Source of the DNA: Lobosporangium transversale
Lineage: Eukaryota
DNA length: 58,855 nucleotides
Assembly: GCF_002105155.1 (NCBI RefSeq)
Contig: NW_019028981.1
Span: 1,674,001 to 1,732,855 of the forward strand
Direction of reading: 5' to 3'
Part shown: piece after piece, positions 1 through 58,855 of the stretch
How the letters are laid out: each line of letters opens with the position of its first letter
Numbering within the stretch: position 1 is the first letter of the stretch
Translations under genes and position numbers: made by a program
The notes under the pieces: model-generated
Database searches by the model: none
What the model was told of the DNA's origin: nothing
The model's input: the letters and a program-made list of their open reading frames with translations, nothing else

Positions 1-11865: not shown

Positions 11866-14800
11866 CTAGCCATCTATCTCCATCTGTTCTACTTGCTGCT
11901 GTTGCTTTCTGGATTTTTGAGACGCTTTCCAAGCTTGAATTTTCTCACGAAGCTCAATATCTATCAAATAAATTCAAAAATGGGTTTAAAAAGTTTGCAT
12001 TGCTTTCTTTTACTGCACAAAGCATCGACCAAGCATTATCAATAATTAGATGATAGACTTACTGTCAACAACATCACTGATTTTGAGTGGCATGCGGTTA
12101 AATGGATCTGTCGAGTCAGATAATAGATGGGATTTGATGGTGCTTCTGTCGATAGAGATATTGGAAGTAGGTAATAAAACAGGATCTTCCATGAGAGTAA
12201 ACAGTAGCGGATCTAAAGTTGTTTCATCAGTAAAGGAAGAGAATAATTAGATCGAGTGCATACTTCTTCAGGCCACTAATATCAGAGCTAGATTCTCATG
12301 TATACCCAAAAATTCCTCTGGAATCTCGCCCAATTCCTCTTCGTCCTCTGCTCCTTGCTGTCTCATATCTTCGACCTTTTGGACAAGCCTTGTTAACTGG
12401 GCAATTTCGTCAGGACTTTTAAGATTACGTCCTTCTAAAATACGGCTAGCCTTATGGAAGATGCTTGCTTTGTAGCTTCGGTCATCCCGAGCTAGAGCTG
12501 CGATAAACTTTGGACAGTCCAAATGTAAATAGACTGATATGATATCTGAAAGAAGAGTACGGGGTTGGAAGCGGTATTCTTCTTGGTTTTTAACCTAAAT
12601 CAAATACAAAGGCCCCACCCAGATAAAAGTAACGGATTAATGTCTCCAATAGCGCTTGAGTACATAAATACAAAAAAAAAAAAAGAAAAAAACTATTGTT
12701 GGACATGGGCCCTAACAAACCTTTAGAGTCGACATCTTCTCTCCGACCAATATTACAAGGTTGTAGTCAAGCATGGTGGCTAATCGATCGACAATCTCAG
12801 CAGTCAAGAAGGGCTGCTTAATAACCTCAGTCAAGTACGCTAGCATATTCACTGTCTCATTGCCCAAGGCGATATAGGATGATGCTTGACGCTGCGCTGT
12901 CCTAAGGACTCCCTCTTTCTCTTGCCGATATTGTGGCGTCTGTGCAGCCCATCCGGCCTTGTCATCCATCTCTGCCTCAATACCATGAATTTCCACAAGT
13001 TTGGTTAAGCCTTCATCCAAGAGATACGTGGTATCGTTTATCAACAAATTGACAAAGCGCACGAATGTTTCTGATTTCCTATAGTCCATAATAAAACAGC
13101 AATGAGCTGAGCTTGAGTGGATCGAAAATGTTTTTTAAACATTTACCCCTATTACCTAGGTATGCATGAAAACTTTCGAAATAAAAGTTGCGATTGCTTA
13201 CTGGCTTTCTGCCTTAACCATGTCACGATGGATAGGATTCTTCCACACAAACTTGAGAATCTGAGAAATATTGTATCGGATGTTGAACTTATCGTAGAAT
13301 TGGGAGCTACGGCCTGTATTCTCAACCTCAACATAAAAGTTCATAATCGCGGGAATCAGACACTGGAGAGCCATAGGATGCGTATTGAGCTTCATACCGA
13401 GAGTATCATCATTTCTTTGGCCCCGATAAGGAAGAGTCATGTAAAACAAGATCTATCAAAAGAAAAAGGGGCCATAAGTATAGGTAAATAGTGCTTAATT
13501 GATTAGTTACTTTATGGAACTTAAGAATTTTACCTCAGCGAACTTGGCTTTCAGATATGGGTTTTTGATATATCCTGGAGTAATCAAGAACACCATGGTG
13601 AATGTAATCAATTCATCCAATGTGGAGGATCCAACAGTCTCATGAGAGTGGCGGAGGACAAAGAGAAAAAATTCCACAATATCTTCAATGATGTACTCTG
13701 GTAGATTCGCAAAGTCTTCAGACGGTTTCTCAGGTAATGGTAGTTGGATAGTACTTTGGGGATAGGTGTGAGTAGGGTCAACCATCCTAAGTAACCAGGC
13801 CATAACAAGGTTGTAGAACTGGAAAGAGTGTGCCAGAATGATAGGGTCCATGATCTGAGATTCTAAAGACAGTCGGAATGTAATCATCTTCTCCAGCTGA
13901 ATTTCATAGCGTTTGATCAATAGTCCATTTTCTACAGAAAGTTGACCAGAAGTCTCTTGTTCTTTGAGGCGGTCATACTGATCTCTAATCTCGTAGAAAT
14001 CCTTCATGAAGCGCTTATAGTCGATATACATCTTTGATAAACCGATGTGGTGAAAGCCTAATGTAAGGAAAAATATATCTGAGATGAAGTTGATAGCAGA
14101 AGTTGATGTTCCAGATGCATAACTATCCGTCATTTCCTTTGATGCACATATTCTTGTTTCTTTGGTAATGTCAATTTTGGATTTTCCCTTAAAGAATTCA
14201 TGCGAAATCTTGTCGATCTTAGTATGGCCACTGTCTAGGAAGGGATCACAGAACTGCATCAAAACTTCACTGATATTATAGATGAAGCCATCGCCCGAGA
14301 CCGTTGCTCGATCAACCTGCATTTGTGCTCGACGTTCATTCTTGTTTAAAATGGAATAGAAATAATCCAACATCTTCCCTTTTGATTCCGGTCCTGATCG
14401 AATGAGACTATTCACAATTTGGAATAGTGAACTTTGGATGCCACGCACAGTCCCACGGATCGAAGTAAAGGCGCCATTTGAATCTGCCTTATTCCTCTTC
14501 AAACCTGAACCAAACAGTTCCGCAACCGATGGCTGCAATATAAATTGCAGTGGATATACAATCAAAAGGATGGTTAGGCGCAGGTCATAAAATAATCAGG
14601 CAGGACAACCAATTCAAAAGAATGCAAACCATACCTCATCAGAGCAAAATCCTGAGATCTTAAAGAAAGGGCCTAGAGCAGATACTATTTCTATCTGACG
14701 TGCTGTAGCATTAGGTGGATTCCAAATGGCAATCGATGGGAGGGTCGAAGCAATAGCTGGAATCTCAATAAGAGTTAAAAGAGCTCTAAAAGGGGTTCTC

Positions 14801-16316
14801 CAGTCTGTCAAAATTGTAGCAGCCCTGGCACGGGCTCCAATCCCTGCTACAAGCTGTTGAACAAGATCCTCCAAGCCATCACCTTGGAACCTGGCTGCAA
14901 CGTCTCTTAAAAATTCAGTTGGTATGCCACTTGCTGTATCCTGATCTGCAAAGAGCCTCTCTACCAACTGTGTAGCTCCTAAAGGCGTCGAGCTATGATG
15001 AATGTACCGGTTAATAAAATTGGATAGATGAATGGTTCGTAATGGCCTTATGTTTACATTGTTGTATTATCTTATAGACCATATCGATGTTACATTACCT
15101 CTGAACTTGAGGGAACATATCAGGCATTTGAAGTACAATCCCGGCGTAGGATACGAGCAAAGACTTGGAGGTATTCAGTGACTGAACGCGCTCCTCAATC
15201 ACATTCGCAGGAAGCTAGAATCAGAGGATCTATACTTAGCTATAACTGACTAATACACGACTCATATAGTTCGCTTATAAAATGCATATCTTATACCTTA
15301 GAGCGGGACGTCTGGATTTTGACAGTCTCCAAGCGTTTCCAGCAGTCCAGAAGGTAGTCAAATAATGGATACCGAAGCTGACCACGATCAAGAAGATGAG
15401 CATTTGACTCATCATTGGGGTCAACTGACATGCGATCCACAAGAACCCTATCTAAAGAGCCTTGACTGATAACAAGTGGCTCTAAATGATTGTTTGACGT
15501 TAAGATCTTTCATAAAACCTATTGTTCAACAAGTTCTGCTTTTTTTTTTTTTTGTTTTTTATTTAAATTATTACCATTTGCTTCCGCTAATTCCCTTGCC
15601 AGGTTGGATAGATAGAGCATAGGGGCTGGTGCATTTTCATTCTATTGGTGCCATTAATCAGTCATGAGTAATTATAAGCAGATCGATGATTTATGCATTC
15701 AGCAACACTACAATGCTGAATATGAGAAGTTATAAAGATATATTAATCCATGACTCACCAAAGAAACACATAGAATACGGGATAAAGCCTCATTTTGCCA
15801 TGCTTCAAATGTCAGTGCTGGTTGCTTTGGCGCTGAGGGGCTTGCAGGCTGTATCGAAGCAAAGAATAAGTTGACTTGATCCACCGATAAGTCAATAACA
15901 CACAATTATAGACTGGTTTATAATGTTTACCTTCGGCGAGGGAGTAGTAGGAGGGATTGATGCTCCTTTTGGCAAGTTGGGAATTGTTATTGGTGATGAT
16001 GTGCGAGCCGCTGCAGCGGTAGTATTTGATGACGATGAGCTTGCCTCAGGTTTTGAAGCCGAACCATGGATGGAACTTGATGGTGCGTTCCCCTCGGATC
16101 CAGATGATTGTTGTGAGTTGTATGACCCCTGAAGCTTCTCAAGACGCTTCATACGGATCTGAACAAATACCACAACCATGTGTTGACATTTGTAAGTAAA
16201 TGAAAAATATATTGCTATTACGGTGCAATTTCATGGCATGGATATCATGATATTTTGAACTTTACCCTCTCGCGTTCTTCCTGAGAGAGAGGAACATCAT
16301 TCGACGCATCCTGCAT
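11866..16316 (-). CDS. UFD2: U-box E4 ubiquitin ligase Ufd2/UBE4B (multi-exon)
   Basis: [10 protein letters not shown]-terminus, Ufd2 core ([48 protein letters not shown]), U-box [22 protein letters not shown]...TDPFNR. ATG 16316, TAG ends at 11866. Confidence 0.96.
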
Positions 16317-17630
16317 ACTTTCTAATTATATTTGATGGCGCAGCAAATCGTTAACTAATGCTTGTAATTATAATCAGTCCTGGATTTGTCAGGGTAGAGA
16401 TCAATGGGATGATGGGATGATGGGATGAAATGAAGAATGAAGACCCATCCAACGCTGGTCATTGCCTTTTGCTGCTTGCGCAAAGCATTGTCAGGTAGCA
16501 GTCACATTTCTCGCCTGGCTATGACCCGACGTGTAGATTCTTTGGGATGCGATAATTCCTTTGGAAGGATCTCGTTCTTAGTGGTTTCAGGAACACAATC
16601 GGTGACGCCATAAAAACCTGAAACAGCTCTTTAAACAAGGCCAAGTTTAGATAGAGACAGGTACACACTCTCCAATGAACCGACTCTGTCTTGCTTAATA
16701 CTTGAGCTGTATACGGTCCACAAAACATTTCATTTGAATAGATATACATCCTTTCATTTCTTTCACTCATCTAGGATAGCAAATGGAGCGCCACATGCGC
16801 ACATGGCGTTTCGCATTAAGTTCCACAAGACAAGATACACAGGGTATATGAACATGACCATGTTCAGACAGCCTAGGCTTGAGCTCATATCATGTCACAA
16901 GGAGGAGGCAGAAATGTTATTTGATAAAAGTAAACTTAAATTCGAGGCCATCAAACTTTACAATAATTGAATACGTCTCAATTGTTTGTTTTGTGTGTCT
17001 GTTTGACCAACTCGCTCATCATCCATCATTCATCGACCCTCTCAGCCTACCCCTTTCACATCCTTCTGTTTCCCCTCTCTCACTTACCAAGATAAACAGC
17101 TATATACAATCCTTATATTTCATACCCATCTCCGCTTTTCATTCCTCTTCTTTCACGTAATTATTAAAACCAACCCATTTGTATTTTTTCTTCCCCTGTG
17201 TCGTTGTTACTGTGCCCAAGCGACTCCTCCTTTATCTCAGGGGCCCACTTTAATATACCATCTTTCTACACAGCTCATTGACAATAATCACGCCCACTAG
17301 GTATAATAATGACGCTCTATATCGGCGCATTTATAATTCTAATCTTTCAGAAATAACTATTTAAACTATTACATAGTCCTGGTGAATATTTCTGATAACC
17401 AGGCTAACAAACTGTAATATAATAATGACAATAAAGAGGAGGGAGGTCGAACATGAGAAATAACGTGGTGTCAATAGCTGCCATACTAACAATAAAAAAA
17501 AGTATATGTTTAGTGGAGCTGTGGATTAATGTGTCTATTCAGGATGGGAGAGGGAGAATGTAATCGATGGAAGTTCTCGTCCTGACATTAATCTCATTAC
17601 TATTTCCTTTGCTAGTGTTGTATCGCATTC

Positions 17631-20600
17631 ATGTCTCAAGCCACTCGATTAGATCAGACAATGCCTCAGGGTGCACCAGACTTGCCCATTGAGGCTGCAC
17701 TGCAGCAAGTCACGGCTGACCGTAACACTCTACGGTCCCAGAACGATCAGCTCTGGAAGATCATTGAGAAGCAGCGTATTATCATTCAAAATTTGCAAAA
17801 GGATAATGCTAAACTCACTGCCGAGCGCGATCTTTTCCGGCACGTCGCTGCTGAAAATGAAAGCTATAGAAACAGCGATCTTCCGCAATCTACTGCTCAT
17901 ACTCAGATGGATAGTCATCACCAATCCTCCAATAAGAGCTCTGACAGAAAGGCTCGAGAACAGGACACGTCCTCGACTATACTAAAGCACATAAGCACCG
18001 TTGACAAAGATCTTAAAATGCCCCCGCCCTCGCTATCATCAGCTCCTCAAGCACCAACAGATACCGTGCAACCTCAATCAGAGTTGCTTTCAGAACTGAA
18101 AGAGGAGGCACAAACACCCAAGGAGGCGATACAGCCTGAATCCTCTCCACTGGCTTTTTCCAATGGTGACAGCGACCTGAATGATGAAAATAACAGGGAT
18201 AATCAAGAAGAAAACAGCCAGTCGTACAAGTCGTTGGAAGACGAAACAAGATCACAAAATAGGCTCGATTCAGACACCCAATTTGCTAATGCTATAGACC
18301 ACTCACCCCAACAAATACAGACTACGACTGCTTCGCCACCTATGGGTGTTGACCGAGACACTCAAGTAACGCTCAATACTTATGGTCAGATAGGTAAACA
18401 GATACATACCTATGTTCATTTCAAATACTTATTTGTACAATTAATGGCCTGACATCGGCAGTATCCGTGATGACTCTCAAGGTTGTCAATGACAAGTCAA
18501 AGCTTGTTATTTTTATTTGATACTGGGCTTTGGAACATTTTCTATTTTCCATACCCAATATCCTGTTAAACCGCTTTAGCTAGACCCTAGCTCACGGAGA
18601 GATGGCAATAAATGTTTCTAACTCGCCATGACTGTCGATCTCACTTAGGGCAACTACATTCACCAGCCTCAGGAAGCCCAACTAGTTTCCGAAATGTGTC
18701 GGCCAATCTGGCCTTTGGGCCTCTTTCGCCAGGCTTACCCTATCTTCCGCCTCGATCACCAAGGAGAGAGCGTAAAGATATTGATACTTCATCTTCGCCT
18801 GCTGTGTCAGATAACGAGGACGACTCGCAACCTGTGTCCGATAAGAAGAGCCCGGTGGCCATGAGGAAAAAGATTGATCAATCCTCAATGTCACCCGAAG
18901 GATCTCTTCAGTCAGATCTAGAGGACAAAGACGTGCAGGTCATGTCTGCATCCAAGGTCTCGATTAGATCAGTGAATGCTTATGAATCTACTGGATCATC
19001 CGGCATAGAGCCATATGCTGATACAGGTCCATCAACTCGTAAAAACATATCAGCGCAAATCCCACTTATCCCACTCTCTACAACACAATTACAAGGAGTA
19101 CAGGAACACGTCCCTGTTAATACTGCTGCATCCTCTGCCACTTCATCGCCTATTGCCGCCATCATCGACCAAGATGCCGAAAAGTTCAGGATGTTTATGA
19201 GCAAGCTCAGCAGCCCTAACCGCAAAAATGTTTCTGCCCCTATCCAGCTTCCCGGAGGAGAATATCAAGATCATGCCACTGCTTTAGGTCAAGCCGTAGC
19301 TATGGAGAATATTCAGAATCAACTCGAGATCCAGAGCCAATTATTGGGACAACTCCAAAGTACATCTGAATATTCTAGTATCGGCGCAATATATTGAAAT
19401 AATTTACACTCCAACAAGAACTAACTCGATGTTTTTTCATATAGGCCATAGCGGAAGAATTGCATTAAATCCAGTGCATGGAGGAAACCGTCGTAATGTT
19501 TCTGCACCAATCCATGCCCACGAAATACGCCCGGTAACTAGCGCTGATAGCACGGATTTCGCCCGTACCTCCAGCGAAGGTATTGACCAAAATGCATATG
19601 TAGGCCCTATGGATCGGAGCGGAGGCCAGCTCTCATATATATCTGAAATTCAAGAGAATGATTCTGTGCAAACATTCGATGACTATCCTAAAATCAATGC
19701 ACGATCAACATCTCATCAAAGAACTGATGACGATGCAGGTAGTGGACATGGTGTAGCATTCGCCCCTAATCGACAGGGTTCTAGAGACCAGCAAGGCGAG
19801 AATGGGCGTATAAATCGCGTGGCCTCACCTACACCCTCCAACAACTCGTCAATCACAAATACGCTGACGAATATACCGTCATCACCGAACCATTCTCGTC
19901 CAACAACGCTACACCAGCAAGCCTTCAGCATGTTTGCGGATAATCTTGAGTTTGTCTCAATTCTTGTAGTTGGCAGTAACATCAGCACGAATGACAGAGG
20001 TAGAGAACAGTTAACCTTTTTGATATCGATTGGTCAAGAAGTGCATGGCGAGCAAGAGGATAGTATGTTACCGCATAAAGAAGACGAAGAGCTCTGGAGA
20101 GTTGAGAAGCAATACTCTGATTTCGTCAATCTCGATTCAAAGGTAGACAATCATATTATGAGTTGATCACCCATTGTATCTTTATATAATTCGAGACATT
20201 CATCAAGCTTGTTTATTTCTTATCTATCAATAGCTCCGCATTACACAGTCCAGAAACATTGTCAATTCTTTGCCCAAACTACCTGATAAAAGTCTTTTCA
20301 GTACGCATGCACCATCCAAAGTGGACGCACGCAAAATAGCTCTCGAACAGTACTTGCAACAAGTGACATCGCTTCGCATTAAAGATACACGTGATCTTTG
20401 TGAATTCCTTAGTACAAATGTCGTGGAACGAGAAAAGAGGCAGGACACTAAAGGTTCCGGATTTAAAGCTGGCTATTTAACTAAACGTGGCAAGAATTTT
20501 GGGGGCTGGAAGACACGATACTTTGTTCTCCGTGGGCCCGCTCTTGAATACTTTGACACTGTAAGGTCTTATGCCTTGAATATAATATACTCTAAAGGTT

Positions 20601-22512
20601 CCCTTCGTTTCCTAACCTATTTATTTATTTATGTTTTTGTATGAGTAGAAGGATGGTCATCACCTGGGATCTATCGCACTTACAAATGCCCAAATAGGAC
20701 GCCAGCAATCGCAAGATAAATTACAGGAAGGAGCAGGAGAGGGCGCAAATGACCCTAATTCCTATAGGCACGCTTTCTTAATTCTGGAGCCCAAGAAGGG
20801 ACAAACTGTGGTCGATGCCAAAAAGAATCCAAACAGTGTCACTCGCCATGTTCTATGTGCCGAGACTGACGAGGAACGTGATGACTGGGTGGATGCACTG
20901 ATGATATATGTAGGAAAGGATCCTGCAGAGGCATCTGAGAATATTGAGCGTGAGAAAGCTGGTAGAAAAATACATGAGATTCAAAAGTTGAGTGCAACCC
21001 CGATCAGAGATCTACAGCCAGTAAAAGGGAATGAGAAGCTCTTGCTAAATCGGGAAGCGTACGAAAGACAGCAGCGTACTATCCCCGCGTCTCATTCTAC
21101 GCAACTCCACTCACAAGGCCGCAATGGATCAATATCTCAGTCTCCTACCTTACCAAATGCAAATGTTGAGGAAAGGTTTTCTTCTGAGCGATCTTCAGTA
21201 GATGCTTTCTCATCAAATCAAAAAGGCAGTAACTCTCAACAGTCTCCGCCATCAAGGAATCCATCATCACAATCGCTTCTGCAGGAAGATGTAAGTGAAC
21301 ATGTACACTTGTGATTAACCTGGAACAATAGGAGTATTTGACTGAATGCTTTTTTTTTTTTTTTTTTTTTTTTTTGGGATAGCATGTGCCTTCCAAGCCG
21401 TTATCAGAAAATCAGTCAATCCCAGAATCATCCGAGAAGAAGCAAAAGTCAAGAATGACATTTTGGGCTAAAAAGAGCACGAAGGAGGAGCCATTGCCAC
21501 AGATGCCAGTTATAACTAATCAAAATGGCCCCCAAATGCCAGGATCAACTCTGTCATCACAGGACTCTTCAAGGCTCAGAACGTTTCTGGGAATGAGTGC
21601 TGGCAATACCCCCAGCAATGGTACCAGCAATGGGGTTGGAAATATAAGCACGGTTCCAGCCCAGGCGACAGCACCCGGTCCTGGGTCACAGGCACCGCCA
21701 TTTACTTCTGAACGCCAAGTTTTTGGTGTAAGTTTGGAGCAAGCCATCGAGCAGGCTCAAATTCAACCTGGATATGAGCTCCCAGCAGTTGTGTATCGAT
21801 GTATCGAGTATTTGAATGCACATAAAGCTCAATTTGAGGAGGGCATTTACCGGTTGAACGGCTCAGCAGCTGTGATCAAGAGCCTAAAAGAGCGATTTAA
21901 TCAGGAAGGTGATGTGCCTCTTTTACAAGAAGAGGAATATTACGATATTCATGCAGTAGCTGGCCTTTTGAAATTGTTTCTACGAGAATTACCATCTTCA
22001 GTATTGACTCGGGAATTGCACAGAGACTTTCTTCAGGTCGTTGGTAAGTATTAAAGCGTTGCGCGCCAATGTTTTCGCCTTAAAAGTAGCATTTAAAGGA
22101 TATTAAATTCAACCGTATTCATCCAACTTCATTGTGTTTATTAGAACTTGCAAACAAAGCGGATCGAGTTGAGGAGCTGACACGATTAGTTGCATCCCTT
22201 CCTGAAGCCAACTATACACTTCTCCGCGCTTTGACGGCACATCTGATCGAGATCGTGGATAATGCTGATATAAACAAAATGACGGCTCGCAATGTGGGTA
22301 TTGTCTTTTCACCAACGCTTGGGATCCCTGCCGGGGTGTTTGCATTGCTAATGTCAAACTTTGATCAAATCTTTCATACAAACGATGGTCGAATCATGCC
22401 GCTCGAAAACAGCATCAATAATATGCATCAGGAATCACAAGAAATTACAAGTTCATCTTTAATATCTGATAGTGGTGATATGAATCAGGAACCAACTTCT
22501 ATAGCAACTTGA
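17631..22512 (+). CDS. BEM3: Coiled-coil-PX-PH-RhoGAP protein (Bem3-like)
   Basis: LRSQNDQLWKIIEKQR coiled coil; PX (WRVEKQYSDFVNLD, RKIALEQYLQ); PH (GYLTKRGKNFGGWKTRYFVL); RhoGAP with Arg finger EEGIYRLNGS and NKMTARNVGIVFSPTL. Confidence 0.88.
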
Positions 22513-22755
22513 AAAAAATACACCACAGCATGTGTTAAAGTGTGACTCGGTATTAAATTGTAAAGCTTTTATGTGTATAAATTCTTAAAGATCTAGCATT
22601 TAGTATTATATACTACAACACTGTTGCTTGCGTTGACTCGAGAACCGAAGCTATATTTTCCTCAGTACAGGTGTAAGGGTATAGAATGCAATATTTGCCT
22701 AGAAATTGCTGTTAGTCCTGTTAGTGGTGCTTGGGAAAATAATTTTAGCTTAGAC

Positions 22756-23289
22756 TTAATTGGCTGTGGAATAAGCAGGTGGAGGTGAGGTCATGGTGCC
22801 AGCGGATGAAGGAATAAGTGGATAATTTGCTGGCTGAAACGATTGTTGCTGTGTTGACGGATAGACATTTTGAGTCTGCTGGAAGGGTATTTGAGGAGGG
22901 AGCTGTTGCTCAAAAGCAGAAGGAGGATACGGCTGCTGTTGATACGGTGTAGATGGTTGCGATGAAAAAGGTGGATAAGGTTGCTGCTGAGGAACAGAAG
23001 GTGGTGGCTGATGTGGGAATGGTTGTTGATAAGGCTGGTATTGGTAAGACTGATTTGGATCAGAAACTGGATAGTCAGGTCCAGCAACGGGCGGTTGTTG
23101 AGGGTAGTAAAGGTTGGGATTAGCAGGAAAGGACTGCAGAGGCACAGGCGGGTCTACGGTCATGACAACAGCCTGTTGAGTCTTGATAGATTCTGCATAA
23201 CGAGCACTGCGTCTATGCCGGATGACACAGACAATGATGATCAGAATGATTATGATCACAGACCAGACCAAATGGAAGAAAACAGCCAT
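22756..23289 (-). CDS. Small single-pass membrane protein with P/Q/Y-rich tail and PPxY motif
   Basis: ATG 23289; hydrophobic LVWSVIIIILIIIVCVI followed by RHRR; QQPYPP repeats; terminal PPPAY. Confidence 0.75.
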   Translation of the reverse strand: MAVFFHLVWSVIIIILIIIVCVIRHRRSARYAESIKTQQAVVMTVDPPVPLQSFPANPNLYYPQQPPVAGPDYPVSDPNQSYQYQPYQQPFPHQPPPSVPQQQPYPPFSSQPSTPYQQQPYPPSAFEQQLPPQIPFQQTQNVYPSTQQQSFQPANYPLIPSSAGTMTSPPPAYSTAN

Positions 23290-23519
23290 CAGAACTGATT
23301 TTAAAAGAGATGGAAAAAGATGTTATTTAGCGGTTGAAGAAAGTATGATGATGGAAAGAGAAAGAGAAAGGGAAAATTACCTGTTATTAAATATTTTCAT
23401 TCACGCCGCAACATCTGTCCACTTTAACGCCAATAAGATTAGTGCAGTGCACAGCCCTGAAATTTCAAAATGTCTACGCCCTTGTGTCTCTATTGCACTC
23501 TACTTGCACAGTAAGATAT

Positions 23520-24800
23520 GATTATAGTACTAGCATTCAGGATCTATTGTAGCAGCTCTTCGCTTCTAAAGAGTCATAAGTTTGGTTGTGTATTGGGTCG
23601 TCATGTAAAAAAGGGCAGAGTTATAGTCCAGCTACCAATCTTTACATTGATCGGCTTCCTGCTCGAACTTGATATAAACTCGAATGGGTTCCAGGCCTGA
23701 CTAACATCATTTGCAACCAAAAAGAGGACTAGCGATGTCGAATGGCAACCTCAAAGATAATTGATGAAATAGTTGCTAACATGTACTGCTGTGGTAGTAA
23801 TCCAATCAACATTGGAATGCAGCGATCCTCTGATGCAAGGATTCGATCCCAAGGCAATTCTCGCAGCGCCCAAGTGGTGCTAGTTTGCGCTCATGCGGCA
23901 CTAACATCAGAATAAGCCTACATCCTAAATCATTTGTATGTAGGAAATCAATCGCTGCATCCTCATCCTATTCTAAGCGTCTACCTTGAAAGCCTTACTG
24001 CAGCCGTGGGCAAACCAAGGTGCGAACGATTTGGCTTTGATCCTTGGGTCCGTACTATACTCACGCTTTCAAATGACCTAAAATTGATTTTTCCTTTGGG
24101 ACTTGCTTATGATCAGTCAAATCATAGAAGTAGCTATTGTGGGTATTAGAGCATTACCTCGACCATCCTTACAAATTCATCTTGGGCAAATGTGCCTCCG
24201 AGATGACTTCCCATCATCACTCTCTGGTGATCTGAGCCCACAGTGCATCATTCTCCTTTGCTGACTTGTAGCTGACTCAGAAGGCTGCCTGAAAGGCATG
24301 GTATAAGATCGACGACGACGACGATACAACCATGTTTTTAACTCAGTTAATATAAGTGTCACTTTGGGCCGAGACGATTAAGTTGATGACTCTTCTCCCA
24401 ACGCAATGCCTTTTTACAAAGAGTAGCTGGCATAGTATCACAATGTATATGAATATAAAGAAGCTGCAAGTCAGCTCAATCTGGGGCCATTATACACATA
24501 TGTCTGGGAGATCTCAATGGACGGGTAGATGCAGATGTTGATGGTTATCTAGTACTGTGGACAACAAGTGGCTTTCACATCGATGATGGGGTGACTCATC
24601 TTGTGTGGGATCGTCAGTCCTACGCTTATTACTATTAGAGTGTTTTAGTTGCGGATGATACCCGAACTTAAGGATGGTATATGGAGCGGCGTATGAAGAA
24701 GAACGAGCTTTGAAACACTGGCATTGAAAAAACGGCAATAGAAAAGATGGTTACTTTTGCAATTTCCACTGGTCTCGACACATTAAAGTCAGCCATTGCG
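23520..24800 (-). pseudogene. Possible third, heavily eroded PIN-Fanzor-like relic
   Basis: Weak ordered fragments LILTELKTWLY, DAAIDFLHTNDLG, NYL*GCHSTSLVLFLVAND and AATIDPE (RuvC-I-like IDPG position). Confidence 0.3.
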
Positions 24801-24829
24801 ATGGATAGAAGACCCTAGCGAAGGAGTAA

Positions 24830-25100
24830 ACTGTGTGGGGACAAGTTGCGTCGGGGGCAAGCGCCAAGGCAGGAACATGTCAGCAAGGGACCAATGTTAA
24901 CGCACAGGCGGGCAAATTGTATCACGACCATGGAGAGGAGTAGATGACGATGGGAAAAGAGCTATCTGGACAGTCCAAGGCCTTTAGCATGGATTGGTGC
25001 CACAAGACATAGTCAATGATTGGAAAGATACTTTCAAGACAATTGCATTCGTTGCAAGATATGCAGTGTATAGATTTATCAATGCTATTAAAACGCTACA
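24830..25100 (+). mobile_element. Possible 3'-end fragment of a non-LTR retrotransposon ORF
   Basis: IWTVQGL*HGLVPQDIVNDWKDTFKTIAFVARYAVYRFINAI, preceded by a decayed zinc-knuckle-like RRGQAPRQEHV. Resembles, from memory, the C-terminus of fungal LINE ORFs. Confidence 0.4.
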
Positions 25101-25391
25101 TAGTCACAGTCTACTGGGAAAGAATAAAGCATCACCACCTGAGAGCATCAGGACTATGCAGCTGGGCAGCACAAACGAAACAGAGGTGATTTCTTTGGAT
25201 CTGCCCAAAGACGACGACGAGCAGCTGACGTGAAAGCGATCATGGTAGAAGCAGATCACGGAATAGGAGAGTGATCGAGATTGACAGTGACAGGACGACT
25301 GGAAGAATATCGCTTTTATACAGTCCAACTTTAATTATGAGATGGATGTAACAGGTGATACGTTTCACAATTCATCCATGCCTCTGTCTTA

Positions 25392-27221
25392 ATGATGGCA
25401 TCTATTCCAGCATCGGAGTCATTACCGTCATCATCGTCGAACAGCCCTTCTAATGAGGTGCTGCAATTACCGGAGCTGCTGGAAAAAATAGCCACATATG
25501 TCTCGCACACCGACACCCTCCATTCAGCACTTGTTTGTAAGACTTGGGGCTCTGTTTTCACAGCTAACCTCTGGCGCAAATTGAATATGCCTCCAATTCA
25601 CAAGAGCAGCTTCATCAACGGCTTGTTACATCGGGGCCACCATGTTCGTTCACTTACACTTGTCGGTCAATTTGATCACATGTTGTTTTACAAGTCTTGT
25701 CCACAGTTAACTCTGCTTGACCTGACTCTAGCACAATCACTTAATGTGTTTGGACTCCACAATATGGCTCGCTGTCTGCCTAATCTCAAGATCTTAAGGC
25801 TCAATTGCTGCTATGGTCAAAGCTTGTCTTGGCTTGGCCCTTTGACACAACTCGAATGTCTCGAGGAGTTTGCCATGATTAATGACATGCCAGAGTATTC
25901 ACAGAGTGATGTGCCATCGATTTCTGAGCATGAACAATCTTTATATGTCCAGAGTTTAGATGAGGCCTCAAATTCAGTCAATACAGATGTTGATCCAGAT
26001 GAGATGCTTGAAGCTGATCAAGGATTTAGTTATGTAGCGATAGAGGAAGTGGAGCCAACAGATACGACAGAAGAATTGGATCTACAACCAGATTATTTGG
26101 GAGAATTCTTGATTGCTCGTGCCGCAACATTGACTAACTTGAGCCTCGAAGGATTGGACCTGCTTGGATTTAAGCTCTTCAAAACTTATAGTCAGACAAA
26201 TAGTGTAGTAAAGGATGCTACAACACCTACCAGCTCGCCTTGCGCCACAGAGTCTTCTATAATACCAACCATATCCATCAAGCGCCTGAATCTTTCGAAA
26301 ATAGGTGTTTATCATACGAGTTCTGTCATAGAGCCACTTTTAATGCAGTGCCATGGCCTTGAGACATTAGACATATCAGGGAACTTCGAGAAACCATGGG
26401 ACATGTTCCAATGGTCGTTACTTCCTCGATATTGTTTGAAGCTTACCTCTTTAAATTTGGGTCAGTTATCATCTATCGACAATGATCAACTGGTACAAGT
26501 CGTGCGATGTTGTCCGGGGTTCCGCTCGTTGCTGGCACCACAATCCAACCTTCATAGCAAAGTTCTGGACGCCATTGTAGATAGATGGTTAGAGACATTA
26601 CATGATTTAGGTGGAGCTCGAGAGTTCACTGTTCAGAAGACTGGATTCCTAGAACTCGACATTTCCTGGTGTTCAGAGATTAAGCAAGAGTCAGTTCAGC
26701 GGCTATTGAAGCATGTATCGACGCTGAAGAGCTTTAGATGTTCATGGTGTCAACAAATTGATCTAAGCTTATTTCAATTAGAATGGAGTTGTCTGGGTCT
26801 TATTGAGTTGGAAGCACAGGGACTTGACAAGCCAACTACAACTGATGACGAATTCAGCTGCTCACCTGAAGTTCACATGTTTAAACGGATATCCCAATTC
26901 AGCTTTCTGAGGCACCTCGCAATTGGGTCCGATGAGGTGATGGCATCTATCACAAATGGGTTTGAGTTGTTGGGACTGCGAAAGGCTGGCAACAACGATG
27001 AGCAGACGGCGAAGCCCTGCTTGAATCAACTTCAATATCTGTCTATTATTGGGCATGAAGAGAGCCCATTAGGAATAAGTGAAATGTCAGTCGTGGCCAG
27101 TTCGTTTCCTCAGCTGCGTCATTTTCACTTTGGGCTTGGGCTAGTATCACCAGAGATGCAAACTTGGTTGGCTGGACAACGACCTGATGTTCATCAGGAG
27201 GAGCAGCGCATCTACTATTGA
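25392..27221 (+). CDS. F-box/LRR (RNI-like) protein, intronless, 609 aa
   Basis: F-box-like LQLPELLEKIATYV...ALVCKTW; LRRs such as CPQLTLLDLT, CHGLETLDIS and LELDISWCSEI; WSCLGLIELE motif. Confidence 0.88.
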   Translation: MMASIPASESLPSSSSNSPSNEVLQLPELLEKIATYVSHTDTLHSALVCKTWGSVFTANLWRKLNMPPIHKSSFINGLLHRGHHVRSLTLVGQFDHMLFYKSCPQLTLLDLTLAQSLNVFGLHNMARCLPNLKILRLNCCYGQSLSWLGPLTQLECLEEFAMINDMPEYSQSDVPSISEHEQSLYVQSLDEASNSVNTDVDPDEMLEADQGFSYVAIEEVEPTDTTEELDLQPDYLGEFLIARAATLTNLSLEGLDLLGFKLFKTYSQTNSVVKDATTPTSSPCATESSIIPTISIKRLNLSKIGVYHTSSVIEPLLMQCHGLETLDISGNFEKPWDMFQWSLLPRYCLKLTSLNLGQLSSIDNDQLVQVVRCCPGFRSLLAPQSNLHSKVLDAIVDRWLETLHDLGGAREFTVQKTGFLELDISWCSEIKQESVQRLLKHVSTLKSFRCSWCQQIDLSLFQLEWSCLGLIELEAQGLDKPTTTDDEFSCSPEVHMFKRISQFSFLRHLAIGSDEVMASITNGFELLGLRKAGNNDEQTAKPCLNQLQYLSIIGHEESPLGISEMSVVASSFPQLRHFHFGLGLVSPEMQTWLAGQRPDVHQEEQRIYY

Positions 27222-27341
27222 AATATTAAAAATTAAAACATTCTTGCATTTCAATAAAAACCTGCTTCTGCATTTTCTTGTCAGTTTTGACAAACGCTAC
27301 GACAATCATCACCTTCATCAACCACCACAGTAACAGTTATT

Positions 27342-30300
27342 ATGTCTCCTTTGCCTGGTACGACCGATGGCCGCAAACTATCTTCAGCATCCGTGTCTGC
27401 TACATCTCTATCCTCGTCGAGTCAACTAGAGAGCGGGATGGCAGACCCAGGCTTGACATCCAGCATTAGTACCAGAAGACCCTCAGTCGGATCCACCTTC
27501 TTTGCTTCAGGAAGTAGTAATCACGGAAACGGGCAATCATCTTCACCTTCGCTTTTCCCTGTTCATCATGCTTTAGAAGAACAGCAACAATACTCACAGC
27601 AGCATCGACCACGCCCTAGGAACAACAGCCATAATGGAAGGAGCCATGTCTTCCATCCATTGGATGCGATCGCACAAAACTCTTTGGTGAACCCCTATGC
27701 CAATGCTGAGAGTGGAGGAAATAGCACTTCAGCCAGTAGTAAGCGAAAAAACATTAATAAGGAGGCAGGGGACTCTGGTGGCATTCGCTCATTTTTTCGT
27801 TCATCATCGAGGCCTCCTTCGCCTGTAACTGCAGACTCATCCGACAACTTACCCATCAGTCATACTCGCAAGACATCATTTGGCAGTTACAAGAATTCGA
27901 TTCCAATGAACGGCACTGCCTCGAGCACAACGACATTGAACACATTTTATTCGAGTTCAACAACGCTCCACATTGGCCCCAGCAGCTCAAGTTATGTTAG
28001 CAATAGCGGTATCCTTAGCAGCAGTCTTGGAAACTCTTCCCAACCATATCAGTACCGCCCAGCTCCACACCCATTCAGCTCAGACTCAGGCCGAAGACGC
28101 TCGACTGAGTCATACTCGCGGTCACCTTCTCCCGACTCTTTCCTACAGCGACAGTATCAAGGAGGTATCAGTCCTGGCAAACATCCTGTCCCTGCCACTC
28201 CATCTCAACACCGCACATATCAGCAGACAGAATCCATTAAAGAGTCCCGTCACAGACGTACCAGATCTTCCGATTTCAATGAGATCCGTCCCGGGTTACC
28301 TCAAGAGCTCGCCGAACTCCAGAATAATATCGCCAGCCCTGCCAAAGAGCCTAAGAAGGGTTTGTTTGGCCTGTTCAAGAAAAAGACTCATCATCCTGCT
28401 TCCTCCTCTCCGACTCCGTCATCATCAGCATACCCTACTCTAGATCGTAAGTTTTATTTTATTATGCTCTTAGACGTACTGGTTTATCGATTGATTTTCT
28501 AAATATCAGATGTCATTATTCTTGTCACCAGAGTTATCCCGCAAATATTCAGCCGAAGATCCGCTTTCCATACTCCCACCGCCTACTTTGACCTCAGCAC
28601 AGGGCTTTGCATTGTTATCTGAACAAGATATATCGATAGGATCTGGTTGCTCCTTTGATCGAAGATATGGTAGTGATGGAGGAGATTATCCAAGACATCC
28701 GCCTCCTTTCTCAATTGGCAAAAAAACGTCAAAAAAAGATATTCATGCGGTAATCCTCGTTGAACGGCCGATCTAGATATTTTTTGATCCTCCTTACTTT
28801 CTTAAAACTAACTTTTCATGGCACTTTATATTAATTACGATATCTTTAGCAAGATTCAATTTTCCCAGGATATGTTGGTGAGTGAAGGTTAATATTACTG
28901 CAACTTAGGCATCGATGCAAAGGTGGATTATTGATGAAAGTGTAATGTTCTTCTACCTTGTAGTAGACCAAACCGACTTCCCAGGGCCAATAAGTGTCAA
29001 AGATGATCCCAAGAATGCGCTACGTCAACTTCAGCCTACATCAGCTAGTGGTGCTGACTGGCATGCCCCTGAGAGCTGGGGTGTTCAGTCTATTTCCGGA
29101 TCAACTATAGGTCCCCTTCAAAAGTCACTTGCCTTGAAAACCGAGGACCCTACATCTGATGACATGGAGCAGAGCGATGATGAAAGCTGGGATTATGATA
29201 AAAGGAAGTTGTCAACGATTAGAATCTTCCGGCCAGACACAACTTACACAACTGTTAACTGCCGGTATAATATTACAGCAAGTGAATTGAGCGCAATGCT
29301 TGGCCGAAAGATTTTTAAGCCCGACACATCCAAGTATCATATATATATCCTTCGAAATAACGTTGGTATGTTATTTATACTTGGTTACATTAGTACAGGT
29401 GTTCTCTGTCTTTGTTTCAACTAACAGATCCGTCATTATTTGAATTAGTTCGTCCACTCGGCCCTAACGAAAGGCCTCTCAGCATTTTGCGCCGATGCCT
29501 CGTGCAGTTTGGATATACGGATCAAGACAAATTAGACGAACTCTCTGGAAAGGATAATAGATTCCTATGCCGTTTCACATTTGCAGAGAGTGGGCTTCCA
29601 TTGGTCAAGGTAATAGACATAGACAAATTATGGGCGATAAAAGTATTACAATATCGTTCGTAAATTACTAATATTTTTAGAATAATATGTCAAATTTAGG
29701 AGACTGATTTCCCGGCACATAGTATATATGCCGATGTAAATTTGCAACGCCAATGCTTACCCACAATACCAATCTTCCTGTATTCAAGAGCCAAAGATAT
29801 TGTGCGTTTAAATATTTCGCATAACCAGCGGATGGATTTACCGCTTGATTTTGTGCAGAACTGTAGCGCATTGAGGGACCTTCGAATGGCTTATAATGAC
29901 TTGGATAAGGTTCCAAGCAATGTCCGATACATTTTGAATCTTCAGATCCTAGACGTTCGCGGCAATCGCATTAGGGATCTTCAAAAGGCTCATTTGGAAG
30001 AGGCTCGCAAATTGGATACTTTGATTCTTCAATGCAATCGCTTAAACTCCATTCCGGATGCTTTTCAGGAATTTCAGCATCTGCGCATCCTTAATCTCTC
30101 GAGCAACAACTTTGAGAAGGTGCCAGCTGTACTCTGTACAATTCAATCATTGGAAGAGCTGGATCTCAGTTTCAACAGCATTTCAGAAATCCCTCATGAA
30201 ATCAGTCATCTCGTACGACTGAAGAAGCTACTTTTATACGGCAACGAGATCGGGCCGTTTTTGCCTAAGAGCATGGAGACAATGACGGCTCTACAAAAAC

Positions 30301-33300
30301 TGGATATTCGCCAGAACGGCATATTGAATATAGATGCATTGAACGAACTTCCAGCTCTTGAAGAGTTGTTGGTGGACTACAACACAAAGGTTGTCCTCAA
30401 CAATGCATTTGGCGCGCTGGTGCGACTTTCGATTGTGAAATGCAACATGACTGACATCAATCTACGAGGTACCGGCAACACACTTACCTTCCTCGACCTC
30501 TCTTCGAATAAGCTCTCCAACTTGGCTCCAACCTTGTTTGAACACCTAAGATGCTTGGAAATTCTGAAACTTGATCACAATAGTATAAGCTCTATTCCGT
30601 CGACCGTTGGTGCGCTCAAGAAACTTAGAACGCTTTCAGTTGCGTATAATAATCTCTCTAGTATACCCGATGACATCGCACAGCTTCACTCCCTTATTGA
30701 TCTGGACGTTCGTAGTAATAGTCTTGGAGAGCTCCCCGGAGCTATCTGGAAATGTTCACTCAAGTATCTCAACGCGTCTTCCAACATTCTTGAGTCTTTT
30801 CCAGATCCACCAGGAAACTATAGTCTTAAAGCGGGCGATGAGTCACTCATTACAGCATCATCATCATCAATAACATCATACGATATGGAGCCTGTCGCGC
30901 CTGTCCATTTTCAAGGTCCATCCCCCATCAGTCGCTCCGACCATATCCCCCCACTGGTAACCACACTGGAAACACTGTGTTTGGCTGATAATCGGCTGCC
31001 AGACGATGTTTTCTATCCCCTATCGCGTCTTTGTGCCTTGAAGATTTTAAATTTAAGTCATAATTTTATTGCTGAGATCCCTCGAGGCCAAATACCAAAC
31101 ACAGGTAACATCCAGGAGCTATATTTGAGTGGAAATCAACTCACTAACCTACCTGCGGATGACATCGAGTCGATGCGCAATCTTCAGGTATTGCATGTCA
31201 GCGGAAACAAGCTCACGACGCTCCCTGCAGAGTTGGGAAAGATCAATCGTCTTAAGGTGCTCGATGTTGGCTGTAATATGTTGAAGTACAACATCTTAAA
31301 TTGGCCGTATGACTGGAACTGGTAAGAAAACACATTCGTGATTAAAATGGTTGGTAACACAGTATTCACTTAGAAGAGCTTACAAAGTGTATATTATTAT
31401 CTAATACTATTATCAGGAATTGGAATCTTGAACTCAAGTACCTGAATATGTCTGGAAATAAGCGCCTTCAAATTAAACGGCAGGCAGCTGAAACGATACC
31501 GACAGCATCTCGCCCAGGAAATTTGTCTGAATTCAGTAACCTTACTTGTCTTCGAATTCTTGGATTAATGGATGTTACTATCACAGATAATGTCCCAGAT
31601 GATACCGTAGATAAACGAGTCAGAACATCGACATCCACTCTGCATAATATGTCATATGGTATGGCTGATACTTTAGGCGATGGCGAAAATCTTTGCATTT
31701 GGGATCTTGTTCATCCTAAATTTCAGACTAAGGATGATGAAGTATTATTCGGCCTGTTTGATGGCCGATCTGGAAAGTCTCGATCAAGCTGTCGAATGAC
31801 TAGCCATCTTAAGGATCGGTTCGGCGCGTACTTCAAAATCGAGCTGGAAAAACTAGAAGGTTCTGACACTGTTGTTAGTGCACTTCGGCGCACATTCTTG
31901 GGCCTCGATCGTGAGCTCTGGCCACTTGCTAAAGGGGAAGGTGGCAGGGGAGGAGCTTCTGCACTCGTAGCTTATATCAAAGGAATGACTTTATACACGG
32001 CCAACGTTGGGGACACAATTGCTGTATTAGTCAAGAAATCGGATTCATTTAATGTGATTTCACAAAAGCATATTCCTTGGAACCCAACAGAAGCGGCACG
32101 GATTAAGCGTTCTGGTGGATTTGTTAGCGAAAACGGGCTTTTGAATGACGAGCTAGATATTTCAAGATCGTTTGGACAGTATCATCTTATTCCGATTGTC
32201 AACTCAAACCCATTCATTGAGACCACCACTCTGACGGAGGATGACGATTTTCTGATCATGGCCTCTAAGTCGTTCTGGGATGTCATGTCTTATAATACTG
32301 CAGTGGACATCGCTAAGGCTGGTATGAGGATTTATGGTGACTTGATGCACGCATCTCAAAAGCTGAGGGATATTGCTATTTCGTATGGTGCTCGTGAGCA
32401 TATGGTTGTGATGTTAGTAGGAGTTGGAGATCTATTCAAGAAAAAGGAGCCTTCGGATACTTTGGAATATCACCAGCATAAAAAGAGGCCAAAGCCGACT
32501 GAAGGTCCGATTGATGCCGTAAGTGAAGTCGTCACTTTCATTTGTTAAACCTCCTTTCTTTTTTTCTCAGTGAGCGAGAGTACTCATGGCTTTTACTTGA
32601 ATTATCAAGTTGAAATACTTAAAACCCGAGATAGAGCCTCCACAAGGCGATGTTGCCATGGTTTTCACAGACATCAAGAACTCCTCCAGATTGTGGGAAG
32701 ATATGCCTATTGCCATGGCTATTGCGATTAAGGAGCAGTTTAACATCATGCGACGCCAGCTCCGCTCTATTGGTGGGTACGAGGTCAAAAACGAAGGTGA
32801 CGCTATGATGGCGTCATTTTCGAGTGTGCCAGCTGCCATATTGTGGTGCTTTAAGGTGCAGGAACTACTCATATCCGCAGACTGGCCGCAGGATATTCTA
32901 GATACTGAGGATGGTCAGACAATTTTTAGCGCCTCGGATCCTAATCAACCCATCTATAAAGGGCTTTCTGTTCGTATGGGGATCCATTGGGGACAACCCG
33001 TAAGCCATCGGGATGAAGTGACACGGCGAATGGACTACTATGGGACGATGGTCAACCGTGCGGCTCGAATTTGCGCCTCGGCTGATGGTGGAGAAATATG
33101 TGTCAGCAGTGAAGTAGTTAAGGTGATGCAGAACATACTTTCGGACTCTTCTTTGGAATATTCTGACTTTCCGGATGCTGAGCATGTTCGAGAGATGATG
33201 AAGCTCGGCTACGTAGTGATCGATATTGGTGAAAAGAAGCTAAAAGGGCTAGAAACCCCAGAAAGCCTGCATCTACTCTACACCCGGTTACTCGCTGAGC

Positions 33301-33926
33301 GTTACACAACAGAGGCTAAGAGTGTTGCAGCTACTCCCGTCTTAGGAACTGTAAAATGATATCTATAGTTTGAGACGAACTGCATGTCAAGGTACAATTG
33401 GTAGTCTGGTTCATGCATAGTAATATGCTTTTTTTTTTCTTTTTTTCTTTTTATCATCATAGCAGGAGGTATTGACACAACCGACATGCTTGGATCCGAC
33501 TTCGGTGCGGGTGATACAGAGCATATGCTTACGTCTTGAGCGACTTGTTTCAGGGGCTGTGTCCAAATATGGACGCGCGACGGAGCAAGACCTGGCTTTG
33601 CTCTCGCTAACCATCAGAGATAATGCGGATCAAGATGACCTTAGACGCATTGCTGAGAATTGCATATGGAGGATTGAGGTAAGTTTTTTTTTTTTTATAA
33701 AATCTTCTGCTTTGGCATTTTTTTTGGTCGAAAACTAATCCATACCTTCTTTTTGCTCTTTATTTAGAATTGTTTCTCGCAGTTATACATGGCCAAATCT
33801 GGACAATATGTTGCTGTGTATGATAGACTGACTAAGGTCTTAAAAAATGATCCGAACTACATCTTGCAGGCGCTACAGCAATATGTAAGTATGGTGGGCA
33901 GTATGGGATCTACTGCGCTTTTGTGA
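27342..33926 (+). CDS. CYR1: Fungal adenylate cyclase (Ras-association, LRR, PP2C-like and class III cyclase domains)
   Basis: WHAPESWGV; IRIFRPDTTYTTVNC; many LRRs ending NWPYDWNW; PP2C-like LFGLFDGR; cyclase VFTDIKNSS, GYEVKNEGDA, RMGIHWG, RMDYYGTMVNRAARI. Last exon ends at TGA 33926. Confidence 0.96.
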
Positions 33927-34285
33927 AGTCGTCAATGAGAGAAAGAAAAAAGCAGACTCTTGTATGAGTATGGAGCTGGATATACCCTAGCCAAGCCTGT
34001 CAAATAGAACATTTTTTTCGAAATATAAGATAACATTATGATAAACTGGAATGAGGTTCGCCTATTCAAAGGTTATGAAATGTCAGTGATCAGAGCCTTT
34101 TATTGTGACGGTCTCACTCCGTCAAACAGCTGTACTAATGTGATTCTTGTCTTCATTTTCCACAAACTTTTTGCATCACTTCATTGCACTTCGCATCGTT
34201 CTTCTCCTCCATTTACATCTCGGCATATTATCCCTCAAATAAAAAAAAGAAAAAGAGAGTATTCTGCATAGTGCAGTGAGAGCAA

Positions 34286-36004
34286 ATGTCACGAAGGACA
34301 GTAGTCCATTATGGACCCGATTCGACCTCCAGTTCCACATTTTCGACTAGATCCAATGCTCTGCCTACTACCAGAAGCATAAGTCTTTCTAAACGTGTAG
34401 CCAATCATTCCAACGACATTGTCGCTTACTTCCATGATGAGGAAGTTGGAAACTATCACTATGGGGTATGATCATTTGAAATTAGAAAAGCAAATTGGGA
34501 ATCTTTATGTCTAGGTTATTAGCCTTGGTTTTGTGAATTTATCATTGAAACCATGGTACGCTTCTGATGGATGATAGGAGCGGCATCCAATGAAGCCACA
34601 TCGACTTACTTTGACTAACCATCTGGTGATAGCGTACGATCTACACAAGAAAATGGAAGTTTTTCAGCCTCGTAGGGCAACGGATGAGGAGATCATGGAC
34701 TTTCATGCCCCAGATTACATCGATTTTTTAAAAAGGTTGGTTTGGTTTTGAAACTGCTTTTTTTTTTTTGCTTTATGAAGCATAGCCACTGACAGACAAT
34801 GTTTTTATTTAATGAAATTCAGGGTCACACCAGAAAACATGAATAATTTCAGTAAAGTTTTTAGTCGTTATAATGTCGGGGATGACTGTCCTGTTTTTGA
34901 CGGCATGTTTGACTTTTGCAAGATCTACTCTGGCGCGACTATGGATGCGGCCCGCAAGTTGACTAATGGCTCTGCTGATATCAGTATCAACTGGTCTGGA
35001 GGTTTGCATCATGCTAAGCGGGTTGAGGCATCAGGCTTTTGTTATGTTAATGATATTGTTCTGGGGATCTTCGAATTACTTAGGTGAGTATCATTCTTGG
35101 GAGTAGATGTGTTGTCCGCATCTGAGGGCCATCAATAGTGAACCCAGCTATTTTAATTATTAAACTAATAACTAGACATTACCCTCGAGTTCTCTATGTT
35201 GACATCGACATTCACCATGGGGACGGAGTGCAGGAGGCGTTTTACGCGACGGATCGAGTCATGACGGTTTCTTTTCATAAATACAATGGTGACTTCTTTC
35301 CGGGAACTGGAGACATCGACGAGATTGGAAGCGGGATCGGGAAGCATTATTCACTGAATGTGCCACTCAAAGATGGTATTGACGATGACTCCTACATTTA
35401 TTTATTCAAGTCGGTGATGGAAGCAGTTATCAATTCATTCAGGCCTTCCGCGATCGTCCTACAGTGTGGCGCAGATTCGCTAGGATGCGATCGACTAGGA
35501 TGCTTCAACTTATCTATAAAGGCGCACGGAGAATGTGTTCGATTCATAAAGGACTTTAAGTTACCGCTATTAGTGCTTGGTGGAGGAGGATACACGATTC
35601 GAAATGTGGCAAGGTGCTGGGCTTATGAGACATCCATTTTAGTGGACCATGAAGTCTCAAATGACTTGCCATACCATGAGTACATCGATTATTTTCAACC
35701 AGATTACAAGCTTCATCCACATCTTTCTGGAAAAGTAGAAAACATGAATACCAAGCAATATATTCGGAACCTTAGGATCAAAGTTCTGGAGCACCTCAGG
35801 TTTTTAAATGGTGCACCCAGTGTTCAGATGCAAGAAATACCTCCAGATATTCAAGGATTCCTGGAAATGAATGACGAAGAAGAGGCAGAGCTGCTGGCTG
35901 ACTCTGCTAAGGGAAAAGAAGAAAAGGAACAACAGCGTACACGCGATCACCAAAATGAGTTCTTCGATAGCGAGCGTGACATCGACATGGAGGACGAGAG
36001 CTAG
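34286..36004 (+). CDS. HOS2: Class I histone deacetylase Hos2/HDAC3-like (4 exons)
   Basis: [78 protein letters not shown]. Confidence 0.95.
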
Positions 36005-36685
36005 CGCTTCAAAAAAAATAAAATAAAAATAAAAAAATAAAAATCATTTCTTTATTAATACTGTTATTAAATGAAGACAATGAATTTGCGTATTTACTTC
36101 AGAGAGCGTGAGGATCGGATTCTTTGCAATGGTTAGGTAGTCTCACCCAAAAAGATATCCATCACTCTTGTCTTCAACTAAAACCTATCTTTACAGCACT
36201 CTATTCACATTATGACCGCCATTTTCAAGGTGCTACTGTAATGGCTCACAGCATACTAAAGAGAGATATCTTAATAAACGGACTAATAATATATTCATCA
36301 TCTTATTCACTGTATACTTCTCGTCTATCCAAAACTTCCTTGGATACTGCCTTTTTTATGGGCAATTTTTACTGTCATATTCGTATATATAATGCTAATA
36401 CTACTAGTAAGGGTCATTAGCACCTATAGCGTATGCTTGACCGGCCAATCTCAACAATGCAAACAAGGATAATATCAGAGTGGCTGACGAGGGATTTCTT
36501 CAGACGCCAAGCTCCTGCTGCATTGGGATAACACTCAGTCTCCTGATATTGAAGTAGACATATCCAATCAAAACATTCTATCAGTGGACTGCATGTCTAC
36601 TCCGGTCAACATGTGGCTTATGGATCCGTAATAACAAACTCATCTATTCCTCAATCCCTTTGTCACCTTTCAGCAATACTTTGTC

Positions 36686-37477
36686 ATGCTTCGCACTATC
36701 CATCGATTAGGATTAGTTTCCAATGGGAGGTTTTGGGCTCAGCAATCGCCCATGACTGGAACTCATGTAGGCAGGATGTCGGTCGCATTCTTTCATACTG
36801 GCAGTCGCCCTAACTCACTGACAGGCTCTCCCAATGTTGCCACAACACCATCAAAACCACTACCTCCTCCCATGGTTGCCACTTCAATGCAAAGCAAGAT
36901 TGGACCCTCTTTACAAACACAACAATCATCAGTAATACCACCAGCTGAGATAAACATAGACAATGAGCTGGAGACAGAAGGTGTTGAAGATAGGCACATG
37001 TCGTCTGCGTTCGCTGAGTTTGTCCCTGTGTTACCAGAATTAGCCCGCTCGATGGACGATAATCCAATTCTCAAACAACTTGTCAATACGATTATGAAAG
37101 ACGGAAAGAAAGCTCGTGCACAACGCTTTGTGGCAGATACACTACTAGAAATTCGATCTAGAACTCAATCGGATCCTTATCAAGTGATCTTGGATGCGCT
37201 TGAGTTGGCTAGTCCTATTCTGAAATTGACGCCAATTAAGAAAGGTTCTAAGGTATTGCAGGTCCCTAATCCGATGACAGAGAGGCAAAGACGTAGGAAG
37301 GCAATCGTATGGATTTTAGAGGCCAGTGACAAACGAAAAGGCGAGAAGAAGTTCAAGGATAGGCTGGCCAGTGAATTTTTGGCTGTGGTAAACGGTAACA
37401 GCGGAGCATTGATCAAGAAAAATCAACAACATAAAATGGCGTTGGCCAACAGGGCTAATGCATCATTGAAATATTAA
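36686..37477 (+). CDS. RSM7: Mitochondrial ribosomal protein uS7m
   Basis: Presequence-like start; LVNTIMKDGKKARA, QRRRKAIVWIL, QQHKMALANRAN. Confidence 0.93.
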   Translation: MLRTIHRLGLVSNGRFWAQQSPMTGTHVGRMSVAFFHTGSRPNSLTGSPNVATTPSKPLPPPMVATSMQSKIGPSLQTQQSSVIPPAEINIDNELETEGVEDRHMSSAFAEFVPVLPELARSMDDNPILKQLVNTIMKDGKKARAQRFVADTLLEIRSRTQSDPYQVILDALELASPILKLTPIKKGSKVLQVPNPMTERQRRRKAIVWILEASDKRKGEKKFKDRLASEFLAVVNGNSGALIKKNQQHKMALANRANASLKY

Positions 37478-37638
37478 AAATCTGCAATTTTAGAAAACAG
37501 CTCACATGTATTTTTCATGAACTGTCTACTAATGAAACTGAAAGTGGATGATGTTTCACACAGTCATTCATCACACCATTCTCTCTTCTTCCTCCTCTCG
37601 CTCCGCTTGTACTTCGTGTGTTTATTATTACTATAACG

Positions 37639-40600
37639 ATGTCTGATCCATCTCCACCTCCATCAACAGCGCCGCCTGTTCAGCGCACACGCGCCAGCTC
37701 TTATCACTCTGTACCCTTGTCCTACCAATCAACTAACCCATCTTCATCTTTCATCAACTCCATCTCATTGCTTGACCCTTCCACAAATGGCTCTCGAAGC
37801 ATCTCCGCCTCTCCGCAGAGGTGCTCCATGCCACTCCTACCTGCGCTCTCAACATCTATCCGTGCATCCTCATCCGCTTTAAACATGAAGCCAGCATCAC
37901 TTTCAGGAGCATCATTGTCAGCAGGAAGGAACTCTGTAGATATCAACTCACATGGTAGTCGCACAACTACCTCCGTAAAGTTCAATAGCTCAGAAATTGA
38001 GCGAAGTTTTCAGGCTTTGCTAAAGAAGCAACCTATTGCGGCTCCAGGGCCCTCATTACTGCACGGTAAAGGCCATCGACAGTCGTCTCAACACTCTGAA
38101 TCTCGTCTTGGCTCGAAACACCATGATAGGTTGTCTAGTAATAACGGCAGTAGCAACTTCGGCAGCAGTTTGTCACATTCTCCTGTGTTTGGATCACCAG
38201 CGTCTGAGCACGCCAAGAACTGGATCAAGACTGTGGGTCTGGATCAGCCTAGTGAATCGGATAGCGACCAGCGCGAGAGTGACGCTGACAACTGCGAAGA
38301 TAGTGAGCAACTTCGGTGGCAAACTGACCATGATGATGATACGGCAAATCAGGTCGAGCTTGAAACAGAAACAGAGGTTGCAAGGTTACCAATAAGTACA
38401 CGGCTATCCTTCAGCTCCAAAAAAGGATATCCTATGTTCAGTGAAACTGGTAGGACATTGTGAACTGTGCAATCGTGTCTACTATCTGCTTTATTATTAG
38501 ACTATCCAACTAATGAGCTTATTCTGTTCATCAGCTACATATCAGTCACCTGTTCGTGCCAAAGACCAGTCCGCTATACACCCACTTTCACCTATACCGC
38601 CTTCACCCCGTTCAGAAACATCTACACCAAAGCCGTCTCAATTAATGTCACCAAAAATGCGGCCTAGTGTGTTTGATTCTGGATCGATACCTCCAATAAC
38701 CTCTAAGACCGTCAACCAGCCTCTTCCGCCTCCTCCTGAACCCACCACAGCATTGCCTGACAGACCTCGTGCACGAACAAAGGTCACTCCTCATGTTCAG
38801 CCCCCAAAAAAGTCTTTCAAAAATAGTCCTTTGCCTCCGAAACCCGTATCTGTTACGGAAAGACAGCCTGTGTCCTTAAGCAATCCACCGCGCAAATGTA
38901 TACATCATGGCAAGATTTTGCAGGTTATCAACACATCAACAGTCAAGGATCGATACCTCTTCTTGTTTAGCGATATTCTATTGATTACCAAGCATATGTC
39001 AGAGGGTCACCCTACAATTGATAGTCGTTTTCAAGTTAAAGAAGTCATTGAATTGAAGAAGATTAGCCTCAGTCTCACTCGTGACAAATACGACTCCAAG
39101 AATGGGGAAGCTGGCCCTCATGGCAATCGCAAGATCCCTCCTATCCTTGCAGAGTTCATCCATACTTTTGATCAGGACCCAAATCGTGCCATTAAGAGCT
39201 TTATTCAAAAACGTGCTCTACATTCTGACCATATTTCTGTGGCACATCTCCTGTTTAAGACACCAGAGCTATCAAAGAGTCAGCTGGCTCTTTTCCTTTC
39301 TGATCCAGCGAATAAGCATGTCTACCGAGCGTTTCTGGATCAATGTCAATTTGCAGGAGTCTTGCTGGACGAGGCTCTTAGGACACTGCTAAGCCGGCTT
39401 AGCCTCCCAGACAGGGTGAGTGTGCCTCGTAGTGGAGGCTCTACGGATCGCTCTAATAGATGTGTGGGTTATTTGCTGGAGGAATTTACTAAACGCTGGT
39501 ATGAAGCGAACATCAACGTGGTTGTGTTTGATGCTTCGATTGCCCATAAGCTCGTCATTGCCATGATCGTACTCAATGCTCAGCTCCACAACAACGAAGG
39601 CGCTAGTCTCGTAAAAGATAGAGATGAGGTTGGAATACTTGTTCGACCTCGGGCAGATTCTCATCCTTCTACACCTACAGTAAATTCAACGCCAACAATG
39701 GACTCAAGTCTTGTTTCAACATCGCGAATAACGCAGAAATGCCAGTTAATGGACTTGGATGATCTTACGGTTTTTCCGAAGCCAACAAAAGATTCTTTTG
39801 TTGAGAACTTCCAGCTGCTAGACCAACAACGAATCGTCCCTCGGGACACCCTTCACAACATCTTTCTATCTATCAGCCATCAGCCTCTGGACATCGATTC
39901 TGAAAAATTGGATGATCATCCGGGGAACTCAAGCTCGATACCGTCGAGCTCGCGAAAGCTCTGGCCTATTATGATGTCACCTGTTGTCTTACCGCCAAGG
40001 TTGACACTCAAAGTTCCATCAGACTCTATTACTATTACCATACCGGTGTTAAACCCACATTTTTCAATTCATTTGGGAGGGAGAGACTTGAAATGTGAGC
40101 CCTCAATTCTCGAATTTGGGTCACATCGTAGTCAACAGTTTAGGATTATAGGTTCGGTGCCCGGGAAAAAAACCTTGACCATTCAACCAAAGATCACAGC
40201 GGAGAAAGGGACACCTGAACAGTACTATGACTTACATAATCTGCCGTCCAAGCATGTGATCGCAATTGAGCGTCAATTTATGCGACATACCTTCCAGATC
40301 TCATTGCTAAATGATCTAGGAACAAGACGACGTTACCTATTTGGAGCTTCTACGGGCGTTGAAAAAGACGAGTGGGCGAGAGCCTTGACAGAATGTCTGC
40401 TCCTCGTAAAAGGGCAAAACGCAGTACGATTGAATGAGCACACAGGGTTGGAGCAATCAATTGGGCTACAGATTTTAAGAGAACAACTGCTAGGCGTTGA
40501 GGTCCCTGAGGATGGTGACGTGGTACCAGTACCATCCAATGTACAATCCGGCCCACCACAAATGCCTGTAGCGGTCGTGCCACCGCAGACCATGGGCTTG

Positions 40601-41233
40601 GGAATCCCATTGGATGGTCATACTCTGCCAGTGACGTCTCCTCGGTCGGGTGGATCGAATACAGCAACAGTGACTATTAATGCAGGAACTTCCAGTCCCT
40701 CCCTCGGCGCGGGCATGAGTACAGACTGGGCAGGTGTACACAGCAACAGTATTTCTAATTCACCAAACGACACTTGGATGTGTAAGATGCCAAAGCCAGG
40801 ATCTGTCATCCCAGACAGATATGGCTGGGAGCTTGTCCATCTTGTGGAGCAAAATAGTTTAATGGCTCTTGTACTTGGATTTATGGGCGCATTAGGGCGC
40901 GATCGGCTTCGGCGTATAGAGGAGCTACGTAAGAAGATGGAAAAAGAAGAGGAAGAAGAGTGGGAGGAGGAGATAGTGGAGGTGGAAGATGATGAAGAAG
41001 AAGAAGAAGAAGAAGATCAGATACAAAGGGAAGAACAAGAAGGACAAGAAATAGATGAACGAGACATGGAAGAGGGTGAAAGATACGTCCCATCGTCTTC
41101 TATTAGTCATTATGAAAATTCTAACCAGAGAGCGACTACTGCCTCTATGGACGAAGATCTTGAAGACGGTGTTATCTCTGAAGCATTAGGGGATATGAGC
41201 AGTTTTAAAGGCGAGGGGATTTGGACTCAGTAA
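37639..41233 (+). CDS. Split-PH / Sec7-like domain protein with acidic tail (2 exons)
   Basis: Exons 37639-38449 and 38535-41233 join in frame. PH N-half KDRYLFLFSDILLITK; Sec7 helices LFKTPELSKSQLALFL and FAGVLLDEALRTLL; PH C-half RRYLFGASTGVEKDEWARAL. Confidence 0.8.
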
Positions 41234-41335
41234 TTAGTTTACATCCTACGTCAAGCATACTTATACAAGTTTTGCACATTATGATTGTATTTTGGTAGCC
41301 TAATAAAAAGTTTAATCCAGTAAACTATAACTCAT

Positions 41336-41815
41336 TTAACGGTCCTCAGCCCATTCATTCTCCTTCTTAATCTGTGCTTCTTCCTCAGGCGTAAAATCGT
41401 TAACGATGTTGAAGGCCTTCCGGATTTGCTCGGGAGTTTTGCCTTTAATGATGTTAGCAACGGTTTTGCAACCAACATCAAGCAATGGCTTAATATCCAA
41501 GTAATTGGCAGCCAAAATTATCTCGAACAACATCTCCTGATCGACTTGCATAAACTTCATGTCCCACTCTTCGATATCGTTTGAACGCTTGCGGGGGTCG
41601 TCTGTCTCATCTGAAACTTGAATAGGATCGTTACGATGATGCTCGCAGTACTCGATGACTTTAGTTAACACTGCAGCCGTGACGTTAGGGAGAGGGATGG
41701 GTGCGTCGGACTCCCCGACATCCTCAAGCATGTTCTTGATCAAGATCGAACGTTCGGCCACCTCCTTGTCGATTTTGAACTCCTGGCCGTCAGAGGAAAC
41801 GAGAATCACAGACAT
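41336..41815 (-). CDS. SKP1: SCF adaptor Skp1, intronless, 159 aa
   Basis: [67 protein letters not shown]. Confidence 0.97.
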
Positions 41816-42027
41816 GATGGCAATTTTAAATATTTTGAAGAAAGAGATGAATATGCAATTTTTTATTTCGTGTGGCCACATGTCCAAAAAAAAAAAAAAA
41901 AAAAAAAAACACAGCCACATTTTATCTAAATCCGCCTTGTACAGCACCAAAAACTGTTCAGGTCATGTGTCACGTCTACAGAACAAAAAGTGATGGCCAG
42001 TGCATGGCATGGCACTTATTACGACCT

Positions 42028-42059
<32 letters not shown>

Positions 42060-42199
42060 TTCCTGACCTCAATGCTTTATACAGGCGCTGATAGCGACCT
42101 GTCTTCCTACTCTACCTACAGCCGCTGCTGTTTCCTTCATTTAGCAGGTGCTTGCGCGGCGGTGGCGGGGACCAAAGAAGGATCCAGAAGAAGTGCCAG

Positions 42200-44340
42200 G
42201 AGAATAGTCAGTGGGGAAGCTGAGGATGCATTGACAGGCATGTACTTTGTGACGTGTGTCAGTAGCGGAAGGTGGCTATCGAGGATGTAGGCCATGCTCT
42301 CGCTACCCATTGTATCGGTCCATGTAAATGCCCCACTCACCACAATACTTGCTATGGTTCTTCAGGTTTCTGAGGACGCCGTTGCAGCTAAGGCATGGGC
42401 ACTTGGCATTGGTGAAGTATTCATGTATGTCCACGAGCGTATGTCCCAATCTCCCTTGCCTATTAAGCATATCCAGAAGGATTAAGGTTAGAGTAGTTCC
42501 GGAGGCGGCCGTATACCTTGATAAAGTTGACTCAATTTCTTATAGAAACGGCACAACAATTTGACATGCTTGTTATCTGCCCCCGTGAACTGAGCCTGGC
42601 CGATTCCGAAGACGCTATGCTTTTCGATCTTCTTGGCTACACCTTCTGTACCTCCTGTCATGTCCGCTATAACCGCCACATAGCCGTATGAATAAAAATA
42701 GAAATGCCTCTGAGGTGCACTCCCAAGTCTCGGTACGTAACAGCCACGGTCCAAGAGGGCATGGTTACTGTAGGGAGTCAGAATAGAGCTGCTCCTTATT
42801 GTTCTGGATAATGAAAAATTCAATATCAGACATATCCTCATCGAGCTTCTCTGCTTCAAGCTTTTTGTTCGGACGATGGAGGGCATACAGAGTATCAGTA
42901 TTGATGCGTTACGATCCTCCTGATGGATTATCTTTGCCAACCGTGGGCTGTGCGATAGCAGGAGATCTACTCGATGAAGACGGCTTTTTAGAGATGATTG
43001 GCTATGACTGGAGTGGAGAGCGAAACCTTGATCTGGAGACGTCATACTACGTTCTGGGTGAAGGTAGACTTGTTTCTACCAAAGCGTAGATGGAAAAAAA
43101 AAAAAAAAAAAAAAGTTGATGCGGATGGGTTTTATTTTAGCCGTTTGAAGGATATTTGTGCTCGAATGATACGACGTCTACTGCAGGATTTTGTGGCCTC
43201 TCTCCGTATGGTCTTCTGCAACTGGTGTTTCATGCACGCGTGCGAGGGGTGACTGTTGCCTTCGGTGAGAATCTATGAATTGGTGCATCTACAAAGCGTA
43301 TTTGGATATCTGGCGGATCAAGCAGTTTCGAGATGGCCGAAGCCTATTTGTCACAAAATATCCTGATTTTCTGTTCGAATTGCTTAGAATTCCATCGAGC
43401 CCTATGCACTTCTCAGTGACCTTGCAGTACGCAGTTACTCTTTCTTGCATGATGTCATTAGACTCCATCTCCTTATTGCCTTTGATGATCATTGAGATGT
43501 TTTCTGGTAAGAGCTAAGTCAAGGAGATCAAAGTTGTTTTTATTATTGTTGCCAGGGCAGGAGCCTTTTATTGAGGTCCCGCCATGACCGTCACCCAATG
43601 TTCTGGTCTTATGAATAAAAATGGAAGTAGCCCTGAGGTGCACTCCTAAGTCTCGGTACGTAATAATCATTGCATTGGTCTTGATGTCTAATCTGGTGCG
43701 TTTGTTCCGACGTTATTTTGGCACACAGGCTAGGGTTACGAGCTGGCTTGGTGACGAAAACCCGAACACAGACATCACATCGCCGATGTTGTAGGGCCTA
43801 AAGTTTCGCAGATTGGGAAGAATAAGAAGCACCGGTCGCAGGTTCCTAAAAGCAAACATGCCGAACCATTGGCGCAGACTATACGGCGAACGACATGGTC
43901 AGGGGCATCTGGTGGGGCGGCGCCCAGAGCGTGAGCAATGGAAGGCCTGCCTCAGATGGGCGAATTCCGAATACAAGCCATGGTCCGGGATTCAATAAAT
44001 CAAAGCAGTATTCGATTAATCAAGCAGCATCTGAATGTTTCAATCAGTGTCCAAAGATGCCCATTTTAAGCGCAAGGTGGTCTACTGGGGGTTGTTTAAA
44101 TCCCAATCTACAAATATGCTGCATATTCATACCATCCTATCGCTCATGTGCGATACTGGTGCGGCTGGTCAACCCATGGCGCTGACCAACAAACACCAAT
44201 TACGCTTTGAGGTTGGGGCAATCTATGTTCGGTGCATGCTACTGCCCCATTAATACAGACTGATCAGCCGTGTCCGCCCGACATCACAAGCCGCCTGGCT
44301 TGGTCGTTGTTTTTTTAAAAACGCGATTAATTTCCGAAAA
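42200..44340 (-). mobile_element. Decayed PIN(XPG/FEN1-like)-TnpB/Fanzor-like element, copy 2
   Basis: Minus-strand fragments: LIAFLKKQ, PSEAG(L)IA (EAD position), RRIVCANGS-MFAF (DSD position), QLVTLACV...DIKTN (H3TH-like), DMTGGTEG...VFGIGQAQF, GHTLVDIHEYFTNAKCPCLSC...KYCGEWGIYMDRYN, GSESMAYIL. Confidence 0.78.
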
Positions 44341-45735
44341 GGCCTGTATGGCAGAGATGCAAAACCTATCATCCTTGTTGATCTATAGCTATCCTTGATA
44401 AATGCAAGGTAGAGGTGGGTTAATCGGATGGCCAAAATGCAGGCTTTCTTTCCTACCGTATGTAGTAGCAGAGCATGGCTACGATGACAGACTCAATTAT
44501 GTGTGTGTGAGAAAGAGCTACAAAGATGATATCTGTGCAAAGTAGGCGGGAGTGAGAGCGCTAAAAGGCAATAGAGGCATGGAACGATGGAGGAGAAGAG
44601 GGAGAGAAAAACAATAAAGAGATATAAAGAAAAGAACGCGACTACACAGCCATAGAGTGGAAAATGCATATTCAAGCACAGCACATATGGGTTTTTTATA
44701 TGCATACACTTAAAAAAAGCACCGGCCATAATTACTCTTCATCACTCCTCGCGAAAAAAGAAAAATGGTACACTGGCCTCCGCCAGTGCAACGAGTAAGG
44801 TTTTTGCTACACCAAACCAACTTGCCAATCAAATATTACATCTGCATCTTTCAGTCGATGCTGTGCTCTATGGCCACAAAGGCGTCTTTTTTTCACCTTC
44901 ATTGTCATTTGTTTAACTATCAATTCATCATACAAAATTAATATTAAAGGAATAATGACAGCAGGGTATACAAATGATCCTTCTTATCAGATTGAGGACG
45001 AGGATAAGGATGAGAATGAGTACCAAGAGGAGCGCAGTAGTAGATTTAGCCATATAGAGGGCACAATTCATTGAAATATACCAAGAGCATAGTAAGCAAC
45101 GAGAACCAAGGTAAGGTCTTTATTGTAATCCATAGATCCTCGTTAAATAAAAGTTTATGTTGAGACGACTGCTAATGCAACATTACTCCCTCCCCAGACG
45201 AGTGTTCGGATAAGAGCAGGCTTTAATAAGGCTGTTAAGTTGAAAAAACATAGTTCTTTTTTGAAGGATCTGATGGTATTTGGGCTATGTCAGCTTCTAT
45301 TTATTCAGGTAATTTGAAGAATTTGAAGATATTTAACAGGCTTTGTTCATTTTCAAGTAGAAACTAGATAGTAGCCTCAATGACCTGTTGCTAAACATCC
45401 TAAGTATGGATAGTTTTCCAAGCCACGCATAACGCATTAGAGATTTGTGACAAAAATATTAATGTCGTGTCCAGGAGCACGGACGATTCGATGCAGTGCG
45501 CTGGATGGCTTCATTTTTACTTGAGAAGCTTTCAAGGAAATAATTTTTTTTACATGCAAACCGCATATGTCGCGAACATCCAAACTGATTTACCACGTGA
45601 GAGTCGTCTTGGCATAAGACTTTGCGACTTGACATGACCTTCTCTACACATGAATTCATTACTCTCTCTCACAAGTATATACTAACTACCCTCTCTTCTT
45701 CCCCTTGTATATTTTCTTGTCCAATTCAATACAGG

Positions 45736-48700
45736 ATGGCATCTTCCATGAGTAACCTTCTCGCTATTGATTTTAAACGGACAGAGCCACTCTCAATGAC
45801 AAAGAGTCTTAGCGACTATATCTCCACATCCTATGCGGAGCATCCAGATATCTACCAGGATGACTTTCGTGTCCTTGATGAGCTTAGAGCTGATATCGTC
45901 AACCTTGAGCCTCACCTTAATGCTCTCAACCGCCTGTTAAAGTGGGTCTTATGCTGCTCGATTCATCTACATCTTTAATTATAATCAACAACAGCTTAGC
46001 ATTGACGCTATTTTTGCTTTACTATGTCGCAATAGGTACCATGCACAGCTTGTGTTTATCAGTTCCAAATTTCCTATTGATGTGAGTTATAAACTATTAA
46101 TCCTCTTGATGAGTGGCCACATTTTCAATTATAGGTCAATTGACCTGCTTATCAATAAATTATCGTGATGTTTTTAGACAGGTGTTGAATTCTCCTGGGC
46201 ACTCGTCAACAGTACCGACAAAAAGATGTGTAAGGAGAAGCCGGTTCTTTACAAAAAAGTAAATGTATTGCGTTCAGTAGACGATACAAAGTAGTGCCTA
46301 GAATCTTACAGTTCTTGTCCAATGCACCTATCTGGAATTACAGACTCCTTCAGAAACATGTATTACGAACGAGCATGCATTTGCTTCAACATCGGGGCTA
46401 TGTATAGTCAGCTCGGCAACAATGAGAATAGAAGCACAGTCGAAGGACTAAAGCGTGCTTGTTCCTATTTCCAAGTACGATACGGGGTTCCCGTCGAGAA
46501 ATTTCGAGCGTTACTATCTGTTGATCTTCCTGTCAATACAACGATAACGTATTTATTTTTTTATTTTTTATTTTTATTCTTTTTTAGAATTCCGCAGGAA
46601 CATTTCAACATTTACGGGATACGATTATTCCAGAACTGAGGATTGCTCCAACTGTCGATATCTCCACAGCCTCCCTGACAGTTTATATCCAACTTATGCT
46701 TGCACAGGCACAAGAATGTTTCTGGCAGAAAGGCGCATTAGGTAAAACCTTTGGTCCAGTTGATGTTCTTCTAGTTGACCGCCAATCACCGGCCCATTAA
46801 ACTGTGGAGGCCTTTGCTACAACTTATATATATGTTTCATGAAGAATAGATCAGATTAAGGATGGGCTAATCGCTAAACTAGCAGCCAAAGTTGCTGATT
46901 ACTATACAGCAGCAAACGAAGGGGCAACCCATTCAAGTGTTTCCTCCCTATTCACTACACCATGGACAAGCCAAATGCAGGCCAAGGCTTTTCATTTTAA
47001 CGCTGTATCTCAGTACAGAAAGTCATGCGAATGCATATCTCAAAATAAATATGGCGAGGAAATTGCGCGACTTCAGATTGCTGAACGGCTTGTTAGCTCA
47101 GGACTCGATCTACAGAGGAACCTCAGGGAAACGGTCGTAAGCGATCTACGTTCGTTGCAATCCGCCATTCATCGTAACCTCTCGAGGGCAGAGAAAGATA
47201 ATGACATCATTTATTTGGAACCTATTCCTGCAGAGACCGCACTGGCGTCAATTGGGCGTGTGGATATGAGCAAGGCAACTATCATTCCAGAAATATCAAA
47301 CCCTGTTCCACTAATGAATGAGCATAATATATTGTTGGGTGTCCCATTGTTCTCGAGACTGGTTCCGTTTGCAGTCCATCAAGCAGCGAGTGTTTATACA
47401 GAGCGCAAGGAGAGGCTCGTGAAAGAAGACATTGGAGGAAAGTTTGATGAATTGACAGGTATTTTTTATAGGTATGTGAAGCGAAGATGCTAGACCTAGT
47501 CCTCATATTTGACAAGTTGGAGCAAAAGATAGATCTAATTGGTATATTCATTACTCAATTTTAGTCAAATGCAAGCGCTAAATCTGCCCGGAGCTCTTCA
47601 AGCACTTGAGCAGCCCATCGGATTGCCGCCCTCTCTTCTGTCCCATATTGATGAAATACATGCTGAAGGGGGTACCCGAACGCTAAATGAAATGGTTCAG
47701 ACTGTTCGGACTCTTTCACATCAAAATGCAGCCATATTAGATGAAATCTTTGGAGCATTACAGCAAGAAGCTGATGAAGACGAAGCAATGAGGCGAAAGT
47801 TCCAAGGACGTTGGAACCGCCCTACATCAGCGTCTCTGACAGTTAACCTCGTGGAACAGGGGAAGAGGTACAGAGACACCCTTGAAACTGCTAAAAAAAG
47901 CGATCAGATTGTTAGAAATAAAATGGAGGCGCTAATGACAACATGGGGGCGCTCATTGGAGCTGCTCGGCAGTGGTAGGGTGAGTATGCTTTTTTCCCGA
48001 CGTTTTCATTGTGAGCCAATCATCTGATTTATATTCACTTACACTTGCTATGGTTGCTGATGCATCACAATAGGTTGAAGTGGAACGCGCTGTGCCTAAT
48101 ACAATTAATGCGCCGGGCTCTTCAGATCCCGAAATTGTATACGACTTGAAGATGTTGTTAGAAGAGGCTGATCAGATGATCAAGGCGCGAAGGATTAAAT
48201 TAGATGAGGTCAAGAGGATTGCGGATGAGGACGATATAGGCCCATCTTTAGTGGCTATTACTAATAAGTTAACAGCCAACTCATCTGCAGTCAAAATTGA
48301 ACCTGCTCATTTTGAAGCGCATTTTCAGGAGCAACTCAAAAAGTACGACGGATATAAGGCGCTAGTTAAAGAGGAAACAGCTGCACAAGAGGATCTTTTG
48401 ATGGCTATCCAGGTATTAAACAATTGGCTATACATCATCGACAATCTCCAGAGATGGCGCTTTATTATATCTACTTATATCACATCTTTATTTTATTTTT
48501 ATTCTTATTTTTATTTTTATTTTGAATCATTAGGAAATAAATAAGGCTTTTGTCGCATCCAGAAAAAGTAGCCCAGTTGTACATCAACGAGAGAAAGCTC
48601 TTCAAAATCTGGAAGCAGCATATCAAAAGTATAAGGCAATACTGCTGAACCTCAAGGAAGGAATGCAGGTATTGATAATCATTATGTTGTATAGTATGTT

Positions 48701-49452
48701 CTCTCTACAAATTAATCTGCACTCAGTAATCAAGCTAAATTTCATTCCGTTGGCTATAGTTCCATCGCGATTTTGAAAAGATTTTAGTACGCCTGCGCGA
48801 TAACTGCCGCGATTATCTTCTCGCCCGCGAGATGGAAGCCAAAGATTATTTGAGGTAAACAAGAGCTTCTATTTTACACAAACGGTAACTTCAATCAAAG
48901 TAGGAGCAAGGTTTTTTTCGTTGTCCTGAATTGCCATTTCCTGTCAATGATAGTGAGGTGACCGCTGGAATATCATCCATCAATTTAAATCGCTCACAGC
49001 CGCAAAGCCCTGTGCACGGTTCTCCTTATGATGTAGCCAGCGCGCCTCCTCAATCCTATGATTTTCAACCTGGGTCCGGGAAGTGGAGTCCAAGTCTTGG
49101 TGTACATTTTGGTGGTCAAGCACCCACTTTACCCCCGGAAGTAACGCAGGGGCAAATCGGGTCGTTTAGTCATAACAGCGCTACATTCAGTCCCTATGAA
49201 GATGCACCGGTGGGTCCGCCATCTCAACCGCAGCCAAATTTTGCACAACATCTTCGGCAACAGTTTCAGCAAAAGCAGCCATCTTCCTTTCAAGGTACAT
49301 CATCACCACAACAACGGCAACAACAGCAGCAACAGCAACAGCAACAAGCTCCGCCGTCTTATCAATCCTTGCCCGGAAATAACAATGCTCCTACACCAGG
49401 CGTATGGGACCCTAGTAAAGGCTTGTTTTTCGGAGGAAAGCCCAAGAATTAA
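45736..49452 (+). CDS. RIM20: BRO1/V-domain protein Rim20/PalA (ALIX family)
   Basis: [11 protein letters not shown]...[73 protein letters not shown]; Pro/Gln-rich tail ending [12 protein letters not shown]. Confidence 0.9.
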
Positions 49453-49512
49453 AGTCAACATATAAATAAAAATAAAATAAAGAAAACCCCTCAATGTTTT
49501 TAATAGAAACCA

Positions 49513-50180
49513 TTACTCGTCGCTCAATATTTGTTGTCTAAGCCATGTGGTTTCTTCGACCACCCAGTCGTTGTTACTATGTGGTCCCTCTATAGCACTA
49601 ACTTCTTGAAATCCTTGATTTATCTTGAGGCTGGCCATTGAGTTGAGGTATTTGCCTGTATTAACATGCTGCAGCCAAAATACATCTTTCCATTGCAGAA
49701 AAGGCGAGAGTGGTTTCTTGATATCGGGCTCTGGTCGAGTGACGATCCAATCATTGTTACTGTCGTGGTATCGGTATCCAGTAACCTCGTTATGATCTTG
49801 GTGATTAAGAGATCGATGATTGTGCGAATGGAGATAGAGTGTAGTCGAAGGTGTAGTCTTGTAGATCATGGTATGATACTGGCAAAGCGATGGGGGATCG
49901 ATAAATTTCATTTTGTCTGCCTCGTCGATATCGTCAGGAGCAGTGATCTGAACAGAAGGCATACCATACGACACTTCAGATAATGCCAGACGAGATAGTG
50001 AATGTGAGCCACATGCGCATGGGTATGACATATCTTGCTCTATCTTGATCCATTTGACATTATGATCTAAATGATCTGAAGCTTGACGACATCTTAAGCA
50101 AAGATATGGTGGGGCCATACCATCTTGTGGAGGGTAGCAATCACTAATAGAAACAACATGGGAACAAAAGAGGGATAAGT

Positions 50181-50212
<32 letters not shown>

Positions 50213-52049
50213 TAGAAAGAGTAATAATTATTACTATCATTATTTCGGAAATAAAAAGTATTACCTGCAAATTGCAACCCATTCACCAGCACTCGCAGTA
50301 TAAAGGCATCTGTGAACGATGTTCGTTCCACCAGCCCGCTCGTGCCGCTCACAATGTGTAGCAAAGCGAAACGCGCTATTCTCACCACATCCACATCGCG
50401 TAGTTTCAAATCCAATCGAGGCATACAATCGCAGATAACTGTGGCCCTGATGGGCTTCTTTGATAAAACAAGACTCGCAAAATACTCTTCCAGGATCTGT
50501 CTGACATGTCTTTATAGTTGCATTAAACATTTTTTTTTTCTTAGTTAGTACCGATAGTGCTGTCAAAAGTTATAAAAAAAAGCCAGAACATACAACTAAT
50601 AAATTTTACATACCTTGCATTGGTAGTAGTGCATACCTTCCTTTATATCCGTAACACAAAGCACAGTCTGTCGATTATGATCGTCTTTGCAATCTGTACT
50701 ATTAATATTGGCTTGTGTAGGTGGCTGTCTTAGGATACTTGGGTCACCACAGTGACAGTATAGACCTTCATTATGCTTATTGATCCCTTCCTCAATCTCA
50801 TGGCCAATGTGGTCTTCAGATTTAAAGCAACGAGTACAAATCCATATGTCTGATGTTGCAGTAGGCAAGCTAGACTGATGTTCATCCTCTGAGTCATCCG
50901 TTGGGATCGAATCCAGCATTAAAGAAGGATTTGTGATGTGCTCGCTATCAACAACATGACAAGTTCGACAGCGCCACATACTCTCATGACGCTCAAAGAG
51001 ATAATTGCAATGACTGAGACTTGGAACAGGTCGGAATTCCTGTGGTAAATGATAGTTGCAGTCAAACGCAGTCTTAAACATGGTTGGATCACCACAATCG
51101 CATGATACATGATAAACTGCCTCATCTTGTAGCTCTTCCTCATTACTTTCATTATTCTCACTTTCTGGTAATTCTTGCTCCAGTGTCTCATCCGATGGGT
51201 AACAGGGCGAGTCTACAGTGTTCATGGTTATACCTATTTCAGCTTGTTCGCCTTCGGCAGGGACCTCGTGGGTTGACTCTTCAGCAGCGATCTCACGAGT
51301 CGACTCTTCAGCGGGGATCCCGCGAGTCAACTCAGAACTGGTCCTTGGTTTGACATCGGGCTGCTGGAAGACACCCATCCTCCAACGATGTTTCACGCAT
51401 CGTGAGTTGTGAAAGCATCGCCCACATAATACCACCATACTATTGAAACTGCAGTCTTTACAGTGATAGATATCTTCGCCAGGCTTGAATATATGTCCGC
51501 ATCGTTGTGATTCTAATGATGCTTTGGCTACTTCTGATACAGCTTTAGGTGGAAGTGAGGGTGAAGTCTGATCATCGGTGGTAGAGTGAACCAGAGCTGG
51601 AGAAGAGGGGGAAGACGATGATGAAGCAGCCTCTTGCTCAGGTGGTAAAGGTTTCCATGGTGATTTAGAAGGTGAAGGTAGCCTGATAGACCTTGGAAGA
51701 TATTCGCTCTCGAGAACACCAGGGCTATGGTATGCACAACGCAAATCGAATTTCCAGAACTTTCCATCACAGCAGCTGCAACTGGAGCCGTCTCTTGCAA
51801 GTTGAGCTATAAAATCATGGCCAAAGTGGTTGTGCTAAGGATATTGTACCACATATCGTAGAAAGAACCATAGATCAGAGCGTGTATTCAATCATTACGG
51901 AAAACTAAGCATAGGCTGTAAACAGGATCTAGGACTTACAGAGCGGAAACATCGAACGCAGAGTACCGCATCATCGTTGGCATTGGTAGCGCACGACTAT
52001 CACAAAGGGTTGAATAATGTCAATCAATATCATTCATCCATTCATTCAT

Positions 52050-52082
<33 letters not shown>

Positions 52083-55000
52083 TGCTTACCTTGCATCGAT
52101 ACACTTTTTCACCCGCCTTAAATTTGATCTGACATGGTTTGCCCTTTGTATGGCCTGAATAAGATTTTTGACTTTCCGCAGAGTGCAATGAACAGTGAAG
52201 CATCCGTCTCATTTTTAACCTGGAAGGATCGCTACAGACGCAGACAGATGTCCCCCAAGAGCACTGCAAGTACATCGTATGATCAGCATGATCCGAAGCT
52301 TGTTATTTCATCATTCAAATCGAATACATGTTAATAACAGCATCTTTGTTTTTTGAAGCATGTTTATCGAGTCATCAAAAAGTTAAGAGATATAAACGGC
52401 CCTACCTCGGAAACATCTCATGCAAAGAACATCAGCTGGGCAGGTCTTACAAATAACATAAGTTTCACCATATGGGACAATATGTCGACATGGGGCTCCT
52501 TGCGCTCGTGGTAGATACTCTGGCATTTCTATTTTAGTATTCCTAGTAGAAAACCAATATGAAATAATCCAGACACGGTCACCATATTTGACCTTCCAAT
52601 CTTTACGGGTGCGGATTATATCCTTTGCAGGGAGGATAATCCATTTTGAAGCAGTATACGTCTTGCTATCACAGGCAACTATACCAAGCAATTTGCCACG
52701 AAGCAAGCACATACCGTAAGTCGATTTTCAAGATGGAAAACAAAAACAAGAAAGTGAAATAGATAGCTGAGATATTGGTTTTCCTTAAAACATACCTACA
52801 TTCTGGCGAGATGATCCTTCGTGGGAATATAGCCAATTCCAGATCCAGGCATATTGCAATGTATTGGCATGTAGCATGTGAATTGTCCATCCGAACTGGA
52901 CGACTGTGCTATTGGCGTGCTCTTTTTGATCGCTTGACATTGAACCATCTACGTTGCCGGTACTGCTGGAAGACTCTATGCCAGCACTACCCAACTCTTT
53001 ATCTTGCCTAACAAACATACAAATAAACAAATATAAAAAACAGGAGAGAAATGGTAAAACTTCTACAAATTCATCATATAGAAGTCAGTATCATGACAAA
53101 GAAGACTTGAAGGCCCATAACTTACGAGTCTTTGTCATTGTCTTCCAATTTGGACCGCCTCTTAGCCATCATAATCTCAGCGATCTGTTGTTCAAGCTCT
53201 GTCGGAGCATGCTCATTCTGCTGTAGTGATTGTGCTGTCGCGCTTCTCGATATGCTAGTGCTAGTACTATTAATGTCCACATTTCCATTTACTGATGCTA
53301 AAGCCTGAATGCTGGTGCTCTTCCCGTTCAGTGTATCAGTTAAAACATCTGCGCTGCTTGCACTACCTGCCCCAGCAATATTACCAATGCTTCCATTCAT
53401 AAGGACGAGAGACTGACGTGTTGAAGAGGAGATAGAAGAACATCGCTTCAAATGAGATGAAAGAGTGACTGGAGATGTGGGTAAAGCTGAGTTTGGAGCA
53501 GTATTAGCAACCGATTGTAGGAAGATGACAGATTCAGCTTGTTGCATCTCATCCAAGTTTTCTAGAATAGAAAGGGCTTCCGCGCTAGGTATGCACGTCT
53601 CAAGATAGTTTCTGCGAACTTGATCAACGGCTTGTAAAAAGTCAGAATAGTCCTTGGGAGTGACACAGGAGGAAAAATGTATACAAGACAGTAAGTGTAA
53701 GCGTTGCATGCCATTTATAAATGGTTACGTTGGTGTGGTTGATATCTTCGAGAATGTGAATAGGATTGTTAATACCTTAATATCGGGTGAAGATCTCAGC
53801 GTTAGAGGTGACACTGTAGCTGAAGCTAAACTACTGCTATTTCGCTGATTGCCTAATAGACGGTTCTTGAATACTTGCCAATGTTCATCTAAAGTAACCA
53901 TATGATGGTTCTGCAGTGCCGAAGCATTTGCGTTATAATATTCCAGATAAAGCCCTCCTGTGGGAACCATCATCTCTAAAGCCGATGTTGCTCCAACAAG
54001 GTTTGCATCCGTTGCAGCTGCAGACTTTCCTGAAGCATGGTCTGTGATAGTGGTTTTGAGACAATGAGTCCGAAAATCACCAAGCAACTTGGGTAGGTAA
54101 TACTCGAAACCAAGATAATAGCGCCTTTCGATTTCTTCTAATGATCTAGATTGAGCATCGTGATGGAGCATTGCAAGAGTGTGCCAAGGTAATGGGATGG
54201 GTTGTCGGTCCAGATGCTCGTTCATGATACGGTGGTATGTATGTGCTCCATTGTATAATGCACGTTCACGAATGGCATCGCGTGCGGCTTGCTGCAGGTC
54301 GGACAGATTTAGTGGTGCTGAACATCCATTTAACTGAGTCAAGTATGTCTGGAGCTTGGCATAGAGTACAGCACCTAAATTAATATAATATTGAAATGGT
54401 TACAAGGATCTTCATCATAAACTCGAATATGATTTTTACTCTTTTGGATAACTCAAGGACATACCACTTGTAGCCTTCTGGCTCTCTGTTAAAGTGCTTT
54501 GATTATCCGGCCGCTGTTTGCTACGGCCCGTGAGCTCATGAAACCAGGAGCTGTCAATATGAGCCTCATTACTTTTTTTTGTGTCAGTCACTGTCAAATC
54601 CTTTAGATCTCGCATGAGGACAGCCTCGATTGATTGTTCGTTCATTTTAGATCGCCTTTTACGAATACTTCCTCCAGCCCTGTTATTAATCTTCGATGAC
54701 GCTGGTGAGGGACAACACTTGATGGACCTAAAAAACTGCTCGAGCACTGCAACTTGCGCTGCAATATCTTCGCTTTCAATAGACATTACGCCGGTGGACT
54801 TTCTAGCATCGCTGATATACATCTCGAGTGTAGCAGCTCCACGAGCATGTCCATGATCGCTCTTGGCTTTTGAATTTGATATTGCTCTATTAACAGGATC
54901 GCTCCAACGCCAATTCAGGCTTGGCAAGTCGAAAGGCGGGTAGTGACGTTGCGTCGTCTGCAATGTGAGTAACGACCGCGCTAGTCGGGCCAAATCCCCT

Positions 55001-55677
55001 TCGGTATCGTAGATCGTGGGCGATACAATGTTCAACTGGTTTGAGAAGAGGGCAAGTATAGGTTCAAGAATCCCATGGAGTGGAAATGAGAAAGCGCTGT
55101 TCTCCGTCGTACTATCATATAATGTATTAGGACTGATGCTGTTATCATGTCGGTATATTACGTAGAGTGTATGAACCGGGTGACTAGATGATACAGAATC
55201 CATTGTACTTGTTGGTGATGATAGCCAAGCCCAGATGCCACCACCGAGAAGCCTAATATCTGTTGTTGATGTTGTCGATGTTGTCTCCGTGTCATTGGTC
55301 TGTTCCTGTTCATTATTTGTATCGCTACTGTATGAATTTCTGATAACTGACGCAGATGCTGCTGCTGTTGCTGCTGCATCACATAGAGCATCCTGAATTG
55401 ATCTGTGATACGAAACTATTTAAATACATATACACATCAGAGTTAGTGTTATTGAGTCTTTGCATTACTACATTTAGTTTTATGCTTCATAAATATGAGA
55501 AAAAAGTCTGTTATTGGTGTGCCTACAGAATGACACAACAGTCAGAGGTTCAGCTAGGTTCTCGAGAATTGCTCGTGTAGCCTCAGGAATATCAAAGACC
55601 CACGGAGAAGAACTGGGTGAGGGAGTAGAAGGCACAGGAGAGCGTCGAATTTTAGCCAGTTGGAAGAATAGAGCCAT
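49513..55677 (-). CDS. Multidomain protein: GBP-like pseudo-GTPase + helical domain + MIR beta-trefoil with six inserted UBR-box zinc fingers (about 1691 aa)
   Basis: Eleven GT-AG exons: 55677-55527, 55415-54465, 54374-53776, 53652-53126, 53007-52796, 52678-52406, 52298-52090, 51996-51940, 51834-50614, 50509-50265, 50143-49513. Total 5076 nt and every junction phase is consistent. Confidence 0.82.
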
Positions 55678-55990
55678 TGCTGTAGAACACAAGGAGTTTT
55701 AGTGAATCGGTAAAGACGACGATACTTGGTGAAGGTGCGGTTGCAGTAAGATAAGAGTGGACATTCGCACGCGCACACGCACGCAAGTGATCCGATTCAA
55801 TGGGCTGAGAGAAAAAGAGAAGAGAGAAAAGTTAAGAGCAGGGGAATTCAAAAGACAAACTAGCGTTCAAGCGTTCGAGTGAAAGATGATGGAGGAGAGA
55901 ATGAGAGAATGTCCATGGCTTTTGAGATGTGATCTTTGTACAACCCCTGTGCCCTTTTGTGGAAGGGCATGGTACATGTATAAATATATA

Positions 55991-56246
55991 CAGTGGAATC
56001 TCGATAATTGTACACTTTTGTACAAATTTCAAATTTGATATATTTCTAGGCCATTGGTTGGCTAAGAGCCTTACTCTTTTAAAAAAAAGTATTCTAAAAA
56101 ACCCACACTCAACTGGAGTAGAGGAATCAGCAGAGGATTTTTAGAATAGTTTTTCATGAATTGTGGGCTTCTTAGCCAATCAATAACCGAGAAATATAGC
56201 AAATTCGAAAATTGTACAAAAGTGTACAATTATCGAGATTCCACTG
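55991..56246. mobile_element. Tc1/mariner(pogo)-type MITE, 256 bp, TA target-site duplication
   Basis: Perfect 35-bp terminal inverted repeat CAGTGGAATCTCGATAATTGTACACTTTTGTACAA, imperfect pairing to about 110 bp, TA on both flanks. Confidence 0.92.
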
Positions 56247-56886
56247 TATAAAATATTCATGTATTGCTCAAATTATTCGACAGTTTAAACATGCATGTTT
56301 TGTTAGACTACCAGCCCAGTGGTCATTATCAAATCATTTTGCAAGAAAGAAACTTTGTCCTTTTTTACTTGTCTCCAATCCCGCCCTGCGTCCTGTCTCC
56401 TCTGGACATTGACAGTGGTCCATGTGAAACGGAGTTGTTCTCGGGGACTATTTTTTAATTTGGTATGTCCGTTAGGCACAGATCGGGGAGGTTCAGTAAC
56501 AAAAGAATGTACATGATTCGACCGGCTCTGAGACATGTCAACAATAAGGAATAAATTTTAAAATAAAGAATCAATTCATTCGATGGGACATTTATTACCT
56601 TTCCATGTATTGCCCCACCACTTCAAGAATGCGACGGCGACTGACACAGCTTGCAGCAACCTACTCTAGCATAGATCCTGGTATCGCCTGGACAGAATAT
56701 AATTTTAGGAACCCAGGCAACGTTGTATGTGCCGTAAGAATCGCGGTGGATTACCAATACTTCAGGTGGTGTTGGTGGAGGAAACTTAACCACTCTGATT
56801 TATTACATGTACATGTACTATCGCGGACGACACATTATCTAATGCCCACTGTATAGTGCACGGGCCTTGTACCATTCATTATATTG

Positions 56887-56919
<33 letters not shown>

Positions 56920-57262
56920 CTGCGTGTTTGTTAATGCGAATTGCTTGAGACCTTGCCTCTGGACTCCAGACCTCTGCTACCCAATGCAACTACAATAAGG
57001 CTGGCTTCGGGCAACGTTCGATTGGTCTTGATGTCCTTTTCATTTTTCCTAATGCCTTGAGCTGCACTTGAACCACATACCTTTTTTTTTTTGGATGTAT
57101 TATGTTATTTCTACGCCCTATCCGTATCTATACTATTGCTGTTGAGGCAAGCATGGCAATAATATACGTAGTGCAGATAAACTTCATATCTTCATCTCCC
57201 TACTGTTGTGCTTTCATTTGAATATATTTTGCACTATCATATTAAAACTGCATAGAATCGGA

Positions 57263-58795
57263 CTATTCAACAATCTTAATTTCGGGCCGTAATATTTTCA
57301 ACTCCTGTTTTAGCTGGCTGCTTTTTCGTACTGCGCTGATTACATTTCCTGACAAGGTCCTCAACTGAGGACATTCTTTAACCATCCACATAACTTCCTC
57401 TGAGCTCATTCTAATTGGCATATTCCCAAGATCTAACTCATACAAGCGCTTTAGCGATGCTAACCACCGTAGTCCACTCTCTAATGTAAGTTCCAATAGG
57501 TGATTATCTTCTGCAGAAAGGACAGGGCTTGCACGCAAGGCCAGCACGCGGATCCGGCCTAGCATAGACAGTTGCTGAAAGACCAAAGATTGCATTTCTT
57601 CATGCCATGCATTTTGGGAATGACAGAGGTCAGCAATAACTAACTCTAGCTCCTCAATACTCAGGCACGCCCACGACGTTAGTATAGCGCCTGTCTTAGT
57701 CGCATAGAATGATCTCGCAATATCAATCGCCTCCACATTAGCCGCGCGAAATATTTTCAGTCTAGGCATGGAAGCCAACATCCGTTGGATCATCTTACTG
57801 CCTAGATCTTTGCAGTCCATTAAGTCCAACTCCAACATCTTGTCCCTCTGATCAGCTATTAATTGAAGCGCCGATTGTGTGCCAAATGGTGTCGATCTTG
57901 CTCCGAGAGCCTCTAATGTAGGTAACATTGCAATGACTCTAGCCATATCCGCATCTTCTATATGGGAGTTTCCAATATCCAGTCGGTTTAGGCTCACAGG
58001 GACCGCTAAACTCCCTGAAAGCCACGACTCTGTCAACAGCTTAGTACCACGCCGCCAGTTGATTGACTTGAGTTTAGGAGCCTTTCTGACCAATTCAAGT
58101 TGGCATTGGGGTGGAAAATCATTCCAAATAAGGATCAAGGCTTCCAGGCTTACGAAAGTACTCATTGAAATGTCCTCAGGATCAACAGAGTCGGAGTACA
58201 AAGAGCGGTCAGTGACCTTGATACGATCCAATTCTAACCGCTTGACGGTCTTACATACTTTGTTGAAAAGATTCTTTGGAGGGTCCAATAGAGTCACTGG
58301 TCCAAGAGCTAGCTCGGCTAAGTGTGGGGCCATTCCAAGGATATGAAATAGGTGACGGCACCATAAATCTTGCGCCTCCTGGTCCTTTCGCATACGATTG
58401 GAGCGACAGCTAAACGAGGTTAGCGTCTCGATATTGTGTTGTGTAATCATCAGGATCTCAGGGCTGAGGATAGAGACGGAAATGCTAGTCAGCAGCATGA
58501 GAGGCTGTCTTGTCGAGAACGCTAAAGGCTCCAATAGAGAATTAGAGCCGACCTGATGAAAATGACGGATATGATGACGATTACGGAGCAGCAGCGTTGG
58601 TGTTGCCTGCTTTGGCGTAAAATTGCAAGGCTGATTTTGCAGTGCTAGTGTATGCCAGACTAAAGGCTCAAGAGCAATATGCCATGTCCTACAAACACGA
58701 AGGAATACAAGGAGTTGTGAGCGAGAGACATGACGACCCAAGGTTTTCACTATATTTGGAATAAGGAAAGGATTCTGAACTTCTTGGGCTTCCAT
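57263..58795 (-). CDS. F-box/LRR (RNI-like) protein, intronless
   Basis: NPFLIPNIVKTLGRHV...LRVCRTWH F-box-like; WACLSIEELEL; LELTLESGLRWLASLKRL; EVMWMVKECPQL. Likely start MEAQEV at 58795. Confidence 0.88.
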   Translation of the reverse strand: MEAQEVQNPFLIPNIVKTLGRHVSRSQLLVFLRVCRTWHIALEPLVWHTLALQNQPCNFTPKQATPTLLLRNRHHIRHFHQVGSNSLLEPLAFSTRQPLMLLTSISVSILSPEILMITQHNIETLTSFSCRSNRMRKDQEAQDLWCRHLFHILGMAPHLAELALGPVTLLDPPKNLFNKVCKTVKRLELDRIKVTDRSLYSDSVDPEDISMSTFVSLEALILIWNDFPPQCQLELVRKAPKLKSINWRRGTKLLTESWLSGSLAVPVSLNRLDIGNSHIEDADMARVIAMLPTLEALGARSTPFGTQSALQLIADQRDKMLELDLMDCKDLGSKMIQRMLASMPRLKIFRAANVEAIDIARSFYATKTGAILTSWACLSIEELELVIADLCHSQNAWHEEMQSLVFQQLSMLGRIRVLALRASPVLSAEDNHLLELTLESGLRWLASLKRLYELDLGNMPIRMSSEEVMWMVKECPQLRTLSGNVISAVRKSSQLKQELKILRPEIKIVE

Positions 58796-58855
58796 GCTTG
58801 AAATGTGAAAGAGAAAAAGAAATAAATAGAATTTAGCATGAAATGCCTTCACCAT

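Follow-up and report, generated by a model that had tools for sequence, protein, structure and literature searches.

A broken remnant of a PIN-Fanzor1 fusion gene points to a probable family of two-nuclease proteins in Mortierellaceae

Enzymes of the FEN1/EXO1 type act on 5' ends, and members of the FEN1 family are also able to cut the 5' ends and flaps of RNA. In AcademX the accessory nuclease belongs to the XPG family and is found together with an Academ DDE transposase, TIRs and a target duplication of 3-4 bp. The characterised Fanzor and TnpB proteins, to our knowledge, contain a single nuclease site, and the ends that they make are processed by the host. Fanzors are described by the motif D-X(125,275)-[TS][TS]-X-X-C4 zinc finger-X(5,50)-RD (PMC3627910), with the RuvC-II Glu six residues before the zinc finger (PMC13565253); characterised representatives of Fanzor1 are SpuFz1, GtFz1 and PpFz1 (Bao and Jurka 2013, PMC3627910; Saito 2023, PMC10432273; Xu 2024, PMC11423790). 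Cleavage by SpuFz1 leaves 5' overhangs (PMC10432273), and the present model of OMEGA nucleases is one of restorative homing (PMC13565253). Double-strand break repair needs the FEN1-like G5 in the case of poxviruses (PMC9415595).

PIN-headed sequences are already present in published tables. Judged from the first 400 letters of its entries, Table S2 of Yoon et al. (PMC10711439) holds 21 PIN-headed proteins, from Mortierella, Podila, Linnemannia, Entomortierella, Dissophora, Haplosporangium and Amoeboaphelidium, and two curated Mortierella Fanzors in Table S3 begin after the PIN region. The terms 'XPG' and 'PIN' occur neither in the main text nor in the supplement of that paper, and six accessions of the subfamily discussed below are all absent from its supplement file. 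Likewise, 'XPG' is absent from the main texts of PMC3627910, PMC13565253, PMC10530073, PMC10432273 and PMC11423790, and from the supplement of PMC10530073. For the natural fusion of a flap nuclease to a Fanzor we found no description in these parts of the Fanzor/TnpB literature; one could sit in the supplements of Bao and Jurka, Saito or Xu, or in Repbase.

The locus analysed here lies in a eukaryotic stretch of 58,855 nucleotides (the window) with intron-split genes. Between an SKP1 gene (41336-41812, minus strand) and a BRO1-domain gene (plus strand, from ~45690), decayed pieces of one gene family lie collinear on the minus strand, from about 43960 to 42236. In a frameshift-aware alignment to a profile of 21 family sequences the pieces follow the order of the family and score 168.7 bits, against 18-25 bits for seven controls (the plus strand, the reversed sequence and five shuffles). 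No open frame runs across the relic, and Pfam returned 0 families in nine minus-strand frame segments. The relic is a dead, broken remnant of a PIN-Fanzor1 fusion gene, with the following features:

43895-44372, minus strand: candidate XPG-N half of the PIN domain with a decayed ExD motif (suggestive only)
43662-43888, minus strand: XPG-I region and first part of the H3TH motif (tblastn, profile)
43493-43663, no strand assigned: dispersed genomic repeat of ~170 bp inside the H3TH coding stretch (depth, loose ends)
43257-43492, minus strand: rest of the H3TH region and the helix after the PIN domain (tblastn, profile)
42777-42965, minus strand: middle of the Fanzor part, likely a REC/WED remnant (tblastn, profile)
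42687-42742, no strand assigned: 55-bp end fragment of the same ~170-bp repeat, at the large RuvC-I deletion (89% identical to 43610-43663; high depth, loose ends)
42536-42686, minus strand: coding remnant before RuvC-II with MTGGTEG, VFGIGQAQF and KH (aligns with proteins P0003-P0005; profile positions 1018-1082)
42460-42535, minus strand: likely intron remnant of 76 nt (gap in the profile alignment)
42315-42449, minus strand: RuvC-II Glu (42422-42420) and zinc finger (tblastn, profile)
42236-42316, minus strand: RuvC-III and C-terminal tail (tblastn to P0014 residues 1086-1112; codons)

On the PIN side, 43662-43888 matches protein P0001 with 54% over 67 aa (tblastn, E 1e-14) and P0014 with 42%, and corresponds to profile positions 180-256, while 43257-43492 matches residues 82-152 of P0001 (tblastn, E 6.4e-6) and profile positions 257-297. 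At least four of the seven acidic PIN residues are mutated: inspected by eye, DSD has decayed to GSA, the NDY of the H3TH motif is apparently frameshifted with its D read as N, and the ExD motif has become EAG at 43953-43945 (EAG-L-x-IAH against EADLCIAR in the family). Further upstream LIAFLKKQ (44330-44307) and IFVDWD (44117-44100), both on the minus strand, stand together with EAG at roughly the family spacing (again by eye), and in three alignment tests of the XPG-N half (44372-43895) 99, 72 and 66 of 100 shuffles scored equally well. An initial annotation of the locus had listed XPG landmarks here. Its LIAFLKKQ and LVTLACV (43742-43722, minus strand) are where it placed them, whereas its EAD and DSD are in fact the EAG and GSA given above; LIAFLKKQ, as part of the XPG-N half, is suggestive only.

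Segments between 43250 and 42970 have chance-level profile scores, and from the family spacing ~500 or more coding bases seem to have been lost there. The middle of the Fanzor part (42777-42965) aligns with P0014 residues 605-663 (tblastn, E 4.7e-4) and profile positions 632-656 (27.9 bits), after which RuvC-I is deleted: near 42760-42690 ~350 codons are gone and the profile jumps from 658 to 1005. A W-L-R-x-x-W match at 42755-42714 falls mostly inside the repeat fragment and was for that reason discarded as evidence of coding. The likely intron remnant (42535-42460) ends in TAG and its first base differs from GT; its codon position is that of the GT..AG frame breaks in two further loci of the family, L001 and L002. 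The window contains 23 long runs of A or T (10-49 nt), for example at 43094-43114, 42028-42054 and 41886-41909; one of them lies in the relic, where a TAG comes after it on the minus strand, and perhaps represents the end of a former intron.

The zinc-finger region (42315-42449) matches P0004 with 50% (tblastn, E 1.9e-10) and scores 73 bits over profile positions 1083-1128. It reads VDIHEYFT (42434-42411), CPCLSC (42401-42384), YCGEWG (42347-42330) and MDRYN (42323-42309) on the minus strand; the spacing from Glu to zinc finger is as in the family (HEYFTNAKC), and the fourth Cys reads Trp. RuvC-III and the tail are shifted by one base relative to the zinc-finger frame, so that GSESMA (42307-42290) lies in another frame than MDRYN, and SEN reads SES. 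The initial annotation had the RuvC-III D changed to Y, an artefact of this 1-nt frameshift, since the next frame still has the D codon, at 42316-42314 (D-T-M-G-S-E-S-M-A). Of the RuvC D-E-D triad the relic keeps only the E in frame. This E, at codon 42422-42420, had been recognised correctly, as had the positions of the motifs VDIHEYFT, the zinc-finger runs, GSESMA, LVTLACV and LIAFLKKQ, all on the minus strand.

Copy number was judged on contigs of public sequencing runs. Outside both repeat pieces the relic has single-copy depth at 80% likeness, a level at which more diverged relatives could escape. Runs X1, X3 and X4 come from three studies, and one of them may be the source of the window sequence. 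Over the unique parts of the relic their listed contigs agree with the window at every letter and have 0 gaps, so the breaks are real and an assembly error was rejected as their origin. The spliced run X7 covers SKP1, a Sec7-domain gene and the BRO1 gene and reaches the relic only at the repeat pieces, which says nothing either way on expression of the relic. The same X1, X3 and X4 runs hold a second SKP1-like sequence, ~81% identical to window positions 41429-41611 (35 differences per 183 bp). In run X6 the contigs over 43990-44208 differ solely by C>T (73 places) and G>A (55 places), as in a bisulfite-converted library; at 44021-44178 all 34 of 34 G are converted, four of them in CpG, so that this strand looks unmethylated there.

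The ~170-bp repeat reaches a summed contig depth of up to 8072 in run X1, against 124 for single-copy DNA, and its best-covered places have 17-26 contigs in each run. Its copies have diverse loose ends at 43493-43517 and 43663, it is flanked by a short degenerate duplication (CAATGATTATT and CAATGATCATC on the two sides), and it ends in CTCGGTACGTAA; the repeat is also seen in contigs of RNA runs. Neither inverted ends, an Rfam match at the gathering score nor a significant fold was found in the repeat, and the analysis showed no link between it and the PIN-Fanzor element. The repeat is unclassified and could be a non-autonomous 'ghost' element.

As an enzyme the copy in the window is useless, and its value is that of a pointer to a family. 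A HMMER search of 1.84 billion representatives, using one frame of the relic read through, gave at least four matches (P0001-P0004). P0001 matches the PIN side and is XPG-I/H3TH-like (E 9.7e-14, with XPG_I below its cut-off); the zinc-finger side is matched by two Cas12f1-like TNB proteins, P0003 and P0004 (E about 7e-4, PF07282 above its cut-off). P0002, a repetitive protein, was rejected as a homologue and judged a chance match. A profile of these matches led to P0006 (1,183 aa), and a search with P0006 found at least 11 further proteins from Mortierella, Podila and Linnemannia. Scoring in the HMMER search and in this one covered the best ~8,000 candidates. Together with P0006 these make at least 12 matches of 758-1502 aa, 10 of the 12 with a precomputed PF07282 and 8 of the 12 with PF07282 above cut-off. 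Intact relatives exist as single predicted proteins of ~1,150-1,550 aa in Mortierella and Podila, among them KAF9574392.1 and KAI8345209.1. All named close relatives of the relic are from Mortierellaceae, where intact relatives are common, and its host is probably one of these fungi.

All seven acidic PIN residues, the RuvC D-E-D triad, the four Cys and the arch Lys/Arg are kept together in 10 of 21 aligned sequences, which form six clusters at 90% identity. In the numbering of P0008 these are D34/D85/E171/D173/D191/D193/D243 for the PIN part, K92/R99 for the arch and D948/E1121/D1158 for the triad. The remaining 11 proteins are partial or divergent, and most of them show gaps. The RuvC-I residue is E in P0011 and the RuvC-III residue is G in P0005; P0017 combines the full set of seven acidic PIN residues with a tail that cannot be aligned. 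The suggestion of the initial annotation that PIN and RuvC nucleases were fused thus holds in predicted single proteins, and neither of the outcomes it had named against itself occurred: the triad is present in these homologues, and both parts share one predicted protein in each of the six clusters.

Both sets of catalytic residues are retained across sequences that are only 27-46% identical in the PIN domain. Pairwise identities of the PIN and RuvC parts correlate (Spearman 0.81 for seven representatives, that is 21 non-independent pairs), and trees of the PIN, middle and RuvC parts (eight sequences) agree on the supported splits, with long branches for P0015 and P0021. Both observations are expected of a stable fusion. 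It might be argued that PIN and Fanzor are two adjacent genes joined by gene predictors, since the family has introns and several of its entries are fragmentary or split (for many relatives the annotation gives a PIN piece or a RuvC piece on its own, as in P0001 and P0003-P0005). We regard this as very unlikely, given that independent annotations in two genera agree on the fusion and on a conserved linker motif, and that P0006, taken from a Logan contig of 4,910 bp by a caller that we infer to work without splicing, has one frame across both intron positions. In addition, 21 PIN-headed proteins of 765-1401 aa from seven genera are found among the Fanzor HMM matches in Table S2 of PMC10711439. 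A fused PIN-Fanzor family very probably exists.

Beyond these proteins, the ESM Atlas holds a cluster of 58 members with a representative of 1,312 aa (score 0.98). For the PIN part alone the nearest ESM Atlas clusters are XPG/G5-like by their features and mostly from large DNA viruses, which we treat as a lead only. A word-index search with a 78-aa piece of the zinc finger confirmed 0 of 381 candidates and a scan of IMG/VR 0 of 50 pattern matches, and of 214 in a metagenome scan two were confirmed, both 3' parts only.

Profile and structure comparisons point to two folds in the intact proteins. The family profile matches Rad2/XPG, FEN1 and EXO1 in the PDB at positions 1-290 (E 5e-8 to 5e-4, Rad2 having 5e-8), and SpuFz1 weakly (E 0.075 and 0.022). 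AlphaFold models of P0014 and P0008 have a mean pLDDT of 60.7 and 68.8, respectively (mostly >80 in the PIN domain of P0008), and a pTM of 0.47-0.48 with a disordered linker. In Foldseek searches with predicted models, which the initial annotation had suggested as a check, both FEN1/EXO1 and Fanzor1 are matched. Fanzor1 structures (SpuFz1, GtFz1 and PpFz1) take ranks 1-7 for one model, with E 3e-10 to 1e-7 and a TM-score to target of 0.37-0.57; for one model FEN1 (3q8k, E 5e-9), SpuFz1 (9ceu, E 7.9e-9) and EXO1 (E 2.9e-8) appear together. Viral Fanzor-like and XPG-like proteins are matched as separate entries. The intact proteins are thus predicted to combine a PIN domain of the FEN1/EXO1 type with a RuvC domain of the Fanzor1 type. 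P0008 carries the Fanzor motif (D948, TS 1124-1125, zinc-finger Cys 1128/1133/1148/1151 and RD 1157-1158), and its distance from E1121 to C1128 fits the RuvC-II spacing of Fanzors, as does that of the relic; on such protein features the family would probably be placed in Fanzor1.

Several entries indicate mobility. M. alpina has four entries with 98-99% identity, and Mortierella sp. GBAus27b has three with 98%, in each case on contigs of different length; from the accession series each set appears to come from one assembly. The multi-copy members include the CAO3565455.1 group and the KAI8345209.1 group. Given such near-identical copies under one species label, the element has likely moved recently. 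The 3' flanks of the relic, L001 and L002 (three short, diverged flanks) share no blastn match that could mark a guide-RNA scaffold, their folds are no better than those of shuffles (z -1.3, -0.2 and +0.5, respectively), and no Rfam match at the gathering score was obtained. Neither element ends nor convincing TIRs were found near the relic; a 14-bp inverted repeat at 41848/44661, ~40 bp upstream of the SKP1 start, was treated as chance. A transposase relic was looked for in the 1.3 kb upstream of the relic, in the 590 bp that follow L001 and in the sequence beyond L002, and none was seen. The L002 copy, which has in-frame stops, is converged upon by a DUF2278 gene (E 1e-51, about 720-1232, minus strand) ~150 bp from the Fanzor stop, and this gene bounds the 3' end of the element copy. 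L001 has a 25-bp direct repeat (88%) at 2796-2820 and 2942-2966, 400-560 bp after the Fanzor stop.

Our main reading is that the intact PIN-Fanzor protein serves as the homing nuclease of a mobile element, to which we assign a probability of roughly 45%. Guided by RNA, the Fanzor part would cleave the empty site; the PIN domain tethered to it, whose conserved residues and predicted fold suggest an active 5' nuclease, would remove or resect 5' strands at the Fanzor break and so expose 3' ends. These ends might favour gene conversion from the element-bearing chromatid, so that repair would copy the element back; to reach new loci the element would depend on a transposase from another source. The guide RNA, the cutting, the end processing and the homing are inferred. 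Against this reading, homing alone leaves the copies at new loci unexplained, most of the fusions are known as predicted gene models, the sequences resemble SpuFz1 weakly, the model pTM is 0.47-0.48, and no guide RNA, ends or transposase were found.

Two other readings concern spread to new loci. In one, the PIN domain serves transposition itself, trimming flaps or ends at the intermediates of an outside transposase, while the Fanzor part independently guards the donor site. The accessory nuclease of the AcademX DNA transposon lineage (PMC10045372) and the multi-copy, near-identical members, which imply transposition, are in its favour; the lack of a transposase relic beside the three loci is not, and a stable fusion to a Fanzor would be unnecessary, which leaves this role fairly unlikely. 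The other dispenses with a transposase altogether: the Fanzor part would open new sites, and PIN and host repair would paste in a copy. Here the same three loci count in favour, as do the joint conservation of both nucleases and the Spu-1 Fanzor elements, which are also without a transposase between their repeats (PMC10432273). However, the view is limited to short flanks, with no 5' flank of an intact copy, and Fanzor guides derive from the element's own flank and thus point at the old site rather than a new one; we consider such spread decidedly unlikely.

The PIN domain might also act on RNA, either trimming the guide RNA out of the element transcript or clearing the RNA-DNA hybrid after cutting. 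This would agree with the ability of FEN1-family enzymes to cut RNA 5' ends and flaps. It would also fit the source of Fanzor guide RNA, which is the transcript of the element at its 3' end (PMC13565253). Nonetheless, SpuFz1 obtained its guide in yeast without a PIN domain (PMC10432273), and the family retains the helical-arch K/R and the H3TH of DNA flap nucleases and exonucleases, so that a role in RNA processing is unlikely.

If the homing reading is true, a fusion with two active sites would show a selfish element steering repair from end joining to self-copying, which bears on the open question of the roles of Fanzors in their hosts; it would also provide a ready-made RNA-guided cut-and-resect enzyme for genome editing. 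Tests are practical, as intact multi-copy members exist in culturable soil fungi. The broader proposal that PIN-Fanzors form a widespread, undescribed class of eukaryotic RNA-guided proteins (in Mortierellaceae and an aphelid), acting as a cut-and-resect homing machine, possibly born in large DNA viruses and possibly free of a transposase, is doubtful as a whole.

Among known systems, AcademX resembles the family in being a eukaryotic DNA transposon with an accessory nuclease (PMC10045372). In the family, by contrast, the nuclease is fused to a Fanzor, and no Academ transposase is seen in the short flanks.

With FEN1, EXO1 and XPG/Rad2 the family shares seven acidic positions, the arch Lys/Arg, the H3TH and an EXO1-like ExD; its DG, ExD, DSD, DY and H3TH align with Rad2 and FEN1, and the modelled PIN domain reaches a TM-score to target of ~0.6 against FEN1/EXO1. 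Identity to these enzymes is ~15%, and they differ from the family, which is fused to a RuvC nuclease. Pfam cut-offs are missed (best XPG_I 16.5 bits against 24.9, XPG_I_2 18.3 against 24.2), and XPG_N has no match in the family proteins scanned. Judged by sequence, the PIN part is a divergent branch and not an orthologue of FEN1, EXO1 or XPG.

Fanzor1 and the family have in common the D-X(125-275)-TS-XX-C4-X-RD motif, a RuvC-II Glu beside the zinc finger, introns and a fungal host, and the predicted REC/WED/RuvC/TNB fold appears to be that of Fanzor1. The differences are an extra N-terminal PIN domain of ~300 aa with a basic linker, a total length of ~1,150-1,550 aa against up to ~800 aa for Fanzor1 (PMC10711439), and a WED motif that reads TNG in most members of the family and TDG in Fanzor1 (PMC10711439), with P0017 also having TDG.

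What the first reader, a model, noticed from the sequence alone, without database searches (positions are those of the whole stretch)
49513..55677. One gene fusing a GBP-like GTPase fold, a MIR beta-trefoil and six UBR boxes
Seen: the ORF track shows about ten unrelated fragments, but canonical splicing joins them into one 5076-nt frame. The critical GBP-to-MIR join is TC|G across 53125-53008. Order: GBP-like globular domain, GBP-like helical region (TYLTQLNGCSAP...LAMLHHDAQSRSLEEI), low-complexity linker, MIR, six UBR boxes, MIR. Established: GBPs are membrane-coating immune GTPases, UBR boxes read N-terminal degrons, and MIR trefoils bind ligands in PMT, SDF2 and IP3R. No RING or HECT domain is visible. 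Inference: a multivalent N-terminus sensor or scaffold, possibly for non-self recognition or protein quality control. I know of no described protein with this architecture.
Basis: partly seen in the sequence, partly recalled or inferred. Interest (0 to 1): 0.92.

Follow-up and report, generated by a model that had tools for sequence, protein, structure and literature searches.

The report
Six-UBR-box adaptor on a dead GBP
A soil-fungus family (Mortierellaceae) keeps one spliced gene that joins a GBP-type GTPase fold lacking its P-loop motif to six UBR zinc fingers, which likely sit inside one split MIR domain; it likely works as a non-enzymatic, many-handed protein-binding adaptor, not as the ubiquitin ligase that databases label it.

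Summary
Real. The 11-exon, 5076-nt frame rebuilds exactly. One spliced RNA contig spans all ten introns, including the 53126/53007 join. The 1691-aa product equals RefSeq XP_021885760.1 (Lobosporangium transversale; 'hypothetical', auto-labelled E3). Twenty long orthologues come from Mortierellaceae genera; no outside relative of the N-half was found.

(1) The N-half has the GBP/atlastin fold by predicted structure (Foldseek E 7e-6; top 10 of 48,161 chains), but no Pfam GBP hit and no Walker A in 16 of 16 sequences. It is a likely pseudo-GTPase.
(2) The two 'MIR' pieces add up to three motifs, so probably one trefoil with all six UBR boxes inserted. This rests on sequence; AlphaFold did not build it.
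(3) All six boxes keep 11 zinc ligands, but only box 3 keeps the Asp150 that grips a substrate's N-terminal amino group.

No RING or HECT. Best reading: a cytosolic adaptor with diversified zinc-finger pockets, working like multi-ZZ Nbr1, docked through an SMG8-like dead G domain. The function is inferred. Six literature searches found no description.

The parts
49513..55677 (-). Whole gene: 11 exons, 5076-nt CDS, 1691 aa (= XP_021885760.1)
54472..55677 (-). GBP/atlastin-type G-like domain (aa 1-365); P-loop position (55548-55387, across intron 1) lacks Walker A; fastest-evolving folded part (median 30% identity)
53500..54471 (-). Helical stalk, GBP_C-like (aa 366-618; median 55% identity)
   Evidence: one search is a lead only
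52908..53499 (-). Low-complexity linker (aa 619-776) with one conserved helix at about aa 716-735; holds the TC|G join at intron 53125-53008
52545..52907 (-). MIR-like motif 1 plus first strand of motif 2 (aa 777-858; median 77% identity); inferred N-part of a split trefoil
52183..52490 (-). UBR box 1 (aa 877-943); Asp150 position is Val/Ala
51727..52134 (-). UBR box 2 (aa 960-1029); Asp150 position is Ser
51049..51501 (-). UBR box 3 (aa 1105-1255) with an acidic insertion of about 80 aa; the only box with Asp150 and Asp153 equivalents (Asp1239, Asp1242)
50677..51009 (-). UBR box 4 (aa 1269-1379) with insertions; Asp150 position is His/Arg
50342..50658 (-). UBR box 5 (aa 1386-1456); Asp150 position is Gly
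49873..50308 (-). UBR box 6 (aa 1468-1572); lacks both pocket aspartates; its last Cys/His pair lies just before the MIR C-part
49546..49857 (-). Rest of MIR motif 2 (LHSH fingerprint at 49833-49822) and MIR motif 3 (aa 1578-1681; median 80% identity)

Best explanation
This is one spliced Mortierellaceae gene whose 1691-aa product joins a GBP-type fold without a Walker A motif to six zinc-ligand-complete UBR boxes and MIR motifs with no ligase domain, and it likely acts as a cytosolic, non-enzymatic adaptor that binds several different proteins at once. SHOWN: one reading frame and transcript contig; conservation across nine genera; six full zinc-ligand sets; Asp150 kept only in box 3; no Walker A, RING, HECT, CaaX or strongly hydrophobic segment. 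PREDICTED: GBP/atlastin G domain plus stalk fold. INFERRED: the two MIR pieces close into one trefoil with the six boxes looped out of motif 2. Box 3 binds Arg/Lys N-termini as in UBR1/2, while the other five, each with its own conserved substitution, bind other ligands or protein surfaces. The dead G domain and stalk dock the adaptor on a partner, as SMG8 does on SMG9. Any ubiquitination or vacuolar delivery of bound clients would be supplied in trans.
For: Single transcript contig. Stalk and MIR N-part lie in one predicted protein in 20 of 20 orthologues; G domain through MIR C-part in 8 of 20. Fold: all 6 Foldseek hits at E<=1e-3 are GBP5/GBP1; the top 10 of 48,161 chains are GBP, atlastin, RNF112, Sey1 and SMG8/9. 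No Walker A in 16 of 16 P-loop segments. 1036 of 1051 ligand cells are Cys/His. The Asp150 position is Asp only in box 3 (13 of 19 rows); it is Asp in 0 of 11, 0 of 19, 0 of 19, 0 of 12 and 0 of 14 rows in the other boxes. Asp150 binds the amino group (PMC10687169, passages). Box 3 folds as one box across its insertion (Ubr1 Z 8.6, rmsd 2.8, 76 aligned). Window 780-830 is the best match to MIR motif 3 among 1519 windows (17.3; mean -26, SD 7.7). Precedents: SMG8 (PMC5473137), Nbr1 (bioRxiv 2021.02.07.430097), non-binding UBR6 box (PMC5606531).
Against: No partner, substrate or localisation was observed. The N-half model is weak (mean pLDDT 48; whole-chain rmsd 15-25 A). Sequence profiles reach GBP only at E 0.015-1.9 or not at all. 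Motif 1 versus motif 3 is weak by hhalign (E 0.1). Box 3's Asp150 equivalent is Gly in 6 of 19 rows, so even that site is not universal. No conserved Atg8-binding-type motif passed my filter, which weakens the autophagy-receptor version. The MIR pieces and box 1, not box 3, are the most conserved parts. RNA support is one run, as an assembled contig.
Confidence: 0.45

Rival explanations
1. Multivalent N-terminus sensor on an immune-type GBP coat: all six boxes read N-degrons and the GBP part assembles on membranes.
For: Six intact UBR1/2/3-type zinc sets; Asp/Glu at the Asp153 position in boxes 1-5; best fold match is GBP1/5.
Against: Asp150 equivalent absent from 5 of 6 boxes. No Walker A in 16 of 16 sequences; no CaaX in 14 of 14 C-termini.
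Confidence: 0.2
2. The MIR trefoil is the real ligand sensor (sugar, glycopeptide or small molecule); the UBR boxes and dead G domain are mainly structural or relay modules.
For: MIR pieces are among the most conserved parts (median 77% and 80%). Motif 2 keeps LHSH (LHS 13 of 13, second His 10 of 13) and the downstream Tyr/Asp/Asn with the spacing of the Pmt2 site (PMC7759382 passages).
Against: No signal peptide or membrane segment is evident, so it is unlikely to meet O-mannosylated ER clients. High conservation is also expected if two halves must re-pair. Six retained UBR boxes would be unexplained.
Confidence: 0.2
3. It is an N-recognin E3 ubiquitin ligase in its own right, as the UniRef label says.
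For: Database labels; UBR boxes.
Against: Only zf-UBR, MIR and one noise hit at Pfam E<=10; no RING or HECT in 20 of 20 orthologues at E<=0.05. The six ligand sets account for the conserved Cys/His of aa 870-1580 apart from a few extras.
Confidence: 0.07
4. The fusion is an annotation artefact of two adjacent genes.
For: One other assembly's annotation splits it into 911 aa + 758 aa; many database homologues are partial.
Against: That split reads through the intron 6 donor and is not at the GBP/MIR join. One RNA contig spans all joints with no listed alternative. The join is intact in 20 of 20 long orthologues.
Confidence: 0.02

Closest known systems
UBR-box N-recognins (UBR1/UBR2, yeast Ubr1, plant PRT6)
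   Same: Six boxes with the 11-ligand pattern and the final His of the UBR1/2/3 subfamily (PMC10687169); box 3 matches the Ubr1 fold.
   Different: Six boxes where these proteins have one (single box recalled); no RING; Asp150 kept in one box only.
Guanylate-binding proteins GBP1/2/5; atlastin, RNF112, Sey1
   Same: Predicted G-domain-plus-stalk fold; best structural matches.
   Different: No Walker A, no CaaX, no Pfam GBP hit, 11-14% identity to GBP chains; C-terminal MIR/UBR array.
SMG8 (of SMG8-SMG9)
   Same: Dynamin-like G fold with stalk that lacks G motifs and serves for docking (PMC5473137); SMG8/9 chains are in the top 10.
   Different: GBP scores higher than SMG8/9; no SMG9-like partner identified; orthology not shown.
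MIR beta-trefoil of SDF2, PMT and IP3R/RyR
   Same: C-part matches SDF2-like 3MAL (E 3.9e-6) and PMT MIR domains; LHSH fingerprint; N-part weakly matches the IP3R trefoil family in two orthologues (E 5.4e-4 and 0.018).
   Different: Interrupted by about 720 residues holding six zinc fingers; probably cytosolic.
Fission-yeast Nbr1 (multi-ZZ cargo receptor)
   Same: Working analogy: tandem zinc fingers with different clients and no catalytic domain (bioRxiv 2021.02.07.430097, abstract and section 7).
   Different: UBR rather than ZZ fingers; no FW domain; no conserved Atg8-binding motif found. Not a member.

Membership tests
GBP/atlastin (GB1/RHD3) fold | G domain with helical stalk | tested here: met
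   Predicted model: Foldseek E 7.2e-6; VIA Z 10.8 to GBP1, Z 8.6 with rmsd 4.6 over 163 residues to the GBP2 G domain; model pLDDT 48
GBP GTPases | G1 Walker A GxxxxGK[ST] | tested here: not met
   0 of 16 P-loop segments; none in the first 620 aa of 53 proteins
GBP GTPases | Pfam GBP / GBP_C profile match | tested here: not met
   None at E<=10 for the query; none in 20 + 15 homologues
GBP GTPases | GTP binding and hydrolysis | not testable with these tools
   Needs biochemistry
UBR box domain | Eleven Cys/His zinc ligands | tested here: met
   6 of 6 boxes; 1036 of 1051 aligned cells
Type-1 N-recognin UBR box | Asp150-equivalent that binds the alpha-amino group | tested here: not met
   Met in box 3 only (13 of 19 rows); absent in boxes 1, 2, 4, 5, 6 (mapping)
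UBR E3 ligases | RING, HECT or F-box domain in the same chain | tested here: not met
MIR beta-trefoil | Three MIR-type motifs in sequence | tested here: met
   Motifs 2 and 3 by PDB and Pfam; motif 1 by window control and weak Pfam; hhalign weak
MIR beta-trefoil | The separated pieces fold into one trefoil | tested here: inconclusive
   AlphaFold left these parts at pLDDT about 30-65; no MIR match listed
Nbr1-type autophagy receptors | ZZ and FW domains | tested here: not met
   No FW hit; ZZ only as sub-threshold overlap on UBR boxes

The most novel reading that the evidence does not exclude
A ligase-free class of N-recognin: one MIR trefoil split by, and displaying, six UBR boxes that have each evolved a different pocket. 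It would form a combinatorial reader of protein ends beyond the known Arg/N-degron code, anchored by a catalytically dead GBP that pairs with a partner GTPase or complex.
Probability: 0.3. Interest if true: 0.85.

Novelty: new variant of a known kind. Interest (0 to 1): 0.62.

Why it matters
Characterised UBR-box proteins carry one box beside ligase machinery (recalled). Here six boxes with different conserved pockets sit in one chain without a ligase domain. That makes a natural panel for asking what non-canonical UBR boxes bind, an open point for boxes such as UBR6's. It also adds a fungal GBP-fold pseudo-GTPase that Pfam misses, a probable 720-residue insertion inside a beta-trefoil, and a correction to the 'E3 ligase' label that databases give this family.

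Tried and rejected
Split-trefoil fold test: AlphaFold on aa 776-1691 with 27 rows did not build a confident trefoil, and neither fold search listed a MIR chain. This is no verdict.

Sequence profiles to GBP: Pfam none; PDB profile E 0.087, 0.015, none and 1.9. An N-half profile against 1.84 billion representatives gave 31 hits; those I inspected are orthologues or their fragments. Atlas feature hits to GBP, RHD3 and SMG8 scored below 0.9 and are leads only.

MIR N-part alone found no MIR chain in PDB. NCBIfam gave nothing. A ubiquitin-interacting reading of helix 716-735 was dropped: the Ala and Ser of that motif (recalled) are not conserved. No conserved Atg8-binding-type motif passed the filter.

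No whole genome is held for this window, so copy number and the presence of a separate canonical UBR1 were not checked. No RNA holder is on record as RNA; X1 is a guess, though its intron-free contig behaves as cDNA. Earlier scan findings: none.

Paper searches with no relevant hit: 'UBR box'+'Mortierella' 0; GBP/fungi/UBR/MIR 6 unrelated listings; GBP/atlastin/RHD3/fungi/pseudo-GTPase 0; 'Mortierellaceae'+'guanylate-binding' 0; 'multiple UBR boxes' 0; UBR/tandem/fungal/MIR/GTPase 0. The library lacks most subscription papers; no supplements were read.
Full report
Gene structure. The ORF track shows fragments only. Introns are 19-38% GC against 42-54% for the ten exons measured, and each contains stops if retained. 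A public run that the tool guesses is RNA (X1) holds one 5298-nt contig from 49487 to 55873 with no mismatches in the listed pieces. It skips 9 of the 10 model introns as listed CT..AC joints, including 53125-53008. The tenth, beside a poly-A run, has zero depth and fits the record coordinates. The contig length equals CDS plus 196 and 26 flanking bases. This is one run and an assembled contig, not a long read, and it may not be independent of the public gene model.

Identity and range. The product is identical to XP_021885760.1 of Lobosporangium transversale, named 'hypothetical' by NCBI and 'E3 ubiquitin-protein ligase' by UniRef. Another assembly's annotation splits it at intron 6, not at the GBP/MIR join. 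A full-length search gave 21 hits: 20 orthologues from eight further genus names, all Mortierellaceae, and one protein matching only through a UBR box. The stalk and the first MIR piece share one predicted chain in 20 of 20; G domain through last MIR piece in 8 of 20; all six boxes complete as well in 3 of 20. The rest are partial or appear to skip exons. An N-half profile against 1.84 billion representatives returned 31 hits. These have no names; those inspected are orthologues or fragments.

N-terminal half. Pfam finds no GBP family in the query at E<=10 or in the homologues scanned. Alignment profiles reach GBP5 only at E 0.015-1.9, and not at all with one alignment. An AlphaFold model of aa 1-911 (database protein P0001, identical over aa 1-904) is weak overall, mean pLDDT 48. 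Even so, all 6 Foldseek hits at E<=1e-3 are GBP5 or GBP1 (best 7.2e-6). The top 10 of 48,161 chains are GBP1, GBP2, atlastins, RNF112, Sey1 and SMG8/9 (Z 10.8-7.3; GBP2 G domain Z 8.6, rmsd 4.6, 163 residues). At the P-loop position 0 of 16 sequences have a Walker A, none of 14 C-termini has a CaaX end, and the highest 19-residue hydropathy in the query is 1.24. The G domain is the least conserved folded part (median 30%). I read it as a pseudo-GTPase; loss of activity is inferred. SMG8 is the precedent: a GBP-like G domain with stalk that lacks G motifs and binds no nucleotide (PMC5473137, passages).

UBR boxes. There are six complete 11-ligand sets; boxes 3, 4 and 6 carry insertions, which is why Pfam counts 7 stretches. 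1036 of 1051 aligned ligand cells are Cys or His. Box 3 folds as one unit across its acidic insert (Ubr1 Z 8.6, rmsd 2.8). In UBR2, Asp150 binds the ligand's amino group and Asp153 the arginine side chain (PMC10687169, passages). Mapped through the alignments to human UBR1/2, the Asp150 position is Val/Ala, Ser, Asp, His/Arg, Gly and Ala in boxes 1-6. It is Asp only in box 3, in 13 of 19 rows (Gly in 6). The Asp153 position stays acidic in boxes 1-5. The UBR6 box shows that an intact zinc fold need not bind N-degrons (PMC5606531, abstract and passages). So the boxes look diversified, not six copies of one sensor.

MIR. The C-terminal piece matches SDF2-like and PMT MIR domains over about 100 residues, starting mid-motif; a MIR domain has three motifs (PMC7759382, passages). 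Residues 780-830 are the best match to motif 3 among 1519 windows of the protein (17.3 against mean -26, SD 7.7; next separate peak 1.0), and best in 13 of 16 rows at coarser steps. Two orthologues match the IP3R trefoil family weakly there (E 5.4e-4 and 0.018, both below cut-off). hhalign support is weak (E 0.1). Residues 842-855 look like the missing first strand of motif 2 (by eye). The pieces thus sum to one trefoil with the six boxes inserted in motif 2. Both pieces are strongly conserved (77% and 80%), and motif 2 keeps LHSH and the Tyr/Asp/Asn of the PMT ligand site. AlphaFold did not assemble the trefoil, so the split-domain reading remains an inference, about 70% in my judgement.

Mechanism. 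With no Walker A, RING or HECT, the chain has binding modules only. The best reading is a cytosolic adaptor: box 3 takes basic N-termini, the other boxes take other ligands, the trefoil holds them together, and the dead G domain with its stalk docks on a partner, with downstream activity in trans. Fission-yeast Nbr1, whose three ZZ fingers bind different cargos, is the closest working analogy (bioRxiv 2021.02.07.430097, abstract and section 7). It is not a relative, and I found no conserved Atg8-type motif. Every functional step is inferred. Rivals are a true six-site N-terminus sensor (0.2), a MIR-centred ligand sensor (0.2), an E3 (0.07) and an artefact (0.02).

Novelty. The gene model is public but unnamed or mislabelled. 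All parts are known folds; the arrangement, the six-fold UBR array and the dead GBP appear new. I rate it a new variant of a known kind, interest 0.62.

Noticed in passing
window 55987-56250: 264-nt element with 81-nt terminal inverted repeats (91% complementary) about 310 nt upstream of the ATG, MITE-like; several other contigs of run X1 match it with loose ends, suggesting more copies.
   Followed up: partly
window ~46843-49452 (+): Convergent BRO1/ALIX-family gene (PalA/Rim20-like, name recalled) whose last frame ends 60 nt from this gene's stop; the two RNA contigs meet at 49487, so the 3' ends probably overlap.
   Followed up: partly
window 53653, 52299, 50510: Three of the ten introns end in AAG, and the RNA contig supports all three.
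   Followed up: yes
window ~53150-53210 (-), aa 716-735: Isolated, well-conserved helix in the low-complexity linker, present in 20 of 21 aligned sequences; probable binding motif, partner unknown.
   Followed up: partly
window 29700-33359 (+): LRR + PP2C + cyclase domains: ordinary fungal adenylate cyclase.
   Followed up: no
window 13507-14595 (-), 25359-27221 (+), 35126-41962: Housekeeping neighbours: Ufd2 core, F-box protein, histone deacetylase, ribosomal S7, Sec7/PH protein, Skp1. No sign of a functional cluster.
   Followed up: no
P0012, P0014, P0018 (Linnemannia and related): This group has diverged in the MIR C-part (about 50-55% identity, second His of LHSH lost), and Gly replaces box 3's pocket Asp in the same rows.
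   Followed up: partly

What the first reader, a model, noticed from the sequence alone, without database searches (positions are those of the whole stretch)
49530..52905. The six-UBR array appears inserted inside one MIR repeat, splitting the trefoil
MIR repeat 1 (VVQFGWTIHMLH...NVVAC...SKWII) and the start of repeat 2 (VKYGDRVWII) come before the UBR boxes. The rest of repeat 2 (LYLHSH...EVTGY..DSNNDWIV) and repeat 3 (LQWKDVFWLQHVNTGKYLNS...QEVSA...NNDWVVE) come after them. Several hundred residues of zinc fingers therefore sit in the loop between two strands, so the trefoil would close the array into a tethered loop (inference).
Basis: partly seen in the sequence, partly recalled or inferred. 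Interest (0 to 1): 0.75.

Follow-up and report, generated by a model that had tools for sequence, protein, structure and literature searches.

The report
Six zinc fingers split a trefoil
A spliced gene shared by Mortierella-family soil fungi encodes a protein in which about 725 residues holding six UBR zinc fingers interrupt a small MIR beta-trefoil domain whose two halves are predicted to fold back together, behind a GBP-like domain that lacks the GTP-binding motif and likely serves as a scaffold.

Summary
Confirmed. The region is the 3' half of an 11-exon, minus-strand gene (49513-55677, 1691 aa). A spliced contig matches the model length exactly, and the protein is identical to Lobosporangium transversale XP_021885760.1. 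MIR strands 1-5 (aa 778-856) precede six UBR boxes (aa 877-1572; 66 of 66 zinc ligands kept in 8 complete homologues), and strands 6-12 follow. With the array removed in silico, the halves align as one trefoil (84.7 bits, positions 10-179 of 183). The two halves dock in a predicted complex (0.79 against best control 0.01) with trefoil strand pairings. AlphaFold2 of the intact region did not fold the trefoil, so closure within one chain is not shown. The insert sits in the beta5-beta6 turn, 6 residues long in 55 of 56 other MIR domains. New here: (1) aa 1-620 has a GBP/atlastin fold (Foldseek E 3e-11) but no P-loop; (2) six of seven linkers have fixed length, so the loop is probably two rigid arms with one hinge; (3) no E3 catalytic domain was found, and only box 3 keeps both pocket aspartates; (4) an uninterrupted Mortierella MIR protein is the best-scoring relative. 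Seen only in Mortierellaceae. Function is inferred.

The parts
49513..55677 (-). Whole gene, 11 exons (55527-55677, 54465-55415, 53776-54374, 53126-53652, 52796-53007, 52406-52678, 52090-52298, 51940-51996, 50614-51834, 50265-50509, 49513-50143), 1691 aa
   Evidence: identical to P0037 / XP_021885760.1
54697..55677 (-). GBP/atlastin-like G domain, aa 1 to ~290, without a G-x4-G-K-[ST] P-loop (predicted pseudo-GTPase)
53500..54471 (-). GBP-like helical middle domain, aa ~366-618
   Evidence: alignments of about 600 columns to full-length GBP1/2/5
52551..52904 (-). MIR trefoil N-half, aa 778-856: repeat 1 (beta1-4; His pair replaced by W797/W799) and beta5 (RVWIIS)
52491..52550 (-). Fixed-length conserved linker from beta5 to UBR1 (aa 857-876, with EYLP motif)
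52183..52490 (-). UBR box 1 (C877-H943)
51727..52134 (-). UBR box 2 (C960-H1029)
51502..51726 (-). The only variable-length linker between boxes (29-118 aa in 8 homologues); inferred hinge
51049..51501 (-). UBR box 3 (C1105-H1255), itself split by an acidic ~90-aa insert; the only box with both pocket aspartates (D1239, D1242)
   Evidence: (Z 9.3, rmsd 1.9, 71 aligned to the PRT6 UBR box)
50677..51009 (-). UBR box 4 (C1269-H1379), with two variable inserts
50342..50658 (-). UBR box 5 (C1386-H1456)
49873..50308 (-). UBR box 6 (C1468-H1572), with a variable insert before its last Cys/His
49849..49872 (-). Conserved fixed-length return segment TMIYKTTP (aa 1573-1580) leading into beta6
49555..49848 (-). 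MIR trefoil C-half, aa 1581-1678: beta6-8 (LHSH His pair and DxNND kept) and repeat 3
   Evidence: (Pfam MIR E 1.6e-6)

Best explanation
Six tandem UBR zinc-finger boxes lie between the two complementary halves of one MIR beta-trefoil, the halves are predicted to fold back together as a clasp that closes the array, and the whole protein likely works as a non-enzymatic cytosolic scaffold. Shown by sequence: one spliced ORF; an N-terminal GBP-fold region without a P-loop; trefoil strands 1-5; six boxes with all zinc ligands; strands 6-12; no RING, HECT or F-box by Pfam; no signal or membrane stretch. Predicted: the halves pair as beta1-beta12, beta5-beta8 and beta5-beta6. Inferred: an intact Mortierella-type MIR domain took a UBR unit into its beta5-beta6 turn, and the unit multiplied in tandem. 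Boxes 1-2 and boxes 3-6 form two rigid arms rooted on the trefoil hairpin and joined by one flexible linker, giving a multivalent peptide- or protein-binding clamp. Box 3 is the likeliest N-terminal-amine binder. The surviving His-pair pocket (site beta) would need both halves. The GBP-like domain would supply docking or oligomerisation, not GTP hydrolysis. My odds: about 0.9 for the split-trefoil architecture, about 0.75 for closure within one chain, and about 0.45 for the scaffold or substrate-adaptor role.
For: Gene model. N-half is MIR-like: 16.5 bits against a shuffle maximum of 7.4 of 500; Atlas 0.93 to MIR clusters (the families are on only 12-14% of cluster members); Pfam Ins145_P3_rec on the N-half in 2 of 28 proteins scanned (E 0.018 and 5.4e-4). 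Excised join: 84.7 bits over positions 10-179 of 183, against 70-74 for the C-half alone, a maximum of 79.9 for 500 shuffled-N joins and 79.0 for the best non-overlapping window; it gains in 8 of 10 homologues and spans the full profile in 7 of 10. Complex: 0.79, 0.79, 0.78 against a best control of 0.01; runs agree in at least 67% of contacts; partner pLDDT at least 63. The tool's mark was reached by 51 of 78 solved and 2 of 108 mismatched microbial pairs, and by 39 of 65 against 2 of 126 eukaryotic pairs. The turn is 6 residues in 55 of 56 outside domains. Best outside match is an uninterrupted 208-aa Mortierella MIR protein (45.3 bits, colinear), the only one of 56 outside domains to share Ser at the usual beta5 His position. 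Zinc ligands 66 of 66 in 8 of 8 complete members, and six linkers fixed in 8 of 8. GBP fold: Foldseek E 2.8e-11 to 1f5n; Atlas 0.90. No G-x4-G-K-[ST] in 30 of 30 family proteins.
Against: AlphaFold2 of aa 771-1691 left both MIR halves at pLDDT under 50, with pTM 0.31 and no trefoil; its alignment held only 40 close relatives. The complex pass may come from likeness to solved MIR trefoils, and it cannot tell closure within a chain from assembly between chains. Two Linnemannia homologues (P0017, P0048) gain nothing on joining (33.2 against 36.0; 40.7 against 41.2). Pfam MIR never hit the N-half. An alternative join that uses TMIYK as beta5 scores about the same (86.3). Repeat 1 has Ala at the core Leu position (A796, 24 of 24). 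The tree placement beside the Mortierella MIR protein is weak (support 0.61 and 0.82). No call tests binding, localisation or loss of GTP binding.
Confidence: 0.65

Rival explanations
1. The trefoil forms between molecules: the N-half of one chain completes the C-half of another, giving domain-swapped dimers or head-to-tail chains of UBR arrays.
For: The halves were predicted to assemble as separate chains. They are about 725 residues apart, with a 29-118-aa variable linker in between. GBP-family proteins dimerise and polymerise (PMC9005921, passages).
Against: Fixed-length conserved linkers on both sides of the break (23 and 13 residues in 8 of 8) fit a defined local geometry, though they do not exclude a swap. 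No call shows oligomers.
Confidence: 0.15
2. The protein is an active N-recognin or E3 ubiquitin ligase of the UBR family, as UniRef names it, and the six boxes all read type-1 N-degrons.
For: Six complete UBR boxes; UniRef label 'E3 ubiquitin-protein ligase'; box 3 keeps the D150 and D153 equivalents (27 of 31 and 30 of 31).
Against: No RING, HECT, F-box, PHD or ClpS family at E up to 10 for P0037. Five of six boxes lack the D150 equivalent, and no box has all of D118/T120/F148/D150/D153 (pocket definition from PMC8346999, passages). An atypical module such as a hemiRING was not tested.
Confidence: 0.1
3. The halves are decaying remnants of two separate MIR domains that flank the array and do not form one trefoil.
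For: AlphaFold2 gave no trefoil. Repeat 1 has lost LHSH and DxNN. TMIYK could be a duplicated beta5.
Against: The halves add up to exactly 12 strands without overlap and align colinearly to one intact MIR protein. Both are among the most conserved parts (0.82 and 0.80, against 0.28-0.42 for linkers and inserts). The predicted complex has trefoil pairings.
Confidence: 0.07
4. An assembly or gene-model artefact joined neighbouring genes.
For: Several genome annotations split the locus into 2-3 models, for example P0021 and P0036.
Against: One spliced contig carries the whole open frame. Eight complete single-chain homologues from 5 genera and metagenome locus L001 keep the same order.
Confidence: 0.02

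Closest known systems
MIR beta-trefoil of SDF2/SDF2L1 and of Pmt/POMT mannosyltransferases (PF02815)
   Same: Three repeats, 12 strands, three core Trp (W826, W1614, W1675 invariant); LHSH His pair and DxNN of repeat 2 kept, equivalent to site beta of Pmt2 (PMC7759382, passages).
   Different: Split by about 725 residues in the beta5-beta6 turn. Site alpha His pair replaced by Trp. No signal peptide or membrane segment by hydropathy (maximum 1.24), so likely cytosolic rather than in the ER lumen.
Stand-alone Mortierella MIR protein P0087 (KAF9348205.1, 208 aa)
   Same: Best of 48 outside MIR proteins against the excised family profile (45.3 bits, colinear); shares loss of the repeat-1 His pair, Ser in beta5 and a DHxEVTGY strand.
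   Different: Uninterrupted, with no UBR boxes or GBP domain. Sister placement in the tree is weakly supported.
UBR-box N-recognins and E3s (UBR1/2, yeast Ubr1, PRT6, UBR4, UBR5, UBR7, FBXO11)
   Same: Each box has the 11 Cys/His ligands of the three-zinc UBR fold; matches 3ny1, 5tda and 3nit by sequence and 6lhn by fold (Z 9.3).
   Different: Six boxes in one chain (that the known proteins carry one box each is recalled, not tested). No RING, HECT or F-box found. Type-1 pocket incomplete in all boxes and best kept in box 3.
GBP / atlastin / RNF112 large GTPases (GB1/RHD3 type)
   Same: G-domain plus helical middle-domain fold (Foldseek E 2.8e-11 to GBP1, 7.8e-9 to atlastin-3).
   Different: No P-loop motif; G2-G4 positions diverged (GBP motif letters recalled). 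No CaaX or membrane anchor. Resembles a class-i pseudoGTPase in concept (PMC12490416, passages).
Inserted-domain (A1-B-A2) architectures in general
   Same: Insertions occur in about 20% of multidomain proteins (PMC13114784, passages).
   Different: There inserts are smaller than hosts in 77% of events (medians 115 and 199 aa). Here the insert is about four times the host (559-829 aa in 8 complete members). That paper's main text does not mention trefoil, MIR or UBR; its supplements were not seen.

Membership tests
MIR beta-trefoil | Three colinear MIR motifs covering the 12-strand trefoil | tested here: met
   Excised join covers positions 10-179 of 183 of an own-built profile, 84.7 bits; full span in 7 of 10 homologues. 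Pfam PF02815 itself was not run on the excised form.
MIR beta-trefoil | Core Trp in each motif | tested here: met
   W826 28 of 28, W1614 26 of 26, W1675 26 of 26
MIR beta-trefoil | Core Leu in each motif | tested here: inconclusive
   L1586 26 of 26 and F/L1648, but A796 (24 of 24) at the repeat-1 position; flanking W797/I798 may fill the space
MIR beta-trefoil | Halves assemble into one barrel | tested here: inconclusive
   Two-chain prediction passes with trefoil pairings, 0.79 against 0.01; intact-chain AlphaFold2 gave no trefoil
Pmt-type mannose-binding MIR | Site alpha: LH(S/T)H in beta2 plus DxNN | tested here: not met
   AWIW and TYTASKW in their place
Pmt-type mannose-binding MIR | Site beta: LH(S/T)H in beta6 plus DxNN | tested here: met
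   H1587 26 of 26, H1589 21 of 24, D1609 22 of 26, N1612 26 of 26; ligand binding not tested
UBR box (PF02207) | Eleven Cys/His ligands for three zinc ions | tested here: met
   66 of 66 ligand positions in 8 of 8 complete members; Pfam 195.5 bits
Type-1 N-recognin | Pocket D118, T120, F148, D150, D153 (human UBR1 numbering) | tested here: not met
   No box has all five. D150 equivalent only in box 3; D118 equivalent in boxes 1 and 5; D/E153 equivalent in boxes 1-5. Positions were assigned by offset from the cysteines, not by structural superposition.
UBR-family E3 ligase | RING, HECT, F-box or PHD module | tested here: not met
   None in Pfam scans at E up to 10; atypical modules such as hemiRING not tested
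GBP/atlastin GTPase | G domain plus helical middle-domain fold | tested here: met
   Foldseek E 2.8e-11, probability 1.00; Atlas 0.90 with 173 shared features; weak sequence-profile hits, E 0.058-1.1
GBP/atlastin GTPase | P-loop G-x4-G-K-[ST] | tested here: not met
   Absent from 30 of 30 family proteins scanned; 14 alignment rows cover the expected position
GBP/atlastin GTPase | GTP binding and hydrolysis | not testable with these tools
   Needs an assay
GBP/atlastin GTPase | Membrane anchor (CaaX or transmembrane hairpin) | tested here: not met
   C-terminus is ILSDE; maximum 19-residue hydropathy 1.24

The most novel reading that the evidence does not exclude
The protein is a new kind of fungal sensor: a dead GBP-fold scaffold displays a closed ring of six N-terminus readers. 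The split trefoil is the latch, so binding or cleavage in the array opens or swaps it, which switches the His-pair pocket at the seam or drives chain-to-chain polymerisation, possibly against the endobacteria these fungi carry (recalled; no call tests this).
Probability: 0.1. Interest if true: 0.85.

Novelty: new variant of a known kind. Interest (0 to 1): 0.6.

Why it matters
All three modules are known, but I found no description of this arrangement. It is a natural example of a ~180-residue beta-trefoil holding an insert about four times its size, kept across at least 12 fungal genera, which bears on how discontinuous domains fold and on trefoils as engineering scaffolds. It also adds a six-box UBR array without a detectable ligase module and a probable GBP-type pseudo-GTPase, both directly testable with purified fragments. 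In practice, the automatic 'E3 ubiquitin-protein ligase' label on these proteins is probably wrong.

Tried and rejected
AlphaFold2 on aa 771-1691 folded UBR boxes 2-6 but not box 1 or the MIR halves; I treat it as inconclusive. The wide fold search on that model listed no trefoil, which says nothing given the low confidence there. TMIYK as the true beta5: it scores as well in a profile join (86.3), but I rejected it because the complex places RVWII (847-851) against beta6 and beta8 and RVWIIS matches RIRLFS of the intact Mortierella MIR. Alternative splicing to an uninterrupted MIR: rejected, because both breakpoints lie inside exons (6 and 11) and skipping exons 7-10 shifts the frame. The DTEG at aa 187 is not the G3 motif: it lies elsewhere in the fold and is not conserved. 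Search for an intact-GBP or UBR-free paralogue with the N-terminal alignment: 12 hits, 11 family members or fragments and 1 ordinary UBR1-like protein; that search is word-limited, so this is weak evidence. Pfam gave no GBP hit in 28 proteins. No whole genome was held. No holder is on record as RNA. The VIA second look on the N-terminal model was not obtained. Earlier findings by sequence: none.
Full report
Gene. The finding lies on the minus strand, in the 3' half of a gene that I modelled with 11 exons (49513-55677); all 10 introns are GT-AG and the ORF is 1691 aa. One contig of run X5 (RNA is the tool's guess) shows 9 of the 10 introns as joints that are absent from the two DNA runs laid, and its length of 5298 nt equals the model's. 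The protein is identical to stored protein P0037, Lobosporangium transversale XP_021885760.1. Homologues were named from 12 of the 18 Mortierellaceae genera listed (Benniella only as a C-terminal fragment). No named family member came from outside that family. A search of 1.84 billion representatives with the C-half gave 12 family hits and then generic MIR proteins. Two metagenome loci carry the gene, and L001 shows the N-half, the boxes and the C-half in order.

The observation. All quoted motifs are present in order. Pfam finds MIR only in the C-half and zf-UBR in between. There are six boxes, each with 11 zinc ligands; all 66 positions are kept in 8 of 8 complete homologues. Other database models show fewer boxes, apparently because exons are skipped in the annotation. 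The boxes are 23-38% identical to each other. Boxes 2 and 5 share a phase-0 intron after C-K, and an E[YF][LR]P motif recurs before box 1 and after boxes 2 and 3; both fit tandem duplication (inference).

Is the N-half MIR? I built a 183-position profile from 56 domains of 48 non-family MIR proteins. These were found with the C-half, so the profile favours the C-half and not the N-half. The N-half alone scores 16.5 bits (500 shuffles: maximum 7.4), and the top 30 of 497 windows all overlap it. The ESM Atlas returns MIR and Ins145_P3_rec clusters for aa 774-860 (0.93; the families are on 12-14% of members). Pfam Ins145_P3_rec touches the N-half in 2 of 28 proteins. With aa 857-1580 left out, the halves align over positions 10-179 at 84.7 bits, against 70-74 for the C-half, at most 79.9 for shuffled-N joins and 79.0 for the best non-overlapping window. 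Joining raises the score in 8 of 10 homologues; the two Linnemannia proteins do not gain.

Do the halves assemble? As two chains, folded without an alignment, they score 0.79, 0.79 and 0.78 against a best control of 0.01. Runs agree in at least 67% of contacts and partner pLDDT is at least 63. The tool's mark was reached by 51 of 78 solved and 2 of 108 mismatched microbial pairs, and by 39 of 65 against 2 of 126 eukaryotic pairs. The surest contacts are 786-789 with 1674-1677 (beta1-beta12), 845-850 with 1613-1616 (beta5-beta8) and 850-851 with 1586 (beta5-beta6), which is trefoil topology. The pass may reflect likeness to solved MIR domains. Against this, AlphaFold2 of aa 771-1691 with 40 close relatives left both halves below pLDDT 50. 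Closure within one chain therefore remains inferred.

Where and how. The break is in the beta5-beta6 turn, which has 6 residues in 55 of 56 outside domains. The insert is 725 aa here and 559-829 aa in 8 complete members. [quoted passage not shown] The best outside match to the excised family profile is P0087, an uninterrupted 208-aa MIR protein of Mortierella sp. AD094 (45.3 bits, next 36.1). It is the only one of 56 outside domains that shares Ser at the beta5 His position. Tree support for a sister relation is weak (0.61 and 0.82). This points to insertion into an intact trefoil (inference). Linker lengths are identical in 8 of 8 members for beta5-box 1 (23), boxes 1-2 (16), 3-4 (13), 4-5 (6), 5-6 (11) and box 6-beta6 (13); only the link between boxes 2 and 3 varies (29-118). 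I read this as two rigid arms joined by one hinge. Boxes 3, 4 and 6 also carry variable inserts, and box 3 still superposes on the PRT6 UBR box across its insert (Z 9.3, rmsd 1.9, 71 residues).

The rest of the protein. The first ~620 aa fold with confidence and match GBP1/2/5, atlastins and RNF112 (Foldseek E 2.8e-11 to 1f5n). The Atlas (0.90) and weak profile hits agree. No G-x4-G-K-[ST] occurs in 30 family proteins, and the other G-motif positions look lost (GBP motif letters recalled; motif roles from PMC9005921, passages). It is therefore probably a pseudo-GTPase (concept: PMC12490416, passages). There is no signal, membrane or CaaX segment.

Ligand sites. Against the type-1 N-degron pocket D118/T120/F148/D150/D153 (PMC8346999, passages), no box is complete, and only box 3 has both the D150 and D153 equivalents. 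No RING, HECT, F-box or PHD was found. In the trefoil, the His pair and DxNN survive only in repeat 2. In Pmt2 that site lies at the repeat 1/repeat 2 interface (PMC7759382, passages), so by analogy it would need both halves.

Verdict. Best reading: a cytosolic, non-enzymatic, multivalent scaffold in which a split trefoil clasps a six-box array behind a dead GBP-fold domain. The architecture is well supported, closure within one chain is probable, and the function is inferred. Literature searches for UBR box with MIR domain, UBR box with Mortierella, and guanylate-binding protein with fungi and Mucoromycota gave 0 papers. Listings for GBP/atlastin in these fungi, trefoil insertion and multiple or tandem UBR showed nothing relevant by title and abstract start. 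Subscription papers and supplements were not searched or seen. Novelty: new variant of a known kind; interest 0.6.

Noticed in passing
window 45737-49452 (+): BRO1 plus ALIX V-domain gene (PalA/Rim20/Bro1-like; Pfam hits), convergent with the UBR gene; its stop lies only about 35 nt from the 3' end of the X5 contig (49487).
   Followed up: partly
window 41336-41962 (-): Skp1 gene (Pfam Skp1 and Skp1_POZ), about 7.5 kb from the UBR gene; linkage was not checked in other genomes.
   Followed up: no
window 38501-41233 (+): Large exon of a Sec7 plus PH protein (Arf GEF-like).
   Followed up: no
P0087 (KAF9348205.1): Stand-alone 208-aa Mortierella MIR protein annotated 'Protein O-mannosyl-transferase 2'; it has only the MIR domain and is the best uninterrupted relative of the split trefoil.
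   Followed up: partly
window 49516-49554 (-): The C-terminal tail ETTWLRQQILSDE after beta12 is strongly conserved (0.87); role unknown.
   Followed up: no
P0018 and P0072: Database models that fuse the MIR C-half to an RT-RNase H fragment (and LRRs in P0018), either a gene-model chimera or a retroelement insertion in the last exon.
   Followed up: no
P0116 (CAG8617391.1, Acaulospora morrowiae): Protein with what look like Kelch repeats, a membrane segment and three tandem MIR domains (read by eye).
   Followed up: no

What the first reader, a model, noticed from the sequence alone, without database searches (positions are those of the whole stretch)
54950..55677. The GBP-like domain has lost its P-loop and Walker B (pseudo-GTPase)
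The scaffold follows GBP order: EATRAILENLAEPLTVVSF (cf. EALKILSAITQPxVVVAIVG), GGIWAW (cf. KGIWMW), HTLYVIY (cf. HTLVLLD) and ILALFSNQLNIVS. But GxxxxGKS reads FSYHRSIQDAL and DTEG reads YRHD. The long intact reading frame suggests a retained, catalytically dead fold acting as scaffold or decoy (inference).
Basis: partly seen in the sequence, partly recalled or inferred. Interest (0 to 1): 0.7.

Follow-up and report, generated by a model that had tools for sequence, protein, structure and literature searches.

The report
Dead GBP GTPase heading zinc-finger scaffold
A soil-fungus gene begins with a guanylate-binding-protein-like domain that lacks all four GTP-binding motifs in every relative where they can be read, so it is likely an enzyme turned structural cap on a rod carrying six zinc fingers that would serve as a binding scaffold.

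Summary
Confirmed and extended. The stretch starts an 11-exon gene whose product is identical to a 1691-aa Lobosporangium transversale protein. A template-free model of its N-terminus matches human GBP1 best (Foldseek E 3e-12; Z 19.2, residues 1-621). A family profile finds GBP5 first in the PDB (E 6e-4). Pfam sees no GBP. All four motifs are lost in register: GLYRTGKS reads SYHRSIQD, T75 reads G, DTEG reads YRHD, RD reads SD. None of 17 Mortierellaceae rows keeps the P-loop Gly or Lys. A spliced RNA contig joins exons 1 and 2 directly, so the main transcript has no micro-exon. Conservation is inverted: dead G domain 31%, helical stalk 55%; intact GBPs 55% and 25%. Behind lie six UBR zinc fingers between MIR-like segments, with no RING or HECT. 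Best reading: a nucleotide-independent scaffold whose G domain is a structural cap; a decoy role is less likely. No assay was possible. Pseudo-GBPs are known (Arabidopsis GBPL1); the loss of every motif and this fusion were not found in print.

The parts
49513..55677 (-). Whole gene, 11 exons (55677-55527, 55415-54465, 54374-53776, 53652-53126, 53007-52796, 52678-52406, 52298-52090, 51996-51940, 51834-50614, 50509-50265, 50143-49513), CDS 5076 nt, 1691 aa
54319..55677 (-). Pseudo-GTPase (GBP large-G) domain, residues 1-386, over exons 1-3
   Evidence: Model range 1-386 aligns to hGBP1 G domain 2b8w 7-308, Z 17.9, rmsd 3.7, 246 aligned; hhalign 89.5% vs reversed 0.5%
55416..55526 (-). Intron 1 (111 nt, GT-AG), just before the degenerate P-loop; no micro-exon in the main transcript
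   Evidence: Joint 55527>55415 with 255 letters on each side and nothing between; interior bin 55436-55506 has depth 0; no GK dipeptide in any of its three frames
55390..55413 (-). G1/P-loop equivalent S52-D59 (SYHRSIQD vs GLYRTGKS): G45>S, R48 kept, G50>I, K51>Q, S52>D
   Evidence: Gapless alignment to GBP5/GBP2/GBP1; family tallies
55225..55251 (-). G2 equivalent L106-W114 (LLGGGIWAW vs SHTKGIWMW): T75>G; the structural G and W are kept in 20 of 20 rows
55144..55155 (-). G3/Walker B equivalent Y138-D141 (YRHD vs DTEG)
   Evidence: End of model strand 132-139; HMMER register; Asp at the D97 position in 0 of 20 rows
54997..55008 (-). Chance DTEG (187-190) at the start of a helix; not the G3 motif
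   Evidence: Model helix 186-200; 1 of 34 family rows
54898..54903 (-). G4 equivalent S222-D223 (WRWSD vs WTLRD): R183>S, D184 kept here but not across the family
   Evidence: R in 2 of 21, D in 6 of 21 rows; register
53494..54318 (-). GBP-type helical middle domain (stalk), residues 387-620; the more conserved half of the GBP-derived part
   Evidence: Model 1-621 aligns to hGBP1 7-486; hhalign 85% vs reversed 0.4%; 75 of 228 columns at least 85% conserved
52902..53493 (-). Low-complexity linker 621-778 in place of the GBP effector helices, with one conserved helix (717-733)
   Evidence: pLDDT under 50 except helix 719-732; helix motif matched in 21 of 42 rows examined, many of them fragments that lack the region
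52539..52901 (-). Highly conserved beta-rich segment 779-860; possibly the first five strands of a MIR beta-trefoil (weakly supported)
   Evidence: 68-88% identity across orthologs; Pfam Ins145_P3_rec E 5.4e-4, below cut-off, in one ortholog; best non-self match of the C-terminal MIR repeat, score 22 vs 10.5 next, but 148 of 2000 shuffles reach the pair score; no MIR hit in the PDB
49969..52496 (-). Six tandem UBR-box zinc fingers, residues about 875-1540 (box 3 split by an acidic insert)
   Evidence: Pfam zf-UBR E 1.2e-58, 7 stretches; six CxxC/CxC pairs; UBR1/UBR2/PRT6 boxes in the PDB
49516..49866 (-). C-terminal MIR segment, residues 1575-1691 (shorter than a whole trefoil)
   Evidence: Pfam MIR E 8.6e-6; PMT MIR and SDF2 structures E 1.7e-4 and 2.9e-4 over 84-95 residues

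Best explanation
The gene encodes a predicted GBP-fold domain that lacks all four GTP-binding motifs and is likely a nucleotide-free structural cap on a conserved helical stalk, which would act as a binding scaffold for the six UBR zinc fingers behind it. Shown: the sequence, the splice, the motif loss in every relative where the motif can be read, the domain order and the inverted conservation. Predicted: GBP G domain plus middle domain (residues 1-620). Inferred: (1) no GTP binding or hydrolysis (class i pseudoGTPase), because K51, G50 and S52 are replaced (Q, I, D), and the model starts helix 1 at residue 55, where a capping-type residue (S/D/N in 15 of 17 rows) would close the phosphate nest; (2) with no nucleotide cycle the rod stays in one conformation and selection has moved from the G domain to the stalk, which is the likely partner or self-assembly surface; (3) the UBR array and MIR segments bind proteins or peptides, and since no RING or HECT domain is found the protein would work as an adaptor with a ligase in trans rather than as an E3 itself.
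For: Fold: Foldseek ranks 1-11 are all GBP1/2/5, top E 3.3e-12; VIA wide GBP1 Z 18.6, rmsd 5.5, 398 aligned, first unrelated row Z 8.5; model made from 34 family rows, no GBP rows, no templates, pTM 0.62. Sequence: (GBP5 E 5.8e-4); family HMM hits 44 of 79 intact GBPs at E<1e-3 and 0 of 79 reversed. Motifs: G50 0 of 17, K51 0 of 17, S52 0 of 17 (acidic in 14), D97 0 of 20, G100 0 of 20; intact control D[TS]EG 79 of 79, WxxRD 79 of 79, G2 73 of 79 (G1 was used to pick these rows). K51A or R48A alone abolishes GBP2 activity, and K51A crystals grown in GDP/Mg showed no nucleotide (PMC11846989 passages). Retention: three apparent N-terminal losses or truncations are split gene models with adjacent locus tags. 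Shift of selection: mean pairwise identity 31% G domain / 55% stalk in the family, 55% / 25% in intact GBPs; tree length 13.4 vs 6.9 on the same 13 rows. The helical part of plant GBPL3 binds partners without the GTPase domain (PMC9629626 passages). No RING or HECT by Pfam; no CaaX and no membrane-spanning stretch.
Against: No biochemical test. The arginine finger position is R in 10 of 17 rows, G45 is G in 7 of 17, T75 is S or T in 11 of 19, and an acidic residue is kept at the G100 position in 16 of 20, so a remodelled ligand site is not excluded. The G3 register differs between methods by about three residues (hhalign vs HMMER); neither gives DxxG. No partner is identified. No UBR box keeps the full F148/D150/D153 set of UBR1; only box 3 keeps D150 and D153 (pocket residues from PMC8346999 passages), so classical N-degron reading is doubtful for five boxes. 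The intact-GBP control is a biased set (80 of the 120 listed relatives of one query), so its 55%/25% split may not hold for all GBPs. dN/dS could not be computed.
Confidence: 0.62

Rival explanations
1. The dead G domain is itself the working surface: it pairs with an active GBP- or Sey1-type GTPase and restrains or positions it, as GBPL1 does with GBPL3 and SMG8 with SMG9, or it baits microbial effectors that target GBPs.
For: Both precedents are in this superfamily (PMC12489281 passages; PMC5473137 passages). The domain is kept in all seven named genera where G1 can be read. R48 is kept in 10 of 17 rows. A decoy under an arms race would evolve fast, as seen.
Against: A fixed cellular partner should conserve a surface; only 33 of 357 G-domain columns reach 85% and they look mostly like core residues. 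No intact GBP from these fungi appeared in the searches, but neither was designed to find one.
Confidence: 0.17
2. The G domain is a decaying leftover with no role of its own, kept only because it lies in frame and packs on the stalk.
For: Identity over residues 1-386 (23-36%) is about that of the low-complexity linker (22-46%); loops vary widely in length.
Against: Strand and helix cores keep 31-50% identity and invariant G110, W112, W219, F279; no true deletion of the domain was shown in the rows checked; the model is confident in the core (pLDDT 82-93 in most core blocks).
Confidence: 0.12
3. The domain still binds a nucleotide or another anion through a remodelled site (a class ii/iii pseudoGTPase or sensor).
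For: Partial retention of R48, S/T at T75 and an acidic residue at position 141.
Against: K51 and G50 are gone in 17 of 17 rows and S52 is acidic in 14 of 17; an Asp at the phosphate site is one reason given for SMG8 not binding nucleotide (PMC5473137 passage); the guanine Asp is kept in 6 of 21 rows only.
Confidence: 0.05
4. The domain is dead but descends from Sey1/RHD3, atlastin or SMG8 rather than from a GBP.
For: Atlas feature leads are mixed and under 0.9 for named families: Sey1/RHD3 0.87-0.89, GBP 0.86-0.87, Smg8_Smg9 0.87. Atlastin reaches Z 17.6.
Against: The PDB profile search lists GBP5, GBP2 and GBP1 and no atlastin, Sey1 or SMG8 at E up to 10; GBP Z 19.2 vs Sey1 13.8 and SMG8 11.7; the stalk aligns through hGBP1 residue 486, while atlastin ends near 440.
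Confidence: 0.03
5. A hidden micro-exon or other splice form restores the P-loop and the enzyme is active.
For: Intron 1 falls two codons before the P-loop; contigs drop rare variants and only one run was available.
Against: Direct joint and no cover inside the intron; no GK in any intron frame and no Walker A pattern in six frames of 49400-57000; the degenerate motif already fills the GBP spacing without a gap; G2, G3 and G4 are lost as well.
Confidence: 0.01

Closest known systems
Human GBP1/GBP2/GBP5 (Pfam GBP + GBP_C)
   Same: Predicted G domain plus helical middle domain in the same order (Z 17.9-19.2); structural landmarks kept.
   Different: G1-G4 lost; no effector helices 12/13 (the alignment ends at hGBP1 486), no CaaX; about 14% identity; fused to UBR and MIR segments; conservation inverted.
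Arabidopsis GBPL1, a GBP-family pseudo-GTPase (PMC12489281, passages)
   Same: GBP-family domain with defective motifs; role inferred to be non-catalytic.
   Different: GBPL1 is described as divergent in G2, G3 and G4, about 35% identical to active GBPs, confined to Brassicaceae, and acting on its active paralog GBPL3. Here G1 is gone too, divergence hides the domain from Pfam, the loss spans Mortierellaceae, and no active paralog is known.
SMG8 of the SMG8-SMG9 complex (PMC5473137, passages)
   Same: Dynamin-like G domain plus stalk that lacks G motifs and binds no nucleotide; acidic residue at the phosphate site.
   Different: Three-helix stalk, obligate partner SMG9; Z only 11.7; no Smg8_Smg9 Pfam hit.
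RNF112/neurolastin (PMC12012479, abstract and outline)
   Same: GBP/atlastin-like G and middle domains joined to a ubiquitin-system zinc finger.
   Different: RNF112 is an active GTPase with an N-terminal RING E3; here the GTPase is dead, the fingers are six C-terminal UBR boxes and no RING is found.
UBR-box N-recognins (UBR1/UBR2/PRT6)
   Same: UBR-box zinc ligands (Pfam E 1e-58). The UniRef name 'E3 ubiquitin-protein ligase' probably rests on this.
   Different: Six boxes in tandem, none with the full F148/D150/D153 set; no RING, HECT or F-box in the chain.
AAGAB/Irc6p class i pseudoGTPases (PMC12490416, introduction and passages)
   Same: G fold without motifs used as an interaction or structural module.
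   Different: Small-GTPase fold with conserved binding loops on the pseudo-domain itself; here the conserved surface is on the stalk.

Membership tests
GBP family (active large GTPases) | Large G domain fold followed by helical middle domain | tested here: met
   Predicted model
GBP family (active large GTPases) | Sequence homology to GBPs | tested here: met
   Profile level only. Pfam GBP and GBP_C give no hit
GBP family (active large GTPases) | G1 GxxRxGKS | tested here: not met
   SYHRSIQD; 0 of 17 rows keep G50 or K51
GBP family (active large GTPases) | G2 threonine (T75) | tested here: not met
   G108 in the window protein; T in 3, S in 8 of 19 rows
GBP family (active large GTPases) | G3 DTEG | tested here: not met
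   YRHD; D97 0 of 20, G100 0 of 20
GBP family (active large GTPases) | G4 RD | tested here: not met
   SD; WxxRD in 1 of 34 family rows vs 79 of 79 intact GBPs
GBP family (active large GTPases) | Effector helices 12/13 or coiled-coil tail, CaaX in some | tested here: not met
   Model disordered after about 620 except one helix; C-terminus QILSDE
GBP family (active large GTPases) | GTP hydrolysis and nucleotide-dependent dimerisation | not testable with these tools
   Needs assays
Class i pseudoGTPase | GTPase fold retained | tested here: met
   Predicted
Class i pseudoGTPase | G-motif residues absent | tested here: met
Class i pseudoGTPase | No nucleotide binding and no hydrolysis (definition in PMC12490416) | not testable with these tools
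   Inferred from K51A data in PMC11846989
GBPL1/SMG8-type regulatory pseudo-partner | Binds an active paralog through the G domain | not tested
UBR-box N-recognin E3 ligases | UBR-box zinc finger | tested here: met
   Six boxes
UBR-box N-recognin E3 ligases | Type-1 N-degron pocket F148/D150/D153 | tested here: not met
   No box has all three; box 3 has D150 and D153. D118/T120 were not tallied
UBR-box N-recognin E3 ligases | RING, HECT or F-box module in the chain | tested here: not met
   Pfam at E up to 10 lists only zf-UBR, MIR and one weak phage zinc-binding row
MIR beta-trefoil | Three MIR repeats folding as one trefoil | tested here: inconclusive
   C-terminal part hits MIR; completion by residues 779-860 is weakly supported; second model pLDDT 43, no trefoil match
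Sey1/RHD3, atlastin, SMG8 | Closer likeness than to GBPs | tested here: not met
   Listed with lower Z than GBPs and absent from the profile hits where GBPs appear

The most novel reading that the evidence does not exclude
Mortierellaceae carry a family-wide protein in which a GBP immune-type GTPase, fully switched off, became a rigid rod that presents six UBR fingers inserted into a split MIR trefoil: a nucleotide-independent sensor-adaptor that links proteins with exposed or foreign ends (for instance from intracellular bacteria, which these fungi are recalled to host) to ubiquitin ligases in trans.
Probability: 0.15. Interest if true: 0.82.

Novelty: new variant of a known kind. Interest (0 to 1): 0.58.

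Why it matters
It is a natural, family-wide experiment on what a GBP does without GTP: the motor is gone while the stalk has become the conserved part, which points at a stalk function that active GBPs obscure. It adds a GBP-derived pseudo-GTPase from fungi that Pfam does not see and that databases label only as an E3 ligase, and it joins a GBP-type rod to tandem UBR boxes, a combination not found in the literature searches. The prediction is cheap to test with standard nucleotide-binding assays.

Tried and rejected
No whole genome is held for the window, so paralogs, including an intact GBP, could not be sought in it. Single-sequence searches missed the GBP link; early profiles gave GBP only at E 0.13-1.6. 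A MAFFT alignment with one intact GBP misplaced G3 and was not used. The literal DTEG at 187-190 was rejected as G3. Apparent loss of the G domain in M. alpina and Mortierella sp. AM989 rows was rejected as split gene models; for P0016, P0019, P0020, P0021 and P0022 this was not checked. dN/dS: the one metagenome scan gave a single locus covering residues 764-906 only. Split-MIR idea: second model too poor, local profile tests weak, no MIR hit for the N half in the PDB. Complex prediction (G-domain homodimer; MIR halves) was not available, so there is no verdict on either. Only one sequencing run holds the gene and it is not on record as RNA; its spliced joints show that it is. Earlier scan notes: nothing found. 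Literature searches for a prior description listed none; the library lacks most subscription papers, and Huang 2021 and Huang 2019 were not held. The basal position of Actinomortierella is recalled; the passages read did not confirm it.
Full report
1. What is in the sequence. The minus strand has an ATG at 55677, exon 1 to 55527, a 111-nt GT-AG intron and exon 2 from 55415. One public run (X1) holds a 5298-nt contig with nine listed GT-AG joints and no mismatch in the eight pieces shown. With a tenth intron, inferred from the protein match, the 11 exons give 5076 nt and translate to a protein identical to P0006, XP_021885760.1 of Lobosporangium transversale, 1691 aa; CDS plus the two untranslated ends equals the contig length. 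The joint 55527>55415 has 255 letters on each side and nothing between, and the intron interior has no cover. No intron frame holds GK, and no Walker A pattern occurs in six frames of 49400-57000. Contigs drop rare variants, so this speaks for the main transcript only.

2. Is the domain GBP-like? Single sequences say nothing: no Pfam GBP hit in 17 of 17 members or 11 further rows, no PDB hit for exon 2. Relatives: 16 proteins from a word search, all named Mortierellaceae, and 29 from a full scan of 1.84 billion representatives; of 10 of these looked up, nine are named Mortierellaceae and one is unnamed; most of the rest were not named. A 24-row profile finds GBP5 first in the PDB (E 5.8e-4), then GBP2 and GBP1, with no atlastin or Sey1 at E up to 10. 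For a control I fetched intact GBPs and used 79 of the last 80 of 120 listed rows (one lacked G1; the first 40, close to the viral-bin query, were left out). Family against these: hhalign 97.7%, E 2e-12, reversed 0.3%; G domain alone 89.5%, stalk alone 85%; the family HMM hits 44 of 79 real and 0 of 79 reversed rows at E<1e-3 (tool version 94.8%). AlphaFold2 on P0003 with 34 family rows and no template gave pTM 0.62. Foldseek ranks GBP1/2/5 in places 1-11, top E 3.3e-12. VIA gives GBP1 Z 18.6 (rmsd 5.5, 398 aligned) in the wide search, with atlastins 15-16, Sey1 13.8, RNF112 13.2, SMG9 13 and the first unrelated chain 8.5. Model 1-386 matches the hGBP1 G domain (Z 17.9, rmsd 3.7) and 1-621 matches hGBP1 7-486. 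So the G and middle domains are present and the effector helices are not.

3. Motifs. hGBP1 numbers are counted along the sequence printed; roles of R48, K51, S52, T75 and E99 are from PMC11846989 (passages). G1: SYHRSIQD against GLYRTGKS, without a gap. Among 17 non-redundant rows that cover it, in seven named genera: G50 is V12/T3/I1/D1, K51 is Q11/R4/S1/W1, S52 is D11/E3/G1/N1/V1, R48 is R10/Q7. G2: T75 is G here, S or T in 11 of 19. G3: YRHD; D97 and G100 each 0 of 20. G4: SD; R 2 of 21, D 6 of 21. Intact controls keep G3 and G4 in 79 of 79 and G2 in 73 of 79. The model starts helix 1 at residue 55; in GBP1 it starts near G50-K51 (recalled). Position 54 is S, D or N in 15 of 17 rows, typical helix caps, so I infer that an extra helical turn has replaced the phosphate nest. 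A literal DTEG at 187-190 lies at a helix start and is private to this protein. The G3 register shifts by about three residues between methods; neither register gives DxxG.

4. Is it retained, and what is selected? Adjacent locus tags show that the G-domain exons exist where annotations seemed to lack them (BGX27_009761/009762, BGZ68_010222/010221; EDD11_008030/008031 is split further down). The Actinomortierella protein is a clear member (E 5e-104) and lacks the motifs too. But the dead domain is the least conserved folded part: identity to the window protein is 23-36% (31-50% in core elements), against 48-63% for the stalk, 68-88% for residues 779-860, 60-81% for UBR boxes 1-2 and 22-46% for the linker (11 rows). 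Mean pairwise identity is 31% / 55% (G domain / stalk) in the family and 55% / 25% in intact GBPs; tree length is 13.4 against 6.9. Selection appears to hold the fold of the G domain, not its site or much of its surface.

5. The rest of the chain. After a linker with one conserved helix come a conserved beta-rich segment (779-860), six UBR boxes and a C-terminal MIR segment. No box has the full F148/D150/D153 set described for UBR1 (PMC8346999 passages); box 3 keeps D150 and D153. No RING, HECT, CaaX or membrane segment was found. By eye the two beta-rich segments supply five and seven strands, one trefoil in sum, with the UBR array in a hairpin; tests gave weak support only and the second model was unusable. 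I put this at about even odds.

6. How it most likely works. Shown: motif loss, splice, domain order, conservation pattern. Predicted: the GBP fold. Inferred: no nucleotide binding (about 0.9); a fixed rod whose stalk is the binding or assembly surface and whose dead head stabilises it; zinc fingers and MIR segments as binding modules; ligase activity, if any, supplied in trans. Confidence in the whole chain of inference 0.62. Rivals: G-domain partner or decoy 0.17, vestige 0.12, remodelled ligand site 0.05, non-GBP ancestry 0.03, micro-exon 0.01.

7. Comparison with what is known. A GBP-family pseudo-GTPase exists: Arabidopsis GBPL1, divergent in G2-G4, Brassicaceae only, restraining GBPL3 (PMC12489281 passages; the original paper was not held). 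SMG8 is a dynamin-like G domain without motifs or nucleotide (PMC5473137 passages). RNF112 joins an active GBP-like GTPase to a RING (PMC12012479 abstract). Class i pseudoGTPases are defined in PMC12490416 (introduction and passages). The protein is GBP-derived but fails every catalytic membership test, and it fails the E3 tests for N-recognins. Six searches listed no description of it; two GBP papers searched for 'fung' had no occurrence. Whether these fungi keep an intact GBP is open.

8. Verdict. Real and correctly read; a new variant of a known kind. Interest 0.58: a specialist would not be surprised that a GBP can die, but the total, family-wide loss, the shift of conservation to the stalk and the fusion to six UBR boxes are unusual and directly testable.

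Noticed in passing
window 55987-56250: A 264-bp element with 81-nt inverted arms (91% complementary) about 115 bp upstream of the transcript contig's 5' end; other contigs of run X1 match it with loose ends, as expected for a multicopy MITE-like element in the promoter.
   Followed up: partly
window 52901-52539 and 49866-49516 (-): The most conserved parts of the protein are two beta-rich segments on either side of the UBR array; together they may form one MIR trefoil split by about 700 residues of zinc fingers.
   Followed up: partly
window about 53200-53150 (-), residues 717-733: A single conserved helix in the otherwise low-complexity linker, present from Lobosporangium to Actinomortierella; it may be a remnant of the GBP effector helices that docks on the stalk.
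   Followed up: partly
window 12271-14595, 25359-27218, 41339-41962, 46295-48541, 57263-58855: Several ubiquitin-system or trafficking genes lie in the window: Ufd2 core, an F-box gene, Skp1, a BRO1/ALIX gene next door and an F-box-like/LRR-like gene upstream (weak hits). Probably ordinary gene content; synteny was not checked.
   Followed up: no
L006:2207-5020 (+): A contig labelled as a giant-virus bin encodes an intact GBP with a long coiled-coil tail (PDB E 6e-51); about 40 close relatives are in metagenomes, and an Atlas cluster of GBP proteins is all viral. Used here only as a control.
   Followed up: partly
P0003/P0005 (KAF9913215.1, KAF9913214.1) and three other strains: Public annotations often split this gene in two or three pieces, which hides the architecture and mimics domain loss.
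   Followed up: yes
Atlas rows 1-3: Unnamed eukaryotic clusters (commonest Ascomycota, 350-400 aa, no Pfam) score 0.89-0.90 by features against residues 1-620; they could be further unannotated G-fold pseudo-enzymes, or chance.
   Followed up: no
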